Assembly (NCBI GenBank): GCA_965267575.1 | Contig: OZ254086.1 | Location: 32,001-96,000 of the forward strand | Source of the DNA: Calditrichales bacterium | GTDB lineage: Bacteria > Calditrichota > Calditrichia > Calditrichales > J004 | DNA length: 64,000 bases | Direction of reading: 5' to 3' | Shown here: positions 1 to 64,000 of the stretch, one piece after another | Numbering within the stretch: position 1 is the stretch's first letter | Layout: each line of letters begins with the position of its first letter | The notes under the pieces: model-generated | What the model saw: only the letters and a program-made list of their open reading frames with translations | What the model was told of the DNA's origin: nothing | The model's database searches: none | Program-made: the position numbers and the translations under genes

Positions 1-9
1 GACAAGTAT

Positions 10-38
10 ATTGTATAAAATAAGATTCATAGTGTCAA
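10..38 (-). promoter_or_regulatory. sigma70-type promoter pointing out of the window
   Basis: Minus strand reads TTGACA-N17-TACAAT, just downstream of the uxuA stop. Confidence 0.6.
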
Positions 39-53
39 GAAAAATATTCATTT

Positions 54-1082
54 TTATTGCAGCCCTTCCCAAAGTCCGCTGAGGTACATCGCTCCAAGGG
101 CGCGGTCGTAGAGCCCGTAGCCGGGCCGTCCCTGCTCTCCCCATATCATGCGACCGTGATCCGGACGCATGGGACCATTAAATGCACTGTTTTTATAGGC
201 CTTCATGACAGCACGCATGTCTACATCGCCAAAGCCTGTGGGGTGTTCTGATTCATGAAAATCTTTTTGCCCTGTACGTTTAATGTTGCGCATATGCGCA
301 AAGTGGATGCGGGCTGAAAATTCTTCCACCATGGCGGGCAGATCGTTTTCCCCCAACGGACCAAGAGAACCTGTACAGAATGTAAGCCCATTATTGCGGG
401 AGTCCACGAGGCTTAAAAACCTTCTCAGATTGTCGGCATTTGTAATAATGCGCGGCAGCCCAAATATCGACCAAGGGGGATCATCCGGGTGGATGGCCAT
501 GAGTACTGAACTGCTTTCCGCAACAGGCACAACGGCTTTTAAAAAAAACTGTAGGTTTTCCCACAGTTTTTCTTCTTCAACGGCTTCGTAAGCTTTCAAT
601 AATGCATTCAATTCGCCGGCCGTATAGGCGGTTGCCCAGCCGGGCAAATCACCGGTGCCTTTAGATAAATCAATCTTGTTAAGTGCAGAATGTTTATAGC
701 TTAGCGCAAAGGAACCGTCCTTAAGGCGGTAATTAAGGTCTGTTCTTGTCCAATCAAAAATGGGCATAAAATTATAGCACAAAACGGGAATGCCCGCTTT
801 ACCCATATTTTCTAAACTATGGCAATAATTATCTATATATTGATTGCGGCTTTGCAGACCCAGCTTGATATCCTCATGGACCGGTATACTCTCAATCACT
901 TCAAGAGTTAAAGAATATTGTTCTATCCGTTCGCGGAGTCGCATGATTTTATCGTGCGGCCAAACCTCGCCGACGGGCACATCATAGAGGGCACTTACGA
1001 TACCGGTGACGCCGGGAATCTGGCGGATGTTTTCAAGGGTGACCGGGTCATCCGGCCCGTACCAGCGTAAAGTCATTTTCAT
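54..1082 (-). CDS. uxuA: mannonate dehydratase
   Basis: MTLRWYG start, IPVHEDIK, CYNFMP, HPDDPP, RPDHG and PGYGLYDRALG motifs. Confidence 0.95.
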   Translation of the reverse strand: MKMTLRWYGPDDPVTLENIRQIPGVTGIVSALYDVPVGEVWPHDKIMRLRERIEQYSLTLEVIESIPVHEDIKLGLQSRNQYIDNYCHSLENMGKAGIPVLCYNFMPIFDWTRTDLNYRLKDGSFALSYKHSALNKIDLSKGTGDLPGWATAYTAGELNALLKAYEAVEEEKLWENLQFFLKAVVPVAESSSVLMAIHPDDPPWSIFGLPRIITNADNLRRFLSLVDSRNNGLTFCTGSLGPLGENDLPAMVEEFSARIHFAHMRNIKRTGQKDFHESEHPTGFGDVDMRAVMKAYKNSAFNGPMRPDHGRMIWGEQGRPGYGLYDRALGAMYLSGLWEGLQ

Positions 1083-1093
1083 TATCGTTCTCC

Positions 1094-1930
1094 TTAAACA
1101 CCGCTAAAGGCTGAAAATCCGCCATCAACAGGAACGACGATACCGGTCACAAATGAAGAAGCATCAGACAGCAACCACAAAAGTGTTCCAATCAGGTCGG
1201 CGGGCTCACCAAATTTTCCCATGGGCGTATGATCAATTATCTGGCGTCCACGTTCAGTAAGCTCACCCGTCTTTTCGTCGGTAAGCAGAAAACGGTTTTG
1301 CTCTGTCAAAAAGAAACCCGGTGCGATCGCATTCACACGGATTTCAGGGGCATATTCCTGTGCCATATGAACCGCAAGCCACTGCGTAAAATTGCTAACG
1401 GCCGCTTTTGCGGCGGAATATCCCGGAATTCGTGTCAACGGACGAAAAGCATTCATTGATGAAATATTAACAATATGACCTTGTTTTTGCTCAGCAAAAT
1501 AGCGCGCGAAAACCTGGCAAGGAATAATCGTTCCAAGCAGGTTTAGATCCACAACGGCACGGATAGATTCCGGGACAAGGTCAAAAAAGGATTGATCCGT
1601 TGAAGTGGTAGCTCCTTTCTGGTTTCCCCCGGCCCCGTTCACAAGGCCATCAATGCGTCCCCATTTTTTAATAATGGCTTCCAGGTTGTGTTGAGTTGTA
1701 TCGGTTTGCAAAACATTGCCTTCCAGAAACAGGCAGTTTGCTTTCAGGTCTCCCAAGCTTTTGGCTATTTCGGGATTCAATTCAGAGCCGCGATCTATTA
1801 TGGCAACACGTGCTCCAAGCCCGGCGAGCGCAATAACCATCTCACCGCCCAAAACACCGTTGCCGCCGGTTATGGCAAAAACTTTGTCCTTAAAATCATA
1901 TGCTTTCAAAAAACCCTCACTTGTATGCAT
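1094..1930 (-). CDS. uxuB: SDR-family D-mannonate oxidoreductase (fructuronate reductase)
   Basis: TGGNGVLG, NGAGGN, NISSMNAFRPLTRIPGYSAAKAAVSNFTQWLAVH; adjacent to uxuA. Confidence 0.85.
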   Translation of the reverse strand: MHTSEGFLKAYDFKDKVFAITGGNGVLGGEMVIALAGLGARVAIIDRGSELNPEIAKSLGDLKANCLFLEGNVLQTDTTQHNLEAIIKKWGRIDGLVNGAGGNQKGATTSTDQSFFDLVPESIRAVVDLNLLGTIIPCQVFARYFAEQKQGHIVNISSMNAFRPLTRIPGYSAAKAAVSNFTQWLAVHMAQEYAPEIRVNAIAPGFFLTEQNRFLLTDEKTGELTERGRQIIDHTPMGKFGEPADLIGTLLWLLSDASSFVTGIVVPVDGGFSAFSGV

Positions 1931-1941
1931 TAAAACCTCGC

Positions 1942-3240
1942 TTAGTAGTCAAACAATCTGGGTAAAGCCATGGTTAGGTCCGGGAAGTAGATAATGATCA
2001 TCAAGGCTGCAACCATGGCTATGAACATAGGTATCAGGGGTCGGATCACATCGGTTATGCGTGTTTTGGCAATGCTGCAACCGACAAACAATACACTGCC
2101 GACCGGCGGCGTACACAATCCGATACTTAAATTTAGCACCATAATAATACCAAAATGTACCGGGTCTACTCCAAGCTTCATAACCACCGGCAGAAAGATT
2201 GGCGTAAAAATGAGCACGGCCGGTGTCATGTCCATAAAGGTACCTACAACGATCAGGATCAGGTTGATGATAATCAGGACAACAAAGGTATTGTCGGTCA
2301 ATGCGATCAAGGCGCTGCTGATATTTTGTGGTATGTTTTCGTAGGAAAGCACCCAGGACATCCCCATGGAGGTCGCGATAAGCAACATAACAATGGCCGT
2401 TGTCGCCGAAGACCCGAGCAAAATGCGCGGGATATCTTTCCACTTTACCTCTTTGTAAACCAATACGGACAAAACAAACGTGTAAAGCACGGCCACCGCT
2501 GATGCCTCCGTGGCCGTAAAATAGCCGGCAACAATACCGCCAATCACAACGATGACCATAAACAGGCTGGGCAGCGCGTTTAGAAAAGCTTTTAGCGTTT
2601 GCCGAAACGATTCCGGCTTAACGACGGGGTATCCTTTGCGCCAGGCAACAATGCCCGCCACAACCATCAGGGCCAGACCCACTATAAGGCCGGGTACGTA
2701 ACCGGCGAGAAACAGCGCGGCAATGGAAATACCACCGCCCGCAAGTGAATAGACGATCAGAATATTACTGGGAGGGATGATCATACCCGTAATGGATGAA
2801 GTGATGTTAACGGCAGCGCTGAAGGAAGTCTCGTATCCTTCTTTTTTCATAAGCGGTGTCATAAAACCCCCTATGGCGGCGGCAGCCGCAACCGCAGAAC
2901 CTGAAATGGCACCAAACAGCATGGCAGAAAGAATATTTACAAAAGCCAGGCCGCCGGGCAAAACACCAACAGTGACTTTGGCAAAATCGATGAGACGCCG
3001 CGCGATCCCACCGTGATTCATAAACTGGCCTGACAGGATGAAAAAGGGAATCGCCAGCAACGCAAAACTGTCCAGACCGGTGGCCATACGCTGTGCTACT
3101 GTGGTTACGGCCGGGATACTGTCAATCGTTACCAGCATAGTAAACAGTGTGGCCAGACCGATGCTGAACGAAATGGGCACGCCTATAGCCAGAAAAAAGA
3201 CAAACCCGCAAACCAAAACGATAATTTCAAGCCATTCCAT
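1942..3240 (-). CDS. dctM: TRAP transporter large permease
   Basis: LLAIPFFILSG, ISGSAVA, IIPPS, GVDPVHFG and TPPVG motifs; polytopic membrane protein. Confidence 0.95.
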   Translation of the reverse strand: MEWLEIIVLVCGFVFFLAIGVPISFSIGLATLFTMLVTIDSIPAVTTVAQRMATGLDSFALLAIPFFILSGQFMNHGGIARRLIDFAKVTVGVLPGGLAFVNILSAMLFGAISGSAVAAAAAIGGFMTPLMKKEGYETSFSAAVNITSSITGMIIPPSNILIVYSLAGGGISIAALFLAGYVPGLIVGLALMVVAGIVAWRKGYPVVKPESFRQTLKAFLNALPSLFMVIVVIGGIVAGYFTATEASAVAVLYTFVLSVLVYKEVKWKDIPRILLGSSATTAIVMLLIATSMGMSWVLSYENIPQNISSALIALTDNTFVVLIIINLILIVVGTFMDMTPAVLIFTPIFLPVVMKLGVDPVHFGIIMVLNLSIGLCTPPVGSVLFVGCSIAKTRITDVIRPLIPMFIAMVAALMIIIYFPDLTMALPRLFDY

Positions 3241-3716
3241 TAGTCTTTTTCCTGAAGTTTCTGGTAAATGAAATAAATATTATAATAGATGATGAGTAAT
3301 CCGCTTAGCGGCACAACCGTGTAGATATAACCCAACTTTATCTGCAGCGCTGCAGATATCTGGTTTAGAGTAAAGGTGATCGTCACCAGCCGAAACCCGC
3401 CCAGTACCATAACCAGCAAAGCAAAAACGGCAATCAAAACCTGGATAATGATTTCGAGCCGCCTGCGAAATAAAGCTTTGCTTTTCTCCAGCATCAGATC
3501 GATGGCGAGATGCATCTTTTTGCCCACGGCGTAAGCAGCGCCTAACAGACCCAGCCAGATCAGAAGGAAGCGGGCCAGTTCTTCCGTCCATGAACTGGGG
3601 CTCTGTAAAACAAAGCGTGTAAACACTTGCCACAAAACGTTAAGTACGCTAATGCCCATCAAGGTAATCACGGCATATTCCAGGAAGCGGTCTACCTGCG
3701 CTTTTATTTGGATCAT
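3240..3716 (-). CDS. dctQ: TRAP transporter small permease
   Basis: QVFTRF..WTEELARFLLIW..HLAID; four TM helices; lies between dctP and dctM. Confidence 0.93.
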   Translation of the reverse strand: MIQIKAQVDRFLEYAVITLMGISVLNVLWQVFTRFVLQSPSSWTEELARFLLIWLGLLGAAYAVGKKMHLAIDLMLEKSKALFRRRLEIIIQVLIAVFALLVMVLGGFRLVTITFTLNQISAALQIKLGYIYTVVPLSGLLIIYYNIYFIYQKLQEKD

Positions 3717-4681
3717 TATTGCACCGCCTTTATGCGCTGTATCAGTTCAAATATCTCCGGGTCGGAAGCATAGCTGGCAATCAGCTCCTGCACCTGATCC
3801 CTGAACGGCTGCTTGTCCGGATAGATGATCTGTACACCAGCCTGGCGCAGTTTTTCCAGCGCCAATTCGGTATCTTCACGCCAGATGCGTTTTTGATAAA
3901 CGACAGAGCTATCTACAGCCTGCTGCAAAATGTCTTGCTGCTTCGCCGACAAATCGTACCAGACATGCGTGCTGATCACCAGGATATCGGGAACGGCTGT
4001 ATGCTCGTCGAGCGAATAGTATTTGCACACTTCATAATGTCGCGATGTGTAAAAGCTGGGCGGATTGTTTTCCGCGCCATCAACGATGCCTTGCTGAAGG
4101 GCCGTATAAAGCTCACCCCAGGCAATGGGCGTGGCCGAGCCGCCAATGGCATTAACCATGCGTACCGATGTCGGGCTTTCCATAGTGCGTATCTTCAGAC
4201 CCTTAAGATCTTCCGGTTTATGCACGGGTATGGATTTTGTGTAAAAACTGCGTGATCCGGCATCATAATAGCATAGCCCACGCAACCAGAATTGCTCTGT
4301 TTCCAGCAACATGTTTTTACCGATCGCCCCCTCGAGCGCGGCAAAACGGTGGGTATCATCGCGAAAAAGATATGGCAGGCTAAACACCTTAAATGATGGT
4401 GCGAAACCTTCCAGCGTGTTAGCCGATACCTTGGTCATATTCAGACTGCCGATCTGCAGTAATTCGAGGCATTCACGCTCCGTTCCCAGCTGCTGGCTGG
4501 GATAGATATCAATACGCATGCTGCCTTCTGACAACGTACTTACTTCTTCCGCCATATAGACCATCGCTTTATGAACCGGGTGAGACTGGTCCAAACCATG
4601 GGCCAGCTTCAGTGTTTTGACAGAAGAAACATCCTTGCAGCTTAAAAGACCTAAAGCGACGAAAAATATGACTGTCTTCAT
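3716..4681 (-). CDS. dctP: TRAP substrate-binding protein (probably binds uronates)
   Basis: QLGTERE, DLKGLKIRTM, ELYTALQQGIVDGAENN; start MKTV chosen because it forms an ATGA overlap with the kduD stop. Confidence 0.93.
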   Translation of the reverse strand: MKTVIFFVALGLLSCKDVSSVKTLKLAHGLDQSHPVHKAMVYMAEEVSTLSEGSMRIDIYPSQQLGTERECLELLQIGSLNMTKVSANTLEGFAPSFKVFSLPYLFRDDTHRFAALEGAIGKNMLLETEQFWLRGLCYYDAGSRSFYTKSIPVHKPEDLKGLKIRTMESPTSVRMVNAIGGSATPIAWGELYTALQQGIVDGAENNPPSFYTSRHYEVCKYYSLDEHTAVPDILVISTHVWYDLSAKQQDILQQAVDSSVVYQKRIWREDTELALEKLRQAGVQIIYPDKQPFRDQVQELIASYASDPEIFELIQRIKAVQ

Positions 4682-5451
4682 CGTGCCATCCACCCGCCAT
4701 CTACCAGCATAATGTGTCCGTTTACATAGTCCGACGCTTTTGAAGCGAGAAAGACAACGGCTCCCTGCAAGTCTTCAGGCTCGCCCCAGCGACCGGCCGG
4801 TATACGCACCGAGATCTCCTTGTTACGGATGCTGTTCTCGCGCAAAGCCTGTGTGTTGTCCGTGGCAAAATAGCCGGGGGCAATGGCATTGACCTGGATA
4901 TTGTGAGCAGCCCATTCATTGGCCAGCGCTTTGGTCAGTTGAGCAACGGCCCCTTTGCTGGCAGCATATGCCGGAACCGTAATGCCACCTGAAAAACTGA
5001 GCAGAGAAGCAATATTTATAATTTTGCCGGATTTCTGTTTTATCATTTGCTTTCCGGCTGCCCGGCATAAACGCCACAACCCGTTCAAATTGGTATCAAT
5101 CACTGTCTGCCAATCCTCATCGCTGTATTGGTGGGCCGGTGCGCGGCGAATCGTGCCGGCGTTATTGACCAGAATATCAATACGCCCGAAGCTGCGCAGC
5201 GTCTCTGCAATGAGATTGTCTGTATCGCTTTTTTTTGATACGTCGCAGGTAATGGGAAAACAACGCTGACCGGCCTCTTCTACGTGTTGCCGCGTGGTTT
5301 CCAGATTGTTCAGGTTGGTGCTAGCCGCAACTATGTCCGCTCCGGCGGCAGCCAGCCCAACGGCCATAGCTTGTCCAAGTCCGCGGCTGGCACCGGTGAC
5401 AATGGCAATCTTTCCTTCCAGGCTAAAAAGAGATTCAAACCACGATTTCAT
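4678..5451 (-). CDS. kduD: 2-dehydro-3-deoxy-D-gluconate 5-dehydrogenase
   Basis: FSLEGKIAIVTG, NNAGTIRRAP, ASLLSFSGGITVPAYAASKG, ANEWA; start at MKSWF. Confidence 0.88.
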   Translation of the reverse strand: MKSWFESLFSLEGKIAIVTGASRGLGQAMAVGLAAAGADIVAASTNLNNLETTRQHVEEAGQRCFPITCDVSKKSDTDNLIAETLRSFGRIDILVNNAGTIRRAPAHQYSDEDWQTVIDTNLNGLWRLCRAAGKQMIKQKSGKIINIASLLSFSGGITVPAYAASKGAVAQLTKALANEWAAHNIQVNAIAPGYFATDNTQALRENSIRNKEISVRIPAGRWGEPEDLQGAVVFLASKASDYVNGHIMLVDGGWMAR

Positions 5452-5455
5452 TGGA

Positions 5456-6859
5456 TCATACCTTATATGTTTTTTTTGTGAGATTGTAAGACAGGTCCCG
5501 GGCCATACGTTGCGCATCGTCCATTGTGATAAAATGGCGGGCAACCTGCTGAGCCAAAAAGTTGCAGTCTATACGTCGGGCCAGGTCATGGCGCGCCGGG
5601 ATTGAAGGGAGAGCCCGCGTATCATCAATAAAGCCAATCGTATTATAAATGGACGCTGTTTCCCAGATACGTTCGCGAAAGCGCTGCATGCCTTGCGGAC
5701 TGTCATGAAACCACCAGGAAGGCCCGATTTTCAGACAAGGATAGTGACCTGCCAGGGGTGCCAATTCGCGTGCGTAAGTTGTCTCATCCAGCGTGAAAAG
5801 GATCAGCGTAAAGCGCGGATCGTTGCCGAAAGCATTCAACAGTGGCCGCAGATTCCGGGTATATTCGGTTTGCACGGGAATGTCCGCCCCCTTATCCGGG
5901 CCAAAGCGTTCAAAAAGCGGCAGGTTATGGTTACGCAACGCGCCTGGATGGATATGCATAATCAATCCATCCTCACAGCTCATGCGCGCCATTTCCATCA
6001 GCATATGGCCGCAGAACAACCGTGCGTCATCAGCCGATGCCTTTCCTGCCAGCGCTCGAGCAAACAGCTTTTGTGCATCGCTATCAGCAAGTCGGCCGGT
6101 ATAAGGGATTTCAATACCATGGTCCGTTGCCACAGCTCCAATCGATTTAAAAAAGGCACGCTGTTTTTCAAGGGCCAGAATAAACCGTTCATAGCTATCG
6201 ACCTCAATGCCTGCCTGCTCTGACAACATATCGATCTCTTGACGCCAGTTTGGATTTTGCAGGTTGAGCACAGCGTCCGGACGGAAGCACGGTAATATTT
6301 TTCCCTGCCAGCCGCTCTCACGGATAGCTATGTGCCAGGAGAGATCGCTCGAAGCGCTGTCAGTAGTTGAGATGTATTCCAGGTTAAACCTTTCGTACAA
6401 ACGGCGTGGCCTGAAATCATCCTGGCTCAGTTTTTCTGTGATTGCATTATAAATGTGATCGGCAGTTTTCGGAGTTAACGGCTCATCAATCCCGAAGACT
6501 TCGCTGAACTCATGCTGCAGCCAAATGCCCGTTGGCGTTCCCGCAAACAGGAAAAAATTTTCCGCAAAGAGCCGCCATATTTTACGCTTATCGGTTTCAT
6601 ATGATGATCCATCTAAAGGCCTTATGCCCAGGCTCTCAAGTGAAATGCCCTGGGAGTAAAGCAGCCTGAAGATGTAATGGTCCGGCGTAATGATAAGATC
6701 GGTTGGATTATCGAACGATTTGTTTTCGGCAAACCATTGTGCCTCCACATGACTATGAGGACTAAGCAGAGGTAAACCGGCCACTTCTTTATATAACTCC
6801 AATGCGATTTGACGAACAGTCGGATCGGCATCAAAAAATCGTTCGGGCGTCAGCTTCAT
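5456..6859 (-). CDS. uxaC: uronate (glucuronate) isomerase
   Basis: SPHSH, PDHYIFRLLYSQG, FRPD, GPDKGADIP, WWFHDS and DDTRA motifs. Confidence 0.94.
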   Translation of the reverse strand: MKLTPERFFDADPTVRQIALELYKEVAGLPLLSPHSHVEAQWFAENKSFDNPTDLIITPDHYIFRLLYSQGISLESLGIRPLDGSSYETDKRKIWRLFAENFFLFAGTPTGIWLQHEFSEVFGIDEPLTPKTADHIYNAITEKLSQDDFRPRRLYERFNLEYISTTDSASSDLSWHIAIRESGWQGKILPCFRPDAVLNLQNPNWRQEIDMLSEQAGIEVDSYERFILALEKQRAFFKSIGAVATDHGIEIPYTGRLADSDAQKLFARALAGKASADDARLFCGHMLMEMARMSCEDGLIMHIHPGALRNHNLPLFERFGPDKGADIPVQTEYTRNLRPLLNAFGNDPRFTLILFTLDETTYARELAPLAGHYPCLKIGPSWWFHDSPQGMQRFRERIWETASIYNTIGFIDDTRALPSIPARHDLARRIDCNFLAQQVARHFITMDDAQRMARDLSYNLTKKTYKV

Positions 6860-8070
6860 AACGTTTCCCGGCTTAAAACATACATATTCAGCAGAATAAT
6901 AAACGGGTCTTTTTCTATAGGCTTTTCCAGCGAAATTAAACGACGGTAATCGCTGAAGTAGTCTTTATCCGGATAACGCATTCCTGCAAAGACCAGGTAG
7001 CTCACCTCTTTACTGGAAAATGGTACAACATCCTCTTTGTCCCAGGTTGCTGGATTCAAAACAAAAGGGGTATAAAACGAAATTGCTGTTTTTAGCGTTT
7101 TGCCGTCGCCAAGGGCATGCTCCCAATAATCATAACCATAGTCGCGAGCAATGGCAGCTGAAAAGGAGTGAGCATTCAGGTTAAACGTACAGTAGCTCAG
7201 AGAGCGCGTTCGTTTTTCTTCTTCAGGAAAACGGCCGGCCTTGGTCATTTGTGAAGGCAACAGGGTATCGGCAATATGCCTGTACGTTTTATGGATCGTT
7301 TTTTCGTCACCGCAAAAGTGTGCATAAGCCATAGCCTGGGCTGCCCACCACGATGCATGGTTATTGGTGTAATTGCGCTCTTTCAGCCCCTTTTCGCTGG
7401 TACTCAACCAATGCAGGTAATCACGAAACCAGTCTTGCATACCGGCATAGGCCTCATCATCCAGTGCACCACTCAAGCGAATAATGTAAACGGCTTCCAG
7501 AAACCGCACAAAGCGATGGGTATCGATAATTCCAAAGCTACGGCCCTCGCTGCGGTTGGTTATAGCCTGGGCATACTCCAGGTGCGGATTCATGCGCGTG
7601 GCTTCATCTAAAAACCAAACCTTTATCAATTGAGCGGCCCGTTCGCTATATTCGGGATTATCCAAAAAATAGCCTGCGAGGCTCAGCGTTAAAAACGCGT
7701 CGTATAAATCGTTTAGCGCGTTTTTGTGATCCATAAAACGGTTGGGGTTATGTATGCCGTCTTTTCGTATGTACGGTCCGTCTGGATCATCCGGGTTGGG
7801 CCACCAATAGGGGCTTTCGCTATAATAATCGTGGGGATTACCGCTTACAGCTTTCGACTCATAAAACGTAACGCTCCACGGCCCATGATCATAGCGCAGA
7901 TCAGCAAGTTCCTTCAATACCATTCGATAGGATTCCAGCGGTGAACCCGGGGTGTTCAGAACCTTTTTTATTTGTGCCAGTTCGTGCGCAGAAAAATAGA
8001 GTGAACCCTGCGCGGCCAGCGAAGCGATCGTTACAAAGACAACGATGATTATACTGTTTAAAATACGCAT
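6856..8070 (-). CDS. secreted polysaccharide lyase, PF05426 alginate-lyase fold, PL38-like
   Basis: Signal peptide; HDYYSESPYWWP, PYIRKDG, WFLDEATRMNPHLEYAQ, GIID, NNH, RTRSLSY. Confidence 0.85.
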   Translation of the reverse strand: MRILNSIIIVVFVTIASLAAQGSLYFSAHELAQIKKVLNTPGSPLESYRMVLKELADLRYDHGPWSVTFYESKAVSGNPHDYYSESPYWWPNPDDPDGPYIRKDGIHNPNRFMDHKNALNDLYDAFLTLSLAGYFLDNPEYSERAAQLIKVWFLDEATRMNPHLEYAQAITNRSEGRSFGIIDTHRFVRFLEAVYIIRLSGALDDEAYAGMQDWFRDYLHWLSTSEKGLKERNYTNNHASWWAAQAMAYAHFCGDEKTIHKTYRHIADTLLPSQMTKAGRFPEEEKRTRSLSYCTFNLNAHSFSAAIARDYGYDYWEHALGDGKTLKTAISFYTPFVLNPATWDKEDVVPFSSKEVSYLVFAGMRYPDKDYFSDYRRLISLEKPIEKDPFIILLNMYVLSRETL

Positions 8071-8903
8071 CAGCTCAACTCGCTCAGTTTAATGAAATCC
8101 ATGTCATCAAAATCCTGGTTTTCGCCGCCCATGCTCCAAATAAAAGAATAATTGGATGTGCCGGCGCCGGCATGAATGGACCAGCTTGGTGAAATAACGG
8201 CCTGGCGGTTGCGCAGGAAAAGGTGCCGGGTTTGGTCAGGCTGCCCCATAAGATGGCAGACAAGGTTTTCCTCAGGGAGATCGAAATACATGTAAATCTC
8301 TGTACGGCGCATGTGCGTGTGCGGCGGCATCGTGTTCCAGATGCTGCCCGCTTCCAGCTCCGTAAAGCCCATCACCAATTGACAGCTTTTTAACCCGCCG
8401 GGATGAATGCTTTTGTAGATGGTCCGTTTATTGGCGTGATCCTGGTCGCCAAGATTTACGGCCGTTGCCTCTGATTTTGTCATTTTGGAGGTTGGATAGG
8501 AAGCGTGTGCCGGGTAGCTCACCAGGTAAAAGCAGGCCGGTTTATTTTTGTCTTTGGAAGAAAAGGAGATTTCCTTACTTCCGCGACCGATATAAAGTGT
8601 GTCCTTCTTGTTCATTTCAAAGTCTTTTCCATCGACTTTTATCGCCCCCGCATCTGCAATATTTATTATGCCGATTTCGCGTCGTTCGGCAAAATAGCCG
8701 GCCGCCATCTCTTTTTTGCTGGCCTGTAGTTTCAAGGTTTTTGATACCGGAACAGCAGAGCCGATAATAGCCCGGTCAGCATCACTGTAAAGCAGTTCCA
8801 CGCTGTCCGGCTTGAATAGGCTCTCAACAAGAAAGGCTTCGCGCAGTTCTTCGCTTGTAAGCAAAGCCATATTGTCCGGGTTGGGGCTATATCTTACTTC
8901 CAT
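8070..8903 (-). CDS. kduI: 4-deoxy-L-threo-5-hexosulose-uronate ketol-isomerase
   Basis: ERREIGIIN, SCQLVMG, WNTMPPHTHMRRTE, SPSWSIHAGAGT, GENQ; AAGGAG RBS before MEVRY. Confidence 0.95.
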   Translation of the reverse strand: MEVRYSPNPDNMALLTSEELREAFLVESLFKPDSVELLYSDADRAIIGSAVPVSKTLKLQASKKEMAAGYFAERREIGIINIADAGAIKVDGKDFEMNKKDTLYIGRGSKEISFSSKDKNKPACFYLVSYPAHASYPTSKMTKSEATAVNLGDQDHANKRTIYKSIHPGGLKSCQLVMGFTELEAGSIWNTMPPHTHMRRTEIYMYFDLPEENLVCHLMGQPDQTRHLFLRNRQAVISPSWSIHAGAGTSNYSFIWSMGGENQDFDDMDFIKLSELS

Positions 8904-8913
8904 TATAATCTCC

Positions 8914-11900
8914 TTAGTCGTTAATGCGCAGATAGCTGCCTTTAAAGTCCTGGTTACGTGCTTCGATAGTGGCCGCTTTTCCGGGCACCGGTATAAACTC
9001 AATTACTGCTCTACCGTTGGCCATCTCGATAATGTCGCTTCCGAAGGGCAAACCGCTGTGTTTTAAAAGTTCGCCGGGGCCATATGCACTAAAATAAATG
9101 CGCTGATTATAATCCAGACAGCGGCGGCCGTTTTTGTCCACAGCGAGCGCTTCAATCTGGTAGCGGCCGTTTTCAAGTTTGTGTATTTTAAGGGCTATTT
9201 CAGCGGCCTTGCCAAACGGCTCTTCATAATAATTTACATCGACTGTATCACTGTGAACAACGCTGCCGCTCTTTTTCCCCAAGGCAACCAGCCGGTTTGC
9301 GCCATTTACAAAGGGAACCTCCCATTGAAGGCCATGAGCCGGAAATTGTCCATAAATGCGTTCCTTCTCGCCGAGCGATTTACCATTCAGCAACAACTCC
9401 ACGCCGCCGCAGTTGCTGAAGACATCCACAAGGTTGGCATTTACGCCGGCCAAGCGTTCCGTCCACGTGGGCGATTCGATGTATACAAACGGGTCATCAC
9501 CCCAATAGCTTTTGAATACATAATAAGCGTCCTTTGGATTACCTTCACGGTCGACGAGGCCTTTTTGATTCAAATATGGTATGGCGTTTTCGGGTCTCAG
9601 AGGTGTACCAAAATCCTTAAAAGCCCATTGCGCGTTCCCGGTAAACCACTCCAGTTTCTCGGAAACGGACAGGTGCCAGTCGAACAGGTCAACGATATAG
9701 CTTTCGGACCAGTCCCCTTCCCTGGCAATATTATTAACTTTCACCTGGTTCACAGCCTCTTCCCACTCATTGGGATTCAAAACACCTTCGCCGGTAATGG
9801 GATTTGTGACATGCCGCCCCACGTGACTAGAACCGCCATATTCGGCATGAATGAATCGGGGATACTTGCTGCGGGCGTCTTCCAGGGCTCTTTCATAATT
9901 CGTATAAACGCCTGAATACCAGCCCGCCCAAATAGACGGCGAAAAAACGTCTACAATATCAGCGCCCTCGTAATACTTCCTAATAGCCGTTTTGCGCGAA
10001 GGATCAAGCTTATGGGCAATATCATTCAATTCTGAGAGGAAAGCACGCATCCGTGTGTCGTCGTCGCCACCTTCAAAGTCCGGCAGCCAATACATTTCGT
10101 TGCCCAATGACCACATAATTATTGAGGGATGATTAAAATTCTGGAGAATCTGTTCCTTCAGCAAGCGCTTTGTATTGTCCTGCCAAACCTCTTCGCCCAT
10201 GCCGCCGCGGCACCAGGGCAGTTCATCCCAGACCAGAAGCCCAAGCTCATCGCATGTTTTATAAACTTCCAGATCCTGGGGATAGTGCCCCAAGCGTACA
10301 AAATTGGCTCCCATCTCCTTAATCATTTCCATATCGCGCCGGTGCAGGCTGTCAGGCATGGCCGCGCCGTAAAAGGCGTGCTCTTCGTGGCGGTGCGTTC
10401 CGCGCAGTAACAGCCTTTTGCCGTTCAAATAAAACGGACCGTTTTCTTCAAACTCAAACCAGCGTAAACCAAACCTTTCTTCAACTCTGTCTGTACCATT
10501 GCCGCTTTCAAGTTCAACAATCATTGTATACAGATGAGGCGTGTCCGGAGACCAAAGAAGCGGCTTTGCGATTTCGGGAAACGACAAAAGAGCTTTGCCG
10601 GCGGTTACTTTCGCTTTGGCCCGGGCAACTTCCTTGCCAGCTGCATCAACAATTGACGCCTTCAGGCTCAGGGTTTTGTCCTCGCTGCTTACGATCACTT
10701 CGGCCTCAACACGAGCTTGGTCCGCACTAACCTGTGGCGTTCGAATTTCAATGCGCCGGATATGGCTCTCCGGAACCATCTTTAGCCAGACGTCGCGCGT
10801 GATGCCGCCGTAAATAAAAAAGTCCGACTTTTGTGATGGGATGATATTACGGTCGACGCTATTATCAACACGCACATGGATTATATTCTCACCGGCCTTG
10901 AGATAAGGCGTCACATCAATTTCAAAGCCGACGTATCCTCCCACATGCCCGCCTGCCTTTTGACCATTCACGAAAAAATCCGTCGTGATATTGGCGCCTT
11001 CGAAATACAGAAAACAGCGTTCGGCGGAAGACAGTTCTTCGATTGTCAACCGTTTTTCATACCAGCCGGCGTCGCGCCTGTAGCCCGGTTCCGAATCCAT
11101 AACATCCGTTGTATTCCAGGTATGAGGTAAGTCAATCTTTTGCCACGGTGCCGCCGCTTTGCGCATTCCGCTCAGATCAGGAGCATTATCTTGCAGATAA
11201 AACCAATCACGGTTAATGTTTATCAAGCGACGCTTCGCCGGCGTTTCTGCCGGAATATCCGGTTGCTCCAGCCGCCACAGTTTTTCAATGCACTCGCTCA
11301 AATAGTAATCACCGGCCGGGAAGGATTCATCGACCCCCCAATCCTTGTGGTAATTATAAACAGTGTGGATCAGCAGATCCTGTTCCGTGTCCCTGCTTGA
11401 ACTTATATAGGTATAGTTTTTAATTAACGATTGTATTAGTGCAACGGCTTTTTCCCGGGCGGATAAAACAGCATTTCTTTCCGACTCCACATCGGCAAGA
11501 AGCAAAAGGCCGGAAGCGGCGATCGCGGCGGCGGAAGCGTCACGAGGAACATCGTCCCCGCTAAGCGAAAGATCCCAGTATGGCACATTGTCTTGTGGCA
11601 GATTGGTCAGAAAATATTTGGCCATCTTACGGGAAGCATTCAGGAAGGGCTTGTATCCCGTATGTCTGAAAGCATTGGCAAAACCGTATATCCCCCAGGC
11701 CTGTCCACGTGCCCAGGTTGTCTCATCGGCAAGTCCCTGATGTGTAAACTGTTTCAGCAATTCACCGCTTTGCGGGTCAAACTCCGCCACATGAAAGGAA
11801 GAAAAATTGTCACGTACGAGAACGTCCAGCGTGGTCAGCGCGTGCCGGTAAGCGACATCGTAATAGGCGTAGTCCCCGGTTTCCTGCCAGGCCCAGAAAA

Positions 11901-12420
11901 GCAGCTCCAGGTTCATCATCGTATCGATGATCATCCAGCCCGCTTTTGATTCCGAGCCCAGCTTGCCCCAGGCGCGGATAAATTCTCCGGCGGGGTTAAA
12001 TCGCCGCATCAGCATATTGGCAGCCTGCAGTCCGGCATCGCGGTATTTTGCTTCACCCGTTTCCTGATAAGCCCGGACTACGGAAGGCAAAAAGATAAAA
12101 CCCATATCATGAGTATAATCAATCCCGGCGTATTCAAGCAGATTGTCGCTCAATTCCAGTGCAGCGTCCCGCAACTCTTCATCACCACTGATTGCGTAAA
12201 AGGCCCACAACTCACCGGCCAAAAAACCGGAAAACCAGTTGACTTTTTCGCGGTATTGCCAGGTGCCTTCCACGGTATATTCGGGCCAGCGCCCGTCGAA
12301 CCATTCAACCTTTTCCAGCACCCGCTTTTGCAGCGGCTTCATATCTGCCATGTCTAAAATAGTGCCGGAATTTACGGCGCAAAAAAGCGTCAGCACGAGG
12401 AATACCTTAATTGTTTTCAT
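8914..12420 (-). CDS. secreted GH88 unsaturated glucuronyl hydrolase fused to a GH2 glycosidase
   Basis: N-terminal part has WFSGF, HDMGF, IIDTMMNL, WARGQAWGIYGF, DASAAAIAASG (GH88); C-terminal part has LPHTWN, FEGAN, YGGITRDV, RLGHYPQ, NHPSIIMWSLGNE, AEYG (GH2). Confidence 0.9.
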   Translation of the reverse strand: MKTIKVFLVLTLFCAVNSGTILDMADMKPLQKRVLEKVEWFDGRWPEYTVEGTWQYREKVNWFSGFLAGELWAFYAISGDEELRDAALELSDNLLEYAGIDYTHDMGFIFLPSVVRAYQETGEAKYRDAGLQAANMLMRRFNPAGEFIRAWGKLGSESKAGWMIIDTMMNLELLFWAWQETGDYAYYDVAYRHALTTLDVLVRDNFSSFHVAEFDPQSGELLKQFTHQGLADETTWARGQAWGIYGFANAFRHTGYKPFLNASRKMAKYFLTNLPQDNVPYWDLSLSGDDVPRDASAAAIAASGLLLLADVESERNAVLSAREKAVALIQSLIKNYTYISSSRDTEQDLLIHTVYNYHKDWGVDESFPAGDYYLSECIEKLWRLEQPDIPAETPAKRRLININRDWFYLQDNAPDLSGMRKAAAPWQKIDLPHTWNTTDVMDSEPGYRRDAGWYEKRLTIEELSSAERCFLYFEGANITTDFFVNGQKAGGHVGGYVGFEIDVTPYLKAGENIIHVRVDNSVDRNIIPSQKSDFFIYGGITRDVWLKMVPESHIRRIEIRTPQVSADQARVEAEVIVSSEDKTLSLKASIVDAAGKEVARAKAKVTAGKALLSFPEIAKPLLWSPDTPHLYTMIVELESGNGTDRVEERFGLRWFEFEENGPFYLNGKRLLLRGTHRHEEHAFYGAAMPDSLHRRDMEMIKEMGANFVRLGHYPQDLEVYKTCDELGLLVWDELPWCRGGMGEEVWQDNTKRLLKEQILQNFNHPSIIMWSLGNEMYWLPDFEGGDDDTRMRAFLSELNDIAHKLDPSRKTAIRKYYEGADIVDVFSPSIWAGWYSGVYTNYERALEDARSKYPRFIHAEYGGSSHVGRHVTNPITGEGVLNPNEWEEAVNQVKVNNIAREGDWSESYIVDLFDWHLSVSEKLEWFTGNAQWAFKDFGTPLRPENAIPYLNQKGLVDREGNPKDAYYVFKSYWGDDPFVYIESPTWTERLAGVNANLVDVFSNCGGVELLLNGKSLGEKERIYGQFPAHGLQWEVPFVNGANRLVALGKKSGSVVHSDTVDVNYYEEPFGKAAEIALKIHKLENGRYQIEALAVDKNGRRCLDYNQRIYFSAYGPGELLKHSGLPFGSDIIEMANGRAVIEFIPVPGKAATIEARNQDFKGSYLRIND

Positions 12421-13621
12421 TAATCGCTACCGGTTGATTTAATTCTGAAAGCGTTTGTTCTATCCATTTTTCAAAATCGGCTTTGGTTGTTATTCCGGAG
12501 GGTTCTTTGTCCCAGCACGCGCCAAAAGCGTAGGAGATTTCGGGCAGGGCCTCTTTAAACACCACGATGTAACTGTAATCATTTTGGGACAATCGCTCTA
12601 CATCCGCCTTGCGGTAGAACAGGGCCAGACCAAGGCTATCTTGCGGTGAAGAGAGGCTTTGAGTGCCCCATGTGGCAAGCGCCTCCCATGGCGCTTCTGC
12701 AGAGCGACTTACAATTACATCCATACCGGGATTTTTTACCAGCCCTGTACAAAGGGCACCGGGATAATTCGTCATTATTTCGTGCATGGTAATTCGTTTG
12801 CCGGCAGAAATTGAGAGAACGGAAGTCAGATGAGATTTGACATCAAGGGGCTGCCAGCCAAACCAGTCGGTTTCAACCTCGGCATAAACCGGGCCGTCCG
12901 CACGCACGCGGCAATGCACACTGTCAATGTTTTCAAAGTGGATCAGGGAATCTTCCGTAAATGCCGCAATGCTTCCAATTCCCAGGGAATTGCCAACTTT
13001 CAGCAGATCCATTCCCCATGGCTGCATTTCGTGATACGAGGCAGCGTCTTCCGTATCAATATCCGGCAAAACCATTGCATTGGTTTTTTTACCGAAAATA
13101 TCGATCGCATTACGACCATCAAGATAAAAGCGGTAAGCGACTTTATCGGATTCCCAGCCGGGTCCTTCATAGCGGATCAAGCCGTCGTGGGCCACGTGCT
13201 CAGCAGGTACACGAAACTCCTTAATGTTTTTAAACTTACCGCCCACATAAACACCGTCTTCAAACACAGCATCATGTTTAACTGAAATTTCCGCATAGGC
13301 GCGTGGCACCGACCTTACCGGATGATCGGCTTGCACCAGATTGACTGTCTTCGTTTCGCCGGCGGCCAGATCGATGAGAAAAGCGATGCTTTCCGCAATA
13401 CCGTCTTGATTGCGATCTAATACCTGTGTCGGTAAAAGCGAATCGCCATGGCGAATAGTCAACTGCTCTCCAACAGTCATCGCCGTAGGAACTATTGTTT
13501 CGACAAGAATATCTGATCGATTTTGGCCGGCTGGGTTGGTAAGTGTCAACGTTTTTTCCGTCCCGCTACCGGAACATGAAATAAGACAGCAGACCGTTAA
13601 CGCCAAAAAAAAAGTTTTCAT
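12407..13621 (-). CDS. DUF4861-family lipoprotein
   Basis: Lipobox-like LISC; EGPGWESDKVAYRFY, IDIFGK, WGMDLLKVGNSLGIG. Confidence 0.8.
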   Translation of the reverse strand: MKTFFLALTVCCLISCSGSGTEKTLTLTNPAGQNRSDILVETIVPTAMTVGEQLTIRHGDSLLPTQVLDRNQDGIAESIAFLIDLAAGETKTVNLVQADHPVRSVPRAYAEISVKHDAVFEDGVYVGGKFKNIKEFRVPAEHVAHDGLIRYEGPGWESDKVAYRFYLDGRNAIDIFGKKTNAMVLPDIDTEDAASYHEMQPWGMDLLKVGNSLGIGSIAAFTEDSLIHFENIDSVHCRVRADGPVYAEVETDWFGWQPLDVKSHLTSVLSISAGKRITMHEIMTNYPGALCTGLVKNPGMDVIVSRSAEAPWEALATWGTQSLSSPQDSLGLALFYRKADVERLSQNDYSYIVVFKEALPEISYAFGACWDKEPSGITTKADFEKWIEQTLSELNQPVAINENN

Positions 13622-14790
13622 GATTTTGTCCATAAAAGAGGTTGGCGGATAGGATTGTTGCGAATGACTTCTTCGTTTTTCGGGTCCGCTTCCAGTGTTT
13701 CCCAGACCTCGATATATGCGGGTTTGTTTAATGCTTTCCCGGCAAGCAAAAGAGAAATGTGGCGGATAGGATAAAACTCAAAATATTGCACATCCGGCGG
13801 ATAGGGCCATGTGCTTTTGTCTTTGATATAAGGGAACATAAAATCCATTGCCTTAGCAATACTTTTACCGTCCACGCTGTGTCGCCAAAGGTCGTCTCCT
13901 TCCGTCGAAAGCACATGGCAGATCATGGCCATACCGTCCAGGTTGAACAAGGCGTAGTTATATGGCTTGGTGCGTTCCAGCTCCAAGGGGAAGCTTCCGT
14001 CTTCCGCTGTTTGATTTGGTAAAAGCGTGTTTTTAAAGTGTTCCCTGCAGAATTCACGGATGCTATCGTTGCCTGTAAAGTCAGCAAAAACAGCAACCTG
14101 TGCCGTCCACCATGTACCGTGATTATTGGGATGGTCGCGTTCGCTAATGCCGTATTCGTGCGTCGTAAGCCAGCTGACATAATCAGAGAACCAGCTTTTG
14201 ATCGCTTCCAACTTCTCACCCCTTAGAGCACCTTCGCGCTCCAAAACCTGTGCGGAACGCGCCACTTCCATCAGGTGAATTGTATCGATTATGCCAATGC
14301 CCCTACCGCTGACCCTACCTTTTATTGCCTGCGAATAGAGCAGATTCGGACTCATGCGTGTGGCATCGGCGACAAACCAGGCCTCCATATGCTCAATTGC
14401 CTTTTGAGCATATTTTTCATCTTTGGTTAACAGGTAAGCGGCGGTAAGAGTGGCGGCATGAATACTGAGCCGGCGCATGGCCAGACGATGATCATCGAAA
14501 TTGCCGGGATTGGAGAGCCCGTCACGTCGAATGTAAGGTCCATCCGGATTGTCGGGATCTGGCCACCAATAGTCGCCCTCGGAATAGTAATCGTGCAATC
14601 CACCCAGACTTCTTTCCGAACGGGCTGCGGTCACGGTAATCGGCTTTTTGTCTAGCAATGTGTCTGCCGCATTTACGACCCGTTCATATTCAAGATCATG
14701 CAGATCAACTGCCTGATTAGTGCACGTACAAAAAAAGCCGGTCATCAGTAACATAGTTACCGCAGTCTTAAAACCCATATTCGCAACCAT
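13618..14790 (-). CDS. second PF05426/PL38-like polysaccharide lyase
   Basis: HDYYSEGDYWWP, PYIRRDG, GRGIGIIDT, NNHGTWW, ERTKPYNY; paralogue of 6856-8070. Confidence 0.87.
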   Translation of the reverse strand: MVANMGFKTAVTMLLMTGFFCTCTNQAVDLHDLEYERVVNAADTLLDKKPITVTAARSERSLGGLHDYYSEGDYWWPDPDNPDGPYIRRDGLSNPGNFDDHRLAMRRLSIHAATLTAAYLLTKDEKYAQKAIEHMEAWFVADATRMSPNLLYSQAIKGRVSGRGIGIIDTIHLMEVARSAQVLEREGALRGEKLEAIKSWFSDYVSWLTTHEYGISERDHPNNHGTWWTAQVAVFADFTGNDSIREFCREHFKNTLLPNQTAEDGSFPLELERTKPYNYALFNLDGMAMICHVLSTEGDDLWRHSVDGKSIAKAMDFMFPYIKDKSTWPYPPDVQYFEFYPIRHISLLLAGKALNKPAYIEVWETLEADPKNEEVIRNNPIRQPLLWTKS

Positions 14791-14795
14791 TCATT

Positions 14796-14815
14796 TTTGT
14801 AAGATGTATTACAAA
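14796..14815. promoter_or_regulatory. palindromic operator candidate overlapping the PUL transcription start
   Basis: TTTGTAA-N6-TTACAAA lies directly downstream of the -10 box. Confidence 0.45.
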
Positions 14816-14819
14816 TATG

Positions 14820-14848
14820 ATTCTAAGAATATATCCGTTTTTTGTCAA
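14820..14848 (-). promoter_or_regulatory. sigma70-type promoter for the uronate operon
   Basis: Minus strand TTGACA-N17-TAGAAT upstream of 14790. Confidence 0.7.
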
Positions 14849-15005
14849 GAAAATTTATCTGCTGATATGAGCGTTGCCAACAACACGGCGGGGAACCGTT
14901 TGCTGAGAGCGAAGGCAGGGGTCTGTCCGGCATTAAAACAGATGACTATTTTTATTTTTGCGGCGTTTTATTATGCCCTATTCATAGCAGAACATTCCGG
15001 TTTAA

Positions 15006-17345
15006 TCAATAGACAAGCTTTTGCTTTAAATACTGGTCAACCTTGATTTTGCCGGAATTTATTATATCGTTTCCTCTGTGCTTGTTGTTTTTTTCACCCC
15101 ACAATAAGGCAACAAGTTCTACCGGGTTATTTTTAAATGTATTGTTGGATAGATCTACGTTGATAATACCGCGGGTCTTTAGCAAAATCTTGCTTTCCTC
15201 TTTTTCTCCGCAGTTTCTAAAAGTGCTGCTATTAACGGTCAAATTTCCACCAATCGTCGATTCATCGTATCCGCCACGATAAAAATTGATCACGTTTTTT
15301 TGTACGTTTTCAAACGTGCAGCCGGCGATGGTGACGAACTCCGCGTTATAGTCGCCCAGGTCGTCGCTCTCAGCTGCCAACACCAACCCGTTAACGCAAT
15401 TCGTGATGGTCGTAGCTTCAAAAGTTAAGGAATCCGCGAAAGAGCCCTTGTAAGATTTCAGCACAAATTGGAAATCCCGGATACTACAATTGCTTAGCGA
15501 AATATTGTAAGCCGCGGACATATTTTTTTCCTTGCTGCCAAAAGCGAACTGCTCCATCTTGCCTTGCAGAGAAACATTTTGCAGAACTAGATTTCCTTTG
15601 GGATGCATTTCAAACAGCGCGGAGTTGGCCGCTCCGGAATAGCTAAGGGTTACTCCAGTTTTGTTTTTGGCCCTGATTGTAATCTGTTTATTAATAACAA
15701 GCGGCTCTTCAATTTGATATGTGCCGGCGGCCAACTCCAGGATATCCCCCGCTTTGGCCTGTTCAAGCATTCCGGAAATTGATTCGGCGGTTACCTTGTG
15801 TATTTGCGGTTTTACCTCAGCCTTATCAACGGAAAACCACTTCGCGCCATATTCCTTTATATTAAAATTTACGATGGCCTGAGAAGCTTCTCCGCTAATT
15901 GCACCAACCCGGTTTGATCCTTTTCTGCTGTTGCCAAAAATGTCAGTTTCGATTTCTTCAAAGCCAAAACCCTGATAGCTGCTTTGCAAAGCATCATCCT
16001 GTCCTGTGGCAGGTACAAAAAGCCAGTCTGAAAGCTTTTCCATTTCCAGGTCAACGCTTTTGATGCCTTCGTATTTTAGCTGATGATCCCGGTTATCTAT
16101 TACGTTGCCTTTAAACTCAATGCCATCCACTTTGTCGTAGGCCTTTAAAGGCAACTCGTCCGCTTCTTCGTTATAAATAAGGTTATTGGCCATCACCACG
16201 CGTGTTGGGCGTGCAGAGCGAATTTCCCGGTCGGGCAGCACCTCTTTTTTGTCCATGTTGGCGCCCACACTTATATGCCATGGTGTTTCACAATCGATCC
16301 ATGAATTGTAAGCGACAACCACATCGGTAACCTGGTTATAGCGATTAAGCGGTGATTTCGGTATGCCATTCATTAAAGCTAATGGCGCTCTGAATTCATC
16401 TGCTTTGAGCTTGTAGAAATAGTTGTTAGTTACCCAGTGCCCCGTATTGATAACCCGGATGCCGCCGACAAAGTCCGACTCATCGCTTCCAATAAAAAAA
16501 TTGCCGTCGACAACACAGTAGTTGCCATGCCGCATCACCAGAGAGCCTTCGCATTCAAAAAAGATGTTGTTTCTGAATTCGTTAAAGTTGGATTTGCTGG
16601 AGATGACTTCGACTTCGCCGTTGCAGCGTTCGAATAAATTATTACTAACATTTATATAAGACGGCGTCATTGACGTATTGCTGGCCCCGATTTGCATCGT
16701 TTCCGCTTTTGGTCCCCCTTTGCGCGGCCGTGGCCCAAAATGGTTGTTTGTTATCTGGTGGTAATTACGAATGTTCTCATTACCGCTTAAATATACGCGG
16801 ATGGTTGGACCCTGGTTGGATTTGCCGGCGATGTAACAATGGTCCAGCTGGTTATGCCTGCCCCAGAATTCTACCCAATGATCGGCGTCGTAGCGGTTAA
16901 GCTGCGTAAAATCTTCAATAACGCAATGGGTAACACGGCAATGGTTAGCTATTCTTTCATCATCGATTCTAAATTCGATAACTGCATCGTCGGGCGTGTA
17001 GCCGTTTTTAAAATAGAGCCCTTCGACAACCAGGTATTCGCCGCCAATTTTTAAGCATGATTCACCTTCGATAGAGACCTTGCCCGGTGTTTCCGCCCGC
17101 AGCTTGATTGGTTTATCTTCTGTACCCTTGCCGTAAAAGAGAATTTTAACATCTTGCCAGACTCCATTGGCGAGAACAATTTCGTCGCCGGCACGCGCTG
17201 TTTGAATGGCGTTTTCTAATTCCTGATGATCATTTACAACAACCGTTTTTGTAAAAGAGAATCCGTTGCTTGCGCTCAATATGATCGCCGCACTTAAAAG
17301 AGATAGAATCTTAAACATATGCTGAAAACCTTTTCCTTTATGCAT
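15006..17345 (-). CDS. PL6 polysaccharide lyase (chondroitinase-B-type beta-helix, two domains)
   Basis: AGDEIVLANG, GEYLVVEGLYF, GPRPRKGGPKAETMQIG, CNGEVEVISSKS, RHG, GGYDESTIGG. Confidence 0.9.
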   Translation of the reverse strand: MHKGKGFQHMFKILSLLSAAIILSASNGFSFTKTVVVNDHQELENAIQTARAGDEIVLANGVWQDVKILFYGKGTEDKPIKLRAETPGKVSIEGESCLKIGGEYLVVEGLYFKNGYTPDDAVIEFRIDDERIANHCRVTHCVIEDFTQLNRYDADHWVEFWGRHNQLDHCYIAGKSNQGPTIRVYLSGNENIRNYHQITNNHFGPRPRKGGPKAETMQIGASNTSMTPSYINVSNNLFERCNGEVEVISSKSNFNEFRNNIFFECEGSLVMRHGNYCVVDGNFFIGSDESDFVGGIRVINTGHWVTNNYFYKLKADEFRAPLALMNGIPKSPLNRYNQVTDVVVAYNSWIDCETPWHISVGANMDKKEVLPDREIRSARPTRVVMANNLIYNEEADELPLKAYDKVDGIEFKGNVIDNRDHQLKYEGIKSVDLEMEKLSDWLFVPATGQDDALQSSYQGFGFEEIETDIFGNSRKGSNRVGAISGEASQAIVNFNIKEYGAKWFSVDKAEVKPQIHKVTAESISGMLEQAKAGDILELAAGTYQIEEPLVINKQITIRAKNKTGVTLSYSGAANSALFEMHPKGNLVLQNVSLQGKMEQFAFGSKEKNMSAAYNISLSNCSIRDFQFVLKSYKGSFADSLTFEATTITNCVNGLVLAAESDDLGDYNAEFVTIAGCTFENVQKNVINFYRGGYDESTIGGNLTVNSSTFRNCGEKEESKILLKTRGIINVDLSNNTFKNNPVELVALLWGEKNNKHRGNDIINSGKIKVDQYLKQKLVY

Positions 17346-17918
17346 TTCATACCTGGTTCCGTGAAAGGAACGTATCCCGCAAGACTACATAATACGCAAT
17401 AAAAACAAGCAGACCGGTACTTTTGAGACTCATAGTTCCTTCCTCCAAGAAGAATTAGGCAATAAAATATCACAGCGCACGACACCGGGCAACTTAGAGT
17501 TTTTAGATTTTAAGTGCTTCTTGAATAGGCCGTGTCCCACCGTGGGAAAAATGTCATCACTCCTAAAACAGCCTTCATCTGCCGCTGGTCAAGCTGGAGT
17601 TTCTTAACCAGCTTTTCAAACTTCTCACGATATCTGGTAGAAAAGGTCCAGGTTAAATAATCTTCGGAATGGGATACGCCAAATAACGGAAATTTCTGCT
17701 TCAGGAAATCGGGGCAGACCGAGCAACTGGTCACCTTCCCCATCGAGACATTAAAACAGTCCTGTGTAGGCTTCAACGGGTTGGGCTGATTCAGCGCGAG
17801 CCCATGAAAACAGAGAGCGGCCGCTGGATACGCGGCTATAACTATTACCGCATTCTAAAATAAAAAACTTGAGATTGCCCGTCTTAACATGTAAACATCC
17901 TGCAGGAAAGGACGGGCA

Positions 17919-18560
17919 ATGGCCAGAAAAAAATCACAAAAAGGAGATAAAGAGTTGAAATTGCCCGTTTTAAACAATACGATCCCGGAAAGGGACACAT
18001 CAGGCGGTGTTGGCGCAGACGCGCCGCCTTTAACACGGAGCGTTAACAGCATTATGATTGCCAACCGTCTTACGCTGCTGACAGGTCAGTGGAGCATCGT
18101 GCAGAAAGATATCGCCCGGCGCACGGGGCCGCCGTCCACCCTGTCGCTGGTCTTCACCGCGCAGATCAATCTTTCCACAAAGTACATGGCGCGGATTGCC
18201 GATTTCTTCATGGTCAGCCTGGACTGGCTGGTCTGGGGCGATGCGCATTCCAACCGTCTGCTGCCGGCGGGCAGGCTGCTAAACAAATACACATCTATGA
18301 TCGCATTGCGCTATGTGCTGCTGAATGCCAATCGCAAAAAACAATATTACACGATCATCACCACGCTGGCGGCGGACAACATCGCGGCCAAACCGCAAAA
18401 ATCGGATTCCGCTCCAGTCGGCCACATCTGGCACAGCGCCGTTCCCGTGCTCTACATCCCGCAGGATGCCACCCTGATGCAGGCCATCGTCCACCTGGAC
18501 AACCGCTGGGCCCGCTCGCTTTTGAAAGACATACCAAATAAAAAAGTCCAATATAAATAA
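17919..18560 (+). CDS. putative XRE/Cro-like HTH regulator, possibly decayed
   Basis: QKDIARRTG...STLS...YMARIADFFMVSLDWLVWG resembles an XRE HTH. Confidence 0.45.
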   Translation: MARKKSQKGDKELKLPVLNNTIPERDTSGGVGADAPPLTRSVNSIMIANRLTLLTGQWSIVQKDIARRTGPPSTLSLVFTAQINLSTKYMARIADFFMVSLDWLVWGDAHSNRLLPAGRLLNKYTSMIALRYVLLNANRKKQYYTIITTLAADNIAAKPQKSDSAPVGHIWHSAVPVLYIPQDATLMQAIVHLDNRWARSLLKDIPNKKVQYK

Positions 18561-18574
18561 AGGAGAATGACGCT

Positions 18575-18886
18575 ATGGACAGCCAAAATAAAGATATGCT
18601 GCAACTTCTGGAGAAAATCCAGTAAGAACTGGTTCGGATAAGGGAGACGCTCCAGCTTTCTGAAAAGACCGCCTTTTCAATAGACGAAGCCTCTGCCTTT
18701 ATGGGTATTCCCAAAAATACGTTGTATTATTATACCCACCGCCAGGTAATTCCCTATTACAAAACAGGGAAGAGGGTCTTTTTTAAAAAAGAGGATCTGG
18801 TGGCCTTTATTCTCAACGAGAAAAACCGCTACGAAGTTGACGCAAAAATGGCTTCGGAATTAAACAGTTTTTTCTTCAAAAATTGA
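18575..18886 (+). pseudogene. excisionase-like HTH_17 gene interrupted by a nonsense codon
   Basis: AGGAG RBS and ATG at 18575; in-frame TAA at 18623-18625; continues FSIDEASAFMGIPKNTLYYYTHRQVIPYYKTGKRVFF; similar to 51862-52209. Confidence 0.7.
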
Positions 18887-18926
18887 AAAAATGGAGGCCG
18901 GAGCAAAATCAAAAGGGGCCAAAAAG

Positions 18927-18945
18927 TGTTAGCAGTTGTTAGCAG
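18927..18945 (+). repeat. tandem direct repeat TGTTAGCAG x2, possible integrase arm-type sites
   Basis: Two 9-mers with a 10-bp period next to the att remnant. Confidence 0.4.
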
Positions 18946-18950
18946 AAATT

Positions 18951-18988
18951 AAAAAAGCCCTTGTTTAGATCAATAAAAACAAGGGCTT
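18951..18988 (-). terminator. intrinsic terminator following the tRNA 3' remnant
   Basis: 12-bp perfect stem AAGCCCTTGTTT/AAACAAGGGCTT followed by a T-run on the minus strand. Confidence 0.7.
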
Positions 18989-18990
18989 AC

Positions 18991-19015
18991 GCTCCGGCGG
19001 TAGGACTCGAACCTA
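18991..19015 (-). other. tRNA 3'-end fragment (Asn-like), att site
   Basis: Minus strand TAGGTTCGAGTCCTACCGCCGGAGC gives a T-arm plus 3' acceptor strand ending GGAGC; no D or anticodon arm upstream. Confidence 0.8.
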
Positions 19016-19145
19016 GACCTAGACCTACCAGAAACAACAAAAAAGAACACAAACAGAAAGCAAAATAAACTTAATATTTACAGTATTTTATGGCTTAATC
19101 AATGGATTTGAATTATTTGTTCTTTTTCCTTATTTTTCGATCGAA

Positions 19146-19164
19146 TGTACGAACAGTGTACGAA
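19146..19164 (+). repeat. tandem direct repeat TGTACGAA x2, possible integrase arm-type sites
   Basis: Two 8-mers with an 11-bp period between att and the integrase start. Confidence 0.45.
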
Positions 19165-19184
19165 ATATTTTAAAAGGAAACAAT

Positions 19185-20300
19185 ATGGCAGCTCCACGGA
19201 CTATTGAAGAATTGAAAAACGATCTGAAGGCGATTAACAGAGGAAAGTCTATAAAAATTCGCATTGATTGTAAAGCTGACGGCAAAAATTATTTTTTCCT
19301 GGAGTACAATAAGAATGGTAAAAGGAGTCGTGAATATCTCCGCCTTCAATTTTTTGGCGTACCAAGATATAGGCGTAACGATCAGGAGAATTACAAAAAA
19401 GTAAGAGCAATTCAAGAACGAAAGGAAACCGAACTTCATCAAAATAAATATAATTATAAACTACATAATCAAAAACTGGAGCTCTCATATCTTGATTTTT
19501 TTGAAGAGCTTACGCTTAACCGTAAGAGACCGGATAAATCCTGGCGTAATACCTTATCTCACCTTAAAAAATTTCTAAAAGGAAAAGACATCTCTTTTTC
19601 GCATGTAGATGCCAGATTTTGTGAAAGGTTTAAAGACTACCTCTTGGATAACGTCAACAACAATACAGCGCACACATATTTCGGAAAGATCAAAGCATCT
19701 CTGAACAAAGCAATTGAGAGAGATATAATTTCCGCTAATCCAGCGCAGCGCTTTCATATTAGTAAAAGTGAAGTGAAACGCGAATTTTTAACCGAGGAAG
19801 AATTACAAAAACTTGCTAATACCCCCTGCTTTAGCGAACAAACCAAGAGGGCTTTTTTGTTCGCTTGTTTCACCGGTCTTAGGATCTCGGATATAAGACA
19901 GTTGACCTGGGATAATATTGAAGATGGATATTTATCATTCACTCAAATGAAAACAAAGGGCGTTGAACGCCTAAAGCTGCATACGACTGCTCTAGAAATT
20001 CTGGAATTACAAAAAGCAGACACCTCAACAATCGGCAAACTTTTCAACCTTGTACAGGAGCGATATTCAAATAAACACTTAAAGAGCTGGGCTTTAGAAG
20101 CCGGAATAAAAAAGAAAGTCACCTGGCACGTCGCCCGCCATACGTTTGCTACATTAAATATCGGAGCTGGGACTGATCTTTATACCGTCGCCAAACTATT
20201 GGGACATAAAGATATAAAAGTGACGCAGATTTACGCCAAAATCGTCGATGAACAACGCGACAAAGCAATCGACCACTTGCCCTCCATAGATATTAGTTAA
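19185..20300 (+). CDS. tyrosine recombinase/integrase
   Basis: FACFTGLRISDI, HVARHTFAT, LLGHKDIKVTQIYAK catalytic motifs; arm-binding-like N-terminus. Confidence 0.95.
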   Translation: MAAPRTIEELKNDLKAINRGKSIKIRIDCKADGKNYFFLEYNKNGKRSREYLRLQFFGVPRYRRNDQENYKKVRAIQERKETELHQNKYNYKLHNQKLELSYLDFFEELTLNRKRPDKSWRNTLSHLKKFLKGKDISFSHVDARFCERFKDYLLDNVNNNTAHTYFGKIKASLNKAIERDIISANPAQRFHISKSEVKREFLTEEELQKLANTPCFSEQTKRAFLFACFTGLRISDIRQLTWDNIEDGYLSFTQMKTKGVERLKLHTTALEILELQKADTSTIGKLFNLVQERYSNKHLKSWALEAGIKKKVTWHVARHTFATLNIGAGTDLYTVAKLLGHKDIKVTQIYAKIVDEQRDKAIDHLPSIDIS

Positions 20301-20408
20301 GGTTATTCCTCCAAGAAGGTTCGTCACTTATTTAAGTTGTATCTTTAACTTGTTCCGTTATTTAATCTTCGTATATTATTCCCCATTCCACCTAAAAGGA
20401 GAATAACG

Positions 20409-21132
20409 ATGACTTTTATATCAACCGGCATTAAGCCACTCGACGAACAACTTGCGGGCGGTTTTGAAAAGTGTGGGTTAGTAGTAATAGGCGCGAGACC
20501 GATGTGGGATAAATGGAAATTTATAATAAATATTATGACGAATATTACTTGCGAACTTCAACAATCTTGTATGTACTTTGTTTTAGAATCAGAGCCAGGA
20601 AGCACAGCGGACAGGTTTTCAAAAACGGTAAAAAAGCTATATGACGATGCTGAAGCAAACGATCATAATAAGAGGTTTGGATAAAATCAATGATATAAGA
20701 AATATGATTCGATTGACGGCTCAGTCTCTAAAGCTTAGGGTGGTTATAGTAGAATCCATAAGCAAGATGTATACACATCATATCGACGATGACGAACAAC
20801 ATGAATTGTTTAGAAGCCTGCACGCACTGGCTAAGGACCTCAGTCTGGTTATCATCTTGTTAGACAATTTAAAAAAGATCGACTTGCTTATTGAACCATC
20901 CGATTTTAAACATGAATTAGCGGAATTCTATGCCAGTCAAATGCTCATAATAAAGCGAGCATCGTTTTACGATGATAATTACGCATATGAATTTAATGGT
21001 GAAGATAAATGTGAAGTAGTATTAGTCAAAAACAGACCGGGTGATATAGGAACGGTATGGCTGAAATATAAAAACGGTATTTTTTCTGATGATGATATTA
21101 TATCGAATAACTTCTCGGTAACAGAGTTTTAA
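20409..21132 (+). pseudogene. frameshifted, degenerate DnaB C-terminal-like gene
   Basis: STGIKPLDEQLAGGF..LVVIGARP in ORF1; SLHALAKDL and EVVLVKNRPGDIGTVWL in ORF2; Walker A degenerate (GARPMWDKW); ORFs overlap near an A6 run at 20630-20635. Confidence 0.65.
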
Positions 21133-21458
21133 CATACAAGACGGAAATAAGAGCCACAACCCGCTCGTGTCATCACGCATAACAAATGAGCGCTCTTTCT
21201 GGTCTTTAGTTTCTTCAAAATTTGCTGCCATTTTTGGACCAATGTGATCAACAGATTTTAATTTATCTGCAATGTTAGTAGGTCTTCCTGTAAAAGTTTG
21301 TTAAATTACTATTTTGCCTAAGTTCATTCCGGAGCCAAACAAGGCGATTATTATAATCTTTTGGCACAGTTTATTAAGACGCCGGTTTTTAAAAATCTTC
21401 AATACTCTAGGTGAGTAAATGATTCCATAATTATGTTTCATTGGCAACAGTACGAACC

Positions 21459-24311
21459 CTACTCTCCAACCTTCCCCAGCAACACTCGCACCTTCTCCTG
21501 CAATTCCGCCAGCGCATGATGCTCACATAAAGCCAGGCTTTTCTGTGCATAAAAACGGGCAGAGTCCGGTTGGCTTTGCGCATGGTATACGCCGGCAAGA
21601 TGAAAGTAGGAATACGCCAGCACTACCGCGCTGTCGTCCAGCAGGGCGCGGTTGTGGGCGATGCTCTTTTCCAGCCAGCGCTGCGCTTCCACCCAGTCTT
21701 GCAGTGACTTGTGGGCCGAGCCAAGATTGTTGAACACCATACCCTGCTGCCCAAGGTTGTTGGATTTTTCCGCCAAGGGCAATGCCTGCTTAAGATAGAT
21801 GAGCGCGGAATCCGGCTTCTGTTGCTTGATATAGCCGGCACCGATCTGGTTGAGCAGCGCCAGCCGCAAGCTGTCTGCTTTGCCGGTCGTGGCGTCATTT
21901 AAATGCAGCAGGTAGAATTGGGTTTGGTAGTGCAAGCGTTCTGTTTCGCTCAAAGACTGCCACCAAGCCTGCTGCATATTCTCGCGCACATTTTGGGTAT
22001 TCGGGTGGTCTGGCCCTAAAAATTTTGTAAGGATTGTGAGCGCTTCGTTGTATTTTTCCAGCGCCCCGGCATAATCACCTTTGGCTCGCAGCACCTCCCC
22101 GATGTTGTTCAAACGTATCGCCACCTGGGGATGATTTCTGCCGAAATAGAGCTCGTCGATTGTGAGAGCTTCACCGTATTTTTCCAGCGCCCCGGCATAA
22201 TTGCCTTGTGACTCCAGCACGCCGCCGATGTTGTTCAAGTCCGTAGCGACATTCGGATGCGTTCTGCCGAAATAGAGCTCGTCGATTGTGAGAGCTTCAC
22301 CGTATTTTTCCAGCGCCCCGGCATAATTGCCTTGTGACTCCAGCACGCCGCCGATGTTGTTCAAGTCCGTAGCGACATTCGGATGCGTTCTGCCGAAATA
22401 GAGCTCGTCGATTGTGAGAGCTTCACTGGATTTTTCCAGCGCACCCATATAATCGCCTTGTGAAATAAGCACTCCAGCGATGTTGTTCAAGATTTTTGCA
22501 ATATTGGGATGAGTATCTCCAAAAGCATTTCTCAAGATCGTGAGTGCTTCGTTGTATTTTTCCAGCGCCCCGCCATAATCACCTTTGGCCTCAAGCACGC
22601 CGCCGATGTTGTTTAAGTCTGTAGCCACCCCGGGATGATTATGGCCGAAATAGTTCTTATGGATTGCGAGTGCTTCAGTGAGTTTTTCCAACGCCCCAGA
22701 ATAATCGCCTTTAAAGTGAAGCACAACGGCGATGTTGTTCAAGACTGTCGCGACATTAGGATGTGTTCTGCCAAAAGCATTCTCGCAGATTGTAAGCGCC
22801 TCATTGTATTTTTCCAGCGCCCCGCCATAATCACCTTTGGCTTGCAGCACCTCCCCGATGTTGTTCAAGACTGTCCCGGCATTGGGATGCATTCTGCCAA
22901 AAGCTTGCTCGTAGATTGTCAGCGCTTTGTAGTATTTCTCCAGTGCCCCCGCATAATCGCCTTGTGAATGAAGCACGGCGGCGATGTTGTTCAAGTCCGT
23001 AGCGACATTCGGATGCGTTCTGCCGAAATAGAGCTCGTCGGTTGTGAGAGCTTCACTGTATTTTTCCAGCGCACCCATATAATCGCCTTGTGAAATAAGC
23101 ACTTCAGCGATGTTGTTCAAGATTTTTGAAATATTGGGATGAGTTTCTCCAAAAGCATTACTCAAGATTGTGAGTGCTTCGTTGTATTTTTCCAGCGCCC
23201 CGGAATAATCACCTTTTGCTTTCAGCACCTCCCCAATGTTGTTTAAGTCTGTAGCCGCCCTGGGATGACTACGGCCGAAATAGTTCTTATCGATTGTAAG
23301 TGCTTCAGTGAGTTTTTCCAACGCCCCGGAATAATCGCCTTTAAAGTGAAGCACACCGCCGATGTTGTTCAGACGCATCGCTACGTTGGGATGATTCCTG
23401 CCGTGCTGCGTGGTATCGATTGCCAACGCTAGTTGGTATGTGGCCAACGCCTCATCGTACCTCGCGAGCTCACCCAATGCTCGCCCCAGCATGTTCATGT
23501 GCTCGGTGTTCCCAGGGGCGGCGCTGTCGGCTTTGTTAAAATAATAGGCCGCGCTGTGGTAGCGGGCCTCTGAGAAATAGGTCTGACCCAAATTGAACCA
23601 AATCTCCGGAAGGCGCTTTTCTGCTGCCCGGCCTTCGTGAACCGTGCGCCTGTCTTTGCGCTCCGCTTCTAAGAAGCTCTTCCTGGCTTCAGTCAATTTC
23701 GTATCGCGCACCTCGTAGGTCGCCGCGGCATTGGCATCATCCAAAGCAGCCAGGCCGCGCAGGTTCAGGTCATCGCTGCTGCGCAGACTCTCCTTGTACT
23801 GGTCCACGGCGGTGGTCAATTCGGCCTCGCTCAGCCCCAATCGCGCCGCCGCCTTTTCCATTTCCAGTTGACGGGCAAATTCCTTCTCTTTACTTTCAAT
23901 CGAAGCATTCAATCGCTGGCGGAAGACGTATTCCAGCATACGCGCGCTGCGCAACAGGGCGAGCGAGCCTTTTTGCGCCAGCAGAATGGTGTGTGGCTTC
24001 TGGTAGTCGGCGTTGCGCGGCAAGCGCAGGAAGCCATCCGGTGGCTCGAGCAGCACCATTCCTTCCTTTTGCACCTCCACAAACAGGTCGCTGCCCGCCT
24101 TCAGGAAATACTCTTCCGCCATCTCCTTCGCCATGCGGAATTCGAAATAGCCGTCTGTGTTGCTGAGCTTGCTGTCAAGCCCCGGTATGCGCACGCTGGC
24201 ACCTGCCACGGCGTTGGAGTCGGCATCGAGCACAAAGCCGTGAATGCGCACCTGCGCAGCCAGCGGCATAGCGGCGCACAGGCAAGCGATAAGAAAGAAT
24301 TTGGTTTTCAT
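21459..24311 (-). CDS. secreted protein with a prealbumin/CarboxypepD_reg-like N-terminal domain and a long array of 42-aa TPRs (kinesin-light-chain-like)
   Basis: Signal peptide MKTKFFLIACLCAAMPLAA; VRIHGFVLDADSNAVAGASVRI; repeated HPNVATDLNNIGGVL..GDYAGALEKYNEALTI. Confidence 0.85.
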   Translation of the reverse strand: MKTKFFLIACLCAAMPLAAQVRIHGFVLDADSNAVAGASVRIPGLDSKLSNTDGYFEFRMAKEMAEEYFLKAGSDLFVEVQKEGMVLLEPPDGFLRLPRNADYQKPHTILLAQKGSLALLRSARMLEYVFRQRLNASIESKEKEFARQLEMEKAAARLGLSEAELTTAVDQYKESLRSSDDLNLRGLAALDDANAAATYEVRDTKLTEARKSFLEAERKDRRTVHEGRAAEKRLPEIWFNLGQTYFSEARYHSAAYYFNKADSAAPGNTEHMNMLGRALGELARYDEALATYQLALAIDTTQHGRNHPNVAMRLNNIGGVLHFKGDYSGALEKLTEALTIDKNYFGRSHPRAATDLNNIGEVLKAKGDYSGALEKYNEALTILSNAFGETHPNISKILNNIAEVLISQGDYMGALEKYSEALTTDELYFGRTHPNVATDLNNIAAVLHSQGDYAGALEKYYKALTIYEQAFGRMHPNAGTVLNNIGEVLQAKGDYGGALEKYNEALTICENAFGRTHPNVATVLNNIAVVLHFKGDYSGALEKLTEALAIHKNYFGHNHPGVATDLNNIGGVLEAKGDYGGALEKYNEALTILRNAFGDTHPNIAKILNNIAGVLISQGDYMGALEKSSEALTIDELYFGRTHPNVATDLNNIGGVLESQGNYAGALEKYGEALTIDELYFGRTHPNVATDLNNIGGVLESQGNYAGALEKYGEALTIDELYFGRNHPQVAIRLNNIGEVLRAKGDYAGALEKYNEALTILTKFLGPDHPNTQNVRENMQQAWWQSLSETERLHYQTQFYLLHLNDATTGKADSLRLALLNQIGAGYIKQQKPDSALIYLKQALPLAEKSNNLGQQGMVFNNLGSAHKSLQDWVEAQRWLEKSIAHNRALLDDSAVVLAYSYFHLAGVYHAQSQPDSARFYAQKSLALCEHHALAELQEKVRVLLGKVGE
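22141..22426. repeat. exact 126-bp tandem repeat within the TPR gene
   Basis: 22141-22266 is identical to 22267-22392, followed by a partial third copy. Confidence 0.9.
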
Positions 24312-24385
24312 TGTGATCCCGCCTTTGCTGCCTTTAGTTTGTGCTTTAACATGCCGTTTTGCAAATCGTAAGGTTCAACTACGAC

Positions 24386-25315
24386 CTACTCGAAAGGAAT
24401 CTTATCTCCGGCAGTAAGTACTTTGTATGCACTAAAACCGGCGTGGCCGTCTTTTAACACGCGCACGTAAACCGAGCTTTCATGTTTGGCTTTCACGATG
24501 AAATTGAAATCACCACTCTCCAGGGTGCGGCCAACGCCAAGCGTATCACCACCAACTTTTTCCAGCACGAAAATATCTGCTTCGGCGACACCATCTCCCT
24601 CTGCATACACGACCCTGCCGTAGTAGCGGGCGCTATCCGGAAGCCAGTTTTTGCTGAGTTTTTCCGGCAAATCCAGGATGAAAGTCGCAATCGCCAGGAT
24701 AGCTGTTACAATTGTCAACCACAGCGCCAGCTTTTTTGCCTTGCTTTTTTCCGCGGCAACCGGTGGCTGATTGATAGTGACATTCCCTCCCGCCTGAATG
24801 ACATTGCCGTGTACGTTTTCTATCTTTTGCTGCAGTGCTTTGACATGTTCAATCGCTTTTTCAGGGGACGATGGTTCTTTTAATTTGCCAAGCCTATCCA
24901 TTACGATTGCAGCGTTGTCCGGGTTCAGTGGGGTAGAATCCCTTCCTGTAGCCAATGCAGAGAGTATTTTCGGGATGTCTTCTTCCGTTGTCGTTCCGGG
25001 GATGGCGTTAATGGCATGAAGCGGAGGCGGCAGGGGCGTATCATCCAACACGTACGGGATGACAGGCTTTTTTAAAGCAAGGGCCGTGTTCCATTCAAAT
25101 TCTACATAGTATGACCTGCTGGCATTTTTTGACCAAAAAAGGACGATCCCATCGCTGGCGAGAATGGCTTCACCGATCGCTTTTGCCCAGCTTTGACTGC
25201 CATAAAGACTTTGCTGGTGGCTCCACACGTTGCAGCCACGCGTTTTTAAAGCCGTCTCGATTTCTGCGACTGTCTTCGAATCGTCATGAGCGTAACTTAG
25301 AAAAACATCCGGCAT
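24386..25315 (-). CDS. TIR domain, transmembrane helix and C-terminal prealbumin-like domain
   Basis: DVFLSYAHDD, FWSKNASRSYYVEFEW (TIR Glu retained); TM LALWLTIVTAILAIATFIL; YYGRVVYAEGDGVAEADI; GGAGG RBS before 25315. Confidence 0.85.
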   Translation of the reverse strand: MPDVFLSYAHDDSKTVAEIETALKTRGCNVWSHQQSLYGSQSWAKAIGEAILASDGIVLFWSKNASRSYYVEFEWNTALALKKPVIPYVLDDTPLPPPLHAINAIPGTTTEEDIPKILSALATGRDSTPLNPDNAAIVMDRLGKLKEPSSPEKAIEHVKALQQKIENVHGNVIQAGGNVTINQPPVAAEKSKAKKLALWLTIVTAILAIATFILDLPEKLSKNWLPDSARYYGRVVYAEGDGVAEADIFVLEKVGGDTLGVGRTLESGDFNFIVKAKHESSVYVRVLKDGHAGFSAYKVLTAGDKIPFE

Positions 25316-25776
25316 TGGATCCTCCAGAGCACCGACCTTCAACCGTAGGGTTCGTACTCCACAGATTTTGCTATTCTCCCTCTTATTCAATTTTACAATT
25401 AAGGAGACGTAATTGTAATGATGTAATCAAAATAACACATATTATCCGAATTATCCCGAATCAAATGCACGCAGTCATAGAGCCGCTTCACCGCGTTTTT
25501 AAACTGGTTTTCTGGTAAAATGCAAAGCAGATCCGCGAATCGCAATCAAATGGCTGAGGTACAAGTCATATTCTGCTTCCATTTTGGGACTAAAAAGTGA
25601 AGCTTTTGACTCGCCTATCGCTGCAATAAATTGTAGTTCACATTGAATTTTTTAAGTAATCTCATCTCTGGTTATTTGTATATTAAAACTCCTATTTTTT
25701 AAATCTAGAGTTTTATTTCAATTTTTAAAAAATTATTGTATAATTATAGTAATAGTACATATTCTCTAACTCTAGC

Positions 25777-27597
25777 ATGACTCAGCCTTTCTACTACAAA
25801 AGCGACGTTCAGATAAATAGGTACGAGAGATTAATTGGAAAATCTGCTCGTGACATTACCAGCTTTCTAAAAACAGAATTCAAAAAAAACAATCAACCGA
25901 TAATATCAAATATACTCTGGTATAAAAATAGTTCTAGCTCACTTCACACTATTGGCATACCAAGACCGCCAACAATCCCGCCATTCAGAGTTAATCATGA
26001 ACAATATCAACAGCATCTAACTAAGATTTGTTGGTTTTTAGGCAAATACTTCACAAGTCAATTTGGTCAAAATCAAATAAAAGAAATCTTTACATATTTT
26101 AAAAATCTGACAAAAAGCGGCACTTCTATATTCAGCATTACTGTTCCTGATTTTACAAATTCTATTATTTCAGAATGGGAGACTTGGCTCTCAATTTCAG
26201 GCGAAAAATTTAATTTGAACTATAAAGAGTTTTTACAGCTAACTAAACGAGAGCCTATAGTTGAGCAAGCTTATCAGCTGGCTAATCTATTGTTAGTATT
26301 AATACCTGAAGTACTAGGACGAACTACAAAGAGAAATATATTTCAACAGGTCTATTTGGATATTACAACTCCCAAAAATCCAAATATTATATACAAAAAC
26401 TTTCATAACAGTGTTCATAACGGATATATTGTTGAACTTAAACCAGAAAATCTGCTTTACGAAAAAAGCCCATTTAAAGATTTGGGCAACATTTTGTCTT
26501 CATTATTAACAATGCCTTTATATCCAGATGAACTCCTCACTATAGTCCAACACTTATTGGATCGCAAAAAGCCAAAACTAGACGAAAAATCAGCCGTTTT
26601 TAAAGACATCCATTTTTCAGGTATCATAAAGCCAATTATTTGGAAAGGACAGTTTCAAGGAATAATCTACGCTTTGACGAGAGGAAGTAATTCTAGTTTT
26701 CAAAGTTTTGAGCCAAAAGATCTTACCCTTTTTAATCTTATCATTAACGATTTTGATTTCTCCTCAACTATAGTTGATGCAAACAAAAAAATATTTGCGT
26801 TTAGTTCACTAACATCCAAGGAACAGGATATTCATCCATATTTGCTGCTTTTAAAAAATATTGAGCTTCTAACCAACGCTAGATCATATATTGCTCTTTT
26901 TAATATAAATGACAGTAAAAAGTGTTTTTTCAGAAGTCTTCCAAGTGAAGCCAAAGCCGAAACAGCCATAGATTATCAAAGTTTTGCAAAGCTCATTGAG
27001 CAATCGTTTTTAAAAAGACCAATTTCCGATTTCGCTCTTAAGCCAAACTATGACGATAGGAAGAATTTATTTGTCGAGATAAAAAAACGAGTGCCTGAAA
27101 ATCTTTGGAAAAAAATCAAAGCTAATAATAATATAGTTTTATTAAAGCTATTTTCTCTTAAAGAGAAAAAACTAAGCTATCTAATATTGTTTTACAAAGA
27201 GCTCCCTGAGAAAGTTATTGCCGGTCACATTCCCAATGAATTTTTATATGCCAAATGCGCGGAGCAGATTTCTAATGATGTAGAATTTGGGATAAATTTG
27301 ATATCCGGAATAGGCTACAATTCGGTTAAATATTTTAAGGCGGAACTTTTTTTAGACAGCCTGGAAAAAGCGTGCGAAAAATTAAAAAAAATGGGCAAAA
27401 AAATTAACACGAGTCAGCTTGAAACGGTGTACGAATCTCCTTTATCAACTCGTAAAACAGTGAAACGTCAAGCAATTGAAAAATTATTAAAAAAAGAGTA
27501 CAAAAACGAGATAATTTACCTTGTAAAGAAGAATCCGAACTCCTGGCCTCTAACAAGGTCTTTGACAGCTTATAAGAATATAAAAAGGACAATATAA
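25777..27597 (+). CDS. hypothetical cytoplasmic protein with a possible GAF-like segment
   Basis: 606-aa AT-rich ORF; IIKPIIWKGQFQGIIYAL...FEPKDLTLFNLI resembles the end of a GAF domain. Confidence 0.6.
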   Translation: MTQPFYYKSDVQINRYERLIGKSARDITSFLKTEFKKNNQPIISNILWYKNSSSSLHTIGIPRPPTIPPFRVNHEQYQQHLTKICWFLGKYFTSQFGQNQIKEIFTYFKNLTKSGTSIFSITVPDFTNSIISEWETWLSISGEKFNLNYKEFLQLTKREPIVEQAYQLANLLLVLIPEVLGRTTKRNIFQQVYLDITTPKNPNIIYKNFHNSVHNGYIVELKPENLLYEKSPFKDLGNILSSLLTMPLYPDELLTIVQHLLDRKKPKLDEKSAVFKDIHFSGIIKPIIWKGQFQGIIYALTRGSNSSFQSFEPKDLTLFNLIINDFDFSSTIVDANKKIFAFSSLTSKEQDIHPYLLLLKNIELLTNARSYIALFNINDSKKCFFRSLPSEAKAETAIDYQSFAKLIEQSFLKRPISDFALKPNYDDRKNLFVEIKKRVPENLWKKIKANNNIVLLKLFSLKEKKLSYLILFYKELPEKVIAGHIPNEFLYAKCAEQISNDVEFGINLISGIGYNSVKYFKAELFLDSLEKACEKLKKMGKKINTSQLETVYESPLSTRKTVKRQAIEKLLKKEYKNEIIYLVKKNPNSWPLTRSLTAYKNIKRTI

Positions 27598-27598
27598 A

Positions 27599-28435
27599 AT
27601 GGATATTTTGGTATCAATTGTAATTTCAGTCATGGCATCTATTTATGCAATGATTTTAGCCGATAAGTATGGATTACACAAAAATAAATATATATTCATT
27701 TCAATCACCGCTGTTATCGTTTTCTTTTTTGCAAATATTATGATTGGGTTTTTGCCGGCCGGTTCTACAAAGCCACAAACAATCGTACCACAAGATTCCA
27801 TACCGCAAGGACCAAAAACTTCAGAATTTTCTTTTAGAACGGAGATGCAATCCAGTCTAAAAGAAAAATTTTCTAAGCTACAATCCAGAGTGAAAAATAT
27901 CCAAACCGATTTCATTACTATCAATTTTACTAGCTTTAAGAGCAAAAATTTTAAGGATCATGAACGAACTAAAATCAGAAAAATTAGAGAAGAGGTACCA
28001 TTGCTAGCAATCGAATACGAGACCATTAATGATGTTGAACTAACCCCTGCATACCAAATATTGAAGTATGATAATTTAGCTTATATAAAAACTATTTTTG
28101 CGGAATTGGAATCTACTATGGATAGCAAAAAAAAGTATATTAGAAAAGCAGCTCTAGATTTAAAAAATGCCTTTAGTATTTTGAAGGATGTTAAGAATTC
28201 ACACGATAGAATTGATAACGATTATATCGTCAGGCTAAAAATATGGATTACCAAAAACGACACAGAAAGCCGATTATACTATTTAGCTTCTTGGCTTAAC
28301 GCATTGAAATATAAAATTTCCGGTAATGAATTGGATTGTGAGAATTGCAAAAAGGACTGGGCAAAAATAGAAGACAAGTATAAACAAGAATTCCCTGCAT
28401 CAGAGCATCCGAGCCTATACCTTTGTATCAAATAA
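27599..28435 (+). CDS. hypothetical membrane-anchored helical protein
   Basis: Two N-terminal hydrophobic helices, then a helical soluble region; starts 1 bp after the upstream stop. Confidence 0.65.
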   Translation: MDILVSIVISVMASIYAMILADKYGLHKNKYIFISITAVIVFFFANIMIGFLPAGSTKPQTIVPQDSIPQGPKTSEFSFRTEMQSSLKEKFSKLQSRVKNIQTDFITINFTSFKSKNFKDHERTKIRKIREEVPLLAIEYETINDVELTPAYQILKYDNLAYIKTIFAELESTMDSKKKYIRKAALDLKNAFSILKDVKNSHDRIDNDYIVRLKIWITKNDTESRLYYLASWLNALKYKISGNELDCENCKKDWAKIEDKYKQEFPASEHPSLYLCIK

Positions 28436-28517
28436 AAGAAAGCCTTTATTGTGATTTTTTGCAACATTTATGTTTCATATTGCTTATATTTCGTCTAACG
28501 CTTAAGGAGGCAACAAA

Positions 28518-28655
28518 ATGTCACGACGAGTAAAAAATGCAATTGCCATTATATTTATTACGATTTTCTTGGTATTTGGTGTTTTTTTTCTTTACGCACA
28601 ATCCTCCCAAATAAGCATTCCCCCACCTTCTGAAATGCCTTTTGATGGATTATAA
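28518..28655 (+). CDS. 45-aa secreted peptide 1 (MSRRVKNAIAIIFITIFLVFGVFFLYAQSSQISIPPPSEMPFDGL)
   Basis: AAGGAGG RBS at 28504-28510; basic N-terminus plus hydrophobic core; motif shared with the next two ORFs; absent from the ORF track. Confidence 0.75.
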   Translation: MSRRVKNAIAIIFITIFLVFGVFFLYAQSSQISIPPPSEMPFDGL

Positions 28656-28754
28656 TTGTTAATTTCAGATTATTTCTTTCAATTTAAAATTTTAGTGACG
28701 AATAAATAACTTTACGAGCAAATTGTATCAACTTGTCAAATGGGCAAGGCCATA

Positions 28755-28940
28755 ATGAGCAAAAAAAAGTTACTTACGATTTCGTTGGGAATAGTCTTGA
28801 TAATTTTATTAAAGTCTGACTTCTTAAATATCTCAAGTCAAAATTCACTTAGGTTACCAGATTGCTCATCTTTGCCTAACATAGATGAAAAAGATATTAA
28901 AATAGCTTCTCCCAGCCAATTGCCACCTTTTGACCTATAA
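28755..28940 (+). CDS. about 61-aa secreted peptide 2 (MSKKKLLTISLGIVLIILL...LPDCSSLP...ASPSQLPPFDL)
   Basis: Signal-peptide-like N-terminus; two xxxSxLP motifs; alternative start at 28740. Confidence 0.65.
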   Translation: MSKKKLLTISLGIVLIILLKSDFLNISSQNSLRLPDCSSLPNIDEKDIKIASPSQLPPFDL

Positions 28941-29072
28941 ATAGATTTGCATTTTAATTTTTTTTGCAACAAATTTGTTGCATCTTAAATAATCAATGAA
29001 ATCAAATTTCTTCTTTACCAACATTTGCGGCCCTTTTCAGGGAAATAAACCTTAGTTAGGTGGGAGAGTTCA

Positions 29073-29234
29073 ATGAACAACATCATTATTCTAGTAGCAA
29101 TGGTAATAGTATTGATGGTCGGATTTAAAGGAGATGAAACGGAACAGGTTGCTCTACCACCATCCTCTGAGTTGCCTACTGTAGATGGAAATTCTTCCCC
29201 ACACTCATCTGACTTGCCAGATGATGGGCTGTAA
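29073..29234 (+). CDS. 53-aa secreted peptide 3 (MNNIIILVAMVIVLMVGFKGDETEQVALPPSSELPTVDGNSSPHSSDLPDDGL)
   Basis: Purine-rich RBS; hydrophobic N-terminus; two PxSSxLP motifs and a terminal DGL as in peptide 1; absent from the ORF track. Confidence 0.7.
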   Translation: MNNIIILVAMVIVLMVGFKGDETEQVALPPSSELPTVDGNSSPHSSDLPDDGL

Positions 29235-29320
29235 AACAACTATGGAATCTTAAGAGCTTTTATTTATTAGTTTAAATTAAATTATATATGTGTACATATA
29301 CGATTTAATTATATACGTCG

Positions 29321-29464
29321 CTACAGCACCCTATAATACTCCTTAATCTTCCGGGCCATGAGCTTGCGCCGTAGCTTCAGGAATTCAGCATAGTTTTCGA
29401 CGGCACGGTTTCCCATGCCACTGGGTATACAATTCATCTAAAAGTTTTCAAGCAGCTCGTCACG
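29321..29464 (-). repeat. diverged copy of the 3' end of the GmrSD-like gene
   Basis: Aligns base by base with 30761-30904, including the stop codon. Confidence 0.85.
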
Positions 29465-29779
29465 AGTGTTGATTCTGAGCTTCAATCCAATATGATTTGA
29501 TAAAAATGAAAAAACACTCATGCCGCTATACCTGCATTATAGTTCCCCGCAGGGAACTTTTATTTACACCAACGTTTCAATGCAACTATGTTCGATTAGC
29601 GCCAGTGCGCATTAACGGGGCTAAATCGTTCCAGCTACTATTATAAAAACCAGGGGCTTTGGTTCCACGCGTGGAACTTTCACTCACATTCAAATCTATG
29701 TTTTAAATAAACAAAAAAGTTACATGCATGTAACTTTGTCATTTAACCAAAAATCCCTCTCAAACTCTTCATCCGTATT

Positions 29780-29919
29780 TCGAGCCACAAAAGCGGTAAC
29801 ACGGAGCCGCCAATAACAACAATCGCGTCTTTTAACTCGCCAAGAATATGGAGTAACTCCACCAACACCGATTTGTTGGCTTCTACTTCGCGGTCTCCGT
29901 AGGCTGATTTGCTGTCCAT
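29780..29919 (-). pseudogene. N-terminal fragment of an AbiEii-like nucleotidyltransferase toxin
   Basis: MDSKSAYGDREVEANKSVLVELLHILGELKDAIVVIGGSV, overlapping the end of the AbiEi fragment; left end approximate. Confidence 0.55.
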
Positions 29920-30209
29920 TCCTGCTTGATTATCCTTTCATATAAAAAATTGGCGGCTTCTTCACCGCGTTCTTTGTTGCCTGCAAGGTCTAAGTACAAC
30001 TGTACACCTGAGACGACCGGAATGATATCGTAGTCGCACGATTGATAGAATACGCCTCTCACATAAGGTTTAAGCAATACAACGTTAGAGCCGCTGTCAA
30101 CGGCCTTTAAATCAAGCGCTTGTTTCTGGTCTTCAATATCGACTTCTATGTAGGCATGCATGCGTTTATATCGCGTATAGGATGCCACGCGAAAGTGGCA
30201 CGTGTGCAA
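29883..30209 (-). pseudogene. C-terminal fragment of an AbiEi-type (type IV TA) antitoxin
   Basis: VDSGSNVVLLKPY..GVFY..PVVSGVQLYLDL..KERGEEAANFL; N-terminal HTH missing. Confidence 0.7.
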
Positions 30210-30289
30210 CTAAGTCGAAAGAATATTAATCCCAATAGGTTTTTATGAAAGAAAGGTTCTCTGCAGAGAACCTTATAGCCCAAAACACT

Positions 30290-30394
30290 TTATAGTACTC
30301 TTTAAATCCTCCAGGTAATGAGCCTGCGCCGCACTCTATGCGGTGGGATACAAGTTCATCGCAACATTTCAAGCAACTCATCACGTTTAATGAT
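30290..30394 (-). repeat. heavily decayed, internally deleted copy of the GmrSD-like 3' end
   Basis: TATAGTACTCTTTAAATCCTCC..GAGCCTGCGCCG..GTGGGATAC..AGTTCATCGCAA..TTCAAGCAACTCATCACGTTT. Confidence 0.6.
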
Positions 30395-30483
30395 TTCAAT
30401 CCCCCTATAATTCGATTAAAAGAGTTCCACGCATGGAACTTTTCTGCGAAATCTTAAATGTTTCAATCTCAGTATGATTCGAT

Positions 30484-30615
30484 ATAATACGCCTTAATCT
30501 TCCGGGCCATTGGCTTACGCCGTAGCTCCAGGAATTCATCATAGTCTTCTACTGCGCGCTTTTCCATGCCGGTGGGGATGTAGTAGTTCATCTCAAAGTT
30601 TTCAAGAAGCTCGTC
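30484..30615 (-). repeat. diverged copy of the GmrSD-like 3' end
   Basis: Aligns with about 30772-30901, with small indels. Confidence 0.85.
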
Positions 30616-30760
30616 AACCCTTTGTCTGATCGAGATAGCTGCGTGGCCTATGGAAATAAAAAGTTACCTGCGGGTAACTTTAGATATTAGTTGCGAAGAA
30701 AAAGCCAAAAGAGCACATTGCAACGTGTTTCTTATAATCTTCATAGACAAATCGTTTTTA

Positions 30761-32557
30761 CTACAACACCCTATAATACTCTTTAATCTTCCGTGCCATA
30801 AGCTTGCGGCGTAGCTCCAGAAATTCATCGTAGTCTTCTACGGCGCGGTTTTCCATGCCGGTGGGGATGCAGTTCATCGCAAAGTTTTCAAGAAGCTCAT
30901 CGCGTTTCGTGATACCGCCGAATTTCAGACCACCGCCGTTGGTTTGATCGAGAATGGCTGTGAAATACTCTGAAGGAGCCTTATTGCCTATTGAGATATT
31001 GATCTCACTTTGCATTATGACATAATTTGCAATTTGGTTATAGCGGCCGCGTGTCAATCCAAACTGTTTTAAATAGGCTTTGGGGAAAATATGATGTACA
31101 TCGCCCTTGTGCGTTATAAGATCGTGAACCGTTATGTCTCGAGACAAGAAGCCTTTATCATTAAGCTTAACCTGGGCAGCAAGATAGGTATTAAAATAGG
31201 GACTGCTGGCAACGGATGAATTGAATTGCTGGGGCAATCCATGGTCCCAGAAAGCGTCGGAAAGCTCGGCACTTTCCACCTGCTCCAGATAGCTTTCAAA
31301 TCCTTTTTCATTAATCCTTCTAATATCATAATCCATGGATGACTCGGGAGACGCCGAATAGCGTCCTGTCAAGATTGAAATAACAAACCATTTACGCACA
31401 TACTTCTCAATGAGTGCCGCATCGTATTTCTTTTCACGGAGATGCAGGTATACGATATAGGCAAAATTCAAGGTCATTTGCGATCTGATCATTGATGCTT
31501 CGACAAAACCGGCGGAACGCAGGATCATGACAAAACGCTTAAAGTGCGTTTCATTCATGAAGTTAAAGATACCATGTTTCAGACGCTCGAATGATTCTTC
31601 AGCAATACTCTCTTCGTAGCCGCGGGTTTCGAAGTTACGGCCGGAAAGCAATGCAACAAGAACTTCCAATTGGCCGCGCTTAAATTCTGATGTAAAAGCC
31701 ACGCGCAGCATATCCGTATAGGAAGGATCGTACAGATCATCGTTCTCGTTTTTAAGCCACGCCATTTTGGGGAAGTATTCTGTTTTGACAAAATCCTTAT
31801 CCACTTCCACCAATTGAGAGTAAAATTCCGGAGCGATAGCCAAATGACAGAAGTAATCGATGCATTTACGCAATGTACTACCGCCATAGATCTCGTTGGC
31901 GGCAATCTTGGACATGGCAAAGTCCGCCTGACTGAGCACAACACCGGCTGAGTTAATCCGGATGAATATCTCGGTAACTGTTTCTATATCCAGATTAGAA
32001 TTAAGCTCAATTAGACCAATGGGATTATTAACAATGCCTTTAAGTGACTCTATACTTTCGTGAATGGCGTCATGATCGTCAATGGCGTTACGTTCACAAT
32101 AGGTGTTAACCATCTTCAGCAGCTTAAAGCCCGGTGTGAAAACGGACGCAATATCCGGTATCCAGGCTTTATCTTTTCGTATGGCCGGGTTAGACACTTC
32201 GAAACGTCTTTGTTGTGGGTGAAAGGCGATACGGATATGGACTCTGCGATAGTCTTTATTGATAACCTGCTGTCCCAGAAGGGTTGCCATTAACGCCGTA
32301 ACTCGCTGCTGTCCATCAATAAGAATTCTTTTGCCCGACGAAACAGTACCATCCTTGAGCTTAACATTGGGATTGCGCCAGGCGATAAGATAGCCTATAG
32401 GGTAGCCCTGGTAGAGTGAATCCATCAGGTCTCTGACTTTGGTGGAGCTCCATACAAAAGGACGCTGTATCTCCGGGATAGCAATCTCATTCGACTGGAC
32501 CCAGGTAAGCAATGTTTGAATAGGATGCTGGTTAACGGAGTATTGTTGGATGACCAT
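30761..32557 (-). CDS. GmrSD-like type IV restriction protein (DUF262 plus C-terminal HNH-like DUF1524)
   Basis: [40 protein letters not shown]. Confidence 0.85.
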
Positions 32558-32560
32558 AAA

Positions 32561-33364
32561 CTAATTCCCTTTATTTATCCGCTTTTCGTTCTTCTCATAA
32601 AGCTCTTGTACAAGCTCAAGAGTTTCCTTTAACGTCTTGGCTGCCGTTTTTCTATCAATTGTTTTATAGCCATGGATAAGTGAACTCAGCTCAGAATAAA
32701 TATCATGCAACTTAAACCTTAATGCACCATATGATGTCGAATTTATTAGACGTCTGGGAGGATATTCTTTATAGAAATCCCTATCAGAGCCTGTTTGTTT
32801 TATTTTTCCAACCCTGGCTCCAATATCCCGCATAGCTGTTTCAAGTATTGTCCGACATAATGCATAGACCGCATTATTACTTTGGAAAGCATAACAGCGC
32901 CTAGCTTCAGAAACATAACTTCTCACACTTGAAGGAATATCAATAGGGGAAATAAGAACGCCGATTTCAATCAGGTCTTCAGCGTAACCATATGGACCAA
33001 ACCATGAGTATAAATCTTCAACAATATCTTCTAGCTCAAACAGATCATAATTATTTAGATCATATTTTTCTTCATTCATGGAATATAGACTTTGATAAAT
33101 CTTGTCACCTAGAAAGTCTTCATTATTTACTATCCTTTTAAGAAAAGTTCTTTCACTTTTATCCAGCAATGAAATGGTATCAAAATAAGCGAATTCTTTT
33201 CGAAAATCTCTTTTTGCGATAACAAAATCGCCTGAAATAATAAAAATATGTTTCAGATCCTTAGGGTTATTTTCACCTGAATTTAAAATTCTTTTATAGG
33301 CTTGTTGAATCTTAGAATCACTTTCAATAAGCTCATCTAATTTGTTTTTAAAAGTATTACCCAT
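32561..33364 (-). CDS. DUF4145/HEPN-like domain protein
   Basis: YVSEARRCY..NAVYALCRTILE..SSLIHG..ETLELVQELY. Confidence 0.55.
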   Translation of the reverse strand: MGNTFKNKLDELIESDSKIQQAYKRILNSGENNPKDLKHIFIISGDFVIAKRDFRKEFAYFDTISLLDKSERTFLKRIVNNEDFLGDKIYQSLYSMNEEKYDLNNYDLFELEDIVEDLYSWFGPYGYAEDLIEIGVLISPIDIPSSVRSYVSEARRCYAFQSNNAVYALCRTILETAMRDIGARVGKIKQTGSDRDFYKEYPPRRLINSTSYGALRFKLHDIYSELSSLIHGYKTIDRKTAAKTLKETLELVQELYEKNEKRINKGN

Positions 33365-33395
33365 AATAGATTTGCTATTTCATTGAAACGGAGGT

Positions 33396-35009
33396 TTACT
33401 TTACTATTTCAGATATTTTTGTGTCTAGCCATCTTACCCCATCTGCATTAAACCGATGCGGGTAAACAATTAAAAAAAGCATATAAAATATTGGAAATTC
33501 TTTTATCATTTCTGGTAAAGAATTTCCCTTGTTCTCGACAGATAATTCAAAAAATTCTTTCCATTCTTGTCGCGGTTTAAAAAATACGCTTTTTAGTTCA
33601 CCTTGTTTATTTCTCCATCTATAAAAATCGTATTTATTCTCATATTCAAAATCTTCCTTAAGTATTTTCGAAATATCAGGCCATATTGATTTTAACCGTT
33701 GTTTCCATAACCTTCGCGTGAAAATATGTACTAACCCTTCTAATGTATATGAAACGCCATCAAAACTATCTTCCAATGGAATAAGTGTAAATTGAAATAA
33801 ATATGGCATATAATCTTCTGCTTGATAATAAGGATTTGGTTTAGCGGTTGGACTTCTCAATTGATTGGATTTACACAATTCGTTTATCAATGAAAACAAA
33901 TAAAAATCAGGTTTGGGAGTGGCATCTGTTTTTCTAAAAAACCAAAATGTAGATAAAAAATTAGGGACTGCTGCCTCGCCCCAAAAAATCATTTTCTTTT
34001 TATATTTATGTATAAAATCAAAAATAAACTTATCTAATTCGTCAGGTTTTATTCCCTCTGCCCTCCGCATAAACCATAGTACGCTCATTAAACTAACGAG
34101 TATGTTTGATCTAAAACCTAATATTGCTAAATCCGTTAATAAGCTACCTTCAATAATATTTTTTCTAATCTGCAGATCTTTTAATAAATCATATAAGGAA
34201 TCCTTGATAAGTACAAACGATATATCAATAGCATTTTTAATTTCATTTAATCGAATTCCATATTTTTCAGAAAAAGACATTGTATAGGAGATATAGATTA
34301 CCCATGCTTCAATTTCAGCATAGTAGTTCTTTTTATTTGAATAGTTTGACAAACACAAAGCACACAATAAAGCAGCACTTGATATGCGTCTTAAACACTC
34401 TGCTGTTGGAATTGCTTTCGCTTTATCTAAATCATATAAACTTTCAAAAAGCATTGATAGGTTTCTTTTATCAATCATTCCCGATCCATCATCGAGAAAG
34501 AATGACAAAAAAATGTTAAACTCGTTTAATTCAGAAGGCCATAAGTTATTTTCAAGGCTTGCTGCCATTTCTAAAAGTTCACCACGAACTATTGTATGTA
34601 GATGATAATTTACTCCTGTTAGTTCAGCCCAGCTACGGTTCAGATTATCAATAGCAATGGCCACTTCTTCTTCTATTTCACCATTTACGACCAAATAACA
34701 TCTTCGCGGTTCGGAACTATCTATTGATGGATGAATTGGAGGTTGAGTAACCAAATCTAAAACTTGAGCATTTAGATCTCTTCGCCACTGTCTAATGCCT
34801 ATTCTTCTGTTTTCTGCATTCTTTAGTTGATAAACACAAATAGTCCCTTCTCGATCTCTCGTAATTACATCCTTTCCAAGTTCCATTGCACTGTGGCGTG
34901 TAGAATGGATAATTGTTTCCCCCCTATTTGATAACATATAGCAAAAGGGTTTTTGGAAAGAGCGCTCGGATGCACTATCCAACCAGTTTTCGATTATTCT
35001 CTCTTTCAT
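33396..35009 (-). CDS. PD-(D/E)XK restriction-endonuclease-like N-terminus with a helical C-terminus
   Basis: ERSFQKPF..HSAMELGKDVITRD..VYQLK matches the D...QxK pattern of Mrr-like nucleases. Confidence 0.6.
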   Translation of the reverse strand: MKERIIENWLDSASERSFQKPFCYMLSNRGETIIHSTRHSAMELGKDVITRDREGTICVYQLKNAENRRIGIRQWRRDLNAQVLDLVTQPPIHPSIDSSEPRRCYLVVNGEIEEEVAIAIDNLNRSWAELTGVNYHLHTIVRGELLEMAASLENNLWPSELNEFNIFLSFFLDDGSGMIDKRNLSMLFESLYDLDKAKAIPTAECLRRISSAALLCALCLSNYSNKKNYYAEIEAWVIYISYTMSFSEKYGIRLNEIKNAIDISFVLIKDSLYDLLKDLQIRKNIIEGSLLTDLAILGFRSNILVSLMSVLWFMRRAEGIKPDELDKFIFDFIHKYKKKMIFWGEAAVPNFLSTFWFFRKTDATPKPDFYLFSLINELCKSNQLRSPTAKPNPYYQAEDYMPYLFQFTLIPLEDSFDGVSYTLEGLVHIFTRRLWKQRLKSIWPDISKILKEDFEYENKYDFYRWRNKQGELKSVFFKPRQEWKEFFELSVENKGNSLPEMIKEFPIFYMLFLIVYPHRFNADGVRWLDTKISEIVK

Positions 35010-35571
35010 GCCATTCTGCTTTTTTCTTAGATATTATTTGTGAGAATCTTTCTCTGACAGAAGGATCTTTTTCTAATTTCTGCAACTCATTATTAATTGA
35101 TTCGGCAATTTCAGGTCCAACAACCATCGTGGGCAGAAAAGGTTTACCATTTTTATCAAACTCAATAAAAATTTTTTTCAGCATTGCAAAAAAATCATCT
35201 ATAGAAAAGTTTCTTCCTTTTAAATCGAATTTATTTCCTGATTTGTCAGTCGTCTTACTTATCTCTTCAAACAAAAAAACACTTTTCTGCTTTGCCATTT
35301 CTTGTGCAATAGATTCAATCTTTTCTATTAAATCCTCAACGGTTAAATCTTCAACTCCTTCCAAAGGCGTTGTAACTTCAGCTTTGAATTCCTTTCTTAC
35401 GTTTTCATCTATTTCTCCATCTTCTCTTTTAATGGAAGATTTATGACCTTCCATTAAGATTTTCTGGGGTGCATCTGCTACAACTCCAGAATATTTTTTT
35501 TCTCGCATCTTAAGCGCTAAAAGTAACTGCTCTTTTAATTTTTCTTTAATTTTGGGGTAATCCGGTAGCAT
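34975..35571 (-). CDS. hypothetical protein coupled to the REase-like gene
   Basis: 198-aa ORF with a purine-rich RBS; overlaps the downstream gene by 35 bp. Confidence 0.6.
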   Translation of the reverse strand: MLPDYPKIKEKLKEQLLLALKMREKKYSGVVADAPQKILMEGHKSSIKREDGEIDENVRKEFKAEVTTPLEGVEDLTVEDLIEKIESIAQEMAKQKSVFLFEEISKTTDKSGNKFDLKGRNFSIDDFFAMLKKIFIEFDKNGKPFLPTMVVGPEIAESINNELQKLEKDPSVRERFSQIISKKKAEWHERENNRKLVG

Positions 35572-35718
35572 TTATTAAACCCTCTCTTCCCTTTGTGCTG
35601 CATCGTTCTTTATAGCCTGTCGACTAAATGATTCTGCCCCCACTCCATACCCTTTCTACACCAGCTTTATAATAAACGTATTTAATCTTGTTGTCACTAA
35701 CTTTTATGTTTAATCACA

Positions 35719-38700
35719 TTACTCCCCTTCTCCCCTATGCGCGGCCCGCGGGTCCCCCGGCGGTGGATCTAAACGGGTTTGATAGGGCTGCCCCGTACGC
35801 ATGGCTTCGGCCATTTCATCATAGATTTCCAAGATGACGCGTTTGGTGCGGTACTCGCCGTGGGCGGCTATGTCTTTGCGTTTGACGATGGGGAAGGTTT
35901 CCATGATGTAGTCGACATCATCCCGTTCGATGCCGTATAGATGAAAATAAGCTGCATCCAATTCGCAGCGTATAAGAAACCGGCGCTCTTCATCCCATAC
36001 AAAGGGGTAGCTACTAAAACCGCATTCTTTCGCCAAAGGCTTTATATCATATGCTGTATAAGACAATTCAATCACTCGGTCACACACCATATTCAGGTGT
36101 TGAACGCTATATGAAGCTGGAGTAATTGCCGGCAACTGTCGTAATAAGTAAAAGTTAATATTTGTACCACCTATTTTTGTCCGCGCCAAATAATCAAAAA
36201 CAAAAGTATTTAGGTTTTGCAATAAACAACACTCCAACTGACTATTCTTATCAGTATTAATTATAAATTCGCTGTCTCCGAGTCCTAATTTTGGGCAGAA
36301 TTTTGCAATAATGCTTCTTTCGTTAGTCGATGGACCAAATCTTCGATAGGATAACAACCAGTCTTTTTCAATTTGTGAGATTTCAGTCTGATTTACCCAG
36401 TAATTGGGTATAGGCAAAAAGCTTTCATCTTGATGCTCTGTTAAAGTAATTAATCTCGTTTCCCCGTTATCAGAATAAGTAGCATACCTATGGTCGAACT
36501 GGTGCATCATCTTCGCTTCATACAGTGGCAGGTATTTCTCATCTCCCTTGCAGAAAACATTGCCGCGCAGCTCCCAGCCATCTTCTTCCAGTTGCTCGCG
36601 GGTGCGGAAAAGGTGCGAATCATTGGACATATCAAACATACGGACAAACTTAATGCCCCATGGATTGCCGTCCGGGTCGTCTTCTTTGATCAGCACGGGG
36701 ACACGGCGGTAGATGCTTTTGGTCAGCTCAGCGTCGCGCTTGCTGCGGAAAATAGGACAGGTTTTGGTGTTGGGGTTGAGCAGTTCGATATCTTCGGCCG
36801 TCAGGGTAAAATGCTTCTCCGAATCACGCAGCTCTTCCGTGCCCTGGGCAAAAAAGACAAAATCGGCACCCTGCCGGGCCGGACGTTTTATGCCGCTCAT
36901 GGTCAGCAGACAAAACTTATAGCTGCGGTGGACCCCCTGAAAAATAGCCCTGCGGTTTTCAAAATCATACAGACTGTGCAGCATCGCCTTTTCCATCAGG
37001 TCCTGGAAGAAAAACTTGGTGGTGTCGTCGGTGGCAATACCGGAAGGCACAATACAGCCCACACGCCCTGTCGGATTGATGATGGTTCGCTTGGCTTCGG
37101 CAAACAGGGCATAGGTATTTACATCGCCCCGGCCCGTTAAAGCATACAGACCGCTGTCACGCACAAAATGGCTTTCTCCTTCAGCCTTACGCCGGTCTTC
37201 CAGGAATGCCCTGTACAGCGTCGGGTCTTCCGTCTGCAGTTCTGCAATCATCTCGCGGCGACGTGCGGCATTAGGCGCATCGGCAATATCCGGGCGGCGC
37301 GTGGCAAACCACTCTTTCTCCTGCAGTTTGATGCGCTCCCATGGCGGGTTGCCCAGCACCACATCAAAACCACCGATCCAGCCGGTCTCCTTATTGTCCG
37401 CCTGCTCGCCCGTGCCCGGCACATGGAACACATCGGGGAATTCGATATGCCAGTGGAAAAAACTGTATTGGTCGGCCAGGCGGTTTATCTCTTCATCCAG
37501 CCAGTCTGGTATAACTGCCGGCCGTTCCTGCACACGACGAAACACTTCATGGGTAATGGGATAGTCAAACTGCTTTGATTTCTTCCACACAAAAGCCGCG
37601 CACCAGGTATCGGCAATCAGCTTATTCAGAATGTAATCATCGGATGAGCGATGTTCGTTAAACAGAAAGCTTTTACGCGACACCGCTTCAAAGGAGTCAT
37701 CAGGCAGTGTATCGATATCCTGCACCGTGTCGGACAGGTTGCCGTACCGGAACCACAGGCCGGGTTCATGAAACAGACTTTTCTGACCCCTTTCGCGTTC
37801 CTGTTTGTTGCGTTTTTTATACTCGCTGCAATAGGCTCTGTTATCGCCTTCAATGGGTTTAAAGGCATCATCGGGAATACCCTTATTGATCAGGGCCGGT
37901 GTTGTGCCCAGCAGGCTGTTACCACACAGAATACGGTGATCCAGAAAGGAGAGCGGTTTGCCCGGTTCCAGCGCTTCCATCCACAGCCCCACCTTGCACA
38001 GCTCCACCGACATTTCATTGATATCTACGCCGTAGATACAGTGGCCGATGATATCACGCAGCGCTTTGCGGTTCTCTTCCGGCGCAGCTTCTTCATCGCC
38101 TGTGCGGGCAAAGGCCAGCTTACGGGCCATGCGGTGTGCCGCAGCAATTAAAAAATGTCCGCTGCCACAGGCGGGATCGCATATTTTTAAATCCAGGATG
38201 GCCTTTTCAGGATCGGCGTTTTTCAGTGCTTCATCCAGCACCGGGTCCAGCGCGGAATTCAGCAATTCACGGATCAGGCTGGTAGGCGTGTAATAGGAGC
38301 CGGTGGTCTTGCGCTCATGCCCGCCGGCCGTCTTAAGCTCAAAGCTGCCGCCTTCCGTGCTCAGTTCCGGGTGCAGCTCCAAAAGCGATTCATAGATGCT
38401 GCCCAATTCTTCCGACCCGGTGTTTTTAAAGTCCACCGGCCGCCGCACCCCACCATCTTGGATAAAGGCCAGCGCTCGGATGGCATCCAGGAAATCATGG
38501 TTGCGGATATCGGATTGCTCCAGGTGGGGAATGGTGGCATCGGAAAACAGGAAACTGCCCAGGGCCGGCAAAGCCAGTTCAGGACATCCGTCCGGATCAC
38601 TGAGCTTTTGCATCACCAGCTTCAGGCCGCGATAGAGATCGCTATTACGGGTGCCGCGCTGCCGTTGCGCCAGCCGCCGGAAACGCATGGTGGAATAGTA

Positions 38701-39663
38701 ACGGGTGTAGATTTCTTTGGCGCCATCGGGTGCTTCCGGGGTGAGCAGCAGGTTACGGTCTTCGGCAGTAAACAGGAAGATCAGCCGGTAGACCAGGCGC
38801 AGCAACTGGCGATAATAATCCTGCTTGTCCAGCGCACCGCTGCGAAGTTTTTCGCGTAAGCCATTGTTACCGGGATAGTTGAGAAAACCGCTGCCCAGCG
38901 CCGTGATCGTCTCTTCCACACCTTTGCGCAACTGGTCCAGCGCTCGCGTTCCCTGCTCCTGCGCCGATTGCGACCATCGTTCCAGCCAGCACTCTTCCGG
39001 CTTGTCCGCTTCCACCCGTGATTGATGACCTAATATCCAGAGCAGCACGAAGTCGGCATAGACTTCGCCTTCCATCATCGCTTCCAGGTCGAACTCCACA
39101 TAGGCCTGGCGCGTCAGGCTGACATTATCACGCAGGATTCGCAGCTTAAGTCCGTTGGATAGAAAACCCCACAAATGGTCATCGGAACGATTAAGGAATT
39201 CCTGCAGCAGGCTGTGCGGGCTTGCACTTGCGGCTCCGGCAACACCTTTTGTACGCCGGTCCAGGTCGATCTTAAAGCCCAGCAGGTGAATCGGCACATG
39301 GCGCCAGGTATGCGAGATGCTGTATTCCTTGTTCTCCAGTACAAAACGTTTGGAAGGCTGCAGTCGGCCATAGCCAAGCTCACTGAAGATCTGCAGCAGC
39401 CAGCGTTCGCGGGTCAGCGTAGTGCCTAAATCTTCATGCGGCAGTTTGTTGCGTTGTGTGCTGAACGATTGCCAGGCGCCCAGCAGGCGGTTCCAGGCGC
39501 GGTTGATCGCTTCGTTAACTTTTTCATTGGGCAGCAGGTGAAAGCTTTGCGGATTCAGACCATCCACATCTTTGGCGCTGACCAGACGCTGCAACAGGTC
39601 CGGCGGCAAGATGGCACCTTCCACCTGTATTGTTGTAAAGAGATCGCGTTTCTTAGTTTGCAT
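35719..39663 (-). CDS. Eco57I/DrmMI-like adenine methyltransferase (type IIG-like)
   Basis: RKTTGSYYTP, DPACGSGHFL, FDVVLGNPPW; C-terminal target-recognition region. Confidence 0.9.
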   Translation of the reverse strand: MQTKKRDLFTTIQVEGAILPPDLLQRLVSAKDVDGLNPQSFHLLPNEKVNEAINRAWNRLLGAWQSFSTQRNKLPHEDLGTTLTRERWLLQIFSELGYGRLQPSKRFVLENKEYSISHTWRHVPIHLLGFKIDLDRRTKGVAGAASASPHSLLQEFLNRSDDHLWGFLSNGLKLRILRDNVSLTRQAYVEFDLEAMMEGEVYADFVLLWILGHQSRVEADKPEECWLERWSQSAQEQGTRALDQLRKGVEETITALGSGFLNYPGNNGLREKLRSGALDKQDYYRQLLRLVYRLIFLFTAEDRNLLLTPEAPDGAKEIYTRYYSTMRFRRLAQRQRGTRNSDLYRGLKLVMQKLSDPDGCPELALPALGSFLFSDATIPHLEQSDIRNHDFLDAIRALAFIQDGGVRRPVDFKNTGSEELGSIYESLLELHPELSTEGGSFELKTAGGHERKTTGSYYTPTSLIRELLNSALDPVLDEALKNADPEKAILDLKICDPACGSGHFLIAAAHRMARKLAFARTGDEEAAPEENRKALRDIIGHCIYGVDINEMSVELCKVGLWMEALEPGKPLSFLDHRILCGNSLLGTTPALINKGIPDDAFKPIEGDNRAYCSEYKKRNKQERERGQKSLFHEPGLWFRYGNLSDTVQDIDTLPDDSFEAVSRKSFLFNEHRSSDDYILNKLIADTWCAAFVWKKSKQFDYPITHEVFRRVQERPAVIPDWLDEEINRLADQYSFFHWHIEFPDVFHVPGTGEQADNKETGWIGGFDVVLGNPPWERIKLQEKEWFATRRPDIADAPNAARRREMIAELQTEDPTLYRAFLEDRRKAEGESHFVRDSGLYALTGRGDVNTYALFAEAKRTIINPTGRVGCIVPSGIATDDTTKFFFQDLMEKAMLHSLYDFENRRAIFQGVHRSYKFCLLTMSGIKRPARQGADFVFFAQGTEELRDSEKHFTLTAEDIELLNPNTKTCPIFRSKRDAELTKSIYRRVPVLIKEDDPDGNPWGIKFVRMFDMSNDSHLFRTREQLEEDGWELRGNVFCKGDEKYLPLYEAKMMHQFDHRYATYSDNGETRLITLTEHQDESFLPIPNYWVNQTEISQIEKDWLLSYRRFGPSTNERSIIAKFCPKLGLGDSEFIINTDKNSQLECCLLQNLNTFVFDYLARTKIGGTNINFYLLRQLPAITPASYSVQHLNMVCDRVIELSYTAYDIKPLAKECGFSSYPFVWDEERRFLIRCELDAAYFHLYGIERDDVDYIMETFPIVKRKDIAAHGEYRTKRVILEIYDEMAEAMRTGQPYQTRLDPPPGDPRAAHRGEGE

Positions 39664-39675
39664 AATCTGCTTCTT

Positions 39676-42513
39676 CTACTCCGCCAGCGGCAGAAAAACG
39701 TAAATGCCCAGTACATCCACGGGCAGTAATGGCCTGACTTTATAGGTTACACCACGCAGGTTGGACGCGCTGCGCACCCGCTTGTGGGCTTCGGCCAGTT
39801 CTTCGGCCATCTCCTGTGCTGTGTTGTCAATTTTCTTCTGGACGGGTGTAAAATTATCGGTGGTCCTTCTGACCTGGTGCCTGATCATGTCGGGCGTAAT
39901 ATTGGCATCGGGCTGCGCTTCCAGCAACGCGTTGATGCGTTCTTTGCTTAGCCATTGCGGATCATCATGCCCGCCATTGAATCCAAAGACACTTGCTTCT
40001 TCGGAGAGTAATACCTTCTCCTGCCCGCTGCGCACGTTAATGATGTGAAAGCGGAAACGGCATAACACCAGTATCGTCCGCTGCTCCACCTGTCGCGTTC
40101 GTATGGCGCCACAACGTTTGGTGATGCTCTCGTTGCCGGGATCGAGCGTGGTGTCCAGCACATAGTTTGCCAGCCCTTCCACCAGCGGATGGGTGCGGTT
40201 CAGGTAGAGCACATCGTCTTTGACGGGCAAATCAAAATTGGCGTTAAACACATTTTTGTTGATGTTCAGGATATCTTTCAATGCCAGCGGCATCTCCTTG
40301 ATGTCAATACGCAATGCGCCGTTTTCGGAAATGACCGCTTTATGGGCTTTCAGCACCTGTTTAGTAAACCAGGCCACATCCTGTTGCGTCCCGATCGCTT
40401 CACGGGCTTTACGCAGCTCTTCGGCCACTTCATCGACCTTGATGGTCGCCTGGGCAAACATCGCCCGTGAGCGTTTCTCGCGGTCATGAACGGCATCCCA
40501 CTTACGGTGCAGGTCTTCTTTCTGCGGCTGCAGATACTCTTCAAATCCCGGCAGAATCAACTGGTTGACTTTCCGGTCCCGCTGACCGCGCAGCAGCAGC
40601 CCTTCAAAGACCGCTTCAATCACCTGGTCCGTCTTGGCCGGCACCGGCACCGAAACACCAAGCGAGTTGCGGATGGTTTTATGCTTACGCAGAAGTACAT
40701 CCAGTACAATACCGTCGATCTGGTTATCGATGCCGTAATAGGTGATCACCTTTACCTGCGGACTGGGCTGCCCGAAGCGGTCCACACGTCCTTCGCGCTG
40801 TTCATGGCGCGTCGGGTTCCAGGACAGGTCGTAATGCATCACCGCGTTAAAATGGTCCTGCAGGTTAATGCCTTCGCTCAGGCAGTCGGTACAAACCAGC
40901 ACGCGTTTGTCAAACTCCGACATCGCCGCCACCCTGCTTTCGCGCTCCGCAGGGGGCAGATGGCCGGTTACCGGTACCACTTCCACTTTGCCGCTAAGGT
41001 GTTCGCGTAACGCATTTGTCACATATTCAACCGTGGGGATAAAGCGGCAGAATATGATCGGCCGGTAGCCGTCTTTTATCAATCCTTTAATCAGATCAAT
41101 TGCTTTTTTCAGCTTGAGATCGTTTTCGATACCCTGCAGTTTGTCTGCGGACCTGGCAAGGTCCAGCAAGCGCCGGCGGTTGTTTTGTGCGTCTTGCGCC
41201 AGATCACCCAGGTCGCTGCCCGGTGTCACATCAATGCTTTCCGCCGTATCGTCATCCATCAGATCGAGCACGGCATGTTTGCCCACTTCATCGGCCTGCT
41301 GTTCATCTTCCGTATCTGCAGATGCCGCACGGGTACGCAAAGTCGCCGCCGCTGCCGCAGGACTGGATGCCAGTGAACGCAGCAGGGCCAGCGCCGACCA
41401 CCACCTTACGCGCTGTTTAAAAGCGCTGTCGCTATCTTCCTGCACCGATTCACGCACGTAAGCTATAATCTTTTCGGAGAAAGCCTGATAGGCCGCAGAC
41501 AGGTTATAATTTTCTTCCACGTCGGTTCCGCTGCGCTCGGGAAACTTGGTCTCTTCACCCAGGTAGTCTTTGATGTTACCGCGTTTGCGCTGTACAAAGT
41601 AACGGGCCAGATCGCGCCGTCTGTGCTCGTTTTCGGAACCGGTCAGGTCTTCGGGCAGGTCGGCAAAATCGGGCTTCAGAAAGGTTAACAGGGAGCGAAA
41701 GGCTTCTTCCTTGCCGGAATGCGGTGTGGCCGTCACCAGCACCATGTGACGGTTTTCATCTCTGGACAGTCCCGAGACCAGTTCGTAACGCTGATGCCGT
41801 CCGCGGTTGTTTCGATCGCCCCGGGCACATGTATGCGCTTCATCCACGATAACAAACTCCGGGCAGGAACGCAGGAACTCATCACGCCGCTTGTCCGACT
41901 TTATATAGTCCATGGAAACGATGACAAAGGGATAATGCTCGAACAACGACTCACCAAGGCGGCATTTCTTTTCCAGCTTACGCGCCGTGCTTGGCAGAAC
42001 CAGCTCGGCGTCGATATGGAATTTATCGCTTAGTTCTTTTTGCCACTGCTCAGCCAGCTGTGGCGGGCACAACACGGCGATATTTTCAATTTCTCCGCGG
42101 TCCAGTAACTCGCGCGCAATCAGTGCTGCTTCAATGGTCTTGCCGATACCCACGTCATCGGCAATCAGGATACGCACCGGCTCCAGCTTCAGAGCCATCA
42201 GTAGCGGCACAAGCTGATAAGGTCGCGGCTCCACGGCGATTTTGCCAAAACAGCGGAACGGACCGGCGCTGGAACGAAAACCGATACGCAACGCATCCCG
42301 CAACAGCTTGCAGGATATAAAGTCACCCACGTCTTCGGGATCGGGCAGATCAAAATGGGCCGGTTCTATCTCTTCCAAAGTTGGTAAAATCCCGGTCATT
42401 TCCGCATCGGTGCCACCCAGTGGCCGCACCATCACCAGTTCATCCGATGTACCGGGCAGCACAACCCAGTCGCGTTCCCGCACCCTTACAAGGCTTCCTA
42501 CACTATAATTCAT
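39676..42513 (-). CDS. SNF2-family helicase (DrmD-like)
   Basis: LIADDVGIGKTIEA, DEAH, TATPHSG, SEGINLQ, WNPTRHEQREGRVDRFG. Confidence 0.9.
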   Translation of the reverse strand: MNYSVGSLVRVRERDWVVLPGTSDELVMVRPLGGTDAEMTGILPTLEEIEPAHFDLPDPEDVGDFISCKLLRDALRIGFRSSAGPFRCFGKIAVEPRPYQLVPLLMALKLEPVRILIADDVGIGKTIEAALIARELLDRGEIENIAVLCPPQLAEQWQKELSDKFHIDAELVLPSTARKLEKKCRLGESLFEHYPFVIVSMDYIKSDKRRDEFLRSCPEFVIVDEAHTCARGDRNNRGRHQRYELVSGLSRDENRHMVLVTATPHSGKEEAFRSLLTFLKPDFADLPEDLTGSENEHRRRDLARYFVQRKRGNIKDYLGEETKFPERSGTDVEENYNLSAAYQAFSEKIIAYVRESVQEDSDSAFKQRVRWWSALALLRSLASSPAAAAATLRTRAASADTEDEQQADEVGKHAVLDLMDDDTAESIDVTPGSDLGDLAQDAQNNRRRLLDLARSADKLQGIENDLKLKKAIDLIKGLIKDGYRPIIFCRFIPTVEYVTNALREHLSGKVEVVPVTGHLPPAERESRVAAMSEFDKRVLVCTDCLSEGINLQDHFNAVMHYDLSWNPTRHEQREGRVDRFGQPSPQVKVITYYGIDNQIDGIVLDVLLRKHKTIRNSLGVSVPVPAKTDQVIEAVFEGLLLRGQRDRKVNQLILPGFEEYLQPQKEDLHRKWDAVHDREKRSRAMFAQATIKVDEVAEELRKAREAIGTQQDVAWFTKQVLKAHKAVISENGALRIDIKEMPLALKDILNINKNVFNANFDLPVKDDVLYLNRTHPLVEGLANYVLDTTLDPGNESITKRCGAIRTRQVEQRTILVLCRFRFHIINVRSGQEKVLLSEEASVFGFNGGHDDPQWLSKERINALLEAQPDANITPDMIRHQVRRTTDNFTPVQKKIDNTAQEMAEELAEAHKRVRSASNLRGVTYKVRPLLPVDVLGIYVFLPLAE

Positions 42514-45500
42514 TTAATGTCCCGAATATACCCGGATATTGTTTTATTAAGCTTAGCCAGTCGTCTGTGTGCCCAAAGCGCAGAACCATATAGCCGCGGT
42601 CTTCCAGCTCATCGGTTTTCGCCGCGTCACGTTCCTTGCGCTCGGGATAATCATGATGGGGCCCGTCCACATAAACGGCAACCGCCTGCCCCTTGTAGAA
42701 GAAGTCCGGACGGGTCTGCATTTTTTCAATAAAATACTGCGCCTGGTCGGGCAATTTGAGTCCATGCTTTTCCAGAACGTACAGCCACTCACGCTCCAGT
42801 TGCGATTCACAGGCCGCTACCAATGCGCTGAGATGTTCTTCCCGGCTTTGCTGCCCCGGTGAATGACTTACGTTGCTTTGCGCCATTTCCATTAAAATAG
42901 CGGCAATGGCTTTGCGGTCCAGCAGTTCATGATCGCGTTGATTACCATAGTTCATCAGGCAGTCATAGCAGGCTGCTTCGCAGTCTTCACGGGCACCCGG
43001 CGCCCTGCCCTGATCATCGCCCGTTTCAGGCTCGTAATGGCATATTTCAAGCGCTTTCTTTGCCACCAGGGAAAATGCTTCCGGATCGGAAACAAGCCGC
43101 CTAAGCACACCTGCGCCCCCTTCAGCGGACTCGTAAAACAATATCTGCTGACGGTCTTGTGCCGTTGGTAACGGATCAACAGCCAGCTCATTGTCTTCCA
43201 GTTGATAGAGCACCTGGATGGCATTTTTTAATGCCGATTGCAGGGATGCCATCTCGGCTTCTGTCAAAGGTTTCAGCGGTTTGAAAATCAGGCTGTTGCG
43301 GCGGTCTTCCACATAAGGAATAACCCGTTCCACACGATCGGACATCTGTTCGTCGGTCCCGTTTTCACCATCCTGGACAAGCTGCTCATTGCGTTCCCAG
43401 AAACCGCGCTCTTTATCAATAAGGAAACCGACCTGGTTTGGATTTGCCCGGCGCCGCCAACCCAGGTTAACACGCCAGATGGTTGCCGTATGACCATAAA
43501 AAAGCTCAGCATAATCGCTGCCCTTTACCTGCAGTACACCTTTCTGGTATGCAGGACCATGGCCATGCTCGCCAAAACGCACGCCCGTCAGAATCTCATA
43601 TCCCAACCGCAAACGTTCTTCTTCATCCGAGCTGATACGGTCACGTCTCTTGGTAGATACATTCTGTAGTCTGAACAGAGAACGTAGTGGCTGCTCCAGG
43701 CGTGTACCGCAAAGCTCGCACATATCCTGATTGATTTCTTCATTGACCGGATGCAGGTAACCGCACTCCTGGCACACCTTGGCCTGGCTGGTATTCAGTT
43801 CATCGGAATCACGGACCGGCATGATCACTTTATTGATGATGTAACGTGAACCTTCATGGTAGATAATGGAACGCGGCCCGAACTCGGAAATCGCCAGGAA
43901 GCGCGGACGCGAAAGAAACTCATCCTTATCCTTTTGTTTTATACGTCGCGCAGCAATGTAGGCCGAAATGGGCAGTCTGGGGAAATTATAGCCGGGCAGG
44001 AAACCTTCACTGGCAAAATAACGGTAGCTGTAGAAATCCGATTGAACAATATTTTCAACTTCAGTCAACAGCTTTAGCTGTGCTTCCGCTTCCTTACGGA
44101 GTTGCTCTGCTTTGCGTCTGTCTTCTGCGCTGCGTGACGCATCATGGATAATTGCCGTCTGATTCTTCGCCTGATTCAATGCCGACCAATACAGCTCGCG
44201 CCAGCGGTTGCAGGCAATTTCGAAAGCCTGGTAAACCTGGTTCAATACATTATTGAGCCAATTATCTTTGTACCAATCACTCTTTTCCAATTCGCTCTTA
44301 ACAGAATTCAAGACCTGCTCTGCCAGGTTATGGGCCTGTAAGCGTTTCATTTTATCTTTCAATGCATCTTTGACTTCCTGAATCAAGTCCAGGGAAGGTT
44401 CGTCTCCGGCAAGGTCAAGAATATCCCTTAAGGATTTATGTAGATTCAAATTGGCTTCGCCCAGCCAAACGGCCTGGATATGCGCTTTGACCAGATCTTC
44501 ATTTGCCAGATCAATCCGCGGCGGTGATACTTTCCCGGATACCATCAGTTGTGGGCGTTTAAAGAAATATTGGTCATGAGAGCTGCCTGTAGAACAATAA
44601 CTAAAAACCAAAGCCGGCTGACCGCTACGACCCGCCCGACCACTTCTTTGCGCATAGTTGGCTGGTGTTGGCGGGATGTTGCGCATATTGACCACGTTGA
44701 GCTCGGCAATGTCCACACCCAACTCCATTGTAGGAGAGCAGAACAGAATGGGTAACTCGGCTTCTTTAAAGCGATTTTCCCGCTCTTCACGTTTCTCGTA
44801 GGGTACTTGAGCCGTATGTTCCCGGCCTTCAAAGGTAAGTGTCTTGAGTGCCGTTTCCTTGTAAAAATCGATAAAGAAAGGGTTCGTACGCATGCCTTCA
44901 TCCGGCCTGTTTGGAACGCGTATGGGGTCATAAAAGGCCTTCGTGCCATCACCAGCAATCCAGCGTAGACACGATGCTTTTAATTGATAGCCATGCAGGT
45001 TGTCCGGTTGCTGGTCTATAGCTTCAACAATGCCGGCAATTTCCAGGTTATGTAATATTTGGACAATAATCTCTTCCGTTTCCACAACCGACAACTTCTC
45101 ACCATATTCAGGCAGTGTCGGCCCCCTTCTAAGGTACATTCCGTAACCGCCGCGCCCGGACATGTAGACATTCCATTGCGAGTCTCCCGGACGGTTTCTG
45201 GATCTTGGATATAAGGTAGCTGAACTGGTCATGCGTTCGTCTTCATCAATGGCCCAGGGGGCAACAAGGTACTGGTTGCTTTGCTGCTTGATACGGTCCT
45301 GGAAGTAGGTATCCAGGTAATCCACTTTAATAGCCAGCTCACGACGCATAAAATCCAACAGCACTTTACAAATAGTGGCCCGAGTTTCGTGCGATGCTGA
45401 AATTAATGCCGGATGGCCACCGCTCCAGTCATCGTCGTTAGCGCAAAGCTCTTCCAATGACTCATATTGGATTTCCAGCATCCCACACTGCTCCAGGTTA

Positions 45501-47698
45501 GGCGAAGTAATGCGCCAACCTTTTTTGAGATCACGATAGATACGATAGCCCAGTACATTGCGCAACGCCTTTTTCGTCTCCGTCTCCGCCCTGTAACGCA
45601 CGGCAGGGTTAACAGCATATTCTTTCAACGGCAAATTCAAAGCATCAAATACCTTGTCTGCAATTTCATCATGTCCCAAGCCACCTGATCCGTAATCACT
45701 GACAGCTTTAAAAAGAGCCGCCCTAAGCCAGCCTATTTCAACAAAATCGTTGAAGTGTCCCGCCTGCAGCGACGCATCCTGGCGGTTGTCGGTAAAACTA
45801 AGCAGCTTTTTTGCCTGATTCCTGATTTCGGTATCATTTTTTAAATAGCGTATCGTGGAAAGCCCCAGAATGGTAGTAGCCGTGCTGCGGCCTTCCGATG
45901 AAAGGGTGGAAAGTTTGGGAAAATCAGAATATTGACGGATGCCGTAGGAAACACCACAATTAAGACAAAAGCGGAATGGTGACGCGAAGAATTGAAAAGA
46001 TAAGCCTGAATCATCGGTTCGTCCATTGGGCAATACGCCAACCGTAGACGGAAGATATTCCTGGCGATTGTTGCGCACAACAAGCCGGCCGTTTTGTTCA
46101 ATAATCCAGTCTTGTGGAAGCCGATCAATTATTTCTTCATCATTGTCCGGCCAGGGATTTGATTCACTTCTGAACAAAAATCCGGGAATGTCATTGTCTG
46201 CCTTCACCTGGTCGGAGAGCTCTCTGGCGCAAAACACTCTGTCACCGCCTTCATCATCGGCGCAATAACGCACCAGATAGTATTCCTGACCGCATTCTCT
46301 ACAGAACGCCATGGGCAGCAGTATCTTTTGACGATTGGCATTCGGCACATACTGCTGACCGGATACCGTCACATGGCGATCGTTCTCATCTTCAATGGAA
46401 CAGTAAACTGTATCGCCCTTGCTAATAAACTGATGTATCCTAAAGGCAAAGGGACGGAAGCCGGTTTGTGGATGCGGAGCACAAAAATGTCCTGCAAGCA
46501 ACGCTCTCTTTATTATGGAAGCACATTTATCAAAGGGTTCACCTGTAATCTGAGCAAGCTCTTTCGCAGCCCCATTGTTACCACCAATGGGTCTGGGAAT
46601 GGATCGAACCAGACGTCGCGTATCTGGCTCCTTGCTTAGCCCAAAAGTGCTCTCAATCCAGGATGCCAAGGGATCTTCAATAAACGTGTTGTATTCTGTA
46701 GGAAACGAATTATCCTGAGCAACGCGTTGCTTTAACCTGTTTACGTAGTCCGGGTTTTTAACGCTCTGTTCTTCAGTTACTCGCTTTAAAGTTTCGCCTA
46801 TCACATGTTCCGGCATCACCGGAGAGCCAAATAATTGCGTAGCGACTTCAGCGATCTTCTTTTGCTGATCGATAAAAGTGCCTTCTGTAGAAAGTGTGGC
46901 CGAAGTCCCAACATATTGAAGGTCACGCGCTTCGAGTTTTTGCTTTACCCTGCGTGCCAGATAAGCCACGTCTGCCCCTTGCCGGCCGCGATAGGTGTGT
47001 AACTCATCAAAAACCAGAAACTTCAAATCCATAGCTGCAGATATCAATTGCTTTTCGTCAGTTCGAGTTAGAATGAGCTCCAGCATTACATAATTGGTTA
47101 ATAAAATATCAGGCGGATTATTAAGAATTTCATTCTTCTGTTCCTGGCTCTCCTGTCCCGTATATCTGGCAAACTTTACAGGCGCCGCACCCTTGGGATA
47201 GCCGTACTCAATAAACTTCTCCAGTTCACCAAGCTGACTATTCGCCAGTGCGTTCATTGGGTATACAACAATGGCCTTAATTCCCTTTCCTGAGCCATTA
47301 CGCAAAACATAGTCCACAATCGGGATGATGTATGCCAGGCTCTTTCCCGAACCGGTTCCGGTGGTTAGCACATAGTTTTGATTTGTCTTTGCAGCACGGA
47401 CAGCATCCGATTGATGCTTATGCAGACGCAACGGCTTCCCTGGATCATCCGGCTTTTCTTTTATCTTGAAGATCCGGTTACACTCCGAATGTAAAACGTT
47501 TTCATTCACCAGATCTGTAATGCGACTGCCTTGTTCGAAAGATGGGTTTAATTGAATGAGCGCTTCCGGCCAAAGGTCACCACGCTCAAACATATCATCC
47601 ACATATTCACGAATCTTTCGGTCTTTTATGTGAAGGAAACTTTGAATATAGGAATTGTAGTCTCGAATTAAGGACTCGCGCAGATCAAAAACATCCAT
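42503..47698 (-). CDS. large DEAD/DEAH helicase with DUF1998 Zn-binding domain and C-terminal DUF559/Vsr-like nuclease
   Basis: TGTGSGKS, DELHTYRG, TMELGVDI, QRSGRAGR, CEAACYDCL, ESQLE..TRPDFFY..VYVDGPHH..GYMVLRF. Confidence 0.88.
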   Translation of the reverse strand: MDVFDLRESLIRDYNSYIQSFLHIKDRKIREYVDDMFERGDLWPEALIQLNPSFEQGSRITDLVNENVLHSECNRIFKIKEKPDDPGKPLRLHKHQSDAVRAAKTNQNYVLTTGTGSGKSLAYIIPIVDYVLRNGSGKGIKAIVVYPMNALANSQLGELEKFIEYGYPKGAAPVKFARYTGQESQEQKNEILNNPPDILLTNYVMLELILTRTDEKQLISAAMDLKFLVFDELHTYRGRQGADVAYLARRVKQKLEARDLQYVGTSATLSTEGTFIDQQKKIAEVATQLFGSPVMPEHVIGETLKRVTEEQSVKNPDYVNRLKQRVAQDNSFPTEYNTFIEDPLASWIESTFGLSKEPDTRRLVRSIPRPIGGNNGAAKELAQITGEPFDKCASIIKRALLAGHFCAPHPQTGFRPFAFRIHQFISKGDTVYCSIEDENDRHVTVSGQQYVPNANRQKILLPMAFCRECGQEYYLVRYCADDEGGDRVFCARELSDQVKADNDIPGFLFRSESNPWPDNDEEIIDRLPQDWIIEQNGRLVVRNNRQEYLPSTVGVLPNGRTDDSGLSFQFFASPFRFCLNCGVSYGIRQYSDFPKLSTLSSEGRSTATTILGLSTIRYLKNDTEIRNQAKKLLSFTDNRQDASLQAGHFNDFVEIGWLRAALFKAVSDYGSGGLGHDEIADKVFDALNLPLKEYAVNPAVRYRAETETKKALRNVLGYRIYRDLKKGWRITSPNLEQCGMLEIQYESLEELCANDDDWSGGHPALISASHETRATICKVLLDFMRRELAIKVDYLDTYFQDRIKQQSNQYLVAPWAIDEDERMTSSATLYPRSRNRPGDSQWNVYMSGRGGYGMYLRRGPTLPEYGEKLSVVETEEIIVQILHNLEIAGIVEAIDQQPDNLHGYQLKASCLRWIAGDGTKAFYDPIRVPNRPDEGMRTNPFFIDFYKETALKTLTFEGREHTAQVPYEKREERENRFKEAELPILFCSPTMELGVDIAELNVVNMRNIPPTPANYAQRSGRAGRSGQPALVFSYCSTGSSHDQYFFKRPQLMVSGKVSPPRIDLANEDLVKAHIQAVWLGEANLNLHKSLRDILDLAGDEPSLDLIQEVKDALKDKMKRLQAHNLAEQVLNSVKSELEKSDWYKDNWLNNVLNQVYQAFEIACNRWRELYWSALNQAKNQTAIIHDASRSAEDRRKAEQLRKEAEAQLKLLTEVENIVQSDFYSYRYFASEGFLPGYNFPRLPISAYIAARRIKQKDKDEFLSRPRFLAISEFGPRSIIYHEGSRYIINKVIMPVRDSDELNTSQAKVCQECGYLHPVNEEINQDMCELCGTRLEQPLRSLFRLQNVSTKRRDRISSDEEERLRLGYEILTGVRFGEHGHGPAYQKGVLQVKGSDYAELFYGHTATIWRVNLGWRRRANPNQVGFLIDKERGFWERNEQLVQDGENGTDEQMSDRVERVIPYVEDRRNSLIFKPLKPLTEAEMASLQSALKNAIQVLYQLEDNELAVDPLPTAQDRQQILFYESAEGGAGVLRRLVSDPEAFSLVAKKALEICHYEPETGDDQGRAPGAREDCEAACYDCLMNYGNQRDHELLDRKAIAAILMEMAQSNVSHSPGQQSREEHLSALVAACESQLEREWLYVLEKHGLKLPDQAQYFIEKMQTRPDFFYKGQAVAVYVDGPHHDYPERKERDAAKTDELEDRGYMVLRFGHTDDWLSLIKQYPGIFGTLNEL

Positions 47699-47822
47699 GG
47701 TTTTTTACCCATTTATGGAAATTGGATTGTTGAAAAGTATATAGATCAGTGGTTATATACAATAGTGATCGAGCTTACGATGTAGAAATATTTTTATACA
47801 CAACAAAAGTAGGGACAAAATT

Positions 47823-48248
47823 ATGGGCCAGCACGATAAATATGGAAAAGAGGTTTTAAAATCAGCATTTGGAGAAAGAGTTGAAATAACAGGACAGAAA
47901 ACAGAAGTTCAATTAGGTAATAAGGGCAGACCAGCAAGAATAGATGCGGTCATAGATGGTGAGATTGCAGTAGAAATTGAATCTCGAACCGGCAAACAGG
48001 TACGAGGAGCAATTATTGATTTGCTGATATCAAAACACAAAAAAATGCTGCTAATATTGTTGCCTGTTCATATGTCCAACGCGGAAATAACAAAAGCTCA
48101 ATGTAAGCACATTTTTAAAGAGCTTAATCCAGATAAGAAATATGAAGTTATTGTTTTTGAAGAATATCGTGGTAAAATTATTCCAGAGGTAAAATCGATT
48201 CACAAAAGGGCAGTAAGCCAGGCAGTGGATCGGCTTAAAGGTCTTTAG
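47823..48248 (+). CDS. small PD-(D/E)XK-like hypothetical protein
   Basis: H near the N-terminus; ARIDAVID..AVEIES. Confidence 0.5.
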   Translation: MGQHDKYGKEVLKSAFGERVEITGQKTEVQLGNKGRPARIDAVIDGEIAVEIESRTGKQVRGAIIDLLISKHKKMLLILLPVHMSNAEITKAQCKHIFKELNPDKKYEVIVFEEYRGKIIPEVKSIHKRAVSQAVDRLKGL

Positions 48249-48383
48249 GCAATTTTCGCGTATACTTTTACGCTGTTTTCCAAGGAGATTTATTTAGCTT
48301 TTGAATGTCATCAAATTTTACAAAGCATCCTTATCTTATATCTTTGAATTAGCAATTTTATTTCAGGCTTTTTACATTAGATT

Positions 48384-49838
48384 ATGCATTATACACTTAC
48401 GAAATCCAAGTATCTCAATGCATTACAGTGTGCAGGATGGCTATGGCTGGAAAAAAACCAACCTAAGCTTGCTGCGCCTTTATCTGCGGCAGATAAGTAC
48501 GCAATAAAAAAGGGAAATGACGTCCATAAATTTGCACAATTAGCATTTGACAATGGAGTAAATGCCTATCGCCAGGACTTAGATGAAGCGATTGAAGCCA
48601 CAAAAAGCGCAATCAATAAGAGTGAAGTAATTTTTGAACCATCCTTTGTCTTTGATGAAGTTTTAGTAAGAAGTGATATACTTAAGAAAAATTCAAACGG
48701 ATGGGACTTAATTGAGGTGAAATCTTCAACTAGGGTAAAAGAAGAATTTATACCAGACCTGGCCATTCAAAAGTATGTATTAGAACAAAACGGTTTAGAG
48801 ATAAACAAATGTGATCTGATGTTTATTAACAAGGAGTGTGAATATCCTAATCTTGATAACCTATTTGAATATCAGAACTTGGACGATGAGATAAATGCTC
48901 ATATAGAAATAGTTCCAAAAAAGATATCATTCTTTAAAGAAGTTCTAAATAGTCCACATAAATATGACAAGGGAATAGGTGATCATTGTAAAAAACCACT
49001 ATCCTGTCCTTTTCAAGACCATTGTTGGCAAAGCATACCAAAACATTCAATCTATTCTGTTCCACGGCTACGTTGGGAGAAAAAACAACAACTCATCGAT
49101 GATGGTATTATAAAAATCGTTGATATACCTGATACTTTCCCATTAACAGATTTACAAAAAAGCTATGTTAATGCTGTTAAACAGGAATCTATATATATAA
49201 ATAAAAACGGTATTAGAGATGATTTAAATAGTTTTAATTTCCCTATCTACTTTTTAGATTTTGAAACAGATACATTTCCAATACCAAGATATGAAAAACA
49301 ATGTCCGTATGACTTAGTGCCATTCCAATACTCCTGCCACATATTACATGAAGACGGCAGCCTCGAACATAAAGAATTTTTGCACTCTGATTTAGAAGAC
49401 CCAAGACCTCCCTTTATTGAATCACTAATAACATGCGTTTCAAATGCTTCTGGATCAATTGTCGCATACAATGCTTCTTTCGAAAAAAGGGTGTTAAATA
49501 TTCTTGCTGAAAGCTTTCCTAATTACGCTACTCTGCTAGTGGATTTTGCTAATCGATTATTTGACCTATTATTGACTGTTAGAAATAATTATAACCATCC
49601 TGACTTCGAAGGTTCTTTTTCATTAAAGAAAGTCTTGCCGGTGTTGGCGCCTGATTTGACTTATACTAATCTGGCTGTACAAAAAGGAGATGATGCTTCC
49701 GCTTTCTGGAATGACATGATTCATGAGAAGGATGCAGGAAAAAAGAATAGGTCTATTAAATCATTAAAAGAATATTGTAAATTAGATACATTAGCGATGG
49801 TCAGAATATACGAATATTTGAAAACTGTTTCTCAATAA
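48384..49838 (+). CDS. DUF2779 protein (Cas4-like nuclease plus RNase H-like domain)
   Basis: LTKSKY..C, VRSDIL..IEVKSST, C..P..CPF..HC, FLDFET, PFQYS, GSFSLKKVLP, YCKLDTLAM. Confidence 0.85.
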   Translation: MHYTLTKSKYLNALQCAGWLWLEKNQPKLAAPLSAADKYAIKKGNDVHKFAQLAFDNGVNAYRQDLDEAIEATKSAINKSEVIFEPSFVFDEVLVRSDILKKNSNGWDLIEVKSSTRVKEEFIPDLAIQKYVLEQNGLEINKCDLMFINKECEYPNLDNLFEYQNLDDEINAHIEIVPKKISFFKEVLNSPHKYDKGIGDHCKKPLSCPFQDHCWQSIPKHSIYSVPRLRWEKKQQLIDDGIIKIVDIPDTFPLTDLQKSYVNAVKQESIYINKNGIRDDLNSFNFPIYFLDFETDTFPIPRYEKQCPYDLVPFQYSCHILHEDGSLEHKEFLHSDLEDPRPPFIESLITCVSNASGSIVAYNASFEKRVLNILAESFPNYATLLVDFANRLFDLLLTVRNNYNHPDFEGSFSLKKVLPVLAPDLTYTNLAVQKGDDASAFWNDMIHEKDAGKKNRSIKSLKEYCKLDTLAMVRIYEYLKTVSQ

Positions 49839-50914
49839 TCTCATGTTTGCGTGAGTCCATTTCCCTCGGCTGTAAGATAGGCCTATTCCGTAGCAGACAC
49901 ACAAAAAAAGGTTATGCTAAATAAAGCTACTTTGATGTATATTGCACAATATAAGACGTTTTTACCTTAAGTATTTATTTTTAAATGACTTATAACCCCA
50001 CCCTAGTTTATTAGTATGTGGGATAGAGCAGAATTGGGGTTTGCATACCACTACCCCACTAAAAAACTGGGGCCTATTTGAACATGCCCCCATCTGATTT
50101 ATCAGTTCTAAGAATCAGTGTTTATCTTGATTAAAATACAGCCCAGCTCAACTATTAAAGCTATTCCGCATAATATAATAGCTAAAGTTACCTGTTGCAT
50201 CCACGTTTACTCAACGTGGCCACCATTAATCCAATGGTCATTTACTCCGGCATAAATTGTCGCTGATATCTCATCCCAAAGTCTAGATGAGCAAATTTAA
50301 AATAGAACTCGTCTCTATTTATGCTAATTTAATATAGGTAGATAATAATCACTTTACAAACTTGAGAAAAAAAATCATAACTGGGTTCTTTTCGATTAAT
50401 CTTCGTTAGTTCAATTGTCTTTAAAACCGATTAGTTACAAATTTTGTAACTGATCATCTCCCAATTAAGCCATTTCTATACCGTGATTTTGCTATCGGTT
50501 ATCTAATAATCAAATTAAAAAAATAATCAAATGGACGTAGTGATTGGATTCTGTTCCAATAAATGGAACAGAGTATTTAGGCTGTCGTTTTGGCGCACTT
50601 GACTGTCATTTTTGCATTTTTAGTAATTATTTCGTATATTTATTTATAGTTAGTTAAACACTTAAAAGGAGATAAAACAATGACTTAGAGTACGCAATAT
50701 ATAAATGGGTAATCGGTCTTACCCGTGTCCAATAAACAGCTTTATAGCACGTATTGGCATTCTTTCAAAGACATTATTAGTGCGTTTTACACACCGAAAA
50801 ACGCCCGTTCCTTATAACAATAAAGGATTAGTCTCCATTAATTAGTTATAAAATCCTAATCAAAACGTGCGTTTAATTTTCAAAACTAACCTAAATAGAG
50901 AGGAGAAGTACGTC

Positions 50915-51865
50915 ATGTTTGATCGTATATCCATATATCTTCCTAAATCTAATTACCCTTATGGGTTGAAGAAAAAGCAAGTCGGCAAAATTTGTATACA
51001 GTCCGATGATCGTGGTGGAAAAATCGATTTTAACCCAAACAGTTATTTTGATTCTACCAACTATAATCCGGTCGACTACGATGAATTCACAGAGGTTGTT
51101 GACGATGTTATCAAACGCGTCCAGGCGCAGAATATCGATATTGACGAAGGCAACATTGAGCTCTGTAGTATTGAGCTTTATCGTGATATAATCGCAGATT
51201 TCTGTTTTGAAAAATATATACCGCTATTTTTGTTTTTCAAGATGGCCCGGACCAAGCATAAGAAGATCAAGAATAGCTACTATTGGATAAATGGTGAACG
51301 TGAGTTCTACATTTATGACAAAAAAGCTCAATTGTGCAAATACTGTCTTAATGAATCTAATGTCCCGGATAATCTTATTCGCTTTGAGATGCGATTTAAG
51401 AACAAAGACTCTATAAAGCGACACTTGGGCATCAATAACTTAAATGAAGTTTTAAATAAAGAGCGTTACAATTCTCTAGGTTTGGTTTTTCAGGAACAGT
51501 TAGAAAAGGCAGTATTACGGTTCGGTAAACCGGCTCCACGAAAGCTAATTTCATTCTCCAGGGAACTAGACGCGCTAAAGGGTTATATTCAAAATTACGG
51601 AGGATTTAAGGATTACGTAGTGTCGCACGGTCTTCGAAACTTAATCGATCACTATGGATCATTAGACAATTTTAAACAGGTCTTATTGTCAATTGGTATA
51701 AATAAGGGTACTGTTTACAAAAACGTCCGCAAGCTCCAATTAATATTAAACGATGTTTCTGAGTTTCCTGCGGAGCATGTACATTGTTCATTAATTCGGA
51801 ATTACAGAGAAATAAAGCGAAAGCTGTTTGCTCCATACACGGTCGAAAGAAGGGAGGTGGCATGA
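50915..51865 (+). CDS. phage/plasmid replication initiation protein (gene II/X-like)
   Basis: IELYRDI, EFYIYDKK, NLIRFEMRF; AGGAG RBS; ATGA overlap with the excisionase. Confidence 0.65.
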   Translation: MFDRISIYLPKSNYPYGLKKKQVGKICIQSDDRGGKIDFNPNSYFDSTNYNPVDYDEFTEVVDDVIKRVQAQNIDIDEGNIELCSIELYRDIIADFCFEKYIPLFLFFKMARTKHKKIKNSYYWINGEREFYIYDKKAQLCKYCLNESNVPDNLIRFEMRFKNKDSIKRHLGINNLNEVLNKERYNSLGLVFQEQLEKAVLRFGKPAPRKLISFSRELDALKGYIQNYGGFKDYVVSHGLRNLIDHYGSLDNFKQVLLSIGINKGTVYKNVRKLQLILNDVSEFPAEHVHCSLIRNYREIKRKLFAPYTVERREVA

Positions 51866-52209
51866 GTAATATGAGACAAAATAAAAACAATTTTCAAAGC
51901 GCATCCATTGATCGCGATGGAATTCTGGATATGATATTGGAAAAAATAAGTAAGCTCGAAAAAGCATTGCACATAAACTCAAAGCCCTTTTTAAATGTTA
52001 AGGAGTTGAGTAAGCTTACAGGAATTCCTCAAAATACAATATACCAATACACCCACAACAACATTATTCCATACCATAAAGTAGGAAAGCGTATTTTCTT
52101 TAATCGGGAAGAAATTGAAGCGTTCATACTTGATGATATGAAGCGCTATAAATCAAGCAAAGAAATTGAAGCGGAAGCAAAGAGGTATGCAGCAACATCT
52201 GGTTGGTAA
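51862..52209 (+). CDS. excisionase-like HTH_17 DNA-binding protein
   Basis: FLNVKELSKLTGIPQNTIYQYTHNNIIPYHKVGKRIFFNREEI; GGAGGT RBS. Confidence 0.85.
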   Translation: MSNMRQNKNNFQSASIDRDGILDMILEKISKLEKALHINSKPFLNVKELSKLTGIPQNTIYQYTHNNIIPYHKVGKRIFFNREEIEAFILDDMKRYKSSKEIEAEAKRYAATSGW

Positions 52210-52219
52210 ACACTCTGAT

Positions 52220-52243
52220 GCCCGCCTTTCGGCGGGCTTTTTT
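52220..52243 (+). terminator. intrinsic terminator
   Basis: GCCCGCC-TTTC-GGCGGGC followed by T6. Confidence 0.85.
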
Positions 52244-52357
52244 AGTATATATTTGAATGTATTAAGATTAAAAATCATCGTACTTATTCCAACCAACCAA
52301 TATCAGCTAACTAAAAAAATCTATAATTTACAACCAATGGAAATAAGCAACCTGCAA

Positions 52358-55300
52358 TTAGCTTGACTTAATTTTATACCGCAAGAGGACAAAAATGTCC
52401 TCAATATTGGATGGTTCGCTTTCTAAGAGTTCAATTGTCCATTTTCCGGGCTCATGACCGCTATTTAATTCCTGGAATGGGATGCAATAAGGTAAGCCTT
52501 CAACCGAACTGCCGTTAAGTTTAAAATCCTGATCAGTAAACTCTGGTCCACCTTCTCTTTTAAAGGTGAACTTGATTGGATTGTTATCGTCGTAAGCGGA
52601 ATCTCCTGTCATTTTGAGCAACAAAAATGCTGTATCGAATTCAATGTCTTTGCCTTTTACAATCAATGGGAAACTGTCTTTATTCAAATTCATTATCAAG
52701 CTATGAGCCGTGGAATCACCCGCCGGGTTGAGAAAACGGTGCCACTCAGATGAAAACTCCTGACGAGCACTGAACATTCGGAAAAGACCTTCACTGTTTT
52801 CGAGAATCCGCTGAACATAAGAGCTGGCTGCTTCCTGAAATGCCGTTCCGCCATCACGGGCTGTGTAATTAAGATGTATAATGACATCTGATATCGTTTC
52901 GTAATCGAACTGATGGTATTCGCCAGGCAGCTCAAGTCTCCACCGACTAATAGCACCGGCACCTTCAAAGGGTAAATATCGTTCATCTCGGAAATTGAAT
53001 TCAAACATACCGCTGTCGTTTTGTGCGGAGCTTGTGGCAATAGATTTTATTCCCAGAACATTATGCATAAATCGGTCTCTTTCCAGGTCCTCAGGCGTAT
53101 GGGCGTAGCCATTGGATGTTTCAGTTGTGCGACGAATACGATTGGATAGCAGAGTCAATTTAGCATTGACGTTAGTGTAAGGCCCGGTAACACAGGGAAT
53201 GGTAATGCTGACTGATTTAATTCGTCGCATGTATTGTCCGGGGAAATCGAGGTCAAAGAATACCTCAGGAATTTCGAATTCACATGATCCGGTTTCACGC
53301 AGCTTGAGGAGTTGTTCGGGATTTAGCATGACCAACGAAACATGTTTTGTTAATTCAAACTCACGTTTATTTTGGTCAAAATAAGCCGTTTCCATACGTT
53401 TAAGATCATGATGCAGCTTCTCTCCGGCGAGCAGGCCTTTCTTCAGGCTGTCCCAATAGCCAAACCGGATGAAGTTGGAATCTGTCAAACCAAGCTCGTG
53501 GCGGAAGGCCCTTTCTGCTCTTTTAGCGATATCATACGCCAATTGATAACTTTGAAAATACATACTGGAAACCTGGTTGACCATCCATTGATAGAGTTCC
53601 TTGTTGGTGAACTTATTGCGCATGAATTCATCTACTTCATTGGCATTTTCTATCTGCGTTTCATGGTTTTGCAGCTCCAGTTCAGCAATTTCTTTGCGGA
53701 TTTCTGCAGCGACGAGTTGCTTATTTAGCTGGTTCATTTCTTTCTTAGCTATATTCGCTTGATGGTCCCATTCCTCCTTGCGCTGCCGATAGCCACCAAG
53801 GGTTGCGCTCAGATTCGCTGAGGTATTTAACCATGCAACATGAGAACCTAGAGAATCCGCTCCCGCTTGAAGAGCCTCTCCGATATTGCTTCCTCCTGTT
53901 AAAACGCCAGCAGTTGTCGGAGCGCCTATTTTTAAGAGCCCAATTGTGTGAGCGGTAGCGGCTGCAGTTTCCCCAAATGACTTTTTAAGTTGAATTAACA
54001 AACTTGAACCCAATAGACCCAGATGAATCCATTCCCATGGATTCATTAGTCCCTTGTTTGAATAATGGTCAATTCGAGCTTGTAAAACGTCTCGATATCT
54101 CTTCAAACCTTCTAGTGATTCTTCTGCCTCATTTCGCTGTTTATTACGGATATTGTTTACTGCGCTTAACAATTGCAATTCCTGCGAGGAACGAAGCAAA
54201 CTCAATTCTTCAGCATCCCGTTTCTCCAACGCAGACAACAGCGCACCACCCAGCGACCTCAAATCATTGCACAGCTCAACCGCTTTTTGAAGCATGACAT
54301 TAAAACGGTAATGCGGTAGAGCGGCATTCATGTCATTCAAGGCGCTGTTGAGATCAACTCCCAGTGCCGCAGCACGAACCAGCAAAGCCGGATCAATAGG
54401 CGGTTCAAACAGGGGCAGTTGGCGAACAACGCCTTCAATGCTCATACAGTGGCGGATTTTGAAAAGACGGTCAGCCACGGTATCCCAATAGCGCAGAAGG
54501 TTATCATTCTTTGATAAGTAAAACGTTAGCGGCAGCGTTATCTCCGCGTCATCGGTCGGCGATAGTGTACCATTGCTCGATTCTGCCACAAGATTCTCAA
54601 TCTCTATGAGGGGATCTGAGAAACCGCCTTCCTGAAGTCTTGCCTCAAGCGAGTTGAAAGTATCCGGTTTTTGCCCATGGCGCGGCGGAATGTTTTCCGG
54701 TCTCCGGCCGAGGATCTCTGCTGCCATTATGTACAACTGGGTTGCCTCATTGATTGACTCGATAGTGTCTCGTCGGAAGAGTTGATCGCCCCAATCAATC
54801 AGGTTGTCGATATATTTCATTACCACAGCTTTTTGGTAGGCCACTGGGCGCAGCCGGGCGACCATGTGCGGCTGAAACGCATTGTTTCGCCAACGTGCGA
54901 CTTGCTGTTTCAATTCACCGTTACTCTCCCCTTCGGCAAGTTGATTCAACAGTTCCTGGATCCTCTGGGCTGCATAGCCAGCCCGGGTTCTCTCATAAAA
55001 ATCCCGGGTACGCCAAAACCGTTGTGGTGCGGGTTCGTTTGATGCATCTGTCGGATCAAATATATAATGAAACCACTTTTGTGCTTCTTCAAAGCGTTGA
55101 TTCTGACTTAAACTGGAGGCAATTAGAAATGGAATATGGAAAAACAGCTCCCAATTGTAGATCGAATATGCACCATACATGGAGAAATCAACATCTTCAA
55201 GTGGACCGGGTTGGGCTACAATTGATTTAGGCTCATATATGTTAAAAAACTCTGCCCTCTTTAACTGAATACTTCGTTGAAGCAAACCGCCAATGCCATC

Positions 55301-58300
55301 CCGATTCAGGTTTTTAACAAAGTGACAAACATATGGGTGATAATGCAGGTGGAAGCGATAGCGCTTTCTGCGTAGCAAAGCCGAAGTTTTTCTACGAATG
55401 AGCGCGTCTAAACCTGTAGAAATATTAGGTTGGGTTACTTGTGGAATTTGTATAATCGGTGTCGATTCCATTCGAAAGCGCGAATCATTAGGCAGATTTA
55501 CCACAGGAGAGGCACCCTGATAAAAATGACTAACAATGTCCCGATTTTGTAGGAAATCAATTACTGAGTCGTTGGGAAGAATAATATCCATAGGTGTTAA
55601 AAAAAACGTTCGAGTTTCATCCTGAAAGAAGAATGGTCTTTGGCCTGTCTGGACAGTATAAGGGCTAATGCCGTTTGCAATAGCGTCTTGATGAGCATAG
55701 AGAATATAGTAAGGAGAAAGACCTGGCGTCTTTTGTAGTGCAATAGAATTAGTTGTGTCCCCGCGGAGATATAGTTTTCCATTCTCGATATCCGCTTCTT
55801 GCAACATCATTCCTTGAGGTCTAGTTTGAATCAAACCAGGAATGTTAAATAATTGGAGAAAAGTATGGCTATCCTTCACAATGCTGGCGCCAGAATCGCA
55901 AGCTGTAAAATGGAAAGAGTTGATGCGCTTATAAGTGGGATCATTAATAATCTCAAAATTACTACTGATAGCCCAGATAAAAAGTCCATTGCTGCTGATT
56001 CTGTATTTAAACAAATGAAGTCCTATCCCTTTGTCTTCCAAGTTTTCGTCGGGAGTAATTACAGATCTTATCGAATTCGCAGTTACTCTTTTTGCCTGCC
56101 ATGAATCATTCTTACATTCACTCCAGGCGAGCCTTATCTCCCAATATTTTTCACCTTCTTCGACTTCCTCTCCCGCGCCAGGCATTGTTACAGGAATCTT
56201 CTCCTGCTTCTCTTCAAAAATCGGCCAGAACAAATAAAGCCGGCGGTTCCAGACCACCGGAATTAAGTGGTCGCCTTCAATATCCAGATCTACTCTCTCC
56301 CAGGGCGTCCAATACGAATCATCAACACGGCGGCGGTAGAAATAAATATGTGGTATTTCACGGGTGCGCCCAAAGACATGCAGAACATTCACCAGCCGCT
56401 CGTTTCCCTGGTGCCCCGGGATGGTCTCCTCCTCATGATACATACCGACGATTTCCAGCCTCGCCACCTGGTCCAGTTTTTCCAAATAGTGCCGAAAAGC
56501 GGTTTCCGCGGTCTCCATGGTGATGTCGTTTTGTAGCAGTTCGTTTTCCAGTTCTTTAAAAAACGGTGATTTGTCATGACGCAGTGCCGGTTCAATCCAA
56601 TTTTCCGGGTAAAGAAAAATCTTGCGATTGGCCTCCCACACCCGGTAATTTTTCATCCACTCCCAGTGCGTCCAATGTGAATCAATTTGGCTGTTAACGA
56701 CCACTTGTGGTTCGAGATTCATCAGGCAGCGCTGCACAAATAGCTGGGTTGAGCTGAGTGCCTGTTTGATGCGCGAAGTAAGCTGGCAGGCGCTCATTTC
56801 CACATCGATGAGAAAATGGGCATACAGATCGTTGACATCCTGCCAATGCTGATGCTTGTCAGCATCAGGGCGCACCACGAGATAAGCAACCAAGGCGTCA
56901 CGTTGTTTTTCACGCAGCTCATCTCGTAACGGCTGAGCGATAGTTAACCACCTGTCAACTTCGTAGCGAGTTTTGGCGGCTTGAATGGCGCCACGGGCAT
57001 CAGTGCTGGTCATCTCCGGTCTGGCCCAGGCAAAACATTGTGCCGTTGAGACACCCAGTCGCTTCATCATTTGGAAGCAGTCATACACCCGGGAAAGCGC
57101 TTTTTTGTCACAGATGTTATTTGGAAAGGTAAGGTCCAAACCCGACGATCCGGTGAGCGCTGTCAGTTCCGCTCCATCCCAGCCGGTGTGCTCAACAAGT
57201 TGATTCAGGATATTATTATGCGTTGTATCCGATGCAAATATGTCCCGTAAGACCAAAGCACCATTATGCAGCTTGTCGCGGAGCAACAACAGGTTTACCA
57301 GACAGTCAAACTGTTTAAATTTTTCCTTAGGAAAGCCGCCCAATTCAACAGGCAGATCATTTAAATTAAATGAGCTGTGCGTTACCGCTTTAAAAACCCA
57401 ATCCAGTTCAAATGGCTGTATGTTAAAAGCAGAAATAATAGTGGCAATCTTGTCCAGACGGATTAAAGACTGAAATGGATCGCTGAAGGTCTCAGGGATT
57501 ATTCTGACATTAGGATTACTTTCCGCAAAAGCCGGCGCAAGAAAATCTTCGATGCAGTTCTTGCTTGAATCCGAAACAGCATTTATCCACTCCATCAGAA
57601 GTTTTTCTACCGATTCTATTTCCAGATTAAGTGCTTCGCTAAGAAGCTGAGAGAGCAAATTCTCACTCAACCGGCGACGAAGATGAGGTATAAGTTTTTC
57701 TAAAATCAGTCTGAACTTGTCGTTGGCCTGATTGTCTGGATTAACCAGATAATTAATATCACTGGTTTCTGTAATAAACGCCGATGCTGGATCATTTAAT
57801 TGCGAATCCGGCCCATCAAATAATTCATCGATGGCATCTGAATAATCCCCATTCGATGACAGGTCTTTGAGCAAATCTCTTTCAGCCTCGCTCATTGCTC
57901 CTTTGAAATGCAGCTTTTCCGTGGAAGGCTCATAATAAATTTTGTTAGATAATTCCTCTGTGAAGTCGGGAATATCATTACTTGAAACAGAAGTCGTGGA
58001 AACATAATCGGGAATATGAAAGGTTTTCATATTGCGCCGGATAAAATCTCCAGGCGAATCATTGGATATGGGATCGTTTATTATGGATATGATTTGTGCG
58101 ATCAGACGGTCTTTCCATTGCAGCAATGCCAAGCTCTGACCGGTAAGCTCGCCGGTACGATCCTGAATCGTGTCATTAAAAACATACGTTTCGGCAATCT
58201 GATGCAGCCCGGTGCGACATACGCCGAGAGTCCGCGCAATTGTTTCTTCTGACGGTTCAAGCGTTGTTCCGTCTCTTTTCTGATGACGCAGCAGGTAATC

Positions 58301-61300
58301 GAGCTCGGTTACAGAAATACCAGCCTCGCGCAATTTTGCAACTACCTCCACGAGATCCAGCGTATTTTGGGTGTTTGCGGGATCAAAAGGATTGATGCCG
58401 GTCAGTTCAATCAGCGTGCGCGTATCGCGCATCGATAGCCGTAATGCCCCGGCTAATTTTATAATGCGATACAATTTGGAAAGACCCGCCAGCGTCAGTT
58501 CATCGGGAATTTGAATTGCTTCCTGAAGATCTGGATCAAGTGCATCTTTCAAAGCTTGCTCAATATCATTCATCAGGTATTGCAGCTCTGACTGTGTAAC
58601 GGGAAGGGACGCAAGAATGGTAGCGGCATTGTCTGTTATTTTTTGGTTAGATGAATCCACCTTCACTTTTTCGATCTTAAACTTAGGATCAACCGGATTA
58701 GTGACCGCTGGATTCTGGAAAAGCCGGTGATAAAGCGAGTCATCACTTTCCGTAGAAATATTTCCCCAGAACGTGAGCAGTTCTTCCAGCGGCAGGTTGA
58801 GCCGCGATAGAAGACTTTGAATATGTGCAAGCTGAATAATAAGGTTTGCATTCAAGCGGTCGTTTAGAACAACACCGTCCTGCAGAACAGCTATTGCACT
58901 GTCCAGATCGGCGACTTCCCAGCCAAGTTTGCGCCACAGCCGAACAAAGCGGTGTAGACGATGGGCGGCGTTAGCGTCCAAGCCGATAATCTTTAGTTTC
59001 TGAGTATTACAGGTAAAAGGATCTTCTTCATCGCCCGATTTAATTTTGATATTGCCATCCGGATTGACGAATTTTGTTTTCAGTAGGTCATTTAACTCTT
59101 GATAGCTCAACTGCGAACGGTCGAGCAATACCCTGACCCACAGCAAGGCTTCTACCCACCCAACGGGATTTTCCTCATTGGGAATCGTATTGCCCTGTTC
59201 CTGCAACCCCCAGAATTTCCACGGTTCGGTTAAGACCGGATCATTGCGGATAATCGCATGTTCAGCCGCGGTTAGCCCCAATTGCTCGGCGGCAATATCC
59301 AGCTCCGAAGGCTGTGGTGATGTGCCGCCTTTTTGAAACACACGCATCAGCTCATGCCTCTGCACGCCCAAATGTCCCAAATACGTGCGCACTTCTTCAG
59401 TCCAAAGGTCAAATGGAAGCGTCAATGGAAATAGAGCTTCGCGGAGTACGGCATACGCATCACTGTTGATGTATTGAGGATTGGCTAGCAAAGCCTCGAC
59501 CGTACCAGAAGTTTGACGGCTTCGGGCGACAACTTTTAAAGTGCTGTTTTCTTTCTTAATGGTATAAGTGAATGCCGCATCCTGGATTTTCCAGTTTTCA
59601 TCGGGAGATTCAGTGGTGATCACGGCACTTGCTGCCAAGGCAGGCGTGAAGGCATTTTGCAGCACTTCGGTAACAATACCTTCATTCAAATTACTCTCGA
59701 GAGCAGCATCGAGTGGGAACGGGGTGGATGGCGCTGCCGGAGAAACCGCCTCTTCCAGGATCTCATTCACTAAGTCGATATAGGGCAAGGTGGTATTGGT
59801 ATTCTCACAGCTCAGCTCGATTTCTCCCAAGTCGGGACGTCTCCCGAATAAAGCATTTTTGGCAGTTTTGTCATCTTGAAATATTACTTCGGTAATATTA
59901 CCATCTTCGTCCCGTTCAATTTCGTCAATCAACTTGCGGTCTTTGAGAAAGTGCAGCAAATCCACCAGGTAGGCCGCAGGGCTATACGCCGAACGGCAAT
60001 GTTTACAATCGCAATAATCCAGGGAGCCAAAAAGCGTTTCCCAATCGGGGATATCTTTAATTATAGCAGCACTATCCGAAGGAGCGGCGGCAGCCATGTT
60101 ATCCGGCTGGTTGGAACCCTCTGCGTTTTCTGTTTCAACCGGTGATTCCGCCGGCAGTACCGGCATGCTTATTTGACTATTGGAATTGTATTTTACATAG
60201 AGATGCTTAGCAGTTGCCGAAGCTTGTGCCGCCTTTTCGTAAATAACTAATGTCCGGTCGGCACCAAATTTTTTCTGATATCTATTTAAAAAAGTGCCCT
60301 TCCCCATCCTGGCAATTTGATAGGCGGATTCGTAACCATCTTTAAGGAGAGTTCCCATTTCCGAATAATAATGCGTCAGTTTGAAGAGGCGTTGTATGCC
60401 TTTGATTTGCTTTTTTAGGGCATCAGGATTTTGCACCCCCTCCATGGCGTCTTCATTATCTGCCAAATATTTTTCCAGGTAAGTCCTGGCCAGCTCAAAC
60501 TTCGCATCATCGGCGTGTACATTTTTAGCAAAGAAAGTATTTAGATCTTTCCTGCCGGTAGTGGTATCTTTCACAAGACGATAAGCGACAGCGGCCGTTG
60601 GGTAGGCGTCTTCCAGCATATATGCTAAAATCGTCGCGTAATTGGTTGCTTTTTCTTCGTTGCTTTCGCCGGGGATAAAGGGTGGAAAACCAATTGACCG
60701 TCTGCCCCTTCCCATAATGATTTCTTTCCACTCCTGCGCATCAAATTGTGCCAGGTCCCTGGCGATAGATATCTGTCCGCGGCTTCGCCTGCGCTGGAGC
60801 TCCTGAACCAGGGGGACATGATTCCAGGTCATGGCGCCTGCTTCTGACATAAATCTCAGGTCGTCGATCTTGTCTTTAAAAGCAGAGTTATTTTCAAGGT
60901 TTTTCCAAAACTCTTCTGGTGTTCCGCCGTGATTGCTATAGGCCTCGAGAAAGGCGCGTTGATCGCTTTTTTTCTTTAGTGTTGTTGCCAGCAAATCACC
61001 CACCGTATAGGTTCCGGGTTTTTCGGGGGGCTCAAAAGCCTGGTCAATGGCAAGTTTCTTAATTTGGTTTAAGACGGCCTTGACTTTGTTATCAGAAAGG
61101 AGAGAGATGATGTTATTTCGTGAAGCTGTTTTCAGTGCAAGTTCAATGCTATCCGGGCTTTGAACCAGCATGGCGGACAACTCCGGGGGTATATTTTGGC
61201 GTAGAAGGGCATACATAATTTCAGGAGATATTTTTGTTGTTGCCGAAAGACGGTGGGCCTGGGCAAGAAAGCCAATACGCTCCTGAGGTTCCCCCGTTTC

Positions 61301-61798
61301 CCCTGAAAGGAAGCTGTAATCGCGATGTTTTTCATTTTCTTCCAGCTCGGCTAAATTTAATTTGCCCAATAAAGGATGGACTTTCCCCAGCAATTTTTCA
61401 TACTCTGATAGCGCTCTGTTGTCTCCATCATCAACCACTAAATCCATCTCTGTTTCGGTGGACGCGTTAAAAATTATTTGCGAACGCAAAACTTCCTTGG
61501 GACGACGCCCGCTATATACACGCAATTCAATATCTGCGCTGCCCTTTTCCTGGCGTAAAAATTTGCTCGTTGGATAGGTGATTTTGTAGTCACCATCCAT
61601 GCCCGTGCCCGATTCACCCAATAGTTGCTCGCTGCGTAGGTCAATATCATATGCGCGGACTTTGCCACTTACAAAGGGTTCTCCACTGCTATAGCGGACA
61701 CTCCCCTTTACGACATATAGAGGCTCATTACGTTTTATGGTTCTTTTGGCCTGCTTTTTAGCACGCGTAGTGCTATTACCGGCGGGTTTGCGAGGCAT
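52358..61798 (-). CDS. Tc toxin complex subunit A (TcA-like)
   Basis: SPAAYLVDLL, RRPDL..LPYIDLVNEILE, LIDVEMSACQLTSRIKQA, YRVWEANRKIFLYPENW, YNWELFFH, YLPFEGAGAIS. Confidence 0.9.
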   Translation of the reverse strand: MPRKPAGNSTTRAKKQAKRTIKRNEPLYVVKGSVRYSSGEPFVSGKVRAYDIDLRSEQLLGESGTGMDGDYKITYPTSKFLRQEKGSADIELRVYSGRRPKEVLRSQIIFNASTETEMDLVVDDGDNRALSEYEKLLGKVHPLLGKLNLAELEENEKHRDYSFLSGETGEPQERIGFLAQAHRLSATTKISPEIMYALLRQNIPPELSAMLVQSPDSIELALKTASRNNIISLLSDNKVKAVLNQIKKLAIDQAFEPPEKPGTYTVGDLLATTLKKKSDQRAFLEAYSNHGGTPEEFWKNLENNSAFKDKIDDLRFMSEAGAMTWNHVPLVQELQRRRSRGQISIARDLAQFDAQEWKEIIMGRGRRSIGFPPFIPGESNEEKATNYATILAYMLEDAYPTAAVAYRLVKDTTTGRKDLNTFFAKNVHADDAKFELARTYLEKYLADNEDAMEGVQNPDALKKQIKGIQRLFKLTHYYSEMGTLLKDGYESAYQIARMGKGTFLNRYQKKFGADRTLVIYEKAAQASATAKHLYVKYNSNSQISMPVLPAESPVETENAEGSNQPDNMAAAAPSDSAAIIKDIPDWETLFGSLDYCDCKHCRSAYSPAAYLVDLLHFLKDRKLIDEIERDEDGNITEVIFQDDKTAKNALFGRRPDLGEIELSCENTNTTLPYIDLVNEILEEAVSPAAPSTPFPLDAALESNLNEGIVTEVLQNAFTPALAASAVITTESPDENWKIQDAAFTYTIKKENSTLKVVARSRQTSGTVEALLANPQYINSDAYAVLREALFPLTLPFDLWTEEVRTYLGHLGVQRHELMRVFQKGGTSPQPSELDIAAEQLGLTAAEHAIIRNDPVLTEPWKFWGLQEQGNTIPNEENPVGWVEALLWVRVLLDRSQLSYQELNDLLKTKFVNPDGNIKIKSGDEEDPFTCNTQKLKIIGLDANAAHRLHRFVRLWRKLGWEVADLDSAIAVLQDGVVLNDRLNANLIIQLAHIQSLLSRLNLPLEELLTFWGNISTESDDSLYHRLFQNPAVTNPVDPKFKIEKVKVDSSNQKITDNAATILASLPVTQSELQYLMNDIEQALKDALDPDLQEAIQIPDELTLAGLSKLYRIIKLAGALRLSMRDTRTLIELTGINPFDPANTQNTLDLVEVVAKLREAGISVTELDYLLRHQKRDGTTLEPSEETIARTLGVCRTGLHQIAETYVFNDTIQDRTGELTGQSLALLQWKDRLIAQIISIINDPISNDSPGDFIRRNMKTFHIPDYVSTTSVSSNDIPDFTEELSNKIYYEPSTEKLHFKGAMSEAERDLLKDLSSNGDYSDAIDELFDGPDSQLNDPASAFITETSDINYLVNPDNQANDKFRLILEKLIPHLRRRLSENLLSQLLSEALNLEIESVEKLLMEWINAVSDSSKNCIEDFLAPAFAESNPNVRIIPETFSDPFQSLIRLDKIATIISAFNIQPFELDWVFKAVTHSSFNLNDLPVELGGFPKEKFKQFDCLVNLLLLRDKLHNGALVLRDIFASDTTHNNILNQLVEHTGWDGAELTALTGSSGLDLTFPNNICDKKALSRVYDCFQMMKRLGVSTAQCFAWARPEMTSTDARGAIQAAKTRYEVDRWLTIAQPLRDELREKQRDALVAYLVVRPDADKHQHWQDVNDLYAHFLIDVEMSACQLTSRIKQALSSTQLFVQRCLMNLEPQVVVNSQIDSHWTHWEWMKNYRVWEANRKIFLYPENWIEPALRHDKSPFFKELENELLQNDITMETAETAFRHYLEKLDQVARLEIVGMYHEEETIPGHQGNERLVNVLHVFGRTREIPHIYFYRRRVDDSYWTPWERVDLDIEGDHLIPVVWNRRLYLFWPIFEEKQEKIPVTMPGAGEEVEEGEKYWEIRLAWSECKNDSWQAKRVTANSIRSVITPDENLEDKGIGLHLFKYRISSNGLFIWAISSNFEIINDPTYKRINSFHFTACDSGASIVKDSHTFLQLFNIPGLIQTRPQGMMLQEADIENGKLYLRGDTTNSIALQKTPGLSPYYILYAHQDAIANGISPYTVQTGQRPFFFQDETRTFFLTPMDIILPNDSVIDFLQNRDIVSHFYQGASPVVNLPNDSRFRMESTPIIQIPQVTQPNISTGLDALIRRKTSALLRRKRYRFHLHYHPYVCHFVKNLNRDGIGGLLQRSIQLKRAEFFNIYEPKSIVAQPGPLEDVDFSMYGAYSIYNWELFFHIPFLIASSLSQNQRFEEAQKWFHYIFDPTDASNEPAPQRFWRTRDFYERTRAGYAAQRIQELLNQLAEGESNGELKQQVARWRNNAFQPHMVARLRPVAYQKAVVMKYIDNLIDWGDQLFRRDTIESINEATQLYIMAAEILGRRPENIPPRHGQKPDTFNSLEARLQEGGFSDPLIEIENLVAESSNGTLSPTDDAEITLPLTFYLSKNDNLLRYWDTVADRLFKIRHCMSIEGVVRQLPLFEPPIDPALLVRAAALGVDLNSALNDMNAALPHYRFNVMLQKAVELCNDLRSLGGALLSALEKRDAEELSLLRSSQELQLLSAVNNIRNKQRNEAEESLEGLKRYRDVLQARIDHYSNKGLMNPWEWIHLGLLGSSLLIQLKKSFGETAAATAHTIGLLKIGAPTTAGVLTGGSNIGEALQAGADSLGSHVAWLNTSANLSATLGGYRQRKEEWDHQANIAKKEMNQLNKQLVAAEIRKEIAELELQNHETQIENANEVDEFMRNKFTNKELYQWMVNQVSSMYFQSYQLAYDIAKRAERAFRHELGLTDSNFIRFGYWDSLKKGLLAGEKLHHDLKRMETAYFDQNKREFELTKHVSLVMLNPEQLLKLRETGSCEFEIPEVFFDLDFPGQYMRRIKSVSITIPCVTGPYTNVNAKLTLLSNRIRRTTETSNGYAHTPEDLERDRFMHNVLGIKSIATSSAQNDSGMFEFNFRDERYLPFEGAGAISRWRLELPGEYHQFDYETISDVIIHLNYTARDGGTAFQEAASSYVQRILENSEGLFRMFSARQEFSSEWHRFLNPAGDSTAHSLIMNLNKDSFPLIVKGKDIEFDTAFLLLKMTGDSAYDDNNPIKFTFKREGGPEFTDQDFKLNGSSVEGLPYCIPFQELNSGHEPGKWTIELLESEPSNIEDIFVLLRYKIKSS

Positions 61799-61869
61799 GA
61801 TGTACTCCTTTTTTGAGGATAAAAGATTTTTATCAGCCTGCTATGATATGTCTTTAAGCGGCTTGGTTT

Positions 61870-62391
61870 TTACTGTAAGAGGGCTAACAACAGTGTGAGC
61901 AAAAACAGGAAGAAATAGAAAAACATGATCTGGATAAGGCGTTGAGCCACACGAGGAAGCTTATTAGAAGCCTCTTTCTTTAGTTTTTTATCAGCTTCAA
62001 TACGATAGGGATCATCATAGCACCAAATATCACTCAAGCCCTCTATTTGAAAACGGATATAATCAGCACGGTTCCAACCGCTTCGGATATGCAACCCATA
62101 TTCACGAAGCATGAACATAACATAGGCACTAAGGATTAAACCGATCGCAGAAGTGATAATAACTAATGGCGGCTGTTCAACCTGGAAACCGACCTTTCCG
62201 TTTTCGGCTACTGAAAGATGCTTTGCCATAAAGCCCAACAATGCTCCAAGAAGAGAATAGAAAAATGAAGCCATGGTCCACATCTTGTCTTTTATTTTGG
62301 CCGCATCATCTGTAAACCATTTCCATAGATCCAGGTACTGATTGGTATCACTGTTCAGGCTGTGCTGGGAAACAAGGTTTTTAGCTGACAT
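61870..62391 (-). CDS. hypothetical membrane protein (about 3 TM helices)
   Basis: 173-aa ORF with three hydrophobic segments. Confidence 0.6.
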   Translation of the reverse strand: MSAKNLVSQHSLNSDTNQYLDLWKWFTDDAAKIKDKMWTMASFFYSLLGALLGFMAKHLSVAENGKVGFQVEQPPLVIITSAIGLILSAYVMFMLREYGLHIRSGWNRADYIRFQIEGLSDIWCYDDPYRIEADKKLKKEASNKLPRVAQRLIQIMFFYFFLFLLTLLLALLQ

Positions 62392-62489
62392 TTTTAACTT
62401 TCATACATTTTCTCAAAAGTTTAAAAAGTGTTTCAGACAACTGATGCTTAATCCTACAGAGGTCAGTCAGTTATCACGAATACTCTTAA

Positions 62490-62942
62490 CTAATTAGGAT
62501 GAACGGGGTCATAACATACTCCACCCCTTAAAAAGCAATGCTCTTCACAATCGGCAGCGCCTGTAAGTGAACTGTACATGCAATCCCACTCTGCCTGTTG
62601 AAGCAGTTCGCTTAGACATCTACCGAGTTCTCTGTCTGAACCGCTATTTAGTTTGCAAAACAGAACACCTTCAATAAATTCTGTTTGGGTCATTTCCTGA
62701 ATTAGGGTTCCATCTGAAGATCCCAGATAAAGCTTGATTATTTTACCTTCCTGATCCAGTAAAAATAACCAGGTATGATGTGGAAAAATATAAAGACCGT
62801 CTTTCGAAAGGCCAGACGTTACATCCTTTATTAATATTAGGTCACCATTTTTATCAGACCGGTATTTTTCAGGTAATTGTCTGCCCCACTTTTCTTTATT
62901 TTGCTGGTTGTGCGGATCTAATCTCTGGCATCTATGAGCACT
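62490..62942 (-). other. 150-codon open frame with no early start codon (orphan or decayed gene; only the last 67 aa follow an ATG)
   Basis: Frame is open from the TAA at 62943-62945 to the TAG at 62490-62492. Confidence 0.4.
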
Positions 62943-62956
62943 TTATAAATAGCAGT

Positions 62957-64000
62957 TTAGTTTGGCCTAAAGATCACCCAACCACCTGGTTCTGTAATTA
63001 CAAGATTCCCCAAATTGTCGATGTAACCTTCACCCACAACAAGATGTCCTGAAGGATATGCCCATACTTTCTTAGTCGGTGCTACAATTTCAACCCCAAG
63101 CTCTTTTGCTAATTCAGAGGCCGCAGTAGCCCCGCATCCAGCAGTATCACAAGATAAAAGACGAATTGGCCCCCCTTTGTAGTTTTGGCTTTTTTTTAGC
63201 ATAGCTGCAAATTTCTTTGGACTAAAAACCTGTCCCTGAGTCGTATGAGAAAAACCTTCCTTAGACCCATGAATAATTATGTCTGTATATCCCAGGTCAG
63301 ACTTTGCTTTTCCAGCGTAAATACCATAACGATCTTTCTTAGGTGTAAAATTATGCCCACCCGGATAAGCGCTTTTAGTTCTTCCCCTCGTTATTGATTT
63401 TAATAATGGATTTTTTACTATCAGCACTCCTGGTGCAATTGCTTTTCCAAATTCTCGCGGATCTTTAAGAACTTTTTTGACATAGTCAACCGCTGCATTT
63501 GCATATTTCTCCGGATTATCCCATATATCTTCGACTGTATCAACAAGATTGTTATAATCCTGCTCTAGGGCATTCTTCGCCAATTCTTTTTCCAAATCGT
63601 CACCAAACATACTATACCATTCTTTGGCAAATCGTTCTCCAAGCCATGTTCCAGCTGTATCAAAACCTTCTACTGTTCCTTCGCCTATTCCAATACCAAA
63701 TTCCTTTGTTTCGAAGGCGCGATCCTTAAGTGATTGGACCATTTCTTCATCCAGTGATTTCTTTTTTTTATACAATCCTTCTTCATCAGGATCACTACTT
63801 CTTACCTCTACCGGACCAAGGTAGACGGGCGGTTTTGATTTCGGTTTCTTTTTTGGGTTGCTAGCTTTCCAAGTTTGCCCTATTTTTTCTGCCTCTTTTC
63901 TATCACCTTTTAATCCTTCTTGTGGTCTATAAGTTCGACTAGGTGGAGCTCCACTTACGTCCTCACCTAATCCAATACCGGCAGGTCCCATACCAGTTAT
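62957..64000 (-). CDS. C-terminal part of a polymorphic or Tc-associated toxin with a clan-CD-like cysteine protease tip; 5' end lies outside the window
   Basis: Frame is open to the window edge; DIIIHGS...IRLLSCDT..AASELAKELGVEIVAP His-Gly/Ser-Cys dyad. Confidence 0.65.
   Translation of the reverse strand: MTGMGPAGIGLGEDVSGAPPSRTYRPQEGLKGDRKEAEKIGQTWKASNPKKKPKSKPPVYLGPVEVRSSDPDEEGLYKKKKSLDEEMVQSLKDRAFETKEFGIGIGEGTVEGFDTAGTWLGERFAKEWYSMFGDDLEKELAKNALEQDYNNLVDTVEDIWDNPEKYANAAVDYVKKVLKDPREFGKAIAPGVLIVKNPLLKSITRGRTKSAYPGGHNFTPKKDRYGIYAGKAKSDLGYTDIIIHGSKEGFSHTTQGQVFSPKKFAAMLKKSQNYKGGPIRLLSCDTAGCGATAASELAKELGVEIVAPTKKVWAYPSGHLVVGEGYIDNLGNLVITEPGGWVIFRPN

Follow-up and report, generated by a model that had tools for sequence, protein, structure and literature searches.

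A putative mobile envelope module of three exported micro-proteins and a co-inherited membrane protein in Calditrichales

In a 64,000-nucleotide stretch of DNA from a Calditrichales bacterium (contig OZ254086.1; hereafter, the window), we identified an apparently undescribed exported-peptide module, in which the gene of a predicted two-pass membrane protein is followed by three small genes whose products combine a hydrophobic N-terminus with a common 12-residue motif at the extreme C-terminus; the function proposed for this module is deduced from sequence. Comparison with a second locus, in another genome, establishes the three small ORFs as real genes with conservation in their protein sequence, and shows that the trio is inherited together with the membrane-protein gene. 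We consider it somewhat better than an even chance (roughly 0.55) that these four genes form a mobile envelope module, in which the peptide tails would be displayed or released in the periplasm and their free C-terminus would be read, probably by the two-pass membrane protein. Nothing comparable was found in the literature searched by text. The features of the module and its immediate surroundings are collected in Table 1.

Table 1. Features of the module and of its surroundings in the window
Feature	Position	Strand	Remarks
Cytoplasmic protein, 606 aa; accessory	25777..27597	+	Precedes the 278-aa gene with a 1-nt gap, in this window only
Predicted two-pass inner-membrane protein, 278 aa; core partner gene	27599..28435	+	TM-like windows at residues 3-21 and 32-50
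Shine-Dalgarno (SD) sequence of o1, AAGGAGG	28504..28510	+	7 nt 5' of the first ATG, read from the sequence
Peptide o1, 45 aa	28518..28655	+	n-region charge +3; 20-residue hydrophobic stretch; single full C-terminal motif copy (IPPPSEMPFDGL)
Peptide o2, 61 aa	28755..28940	+	n-region MSKKK; 14-residue hydrophobic stretch; motif internal (LPDCSSLPNIDE) and C-terminal (IASPSQLPPFDL)
Peptide o3, 53 aa	29073..29234	+	15-residue hydrophobic stretch; motif internal (LPPSSELPTVDG) and C-terminal (SPHSSDLPDDGL)
Displaced copy of the 3' end of a GmrSD-like gene; right edge of the low-GC cassette	29321..29473	-	Repeat family D1

The first-pass annotation of the window proposed three tandem micro-ORFs with a hydrophobic N-terminus and a Pro/Ser/acidic tail, and this description holds: o1, o2, and o3 lie on the same strand, the second of them with an alternative ATG at 28740 that yields a 66-aa product. 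In each of the three, an uncharged stretch of 14-20 residues is followed by a Pro/Ser-rich tail with a net charge of -2 to -7. The AAGGAGG ribosome-binding site claimed for the first ORF is present, 7 nt from its ATG. Across this genome, AAGGAGG is followed by an ATG 4-10 nt downstream at 130 of 391 sites, and 104 of these 130 open ORFs of at least 40 aa; therefore, the start of o1 is very probably real. Weaker SD-like sequences precede o2 and o3. A public predicted-protein collection includes o1 and o3; o2, with either start, was not found there. The three ORFs share a single reading frame, with TAA as the only stop between them. The idea that they are pieces of a single broken gene was rejected because a separate start, SD site, and hydrophobic N-terminus can be assigned to every one of them, and because the corresponding ORFs of the second locus are separated by 164 and 444 nt.

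The strict form of the motif, P..S.[LM]P, occurs in four copies in o1-o3 and has eight matches over the six frames of the window; across the six frames of the genome, there are 547 matches, i.e., 0.058 per 1000 positions. Five copies had been claimed, and the fifth (ASPSQLP) proved to be offset by one register. When the motif is extended by D[GL], it is found in this genome at the o1-o3 locus only. We compared the tails to composition-preserving shuffles: the similarity of o1 and o3 (z 6.6) was reached by 0/2000 shuffles, that of o1 and o2 (z 2.3) by 52/2000, and that of o2 and o3 (z 2.4) by 49/2000; thus, judged from the window alone, the o1-o3 pair is clearly related, and the o1-o2 and o2-o3 pairs are weakly related. 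The repeat comparison in the window revealed no direct DNA repeat joining the coding parts of o1-o3, and the codons of the conserved residues vary (TCT, TCA, or AGC for Ser; TTA, CTA, or CTG for the final Leu), in agreement with the earlier claim that the conservation is at the level of protein rather than DNA. Neither the 278-aa nor the 606-aa protein resembles any of the three peptides significantly; the closest comparison is o3 versus the 278-aa protein (z 2.4, reached by 13/500 shuffles).

We searched 86 genomes of this phylum with a profile of the three peptides and obtained one non-self match spanning the whole model (G016:C22, E 3.2e-4), in a genome (G016) that belongs to the same order as the source genome and to another family. 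It should be noted that this second locus was found with the peptides as bait, and that only two loci are known. The G016 locus encodes a 307-aa homologue of the 278-aa protein (BLASTP E 6e-23, 28% identity over 194 aa), followed by three same-strand micro-ORFs, q1, q2, and q3 (54, 65, and 56 aa), which have hydrophobic N-termini and strong SD sites (GGAAGGAG, AGGAAGG, and GGAGG). The C-termini of the encoded peptides, IPNPSPLPPENL, IPFPSKVPPEGL, and CPQPSKLPPEGL, conform to the pattern xPxPSx(L/V)PPE(G/N)L. The pairs o1-q1 (z 7.5) and o2-q2 (z 11.5) are reciprocal best cross-genome matches, and o3 scores z 10.6 with q2 and z 7.3 with q3. The membrane-protein family is present in 2/401 genomes searched, and the three peptides follow it in both; the whole module is, likewise, found in 2/401. 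The first-pass annotation had named homologous loci devoid of such peptides as evidence that would speak against its proposal; the sole other locus found with a homologue of the 278-aa protein has three of them, and they share the C-terminal motif. The G016 locus is not a recently transferred copy of this DNA, the proteins being 28% identical and the one spacer aligned (o2-o3 versus q2-q3) containing no conserved block.

Over the six peptides of the two loci, the C-terminal motif is x-P-x-P-S-x-(L/M/V)-P-x-(D/E)-(G/N)-L, and it always runs up to the stop codon. This is the sole strongly conserved part of the peptides: when the six are aligned, their hydrophobic N-terminal part varies, and the columns without variation fall within the C-terminal motif. 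Peptides 2 and 3 contain, in addition, a looser internal copy, and the number of motif copies per peptide is 1, 2, and 2 at both loci. The last residue is Leu in all six peptides and is preceded by (D/E/F)(G/N/D). The six C-terminal 12-mers have, on average, 6.27/12 residues in common (52% identity; 6.0 across genomes), compared to 0.94/12 (8%, sd 0.25) for shuffled tails, and the observed identity was reached by 0/5000 shuffles. Five codons (TCT, AGC, AGT, TCG, and TCC) encode the invariant Ser of the motif, and four (TTA, CTA, CTG, and CTT) encode the final Leu over both loci. As an independent probe, the three G016 C-termini were compared to the last 12 residues of every open frame of at least 30 aa in this genome (86,108 frames); 7/12 matches were found in two frames only, o1 and o2, and o3 was among seven frames with 6/12.

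The module has no match to any Pfam, PADLOC, PHROG, or NCBIfam family. When the three-peptide profile and the 606-aa and 278-aa proteins served as queries in word-indexed protein searches, the window's own proteins were the only matches. The G016 trio is present in the same public collection and was missed by this search; therefore, the blank results reflect sensitivity and not absence, and word-based searches miss peptides of this kind.

Searches of Pfam, PADLOC, PHROG, NCBIfam, and PDB gave no match for the 278-aa protein. Between its TM-like windows lies a basic loop, DKYGLHKNKY (+2), and its C-terminal domain of ~225 aa is predicted to be helical; AF2 modelled the protein as helices throughout, at low confidence (pLDDT 57.9), and Foldseek comparison of this low-confidence model to PDB gave nothing at E <= 1e-3. 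ESM Atlas contained no usable match for the 278-aa protein or o3, the 278-aa family had 0 members in viral contigs, and tblastn against plasmids and against phages gave no match. The G016 homologue has the same two-pass layout, with a basic loop between two TM segments, and two Cys of the C-terminal domain are aligned (C247 and C276 correspond to C277 and C306 of the 307-aa protein). At both loci, the conserved membrane protein lacks a recognisable domain, an output domain included, and its predicted cytoplasmic loop is only 10-27 residues long.

All six peptides have a hydrophobic N-terminus and the conserved C-terminal 12-mer. The n-region is more positive than the 12 residues that follow the hydrophobic stretch in 4/6 peptides; q2 carries +4 after this stretch versus +3 before it, and q3 is a tie, so that the topology of 2/6 peptides is ambiguous. 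Hydrophobic stretches of 14-20 residues fit both cleaved and anchored peptides. We propose that the peptides would insert via the hydrophobic N-terminus in an N-in/C-out orientation relative to the cytoplasm, and that their tails would either remain tethered or be clipped off in the periplasm. The free C-terminal motif would serve as a docking epitope read by a partner, most likely the extracytoplasmic domain of the co-inherited membrane protein (278/307 aa), whose helical domain probably faces the periplasm and whose gene is followed by those of the three paralogous micro-proteins. Envelope sensing, exclusion of invaders, and signalling are candidate downstream roles. The membrane proteins of both loci, with no recognisable domain and a short cytoplasmic loop, offer no evident route by which a signal would pass on, which counts against this explanation.

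A bolder and rather doubtful reading is that of a self-contained peptide-sensing system of a two-membrane bacterium: three distinct pro-peptides would be exported and trimmed to 12-residue ligands ending P-S-x-L-P-x-(D/E)-G-L, a new two-pass receptor would read the free C-terminus, and the receptor, travelling with the peptides on mobile DNA, could be coupled to one cytoplasmic partner or another (in the window, this would be the GAF-like sensor protein of the defence island). If true, this would be a communication or envelope-alarm system unrelated to RRNPP, Agr, and Com, and the first in the FCB group.

Both neighbouring proteins had been named for co-folding with the peptides. The 278-aa protein is co-inherited in G016; the family of the 606-aa protein was not found in G016, and this protein is, for this reason, placed outside the conserved core. 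A HMMER search of 1.84 billion representatives with the 606-aa protein gave seven rows at E <= 1e-3, namely, the protein itself, two relatives of 602-603 aa (36% identity), three of 768-784 aa (24-27%), and one repeat protein; the latter (P0008, with fn3 and lectin domains) was discarded as spurious, its best stretch covering 56 residues. The three longer relatives carry an extra C-terminal HATPase_c domain (E 8e-6 to 0.019), and the profile homology spans residues 13-481, i.e., a ~470-aa module common to HATPase_c-carrying proteins. The 606-aa protein itself has no Pfam match, no TM segment (the maximum KD over 19 residues is 1.25), and neither the HisKA nor the HATPase_c domain, that is, it lacks the combination of a HisKA/DHp His with HATPase_c by which a histidine kinase is recognised. 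A GAF match (5w10_A, E 0.0053) is weak, and the AF2 model is of low confidence (pLDDT 46.6). Locus scans for the 606-aa family found 0 metagenome contigs, 0 genome contigs with the close alignment, and 0 viral contigs; with the long-form alignment, one locus was found (L002), which is devoid of the peptide motif and belongs to a genome with no match to the membrane-protein family. In the window, the proposed module may have acquired the 606-aa protein as a cytoplasmic sensor-like component.

The GC content at the module is 0.31 versus 0.496 for this genome, and 0.36-0.41 versus ~0.47 in G016. The cassette is absent from six other runs with the same species label. At its right edge, where GC climbs from ~0.31 to ~0.40, lies the first of three copies of the repeat family D1 (the others are at 30472-30624 and 30761-30913), and the translated D1 fragment matches the C-terminus of a 598-aa GmrSD_N protein. 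The module in the window is surrounded by TIR, GmrSD, DISARM/Dpd-like, and Druantia-like genes, whereas the G016 module is outside any defence island. The claim that the module is carried on an integrative element is plausible for the window because of an integrase at 19185-20300, the low GC, and the gene-end stumps. The module may have come to the window as low-GC cargo, at a recombination hot spot in the defence island. Two palindromes in the spacers fold no better than shuffles (z +1.28 and -1.39). The surroundings also include a 950-aa TPR protein (21459-24311, opposite strand, ~50% GC), in which a signal-peptide-like hydrophobic N-terminus was seen by eye. A functional link of the module to the neighbouring TPR and TIR genes was rejected, these genes having another GC content, lying on the other strand, and being absent from G016.

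Several other explanations were weighed against the envelope module with tails read in the periplasm. A cell-to-cell pheromone cassette, in which the pro-peptides would be exported and cut and the C-terminal peptide (and the internal copy) would leave the cell to be sensed via the membrane protein and, in the window, the 606-aa protein, appears unlikely. The peptides do have the Phr-type propeptide architecture, with an export-type N-terminus, conservation at the extreme C-terminus, and, in two of the three, an additional internal copy; the module is mobile, and the first 470 residues of the 606-aa protein are common to HATPase_c-carrying proteins. In Rap-Phr systems, a single propeptide can carry several copies of the pheromone (PMC11343458). 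However, the 606-aa protein is missing from G016, and neither locus contains an RRNPP-type or other known receptor, which bears out what was said of the window before: neither the 606-aa nor the 278-aa protein belongs to a Pfam family, and there is no TPR domain among the eight ORFs around the G016 module. Furthermore, a released peptide would need to cross the outer membrane, and there is no exporter in either locus. The active end barely differs between the three paralogues or between the two genomes; in pheromone systems, by contrast, it is usually this part that diverges. What survives of the peptide-signalling interpretation of the first-pass annotation is the reality of the small genes, the export-type N-terminus, and a functional C-terminal peptide; cell-to-cell signalling is not supported, the conserved partner having a short cytoplasmic loop and no recognisable output domain.

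It is improbable that the products are exported antagonistic peptides of the bacteriocin or microcin type, with the two-pass membrane protein as an immunity or maturation factor. Several small exported-peptide genes beside a small membrane protein on mobile low-GC DNA would fit this explanation, and siderophore-microcins have a conserved C-terminal region common to otherwise different peptides, to which the conserved C-terminal region of these differing peptides may be likened. Conversely, there is no double-glycine leader, as in class II microcins, in the six sequences, and no gene for an ABC/PCAT exporter or a modifying enzyme in either locus; the net charge is negative in 4/6 tails (-1 to -7) and slightly positive in 2/6 (+1 and +2), all tails are Pro-rich (12-25%), and none is cationic-amphipathic in look. 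A short linear motif, rather than a folded toxic core, is what the peptides have in common.

Even less probable are small membrane-damaging effectors or type I toxin-like peptides with a defence or addiction function in the island, which the single hydrophobic helices of 14-20 residues, the tandem paralogues, and the defence genes around the window module would suggest. It is the hydrophilic C-terminal motif, rather than the helix, that is under selection, which is unexpected for type I toxins, and the second locus is not in a defence island. There was no PADLOC match, and a search of positions 25000-31000 against Rfam gave no family at E <= 1, hence no antisense or antitoxin RNA, although novel antisense RNAs would not be in Rfam. 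RiPP precursors, the alternative offered in the first-pass annotation, were abandoned as very improbable: the row of several precursor-sized ORFs and the invariant Ser and Pro of a repeated motif are compatible with them, but no known RiPP enzyme family (Pfam, NCBIfam) is present in either locus, the only common gene has no known domain, and hydrophobic export signals form the N-termini; moreover, the C-terminus is the conserved end and the N-terminus varies, the reverse of a conserved leader with a variable core. Finally, chance open frames in AT-rich spacer DNA, suggested by the ease with which such DNA codes for hydrophobic stretches and by the single reading frame of o1-o3, are close to refuted by the synteny with G016, the SD sites before all three G016 ORFs, the C-terminal identity that no shuffle reached, and the five codons of the invariant Ser.

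Small exported proteins are mostly missing from annotations, as exemplified by the absence of o2 from the public collection, and very few of them have both a partner and a recognisable functional epitope. The comparative evidence presented here yields together a fixed trio, a C-terminal motif defined precisely to 12 residues, and a membrane protein of no known family inherited with them, and turns an orphan locus into a testable ligand-and-partner hypothesis. If the tails are signals, peptide signalling by a C-terminal epitope would be extended to a lineage and an envelope type where it is undocumented; if they are structural or defensive, this would still be a new mobile envelope module.

The envelope module can be compared to several known systems. 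In phage spanins, Rz is an inner-membrane protein with a helical periplasmic domain and Rz1 is its small Pro-rich periplasmic partner; by analogy, the module combines a predicted inner-membrane protein, with a helical domain and conserved Cys, with predicted small Pro-rich exported partners, but it has no lipobox, three peptides, no phage lysis context, and no PHROG match. Small membrane proteins of the MgrB/SafA type modulate sensor kinases and are single-pass, with a short periplasmic tail. The peptides resemble them as predicted single-pass micro-proteins of 45-65 aa, and the 606-aa neighbour is related to HATPase_c-carrying proteins; however, this neighbour is cytoplasmic, devoid of HisKA/HATPase_c, and absent from the second locus, and there is no sequence similarity. 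The propeptides Phr, PapR, NprX, and AimP of the RRNPP(A) systems (Bacillota and phages) are alike in the 40-65 aa ORF, the export-type N-terminus, and the C-terminal functional peptide. They are alike also in the extra copies that can lie inside the propeptide (PMC11343458) and in being carried on mobile DNA. In contrast to RRNPP(A), the module has no adjoining gene for a cytoplasmic TPR receptor, three peptide genes instead of one, and a co-inherited gene for a two-pass membrane protein of no known family; its host is a probable FCB-group bacterium with an outer membrane, and the 12-residue motif varies little between paralogues. In Pseudomonas aeruginosa, the periplasmic microproteins MucE and DimA dock by a free C-terminal WVF or WTF in the PDZ domain of the protease AlgW, and activators of DegS/AlgW end in an aromatic tripeptide (YxF, WVF, or WTF) (PMC12780092). 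The proposed module resembles them in relying on small exported proteins that would act through the terminal residues of a free C-terminus recognised in the periplasm. MucE/DimA and the peptides are unrelated in sequence, and neither locus has a gene for a PDZ protease or an anti-sigma factor; the motif described here closes with (D/E)(G/N)L, preceded by a Pro-rich stretch, and not with an aromatic tripeptide, and the peptides form a fixed trio with a membrane protein of their own.

Comparison of the cassette in the window with a second locus shows a conserved trio of predicted peptide genes that accompanies a single membrane-protein gene. Selection, as read from the sequences, is focused on a 12-residue motif, x-P-x-P-S-x-(L/M/V)-P-x-(D/E)-(G/N)-L, that invariably ends at the stop codon. 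Using a profile of the three window peptides (o1, o2 and o3), we searched 86 genomes of the same phylum. The sole non-self match over the whole three-peptide model (E 3.2e-4, 86 genomes) was in G016, a genome of the same order as the source genome and of another family; other matches covered mainly the hydrophobic part. A 307-aa ORF in G016 is a homologue of the 278-aa membrane protein of the window (BLASTP E 6e-23, 28% identity, 194 residues), and downstream of it, in the same orientation, lie three ORFs, q1, q2 and q3, with strong SD sites (GGAAGGAG, AGGAAGG and GGAGG, respectively), hydrophobic stretches of 16-19 residues, and the C-termini IPNPSPLPPENL, IPFPSKVPPEGL and CPQPSKLPPEGL. A looser internal copy of the motif is also present in q2 and q3, and the numbers of copies per peptide are 1, 2 and 2 at both loci. 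The pairs o1-q1 and o2-q2 are reciprocal best cross-genome matches; thus, the triplication had occurred before the two cassettes diverged. The 444-nt spacer ahead of q3 contains a near-consensus promoter, TTGACA-18 nt-TATAAT (positions 10565-10594 of L015, the G016 locus sequence), which suggests a separate transcript for q3.

The first-pass annotation had described three small tandem ORFs, the first with an AAGGAGG ribosome-binding site, and what looked like conservation at the protein level without obviously repeated DNA. The former agrees with the coordinates and the sequence, and the latter is borne out: no DNA repeat joining the coding parts of o1-o3 was found, and the codons of the conserved residues differ. 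The source genome uses AAGGAGG-type sites: 130 of the 391 copies have an ATG 4-10 nt downstream, 104 of these 130 open ORFs of at least 40 aa, and a 4-mer SD core precedes 38% of 2232 long ORFs. The SD-like sequences upstream of o2 and o3 are weaker. In all three peptides, an uncharged stretch of 14-20 residues is followed by a Pro/Ser-rich tail. The pattern P..S.[LM]P occurs four times in the ~160 residues of o1-o3, compared to 547 matches (0.058 per 1000 positions) in the whole 4.73-Mb genome translated in six frames; extended by D[GL], it is found at this locus alone in the source genome. Scored against composition-preserving shuffles (n=2000), the tails of o1 and o3 are clearly related (z 6.6, 0/2000), and that of o2 is weakly related to the other two (z 2.3, 52/2000; z 2.4, 49/2000). 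The case from the window alone is suggestive.

Two further features of this stretch were observed. The starts of o1, o2 and o3 are in one frame, and the in-frame stops between them are all TAA (28518-29234); because the three ORFs have separate starts and SD sites, the common frame is taken as a coincidence in AT-rich DNA. A palindrome, TGCAACAAATTTGTTGCA (28460-28477), has an imperfect copy at 28965-28982, each preceded by a T-run and located ~25 nt past the stop of the 278-aa gene and of o2, respectively. Neither palindrome spacer folds better than shuffles, and no counterpart was found in the one aligned G016 spacer (q2-q3).

The six C-terminal 12-mers, compared without gaps, have on average 6.27 of 12 residues identical (6.0 across genomes), compared to 0.94 (sd 0.25) for shuffled tails; none of 5000 shuffles reached the observed value. 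Three positions, Ser5, Pro8 and Leu12, do not vary; over both loci, five codons are used for the Ser (TCT, AGC, AGT, TCG, TCC) and four for the last Leu (TTA, CTA, CTG, CTT). In a motif-independent test, the three G016 C-termini were compared to the C-terminal 12-mers of all 86,108 open frames of at least 30 aa from the source genome: o1 and o2 alone reached 7/12, and seven frames, o3 among them, reached 6/12. Selection, by this pattern of residues and codons, is acting on the predicted protein.

Features of the window and of the G016 locus (L015)
Feature	Position	Strand	Remarks
Integrase	19185-20300		with an HTH gene, at the start of island holding the cassette
TPR_12/TPR_10 protein	21459-24311	-	950 aa, signal-peptide-like start
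TIR-domain protein	24386-25390	-	334 aa, hydrophobic segment; adjoins TPR protein
606-aa protein gene	25777-27597		
AAGGAGG	28504-28510	+	7 nt ahead of o1 start
o1	28518-28655	+	45 aa
o2	28755-28940	+	61 aa; 66 aa if start is ATG at 28740
o3	29073-29234	+	53 aa
GmrSD 3'-end copies	29321-29473, about 30284-30395, 30472-30624, 30761-30913	-	four diverged direct copies
GmrSD-like gene	30761-32557	-	
Composite defence locus	35719-47698	-	DrmMI-like type IIG methylase, DpdE/DrmD-like SNF2 helicase, DruE-like helicase (1731 aa, MZB + DUF559 domains)
3146-aa ORF	52358-61798	-	TcA-type domains (Pfam scan): TcA_TcB_BD, ABC_toxin_N, neuraminidase-like, VRP1
8xMP membrane protein	61870-62391	-	adjoins 3146-aa ORF
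q1	L015:9886-10050		54 aa
q2	L015:10215-10412		65 aa
q3	L015:10857-11027		56 aa

Only four genes are common to both loci, one for the membrane protein and three for the peptides. The 606-aa protein encoded upstream in the window, cytoplasmic and devoid of TM segments, has no family match in G016 (99% complete) at E <= 0.1 and was not found in 40 relatives. Its family is very rare: HMMER, run against 1.84 billion representatives (E <= 1e-3), yielded seven rows, namely self, two proteins of 602-603 aa (36% identity), three of 768-784 aa (24-27%), and a repeat protein that was set aside as spurious. The long relatives share with it an N-terminal module of ~470 aa (residues 13-481) and carry an extra HATPase_c domain at the C-terminus (E 8e-6 to 0.019); the shared module is weakly GAF-like (5w10_A, E 0.0053). 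Its gene stops a single base short of the 278-aa gene and matches it in GC, so that in the window it is probably carried along with the module as an accessory. Small ORFs had been anticipated downstream of relatives of both large neighbours; this held for the 278-aa homologue, which in G016 is followed by three motif-bearing ORFs, and failed at the one long-form locus of the 606-aa family that was examined, in an Acidobacteriota MAG (L002:7935-12341), where a 175-aa ORF and a 482-aa AAA+ ATPase come next and neither micro-ORFs nor the motif were found downstream.

The module is rare. Of 401 genomes, a sample extending into other phyla, 2 gave a match to the membrane-protein profile; the C-terminal end of a six-peptide profile was reached in just those two, and a scan of 39 loci found the motif solely at the window and G016 loci. 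The runs with the cassette stretch number four and all come from a single sample, which is probably the source; the stretch was not seen in six other runs bearing the same species label. The two large neighbours had looked like orphans: word-indexed protein searches with the 278-aa and 606-aa proteins gave self matches only, and no family for either was found in Pfam, PADLOC, PHROG or NCBIfam. In open-access papers and bioRxiv, we found no published description of the motif or of a comparable module.

Both cassettes have a GC content below that of their surroundings (0.31 vs 0.496 in the window, 0.36-0.41 vs ~0.47 in G016). The G016 surroundings are no defence island: a PGA_cap protein is encoded upstream of the module, and nearby genes otherwise encode hybrid histidine kinases, a Fer4 protein, DUF362 and PEBP. 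The window island also carries a TPR + TIR pair, a GmrSD-like gene, a DISARM/Dpd-like block and a DruE-like helicase. The TPR and TIR genes, whose GC is unlike that of the peptide cassette, may form a two-gene defence module. A displaced GmrSD 3'-end copy adjoins the right edge of the cassette; the copies flank small cargo, including a 108-aa ORF (29883-30209), and have six copies of the palindromic hairpin AGTTCCnnGCnnGGAACTTT among them (29541-30682), an arrangement that looks like a stump-leaving insertion hot spot.

The 278-aa and 307-aa homologues both have two TM segments and, in the C-terminal domain, two aligned Cys; the loop between the TM segments is basic (+2 in the former, about +5 by an eye count in the latter), which suggests that the loop is inside and the C-terminal domain outside. 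The AF2 model of the 278-aa protein is all-helical and weak (pLDDT 57.9), and Foldseek, PDB profiles and Pfam profiles gave no match for the membrane protein. The n-region is more positive than the C-flank in four of the six peptides (q3 is a tie, q2 is reversed), and the charges of these four fit an N-in, C-out orientation. Given the loop and n-region charges, the periplasm is the probable meeting place of the peptide tails and the C-terminal domain (225 aa) of the membrane protein. The membrane-protein tails themselves hold a Pro/Ser stretch (..PASEHPSLYLC.., window 28380-28435; ..PPGSNPSLKVC.., L015:9810-9858), a faint echo of the motif that may have arisen by chance or may serve as a built-in pseudo-ligand.

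We favor, with a probability of roughly 0.55, a docking module in which the peptide tails are recognised by a partner. The hydrophobic N-terminus would direct export or insertion of the peptides, the tails would be shown or released in the periplasm, and the free C-terminus would be recognised by the partner, for which the membrane protein inherited with the trio is the most probable candidate. True cell-to-cell pheromone signalling by the peptides is doubtful, a bacteriocin accompanied by immunity is unlikely, and a role as membrane-damaging effectors is less likely still. That the peptides are RiPP precursors is very improbable, and the weakest reading, chance open frames, can be essentially excluded given the conserved C-termini.

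Two known systems resemble the proposed docking module. For MucE and DimA with AlgW, periplasmic reading of a free-C-terminus epitope is well established (PMC12780092); the trio does not fit as a member of this system. Phr propeptides are known to carry an active C-terminal peptide together with additional internal copies (PMC11343458); the trio does not fit that group as a member either.

Follow-up and report, generated by a model that had tools for sequence, protein, structure and literature searches.

Organisation of the locus

The seven short, related hairpins described here (H1 to H7) lie within 1.14 kb of a Calditrichales genome, on a contig of which 64,000 nucleotides were analysed (this whole stretch is called the window), and are contained in a 1.4-kb relic stretch behind an intact GmrSD-type gene (Table 1). 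The relic stretch separates two convergent operons within a low-GC island which encodes an integrase, an excisionase-like HTH_17 protein and many defence functions, and which is probably mobile.

Apart from the hairpins, the relic stretch holds copies of the GmrSD 3' end, a stump of an abiE operon, and 30-mers resembling type I-B CRISPR repeats. Tail A carries 23 differences, 15 of them at third positions, with 15 codon changes synonymous and 6 non-synonymous; tail C carries 14, of which 10 are third-position, and at the start of psiR(d) other sequence takes the place of its final four codons. Judged by this substitution pattern, the tails are relics of working alleles that diverged under purifying selection; the same regime would preserve a linked stem-loop. 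With three 5'-truncated 3' ends stacked downstream of an intact gene, and with a divergence typical of once-functional alleles, the arrangement resembles the displaced gene ends produced by rhs-type C-terminal displacement or Campbell-type insertion-duplication. It differs from such arrays in that the tail is the conserved and not the variable part of the protein, and in that hairpins and repeat-like 30-mers are nearly all that lies between one tail and the next, with almost no cargo left.

The AbiEi part of the stump matches AbiEi_2 (E 1.2e-6), and tblastx homology to intact abiE operons begins at 30191, directly after H4, which abuts the 5' truncation point of the remnant. A sequence-only reading of this DNA had placed one hairpin exactly at the start of the AbiEi fragment and had described the hairpins as punctuating gene fragments, and both descriptions are borne out: a 5'-truncated gene piece begins 0-63 nt downstream of four of the seven, the gap being no more than 3 nt for two of them. 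The offsets are 0-1 nt for H4, 0-3 nt for H7, one 30-nt repeat for H6, and 33 nt plus a repeat for H1. At the other end of the stump, H3 lies about 39 nt downstream of where detectable AbiEii homology ends. H7 is 79 nt past the GmrSD stop codon, and tail C begins directly after it; tail A has no family hairpin downstream.

Table 1. Features of the relic stretch and the adjoining GmrSD-type gene, in window coordinates
Feature	Position	Strand	Description
GmrSD tail A	29321..29480	minus	final 48 codons of a former allele; carries one in-frame stop
psiR(a)	29481..29507	minus	CRISPR-repeat-like, score 32; joins tail A
H1	29541..29558		AGTTCCC-CGCA-GGGAACT; stem GTTCCC/GGGAAC; -11.9 kcal/mol, z -4.7; in minus-strand direction 15 nt past psiR(b) and 33 nt ahead of psiR(a)
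psiR(b)	29574..29603	minus	CRISPR-repeat-like, score 34
H2	29662..29677		GTTCCA-CGCG-TGGAAC; stem GTTCCA/TGGAAC
H3	29716..29737		AAAGTTACA/TGTAACTTT; T-run on minus strand
abiE operon stump	29777..30191	minus	C-terminal part of AbiEi (~103 aa) and first ~47 aa of AbiEii
H4	30192..30212		deviant copy, one mismatch, loop CGTG; z -0.1; 26.2 bits in covariance model
psiR(f)	30228..30250	minus	marginal repeat-like stretch between H5 and H4; score 18, p 0.03
H5	30252..30275		GGTTCTC/GAGAACC; after GmrSD tail B, followed by the marginal psiR(f)
GmrSD tail B	30280..30392	minus	most decayed copy; internal deletion and frameshift
psiR(c)	30393..30422	minus	5 mismatches of 30, score 44; joins tail B directly
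H6	30423..30440		GTTCCA/TGGAAC; final 18 nt of the 37-nt 'spacer' that separates psiR(d) from psiR(c)
psiR(d)	30460..30490	minus	type I-B CRISPR-repeat-like 30-mer; 7 mismatches without gaps, score 40 in local alignment
GmrSD tail C	30469..30658	minus	~190 nt, internal deletion of ~33 nt
H7	30659..30681		AAAGTTACC/GGTAACTTT; TTTTTATTT on minus strand; z -4.5
GmrSD-type gene	30761..32557	minus	intact, 598 aa; source gene of the repeated tails

A family of covarying hairpins

All seven palindromes listed in the sequence-only reading are present with the sequences and positions it gave. They share an anatomy of A-rich 5' flank, 6-9 bp stem, YGCR tetraloop and T-rich 3' flank, with cores of 16-24 nt and 4-nt loops; GTT/AAC and the loop C are constant in all seven. 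AT pairs dominate the stems, each of which has no more than 3-4 GC pairs, and the spacing is irregular, 57 to 537 nt from start to start. Pairing is intact in six of the seven, with a predicted fold of -7 to -12 kcal/mol; the exception is H4, correctly singled out earlier as deviant, which has one G/A mismatch and no stable fold. A pattern scan of the 4.73-Mb genome finds 21 perfect GTT-N3-N4-N3'-AAC hairpins, seven of them with a YGCR loop, and six of these seven fall in this 1.14 kb against about 0.005 expected. Chance clustering is excluded.

The changing inner stem was said to remain self-complementary throughout, and it does: in the three inner pairs 21 of 21 cells are paired across the seven hairpins, seven of them with both sides altered. 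Over a 9-pair helix 87% of cells are paired, falling to 32-54% in every slid register, and the covariation score of 0.392 compares with 0.152 for shuffles, none of 500 of which equals it, although the seven sequences are related copies and the shuffle control therefore overstates their independence. The seven palindromes are thus real, homologous and covarying, a pattern which supports selection on their palindromic symmetry; this selection most likely acted on a fold, of RNA in particular. An origin as P-nucleotide-type palindromes at fragment ends was considered and dropped, as all seven share GTT/AAC and so were not made from arbitrary ends.

Palindromic covariation would also fit the operators of diverged dimeric regulators, so the step from compensatory change to a selected hairpin in the sequence-only reading is not airtight. 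The palindromes would then be duplex-DNA sites for AbiEi, or for former toxin-antitoxin or restriction-module regulators, and their covariation would reflect diverged specificities. They are indeed perfect palindromes with constant outer half-sites (AGTT...AACT), and paralogous dimeric regulators could give rise to sites that differ from one another yet stay symmetric. Contact with the abiEi remnant is confined to H4, however, which sits where the gene is truncated internally and not in a promoter; no hairpin lies upstream of an intact gene start. According to PMC7319586 the AbiEi operator comprises two inverted 23-bp arms 3 bp apart inside the promoter, and the operators of AbiEi and Rv2827c are pairs of 23-bp repeats separated by 3 or 13 bp, whereas the arms here are 7-9 bp. 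Two genomes with intact abiE operons (G010 and G036) gave no covariance-model match at E ≤ 0.05 anywhere, hence none beside those operons. AbiEi operators were accordingly rejected. The wider operator explanation also requires at least five different regulators, none of which is present, and we consider it extremely improbable.

Distribution among relatives and in other sequence collections

A covariance model built from the seven hairpins finds no further match in the genome at E ≤ 10, in agreement with a regular-expression scan. Across the phylum set, 86 genomes of a single class including this one, the model identifies eight sites besides the family. The six inspected are all strong hairpins, five with a YGCR-type loop; four have the full terminator form of A-tract, GC stem and T-run and one a T-run only, while the sixth (L200) lacks a T-run and its loop is CTCG. 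The strict hairpin pattern, searched in the same 86 genomes, has complementary copies in this genome only.

At none of 30 loci retrieved with GmrSD homologues does a family hairpin follow the gene, so that the hairpin cannot be a terminator proper to this gene family. A second GmrSD tail is present at none of the 24 homologue loci checked, and a blastn comparison of the array with the full set of 30 loci returned nothing. Among plasmids and phages there was no blastn match to 29240-30760 in 'distant' mode. On viral contigs the pattern AAAGTT-N3-YGCR-N3-AACTTT matches 105 stretches, 15 being complementary among the 80 listed; a single large phage fragment accounts for 10 of these 15, its palindrome recurring genome-wide immediately ahead of ribosome-binding sites, and we judge this palindrome to be unrelated to the hairpin family. 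The variants beginning AGTTCC and AGTTAC gave 36 viral matches, nine of them complementary, which is the chance level.

Hairpins as recombination substrates

The sequence-only reading took the array for a single-strand recombination substrate of attC or REP-like type, possibly a new cassette signal at a defence hotspot. In such a case the hairpins, of attC, REP/RAYT or IS200/IS605-end type, would be active substrates at which a recombinase inserts, excises and shuffles modules. Their coincidence with breakpoints fits this, the four lying just ahead of 5'-truncated pieces being joined by H3, which follows the 3'-truncated abiEii, and the stems covary around a constant base and loop as in protein-recognised hairpins. 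The genome also contains five Y1-transposase genes and REP-like families of its own (35-41 copies) with C:G to T:A covariation, and in two relatives, G011 and G002, dispersed REP-like families supply the hairpins that lie between degenerate CRISPR repeats.

The integron class of such substrates is well defined. attC sites are imperfect structures of 57-141 nt, with R''-L''/L'-R' boxes, extrahelical bases and RYYYAAC...GTTRRRY cores; they follow intact, mostly promoterless cassette ORFs and need IntI. The present hairpins resemble them as folded palindromes that start with GTT, end with AAC and bound gene-sized pieces, but they are far shorter and nearly all perfect, adjoin fragments, nest GTT and AAC in the opposite way and have no accompanying IntI: the best of ten integron integrase (TIGR02249) matches in the genome reaches 127.6 bits, the cut-off being 265, and all ten look like ordinary tyrosine recombinases. 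An attC identity was rejected on these grounds. Truncated tails, the abiE stump and repeat-like 30-mers, and no cassette ORFs, lie between the hairpins.

The likeness to REP/BIME elements is closer, in that both are short extragenic palindromes with stem covariation, clustering and an association with rearrangement joints, and the REP-like hairpins between CRISPR repeats in G011 and G002 extend it; the native families of this genome and of G011 show similar covariation and clustering. Unlike REP elements, all seven copies occur at one locus, a BIME-like regular spacing and a nearby RAYT gene are lacking, and duplication of three copies (H1, H2 and H6) included the flanking sequence. The view that they form a REP family dispersed in this genome was accordingly rejected. 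None of the five Y1_Tnp matches falls in the window, the nearest being at genome position 1,198,105, and no recombinase lies within 9 kb.

The motif marks no other gene-content breakpoint in this genome, in the 85 other phylum genomes, where the covariance model finds nothing but strong hairpins, mostly of terminator form, or at the 30 GmrSD-homologue loci. Of the claim made from the sequence, selection on symmetry is supported by the covariation, whereas the attC-like identity and the new cassette or recombination signal are not supported. In the reading that we prefer the hairpins are not an active cassette-exchange signal, and we regard the broader recombination-substrate explanation as unlikely, if still the strongest competitor to that reading.

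CRISPR-repeat-like 30-mers and hairpins in spacer position

Four significant type I-B CRISPR-repeat-like 30-mers, psiR(a) to psiR(d), are present in the relic stretch, where the maximum shuffle score is 24. Weaker stretches after H2, after H3 and before H7 are not significant and were not counted. psiR(c) lies 67 nt start-to-start from psiR(d), and H1, H2 and H6 occupy the 'spacer' of homologous repeat-hairpin-repeat units, the upstream flank of H2 being homologous to that of H6 over the repeat 3' end and spacer start (5 of 300 shuffles as good). As they share flanks, these three hairpins were copied within larger units and not as free hairpins. A CRISPR array proper was rejected, since the 30-mers differ among themselves, three of the 'spacers' are homologous and a naive CRISPR array finder detects no array in the genome. 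The genome yields no match to cas1, the cas3-HD domain or I-B cas7, and between 28400 and 31000 there is no Rfam match at E ≤ 1. The idea that spacers had been integrated off-target within the GmrSD gene was dropped, the intact gene not being repeat-like (local score 14), as was the view that the repeat-like motif is a general part of a native REP unit; GAGTGGGATTG is confined to one tandem cluster and so represents a single event.

I-B arrays built on this repeat occur in relatives within the order, and in G002 and G011 hairpins likewise lie between degenerate copies of it. The G011 example is a spacer-position hairpin at the array trailer, from a dispersed REP-like family of 117 copies (ATTCCYGC-N4-GCRGGAAT). 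In G002 a mini-array with a hairpin spacer (stem core GTTCCC/GGGAAC, as in H1) lies about 160 nt upstream of cas3, the hairpin family there comprising three identical-stem copies and a cluster; no array with this repeat was found in G002, where the repeat has a single match. Three genomes place three different hairpin families in the same spacer position between degenerate copies of one type I repeat. The search for a GTTCCN hairpin followed by a repeat start gave six matches in the phylum, of which only those in this genome and G002 are real, the other four being without repeat-likeness.

These observations raise the alternative that the repeat-hairpin-repeat units are working small-RNA genes, either crRNA-like regulators or Racr/Cracr RNA anti-CRISPRs, through which a mobile island would hijack its hosts' Cas proteins of type I-B or I-C, with the hairpin as terminator or decoy 'spacer'. 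The island has an integrase and an excisionase-like protein, same-order relatives have matching I-B arrays, and significant repeats occur in a genome in which no Cas genes were found. The psiR(d)/psiR(c) pair has the exact array period, and its 37-nt separation falls within an operational definition of CRISPR mini-arrays, two repeat-like sequences 15-60 bp apart, in 10.1101/2023.03.03.530964; psiR(b) and psiR(a), 66 nt apart, are just beyond it. The literature (10.1101/2023.03.03.530964, 10.1101/2024.10.29.618823 and PMC10651486) describes mini-arrays within cas loci and, on phages and plasmids, arrays in which they are stacked. The units thus share with CreA/CreR, SRU/Racr and Cracr two degenerate repeats flanking a spacer-sized segment, a counterpart beside cas3 in G002, and a location on a probable mobile island. 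They differ in that no cas genes or array were found in this genome, and in 'spacers' that are mutually homologous and mostly hairpin. A location beside a cas locus with a same-repeat array is not seen here, and G002 shows the cas3 adjacency only.

Several further results argue against working units. The repeats are degraded, differing by 5-7 mismatches or gaps, dead gene tails break up the units, and only three of the seven hairpins are clear members of such units. Compared with the window and with the surroundings of the cas genes at two host loci (G011 and G029), the spacer 5' ends showed no matching run of at least 9 nt and no notable 15-16-mer with up to three mismatches; the genome gave nothing of note either. 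No seed-matched target was found, whereas such an RNA gene would be expected to match a promoter next to a PAM. A consensus scan places no sigma-70-like promoter directly upstream of any minus-strand unit, the only minus-strand sites being 30566-30538 and 28682-28655. Neither the repeat nor its end joined to a hairpin occurs on a viral contig, and 14 metagenome matches to repeat end plus hairpin include none with a complementary stem. We consider working small-RNA genes quite improbable. A bolder version, in which hairpin-in-spacer units form a distinct class of CRISPR-derived small-RNA gene in this lineage and the three copies on the island act as a stacked decoy or regulator disarming the I-B or I-C systems of new hosts, is a long shot; so too its variant, in which REP-type hairpins home to CRISPR repeats, which would explain the same layout in three genomes with three hairpin families.

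Terminator-type stem-loops and a possible history

The GmrSD tail series and the CRISPR-repeat-like 30-mers, absent from the sequence-only reading, change how the locus is to be read. We favour, at about an even chance of being correct, the view that the hairpins are structure-selected stem-loops of terminator or REP type which multiplied as relic modules piled up. A consensus terminator scan flags four of the seven, H5, H6 and H7 on the minus strand and H1 on the plus strand, and the 2.6 kb scanned contains eight terminator-like sites compared with 2.1 ± 1.6 in shuffles. H1, the first hairpin reached by plus-strand transcription, has a strong T-run on that strand (TTTTATTT), and H7 and H1 appear placed to terminate the two convergent operons. 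The family resembles intrinsic (Rho-independent), often bidirectional terminators in its A-tract, short stem, tetraloop and T-tract, in this placing of H7 and H1 at convergent operon ends, and in the nature of the model's other matches in the phylum, strong hairpins of the same loop type and mostly of terminator form. It is unlike them in its invariant GTT/AAC and loop C, its AT-rich stems, its density and the lack of a usable T-run in several members.

Certain features sit uneasily with termination and count against it. Seven terminators in 1.1 kb exceed its needs, and the invariant GTT/AAC and loop C exceed the requirements of a generic terminator. The stems are poor in GC, T-runs are poor on either strand at H2 and H4, H4 is unstable, and tail A lacks a downstream hairpin. 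The position of four hairpins just upstream of 5'-truncated pieces would also be expected of a recombination signal.

Under the terminator-type reading, successive GmrSD versions would have been installed at the site, each pushing the previous 3' tail downstream, to leave three tails; the abiE stump and what is left of a CRISPR-like array, in a genome where searches found no Cas genes, would have been caught up in the same process. The hairpins would have been copied inside larger units, either a tail with its downstream hairpin or a repeat-hairpin-repeat, and compensatory changes may have built up while the copies still worked as stem-loops in different lineages. In the present arrangement H7 would terminate the GmrSD operon on the minus strand and H1 the plus-strand operon, the inner five being relics or insulators. 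The breakpoints beside hairpins would be leftovers of illegitimate recombination at palindromes and T-runs.

If this reading is right, the locus is a legible record of turnover at a defence hotspot, in which successive alleles left their tails and a CRISPR-type array that lost its Cas partner decayed, while the stem-loops survived because their fold mattered. Covarying palindromes beside gene fragments are not by themselves a sign of a recombination signal. Should the recurrence in three genomes be more than coincidence, REP-like or terminator hairpins would be linked to the way in which CRISPR mini-arrays and crRNA-like regulators arise or decay.

A covarying hairpin family at a single locus

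All seven palindromes (H1-H7) proposed by the sequence-only reading are present where it placed them. Their core starts with GTT and ends with AAC, enclosing a variable triplet and its complement on either side of a four-base loop. The genome (4.73 Mb in one contig, 49.6% G+C) contains 21 perfect GTT..AAC hairpins with any loop and seven with a YGCR loop, six of the latter falling inside window positions 29542-30678; H4, with one mismatch and the loop CGTG, is the seventh copy of the family. The proposed covariation likewise holds, the three inner pairs being paired in 21 of 21 cells of the alignment of seven, with seven cells altered on both sides. The covariation score of the nine-pair helix is 0.392, against 0.152 +/- 0.052 after shuffling (0 of 500 shuffles as high), and pairing falls from 87% in the true register to 32-54% when the partner is slid by 1-3 columns, although both controls overstate independence since the copies are related.

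A covariance-model scan recovered the seven copies but no further one in the genome at E<=10, and no second locus of the family was found in plasmids, phages, viral contigs or the phylum. A dispersed REP family within the genome is thereby rejected, as the model finds seven local copies only, and the locus has no Rfam family match. Eight other sites in the phylum do match the model and are not of the same family as H1-H7; all six inspected are strong hairpins, and in four an A-tract, a GC-rich stem, a YGCR loop and a T-run make up a complete terminator form.

The main earlier idea, an undescribed cassette signal, finds no support. Integron attC sites are longer, less perfect structures that sit beside cassettes, whereas these hairpins are too short, too perfect and lie beside fragments, and no integron integrase scores above cut-off in the genome. 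One copy does sit at the start of the AbiEi fragment, the abiE remnant beginning 0-1 nt past H4. The hairpins are nevertheless wrong in size and placement when set against the AbiEi operators described in PMC7319586, and the model matches nothing in G010 or G036, the two genomes whose abiE operons are intact; that they are protein operators of any kind is very improbable.

Features of the hairpin locus and its surroundings (window positions)
Feature	Position	Strand	Remarks
H1	29541-29558
H2	29662-29677
H3	29716-29737
H4	30192-30212
H5	30252-30275
H6	30423-30440
H7	30659-30681
psiR(a), repeat-like	29506-29481	-	score 32
psiR(b), repeat-like	29598-29574	-	score 34
psiR(c), repeat-like	30421-30394	-	score 44
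psiR(d), repeat-like	30490-30460	-	score 40
psiR(f), marginal fifth copy	30250-30228	-	p 0.03
Tail A	29321-29480	-	GmrSD 3' end
Tail B	30280-30392	-	GmrSD 3' end
Tail C	30469-30658	-	GmrSD 3' end
abiE remnant	30191 to 29777		AbiEi last ~103 aa, AbiEii first ~47 aa
GmrSD-type gene	30761-32557	-	598 aa, intact; GmrSD_N, E 1.2e-28
Three-gene block, upstream of GmrSD gene	35719-47698	-	model matches: DrmMI/type IIG methylase, DpdE/DrmD-like SNF2 helicase, DruE-like helicase
DUF2779/Cas4-like nuclease gene	48384-49838	+	after three-gene block
Three small paralogous ORFs	28518-28655, 28740-28940, 29073-29234	+	45, 66, 53 aa
Tyrosine integrase	19185-20300		at start of low-G+C region
163-aa ORF	20641-21132	+	matches DnaB-like helicases, C-terminal half only
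TPR and TIR proteins	21459-25390	-	950 aa, almost wholly TPR repeats; beside 334-aa TIR-domain protein
HTH_17 protein	51784-52209		near end of low-G+C region

CRISPR-repeat-like sequences interlock with the hairpins

Searching related genomes at the DNA level brought up a CRISPR array in G029, another genome of the phylum; the array adjoins cas6-cas8b1-cas7-cas5b-cas3-cas4-cas1-cas2, a set typed as I-B by NCBIfam and Pfam. Without gaps, the array's 30-nt repeat is best matched in the genome under study at two sites (5 and 7 mismatches; next best 9), both in the hairpin gap and 67 nt apart, which is the G029 array's own period. Gapped alignment identifies four significant repeat-like copies, psiR(a)-(d), set against a maximum score of 24 in 30 shuffles; psiR(f) is marginal, and the remaining candidates in the gap are not significant. 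We took the minus strand as sense because on it the arrays of G029 and of a second relative, G011, come after cas2, separated from it by a gap the size of a leader, and because a repeat read this way terminates in ATTGAAAC, the 5' handle customary in type I-B. Neither cas1, a cas3 HD domain, I-B cas7 nor a CRISPR array was found in the genome. A CRISPR array is rejected as the identity of the locus, and we regard working crRNA-like or anti-CRISPR RNA genes as improbable.

On the minus strand psiR(d) is followed after 19 nt by H6, psiR(c) and tail B, and psiR(b) after 15 nt by H1, a further 33 nt, psiR(a) and tail A. Upstream, H2 and H6 have homologous flanks (repeat 3' end TTAAAAC, then AT..AGATTT; equalled by 5 of 300 shuffles), and the two hairpins have the GTTCCA stem in common, so all three GTTCCN hairpins lie in homologous repeat-hairpin-repeat units. 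These units (H1, H2 and H6) were apparently duplicated whole. Repeat-like neighbours of H3 and H7 (both GTTACN), H5 and H4 are at most marginal.

Displaced gene tails and breakpoints

The last 110-190 nt of the GmrSD-type gene recur in three further copies downstream on the same strand (tails A, B and C). Over 144 bases, tail A departs from the intact gene at 23, of which 15 are third codon positions (15 codons synonymous, 6 non-synonymous); tail C departs from it at 14 bases, ten of them third positions. The third-position bias is the signature of divergence within working genes; the tails have been under selection in the past, and are therefore stumps of earlier alleles rather than neutral copies made in place. 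No hairpin of the family follows the gene at any of 30 homologue loci, by which a general GmrSD-family terminator is rejected, and none of the 24 loci checked for a second tail has one. Homologues with 58-82% amino acid identity occur in assemblies labelled as many phyla, including archaeal MAGs (L015-L044), which suggests very wide horizontal spread of one defence gene. The abiE remnant, its extent judged against the intact operons of G010 and G036, ends about 39 nt before H3.

Four hairpins closely precede a gene piece that lacks its 5' part: H4 at the AbiEi remnant, H7 at 0-3 nt from tail C, H6 separated from tail B by one repeat and H1 from tail A by 33 nt and a repeat. This breakpoint association, together with the surplus of copies, the AT-rich stems and the weakness of H2 and H4, counts against a terminator or REP-type identity. 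The breakpoint association would also be expected of an active single-strand recombination substrate; the genome's five Y1 transposase genes all lie outside the window, and we hold such a substrate to be unlikely.

The same layout in relatives

Among 86 phylum genomes the I-B repeat forms arrays in G011 (30 copies), G029 (34) and G018 (at a contig edge), and is single or paired in the present genome, G002 and G052. The trailer of the type I-B array in G011 (L013 4770-5030; G011:C1 about 4498770-4499030) has two degenerate repeats interleaved with ATTCCCGC-N4-GCGGGAAT hairpins. The family of these hairpins is REP-like and dispersed through G011, with 117 copies in tandem clusters and C:G to T:A covariation in the stem. 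Between the trailer hairpins is a 28-nt linker that occurs in this trailer alone and resembles a worn repeat. In G002, of the same family as the present genome, a mini-array (L254 1938-2031; G002:C1 about 3437-3530) lies ~160 nt ahead of cas3 in a type I-C operon and is oriented away from it. The mini-array's repeat, one mismatch from that of G011 and G029, comes after a weaker stretch resembling it (score 22, background frequency 0.005), and its 41-nt 'spacer' is mostly a hairpin (CCGTTCCC, 13-nt loop, GGGAACGG) with the stem core of H1. The mini-array as a whole lies between the arms of an 8-bp inverted repeat (ATCCGTG.../...CACGGAT). Its hairpin, part of a loop-conserved palindrome family in G002, is also found on two other contigs, where it has no repeat-like neighbour.

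The present genome has REP-like families of its own (e.g. ATTCCYGC-N4-GCRGGAAT, 35-41 copies), among its REP-like hairpins a tandem cluster of seven outside the window (genome positions 2,624,275-2,624,800; ATTCCTGC and ATTCCCGC variants, unit ~144 nt). Part of the cluster unit, GAGTGGGATTG, coincides exactly with the I-B repeat over positions 16-26; as the motif occurs in this cluster alone, it may reflect chance or a single capture event. The composite of repeat and hairpin was not found in viral or metagenome contigs. One viral contig, a 76-kb large-phage fragment estimated to be 18% complete (IMGVR_UViG_3300013103_000005), carries 26 copies of a palindrome, GTTTAACGC(G/A)TTAAAC, lying 10-15 nt upstream of a ribosome-binding site in the three copies inspected, and probably a phage-wide regulatory or processing site.

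Genomic surroundings

No intact gene lies in the 1.4 kb that holds the hairpins, a stretch which separates two convergent transcription units. On the GmrSD side, the block at 35719-49838 is of mixed DISARM/Dpd/Druantia-like composition, its DruE-like helicase having 1731 aa with MZB and DUF559 domains. The plus-strand unit comprises two genes (606 and 278 aa) that match nothing in Pfam or PADLOC, then three small membrane-peptide ORFs, ending at 29234; each ORF encodes a single hydrophobic helix and ends in a C-terminal pattern ...PPS(E/Q)(L/M)P..D(G)L. The wider region (~18-52 kb), of low and patchy G+C and flanked by polysaccharide-utilisation genes and a 3146-aa ORF, would be an integrated mobile island, in which the DnaB-like ORF is probably a truncated replication gene and the TPR and TIR proteins are a possible TIR-based defence pair.

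Proposed origin and significance

We give about an even chance to the hairpins being structure-selected RNA stem-loops of terminator/REP type. H7, 79 nt past the GmrSD stop and followed by TTTTTATTT, would end the minus-strand operon, and H1, the first met by plus-strand transcription and followed by TTTTATTT, would end the other. The hairpins would have multiplied together with the relic units holding them and would now be mostly leftovers, the breakpoints having arisen by illegitimate recombination at the palindromes; in Salmonella, Shyamala and colleagues reportedly found in 1990 that REP sequences lie at the join-points of tandem duplications. Both the RNA-level function and the order of the stacking events are as we infer them.

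Terminator/REP-like hairpins, displaced gene tails and degenerate mini-arrays are each already known, mini-arrays figuring in 10.1101/2023.03.03.530964, PMC10651486 and 10.1101/2024.10.29.618823. What is new is the combination of all three at one locus, and the recurrence, in three genomes, of hairpins in spacer position between degenerate type I repeats.
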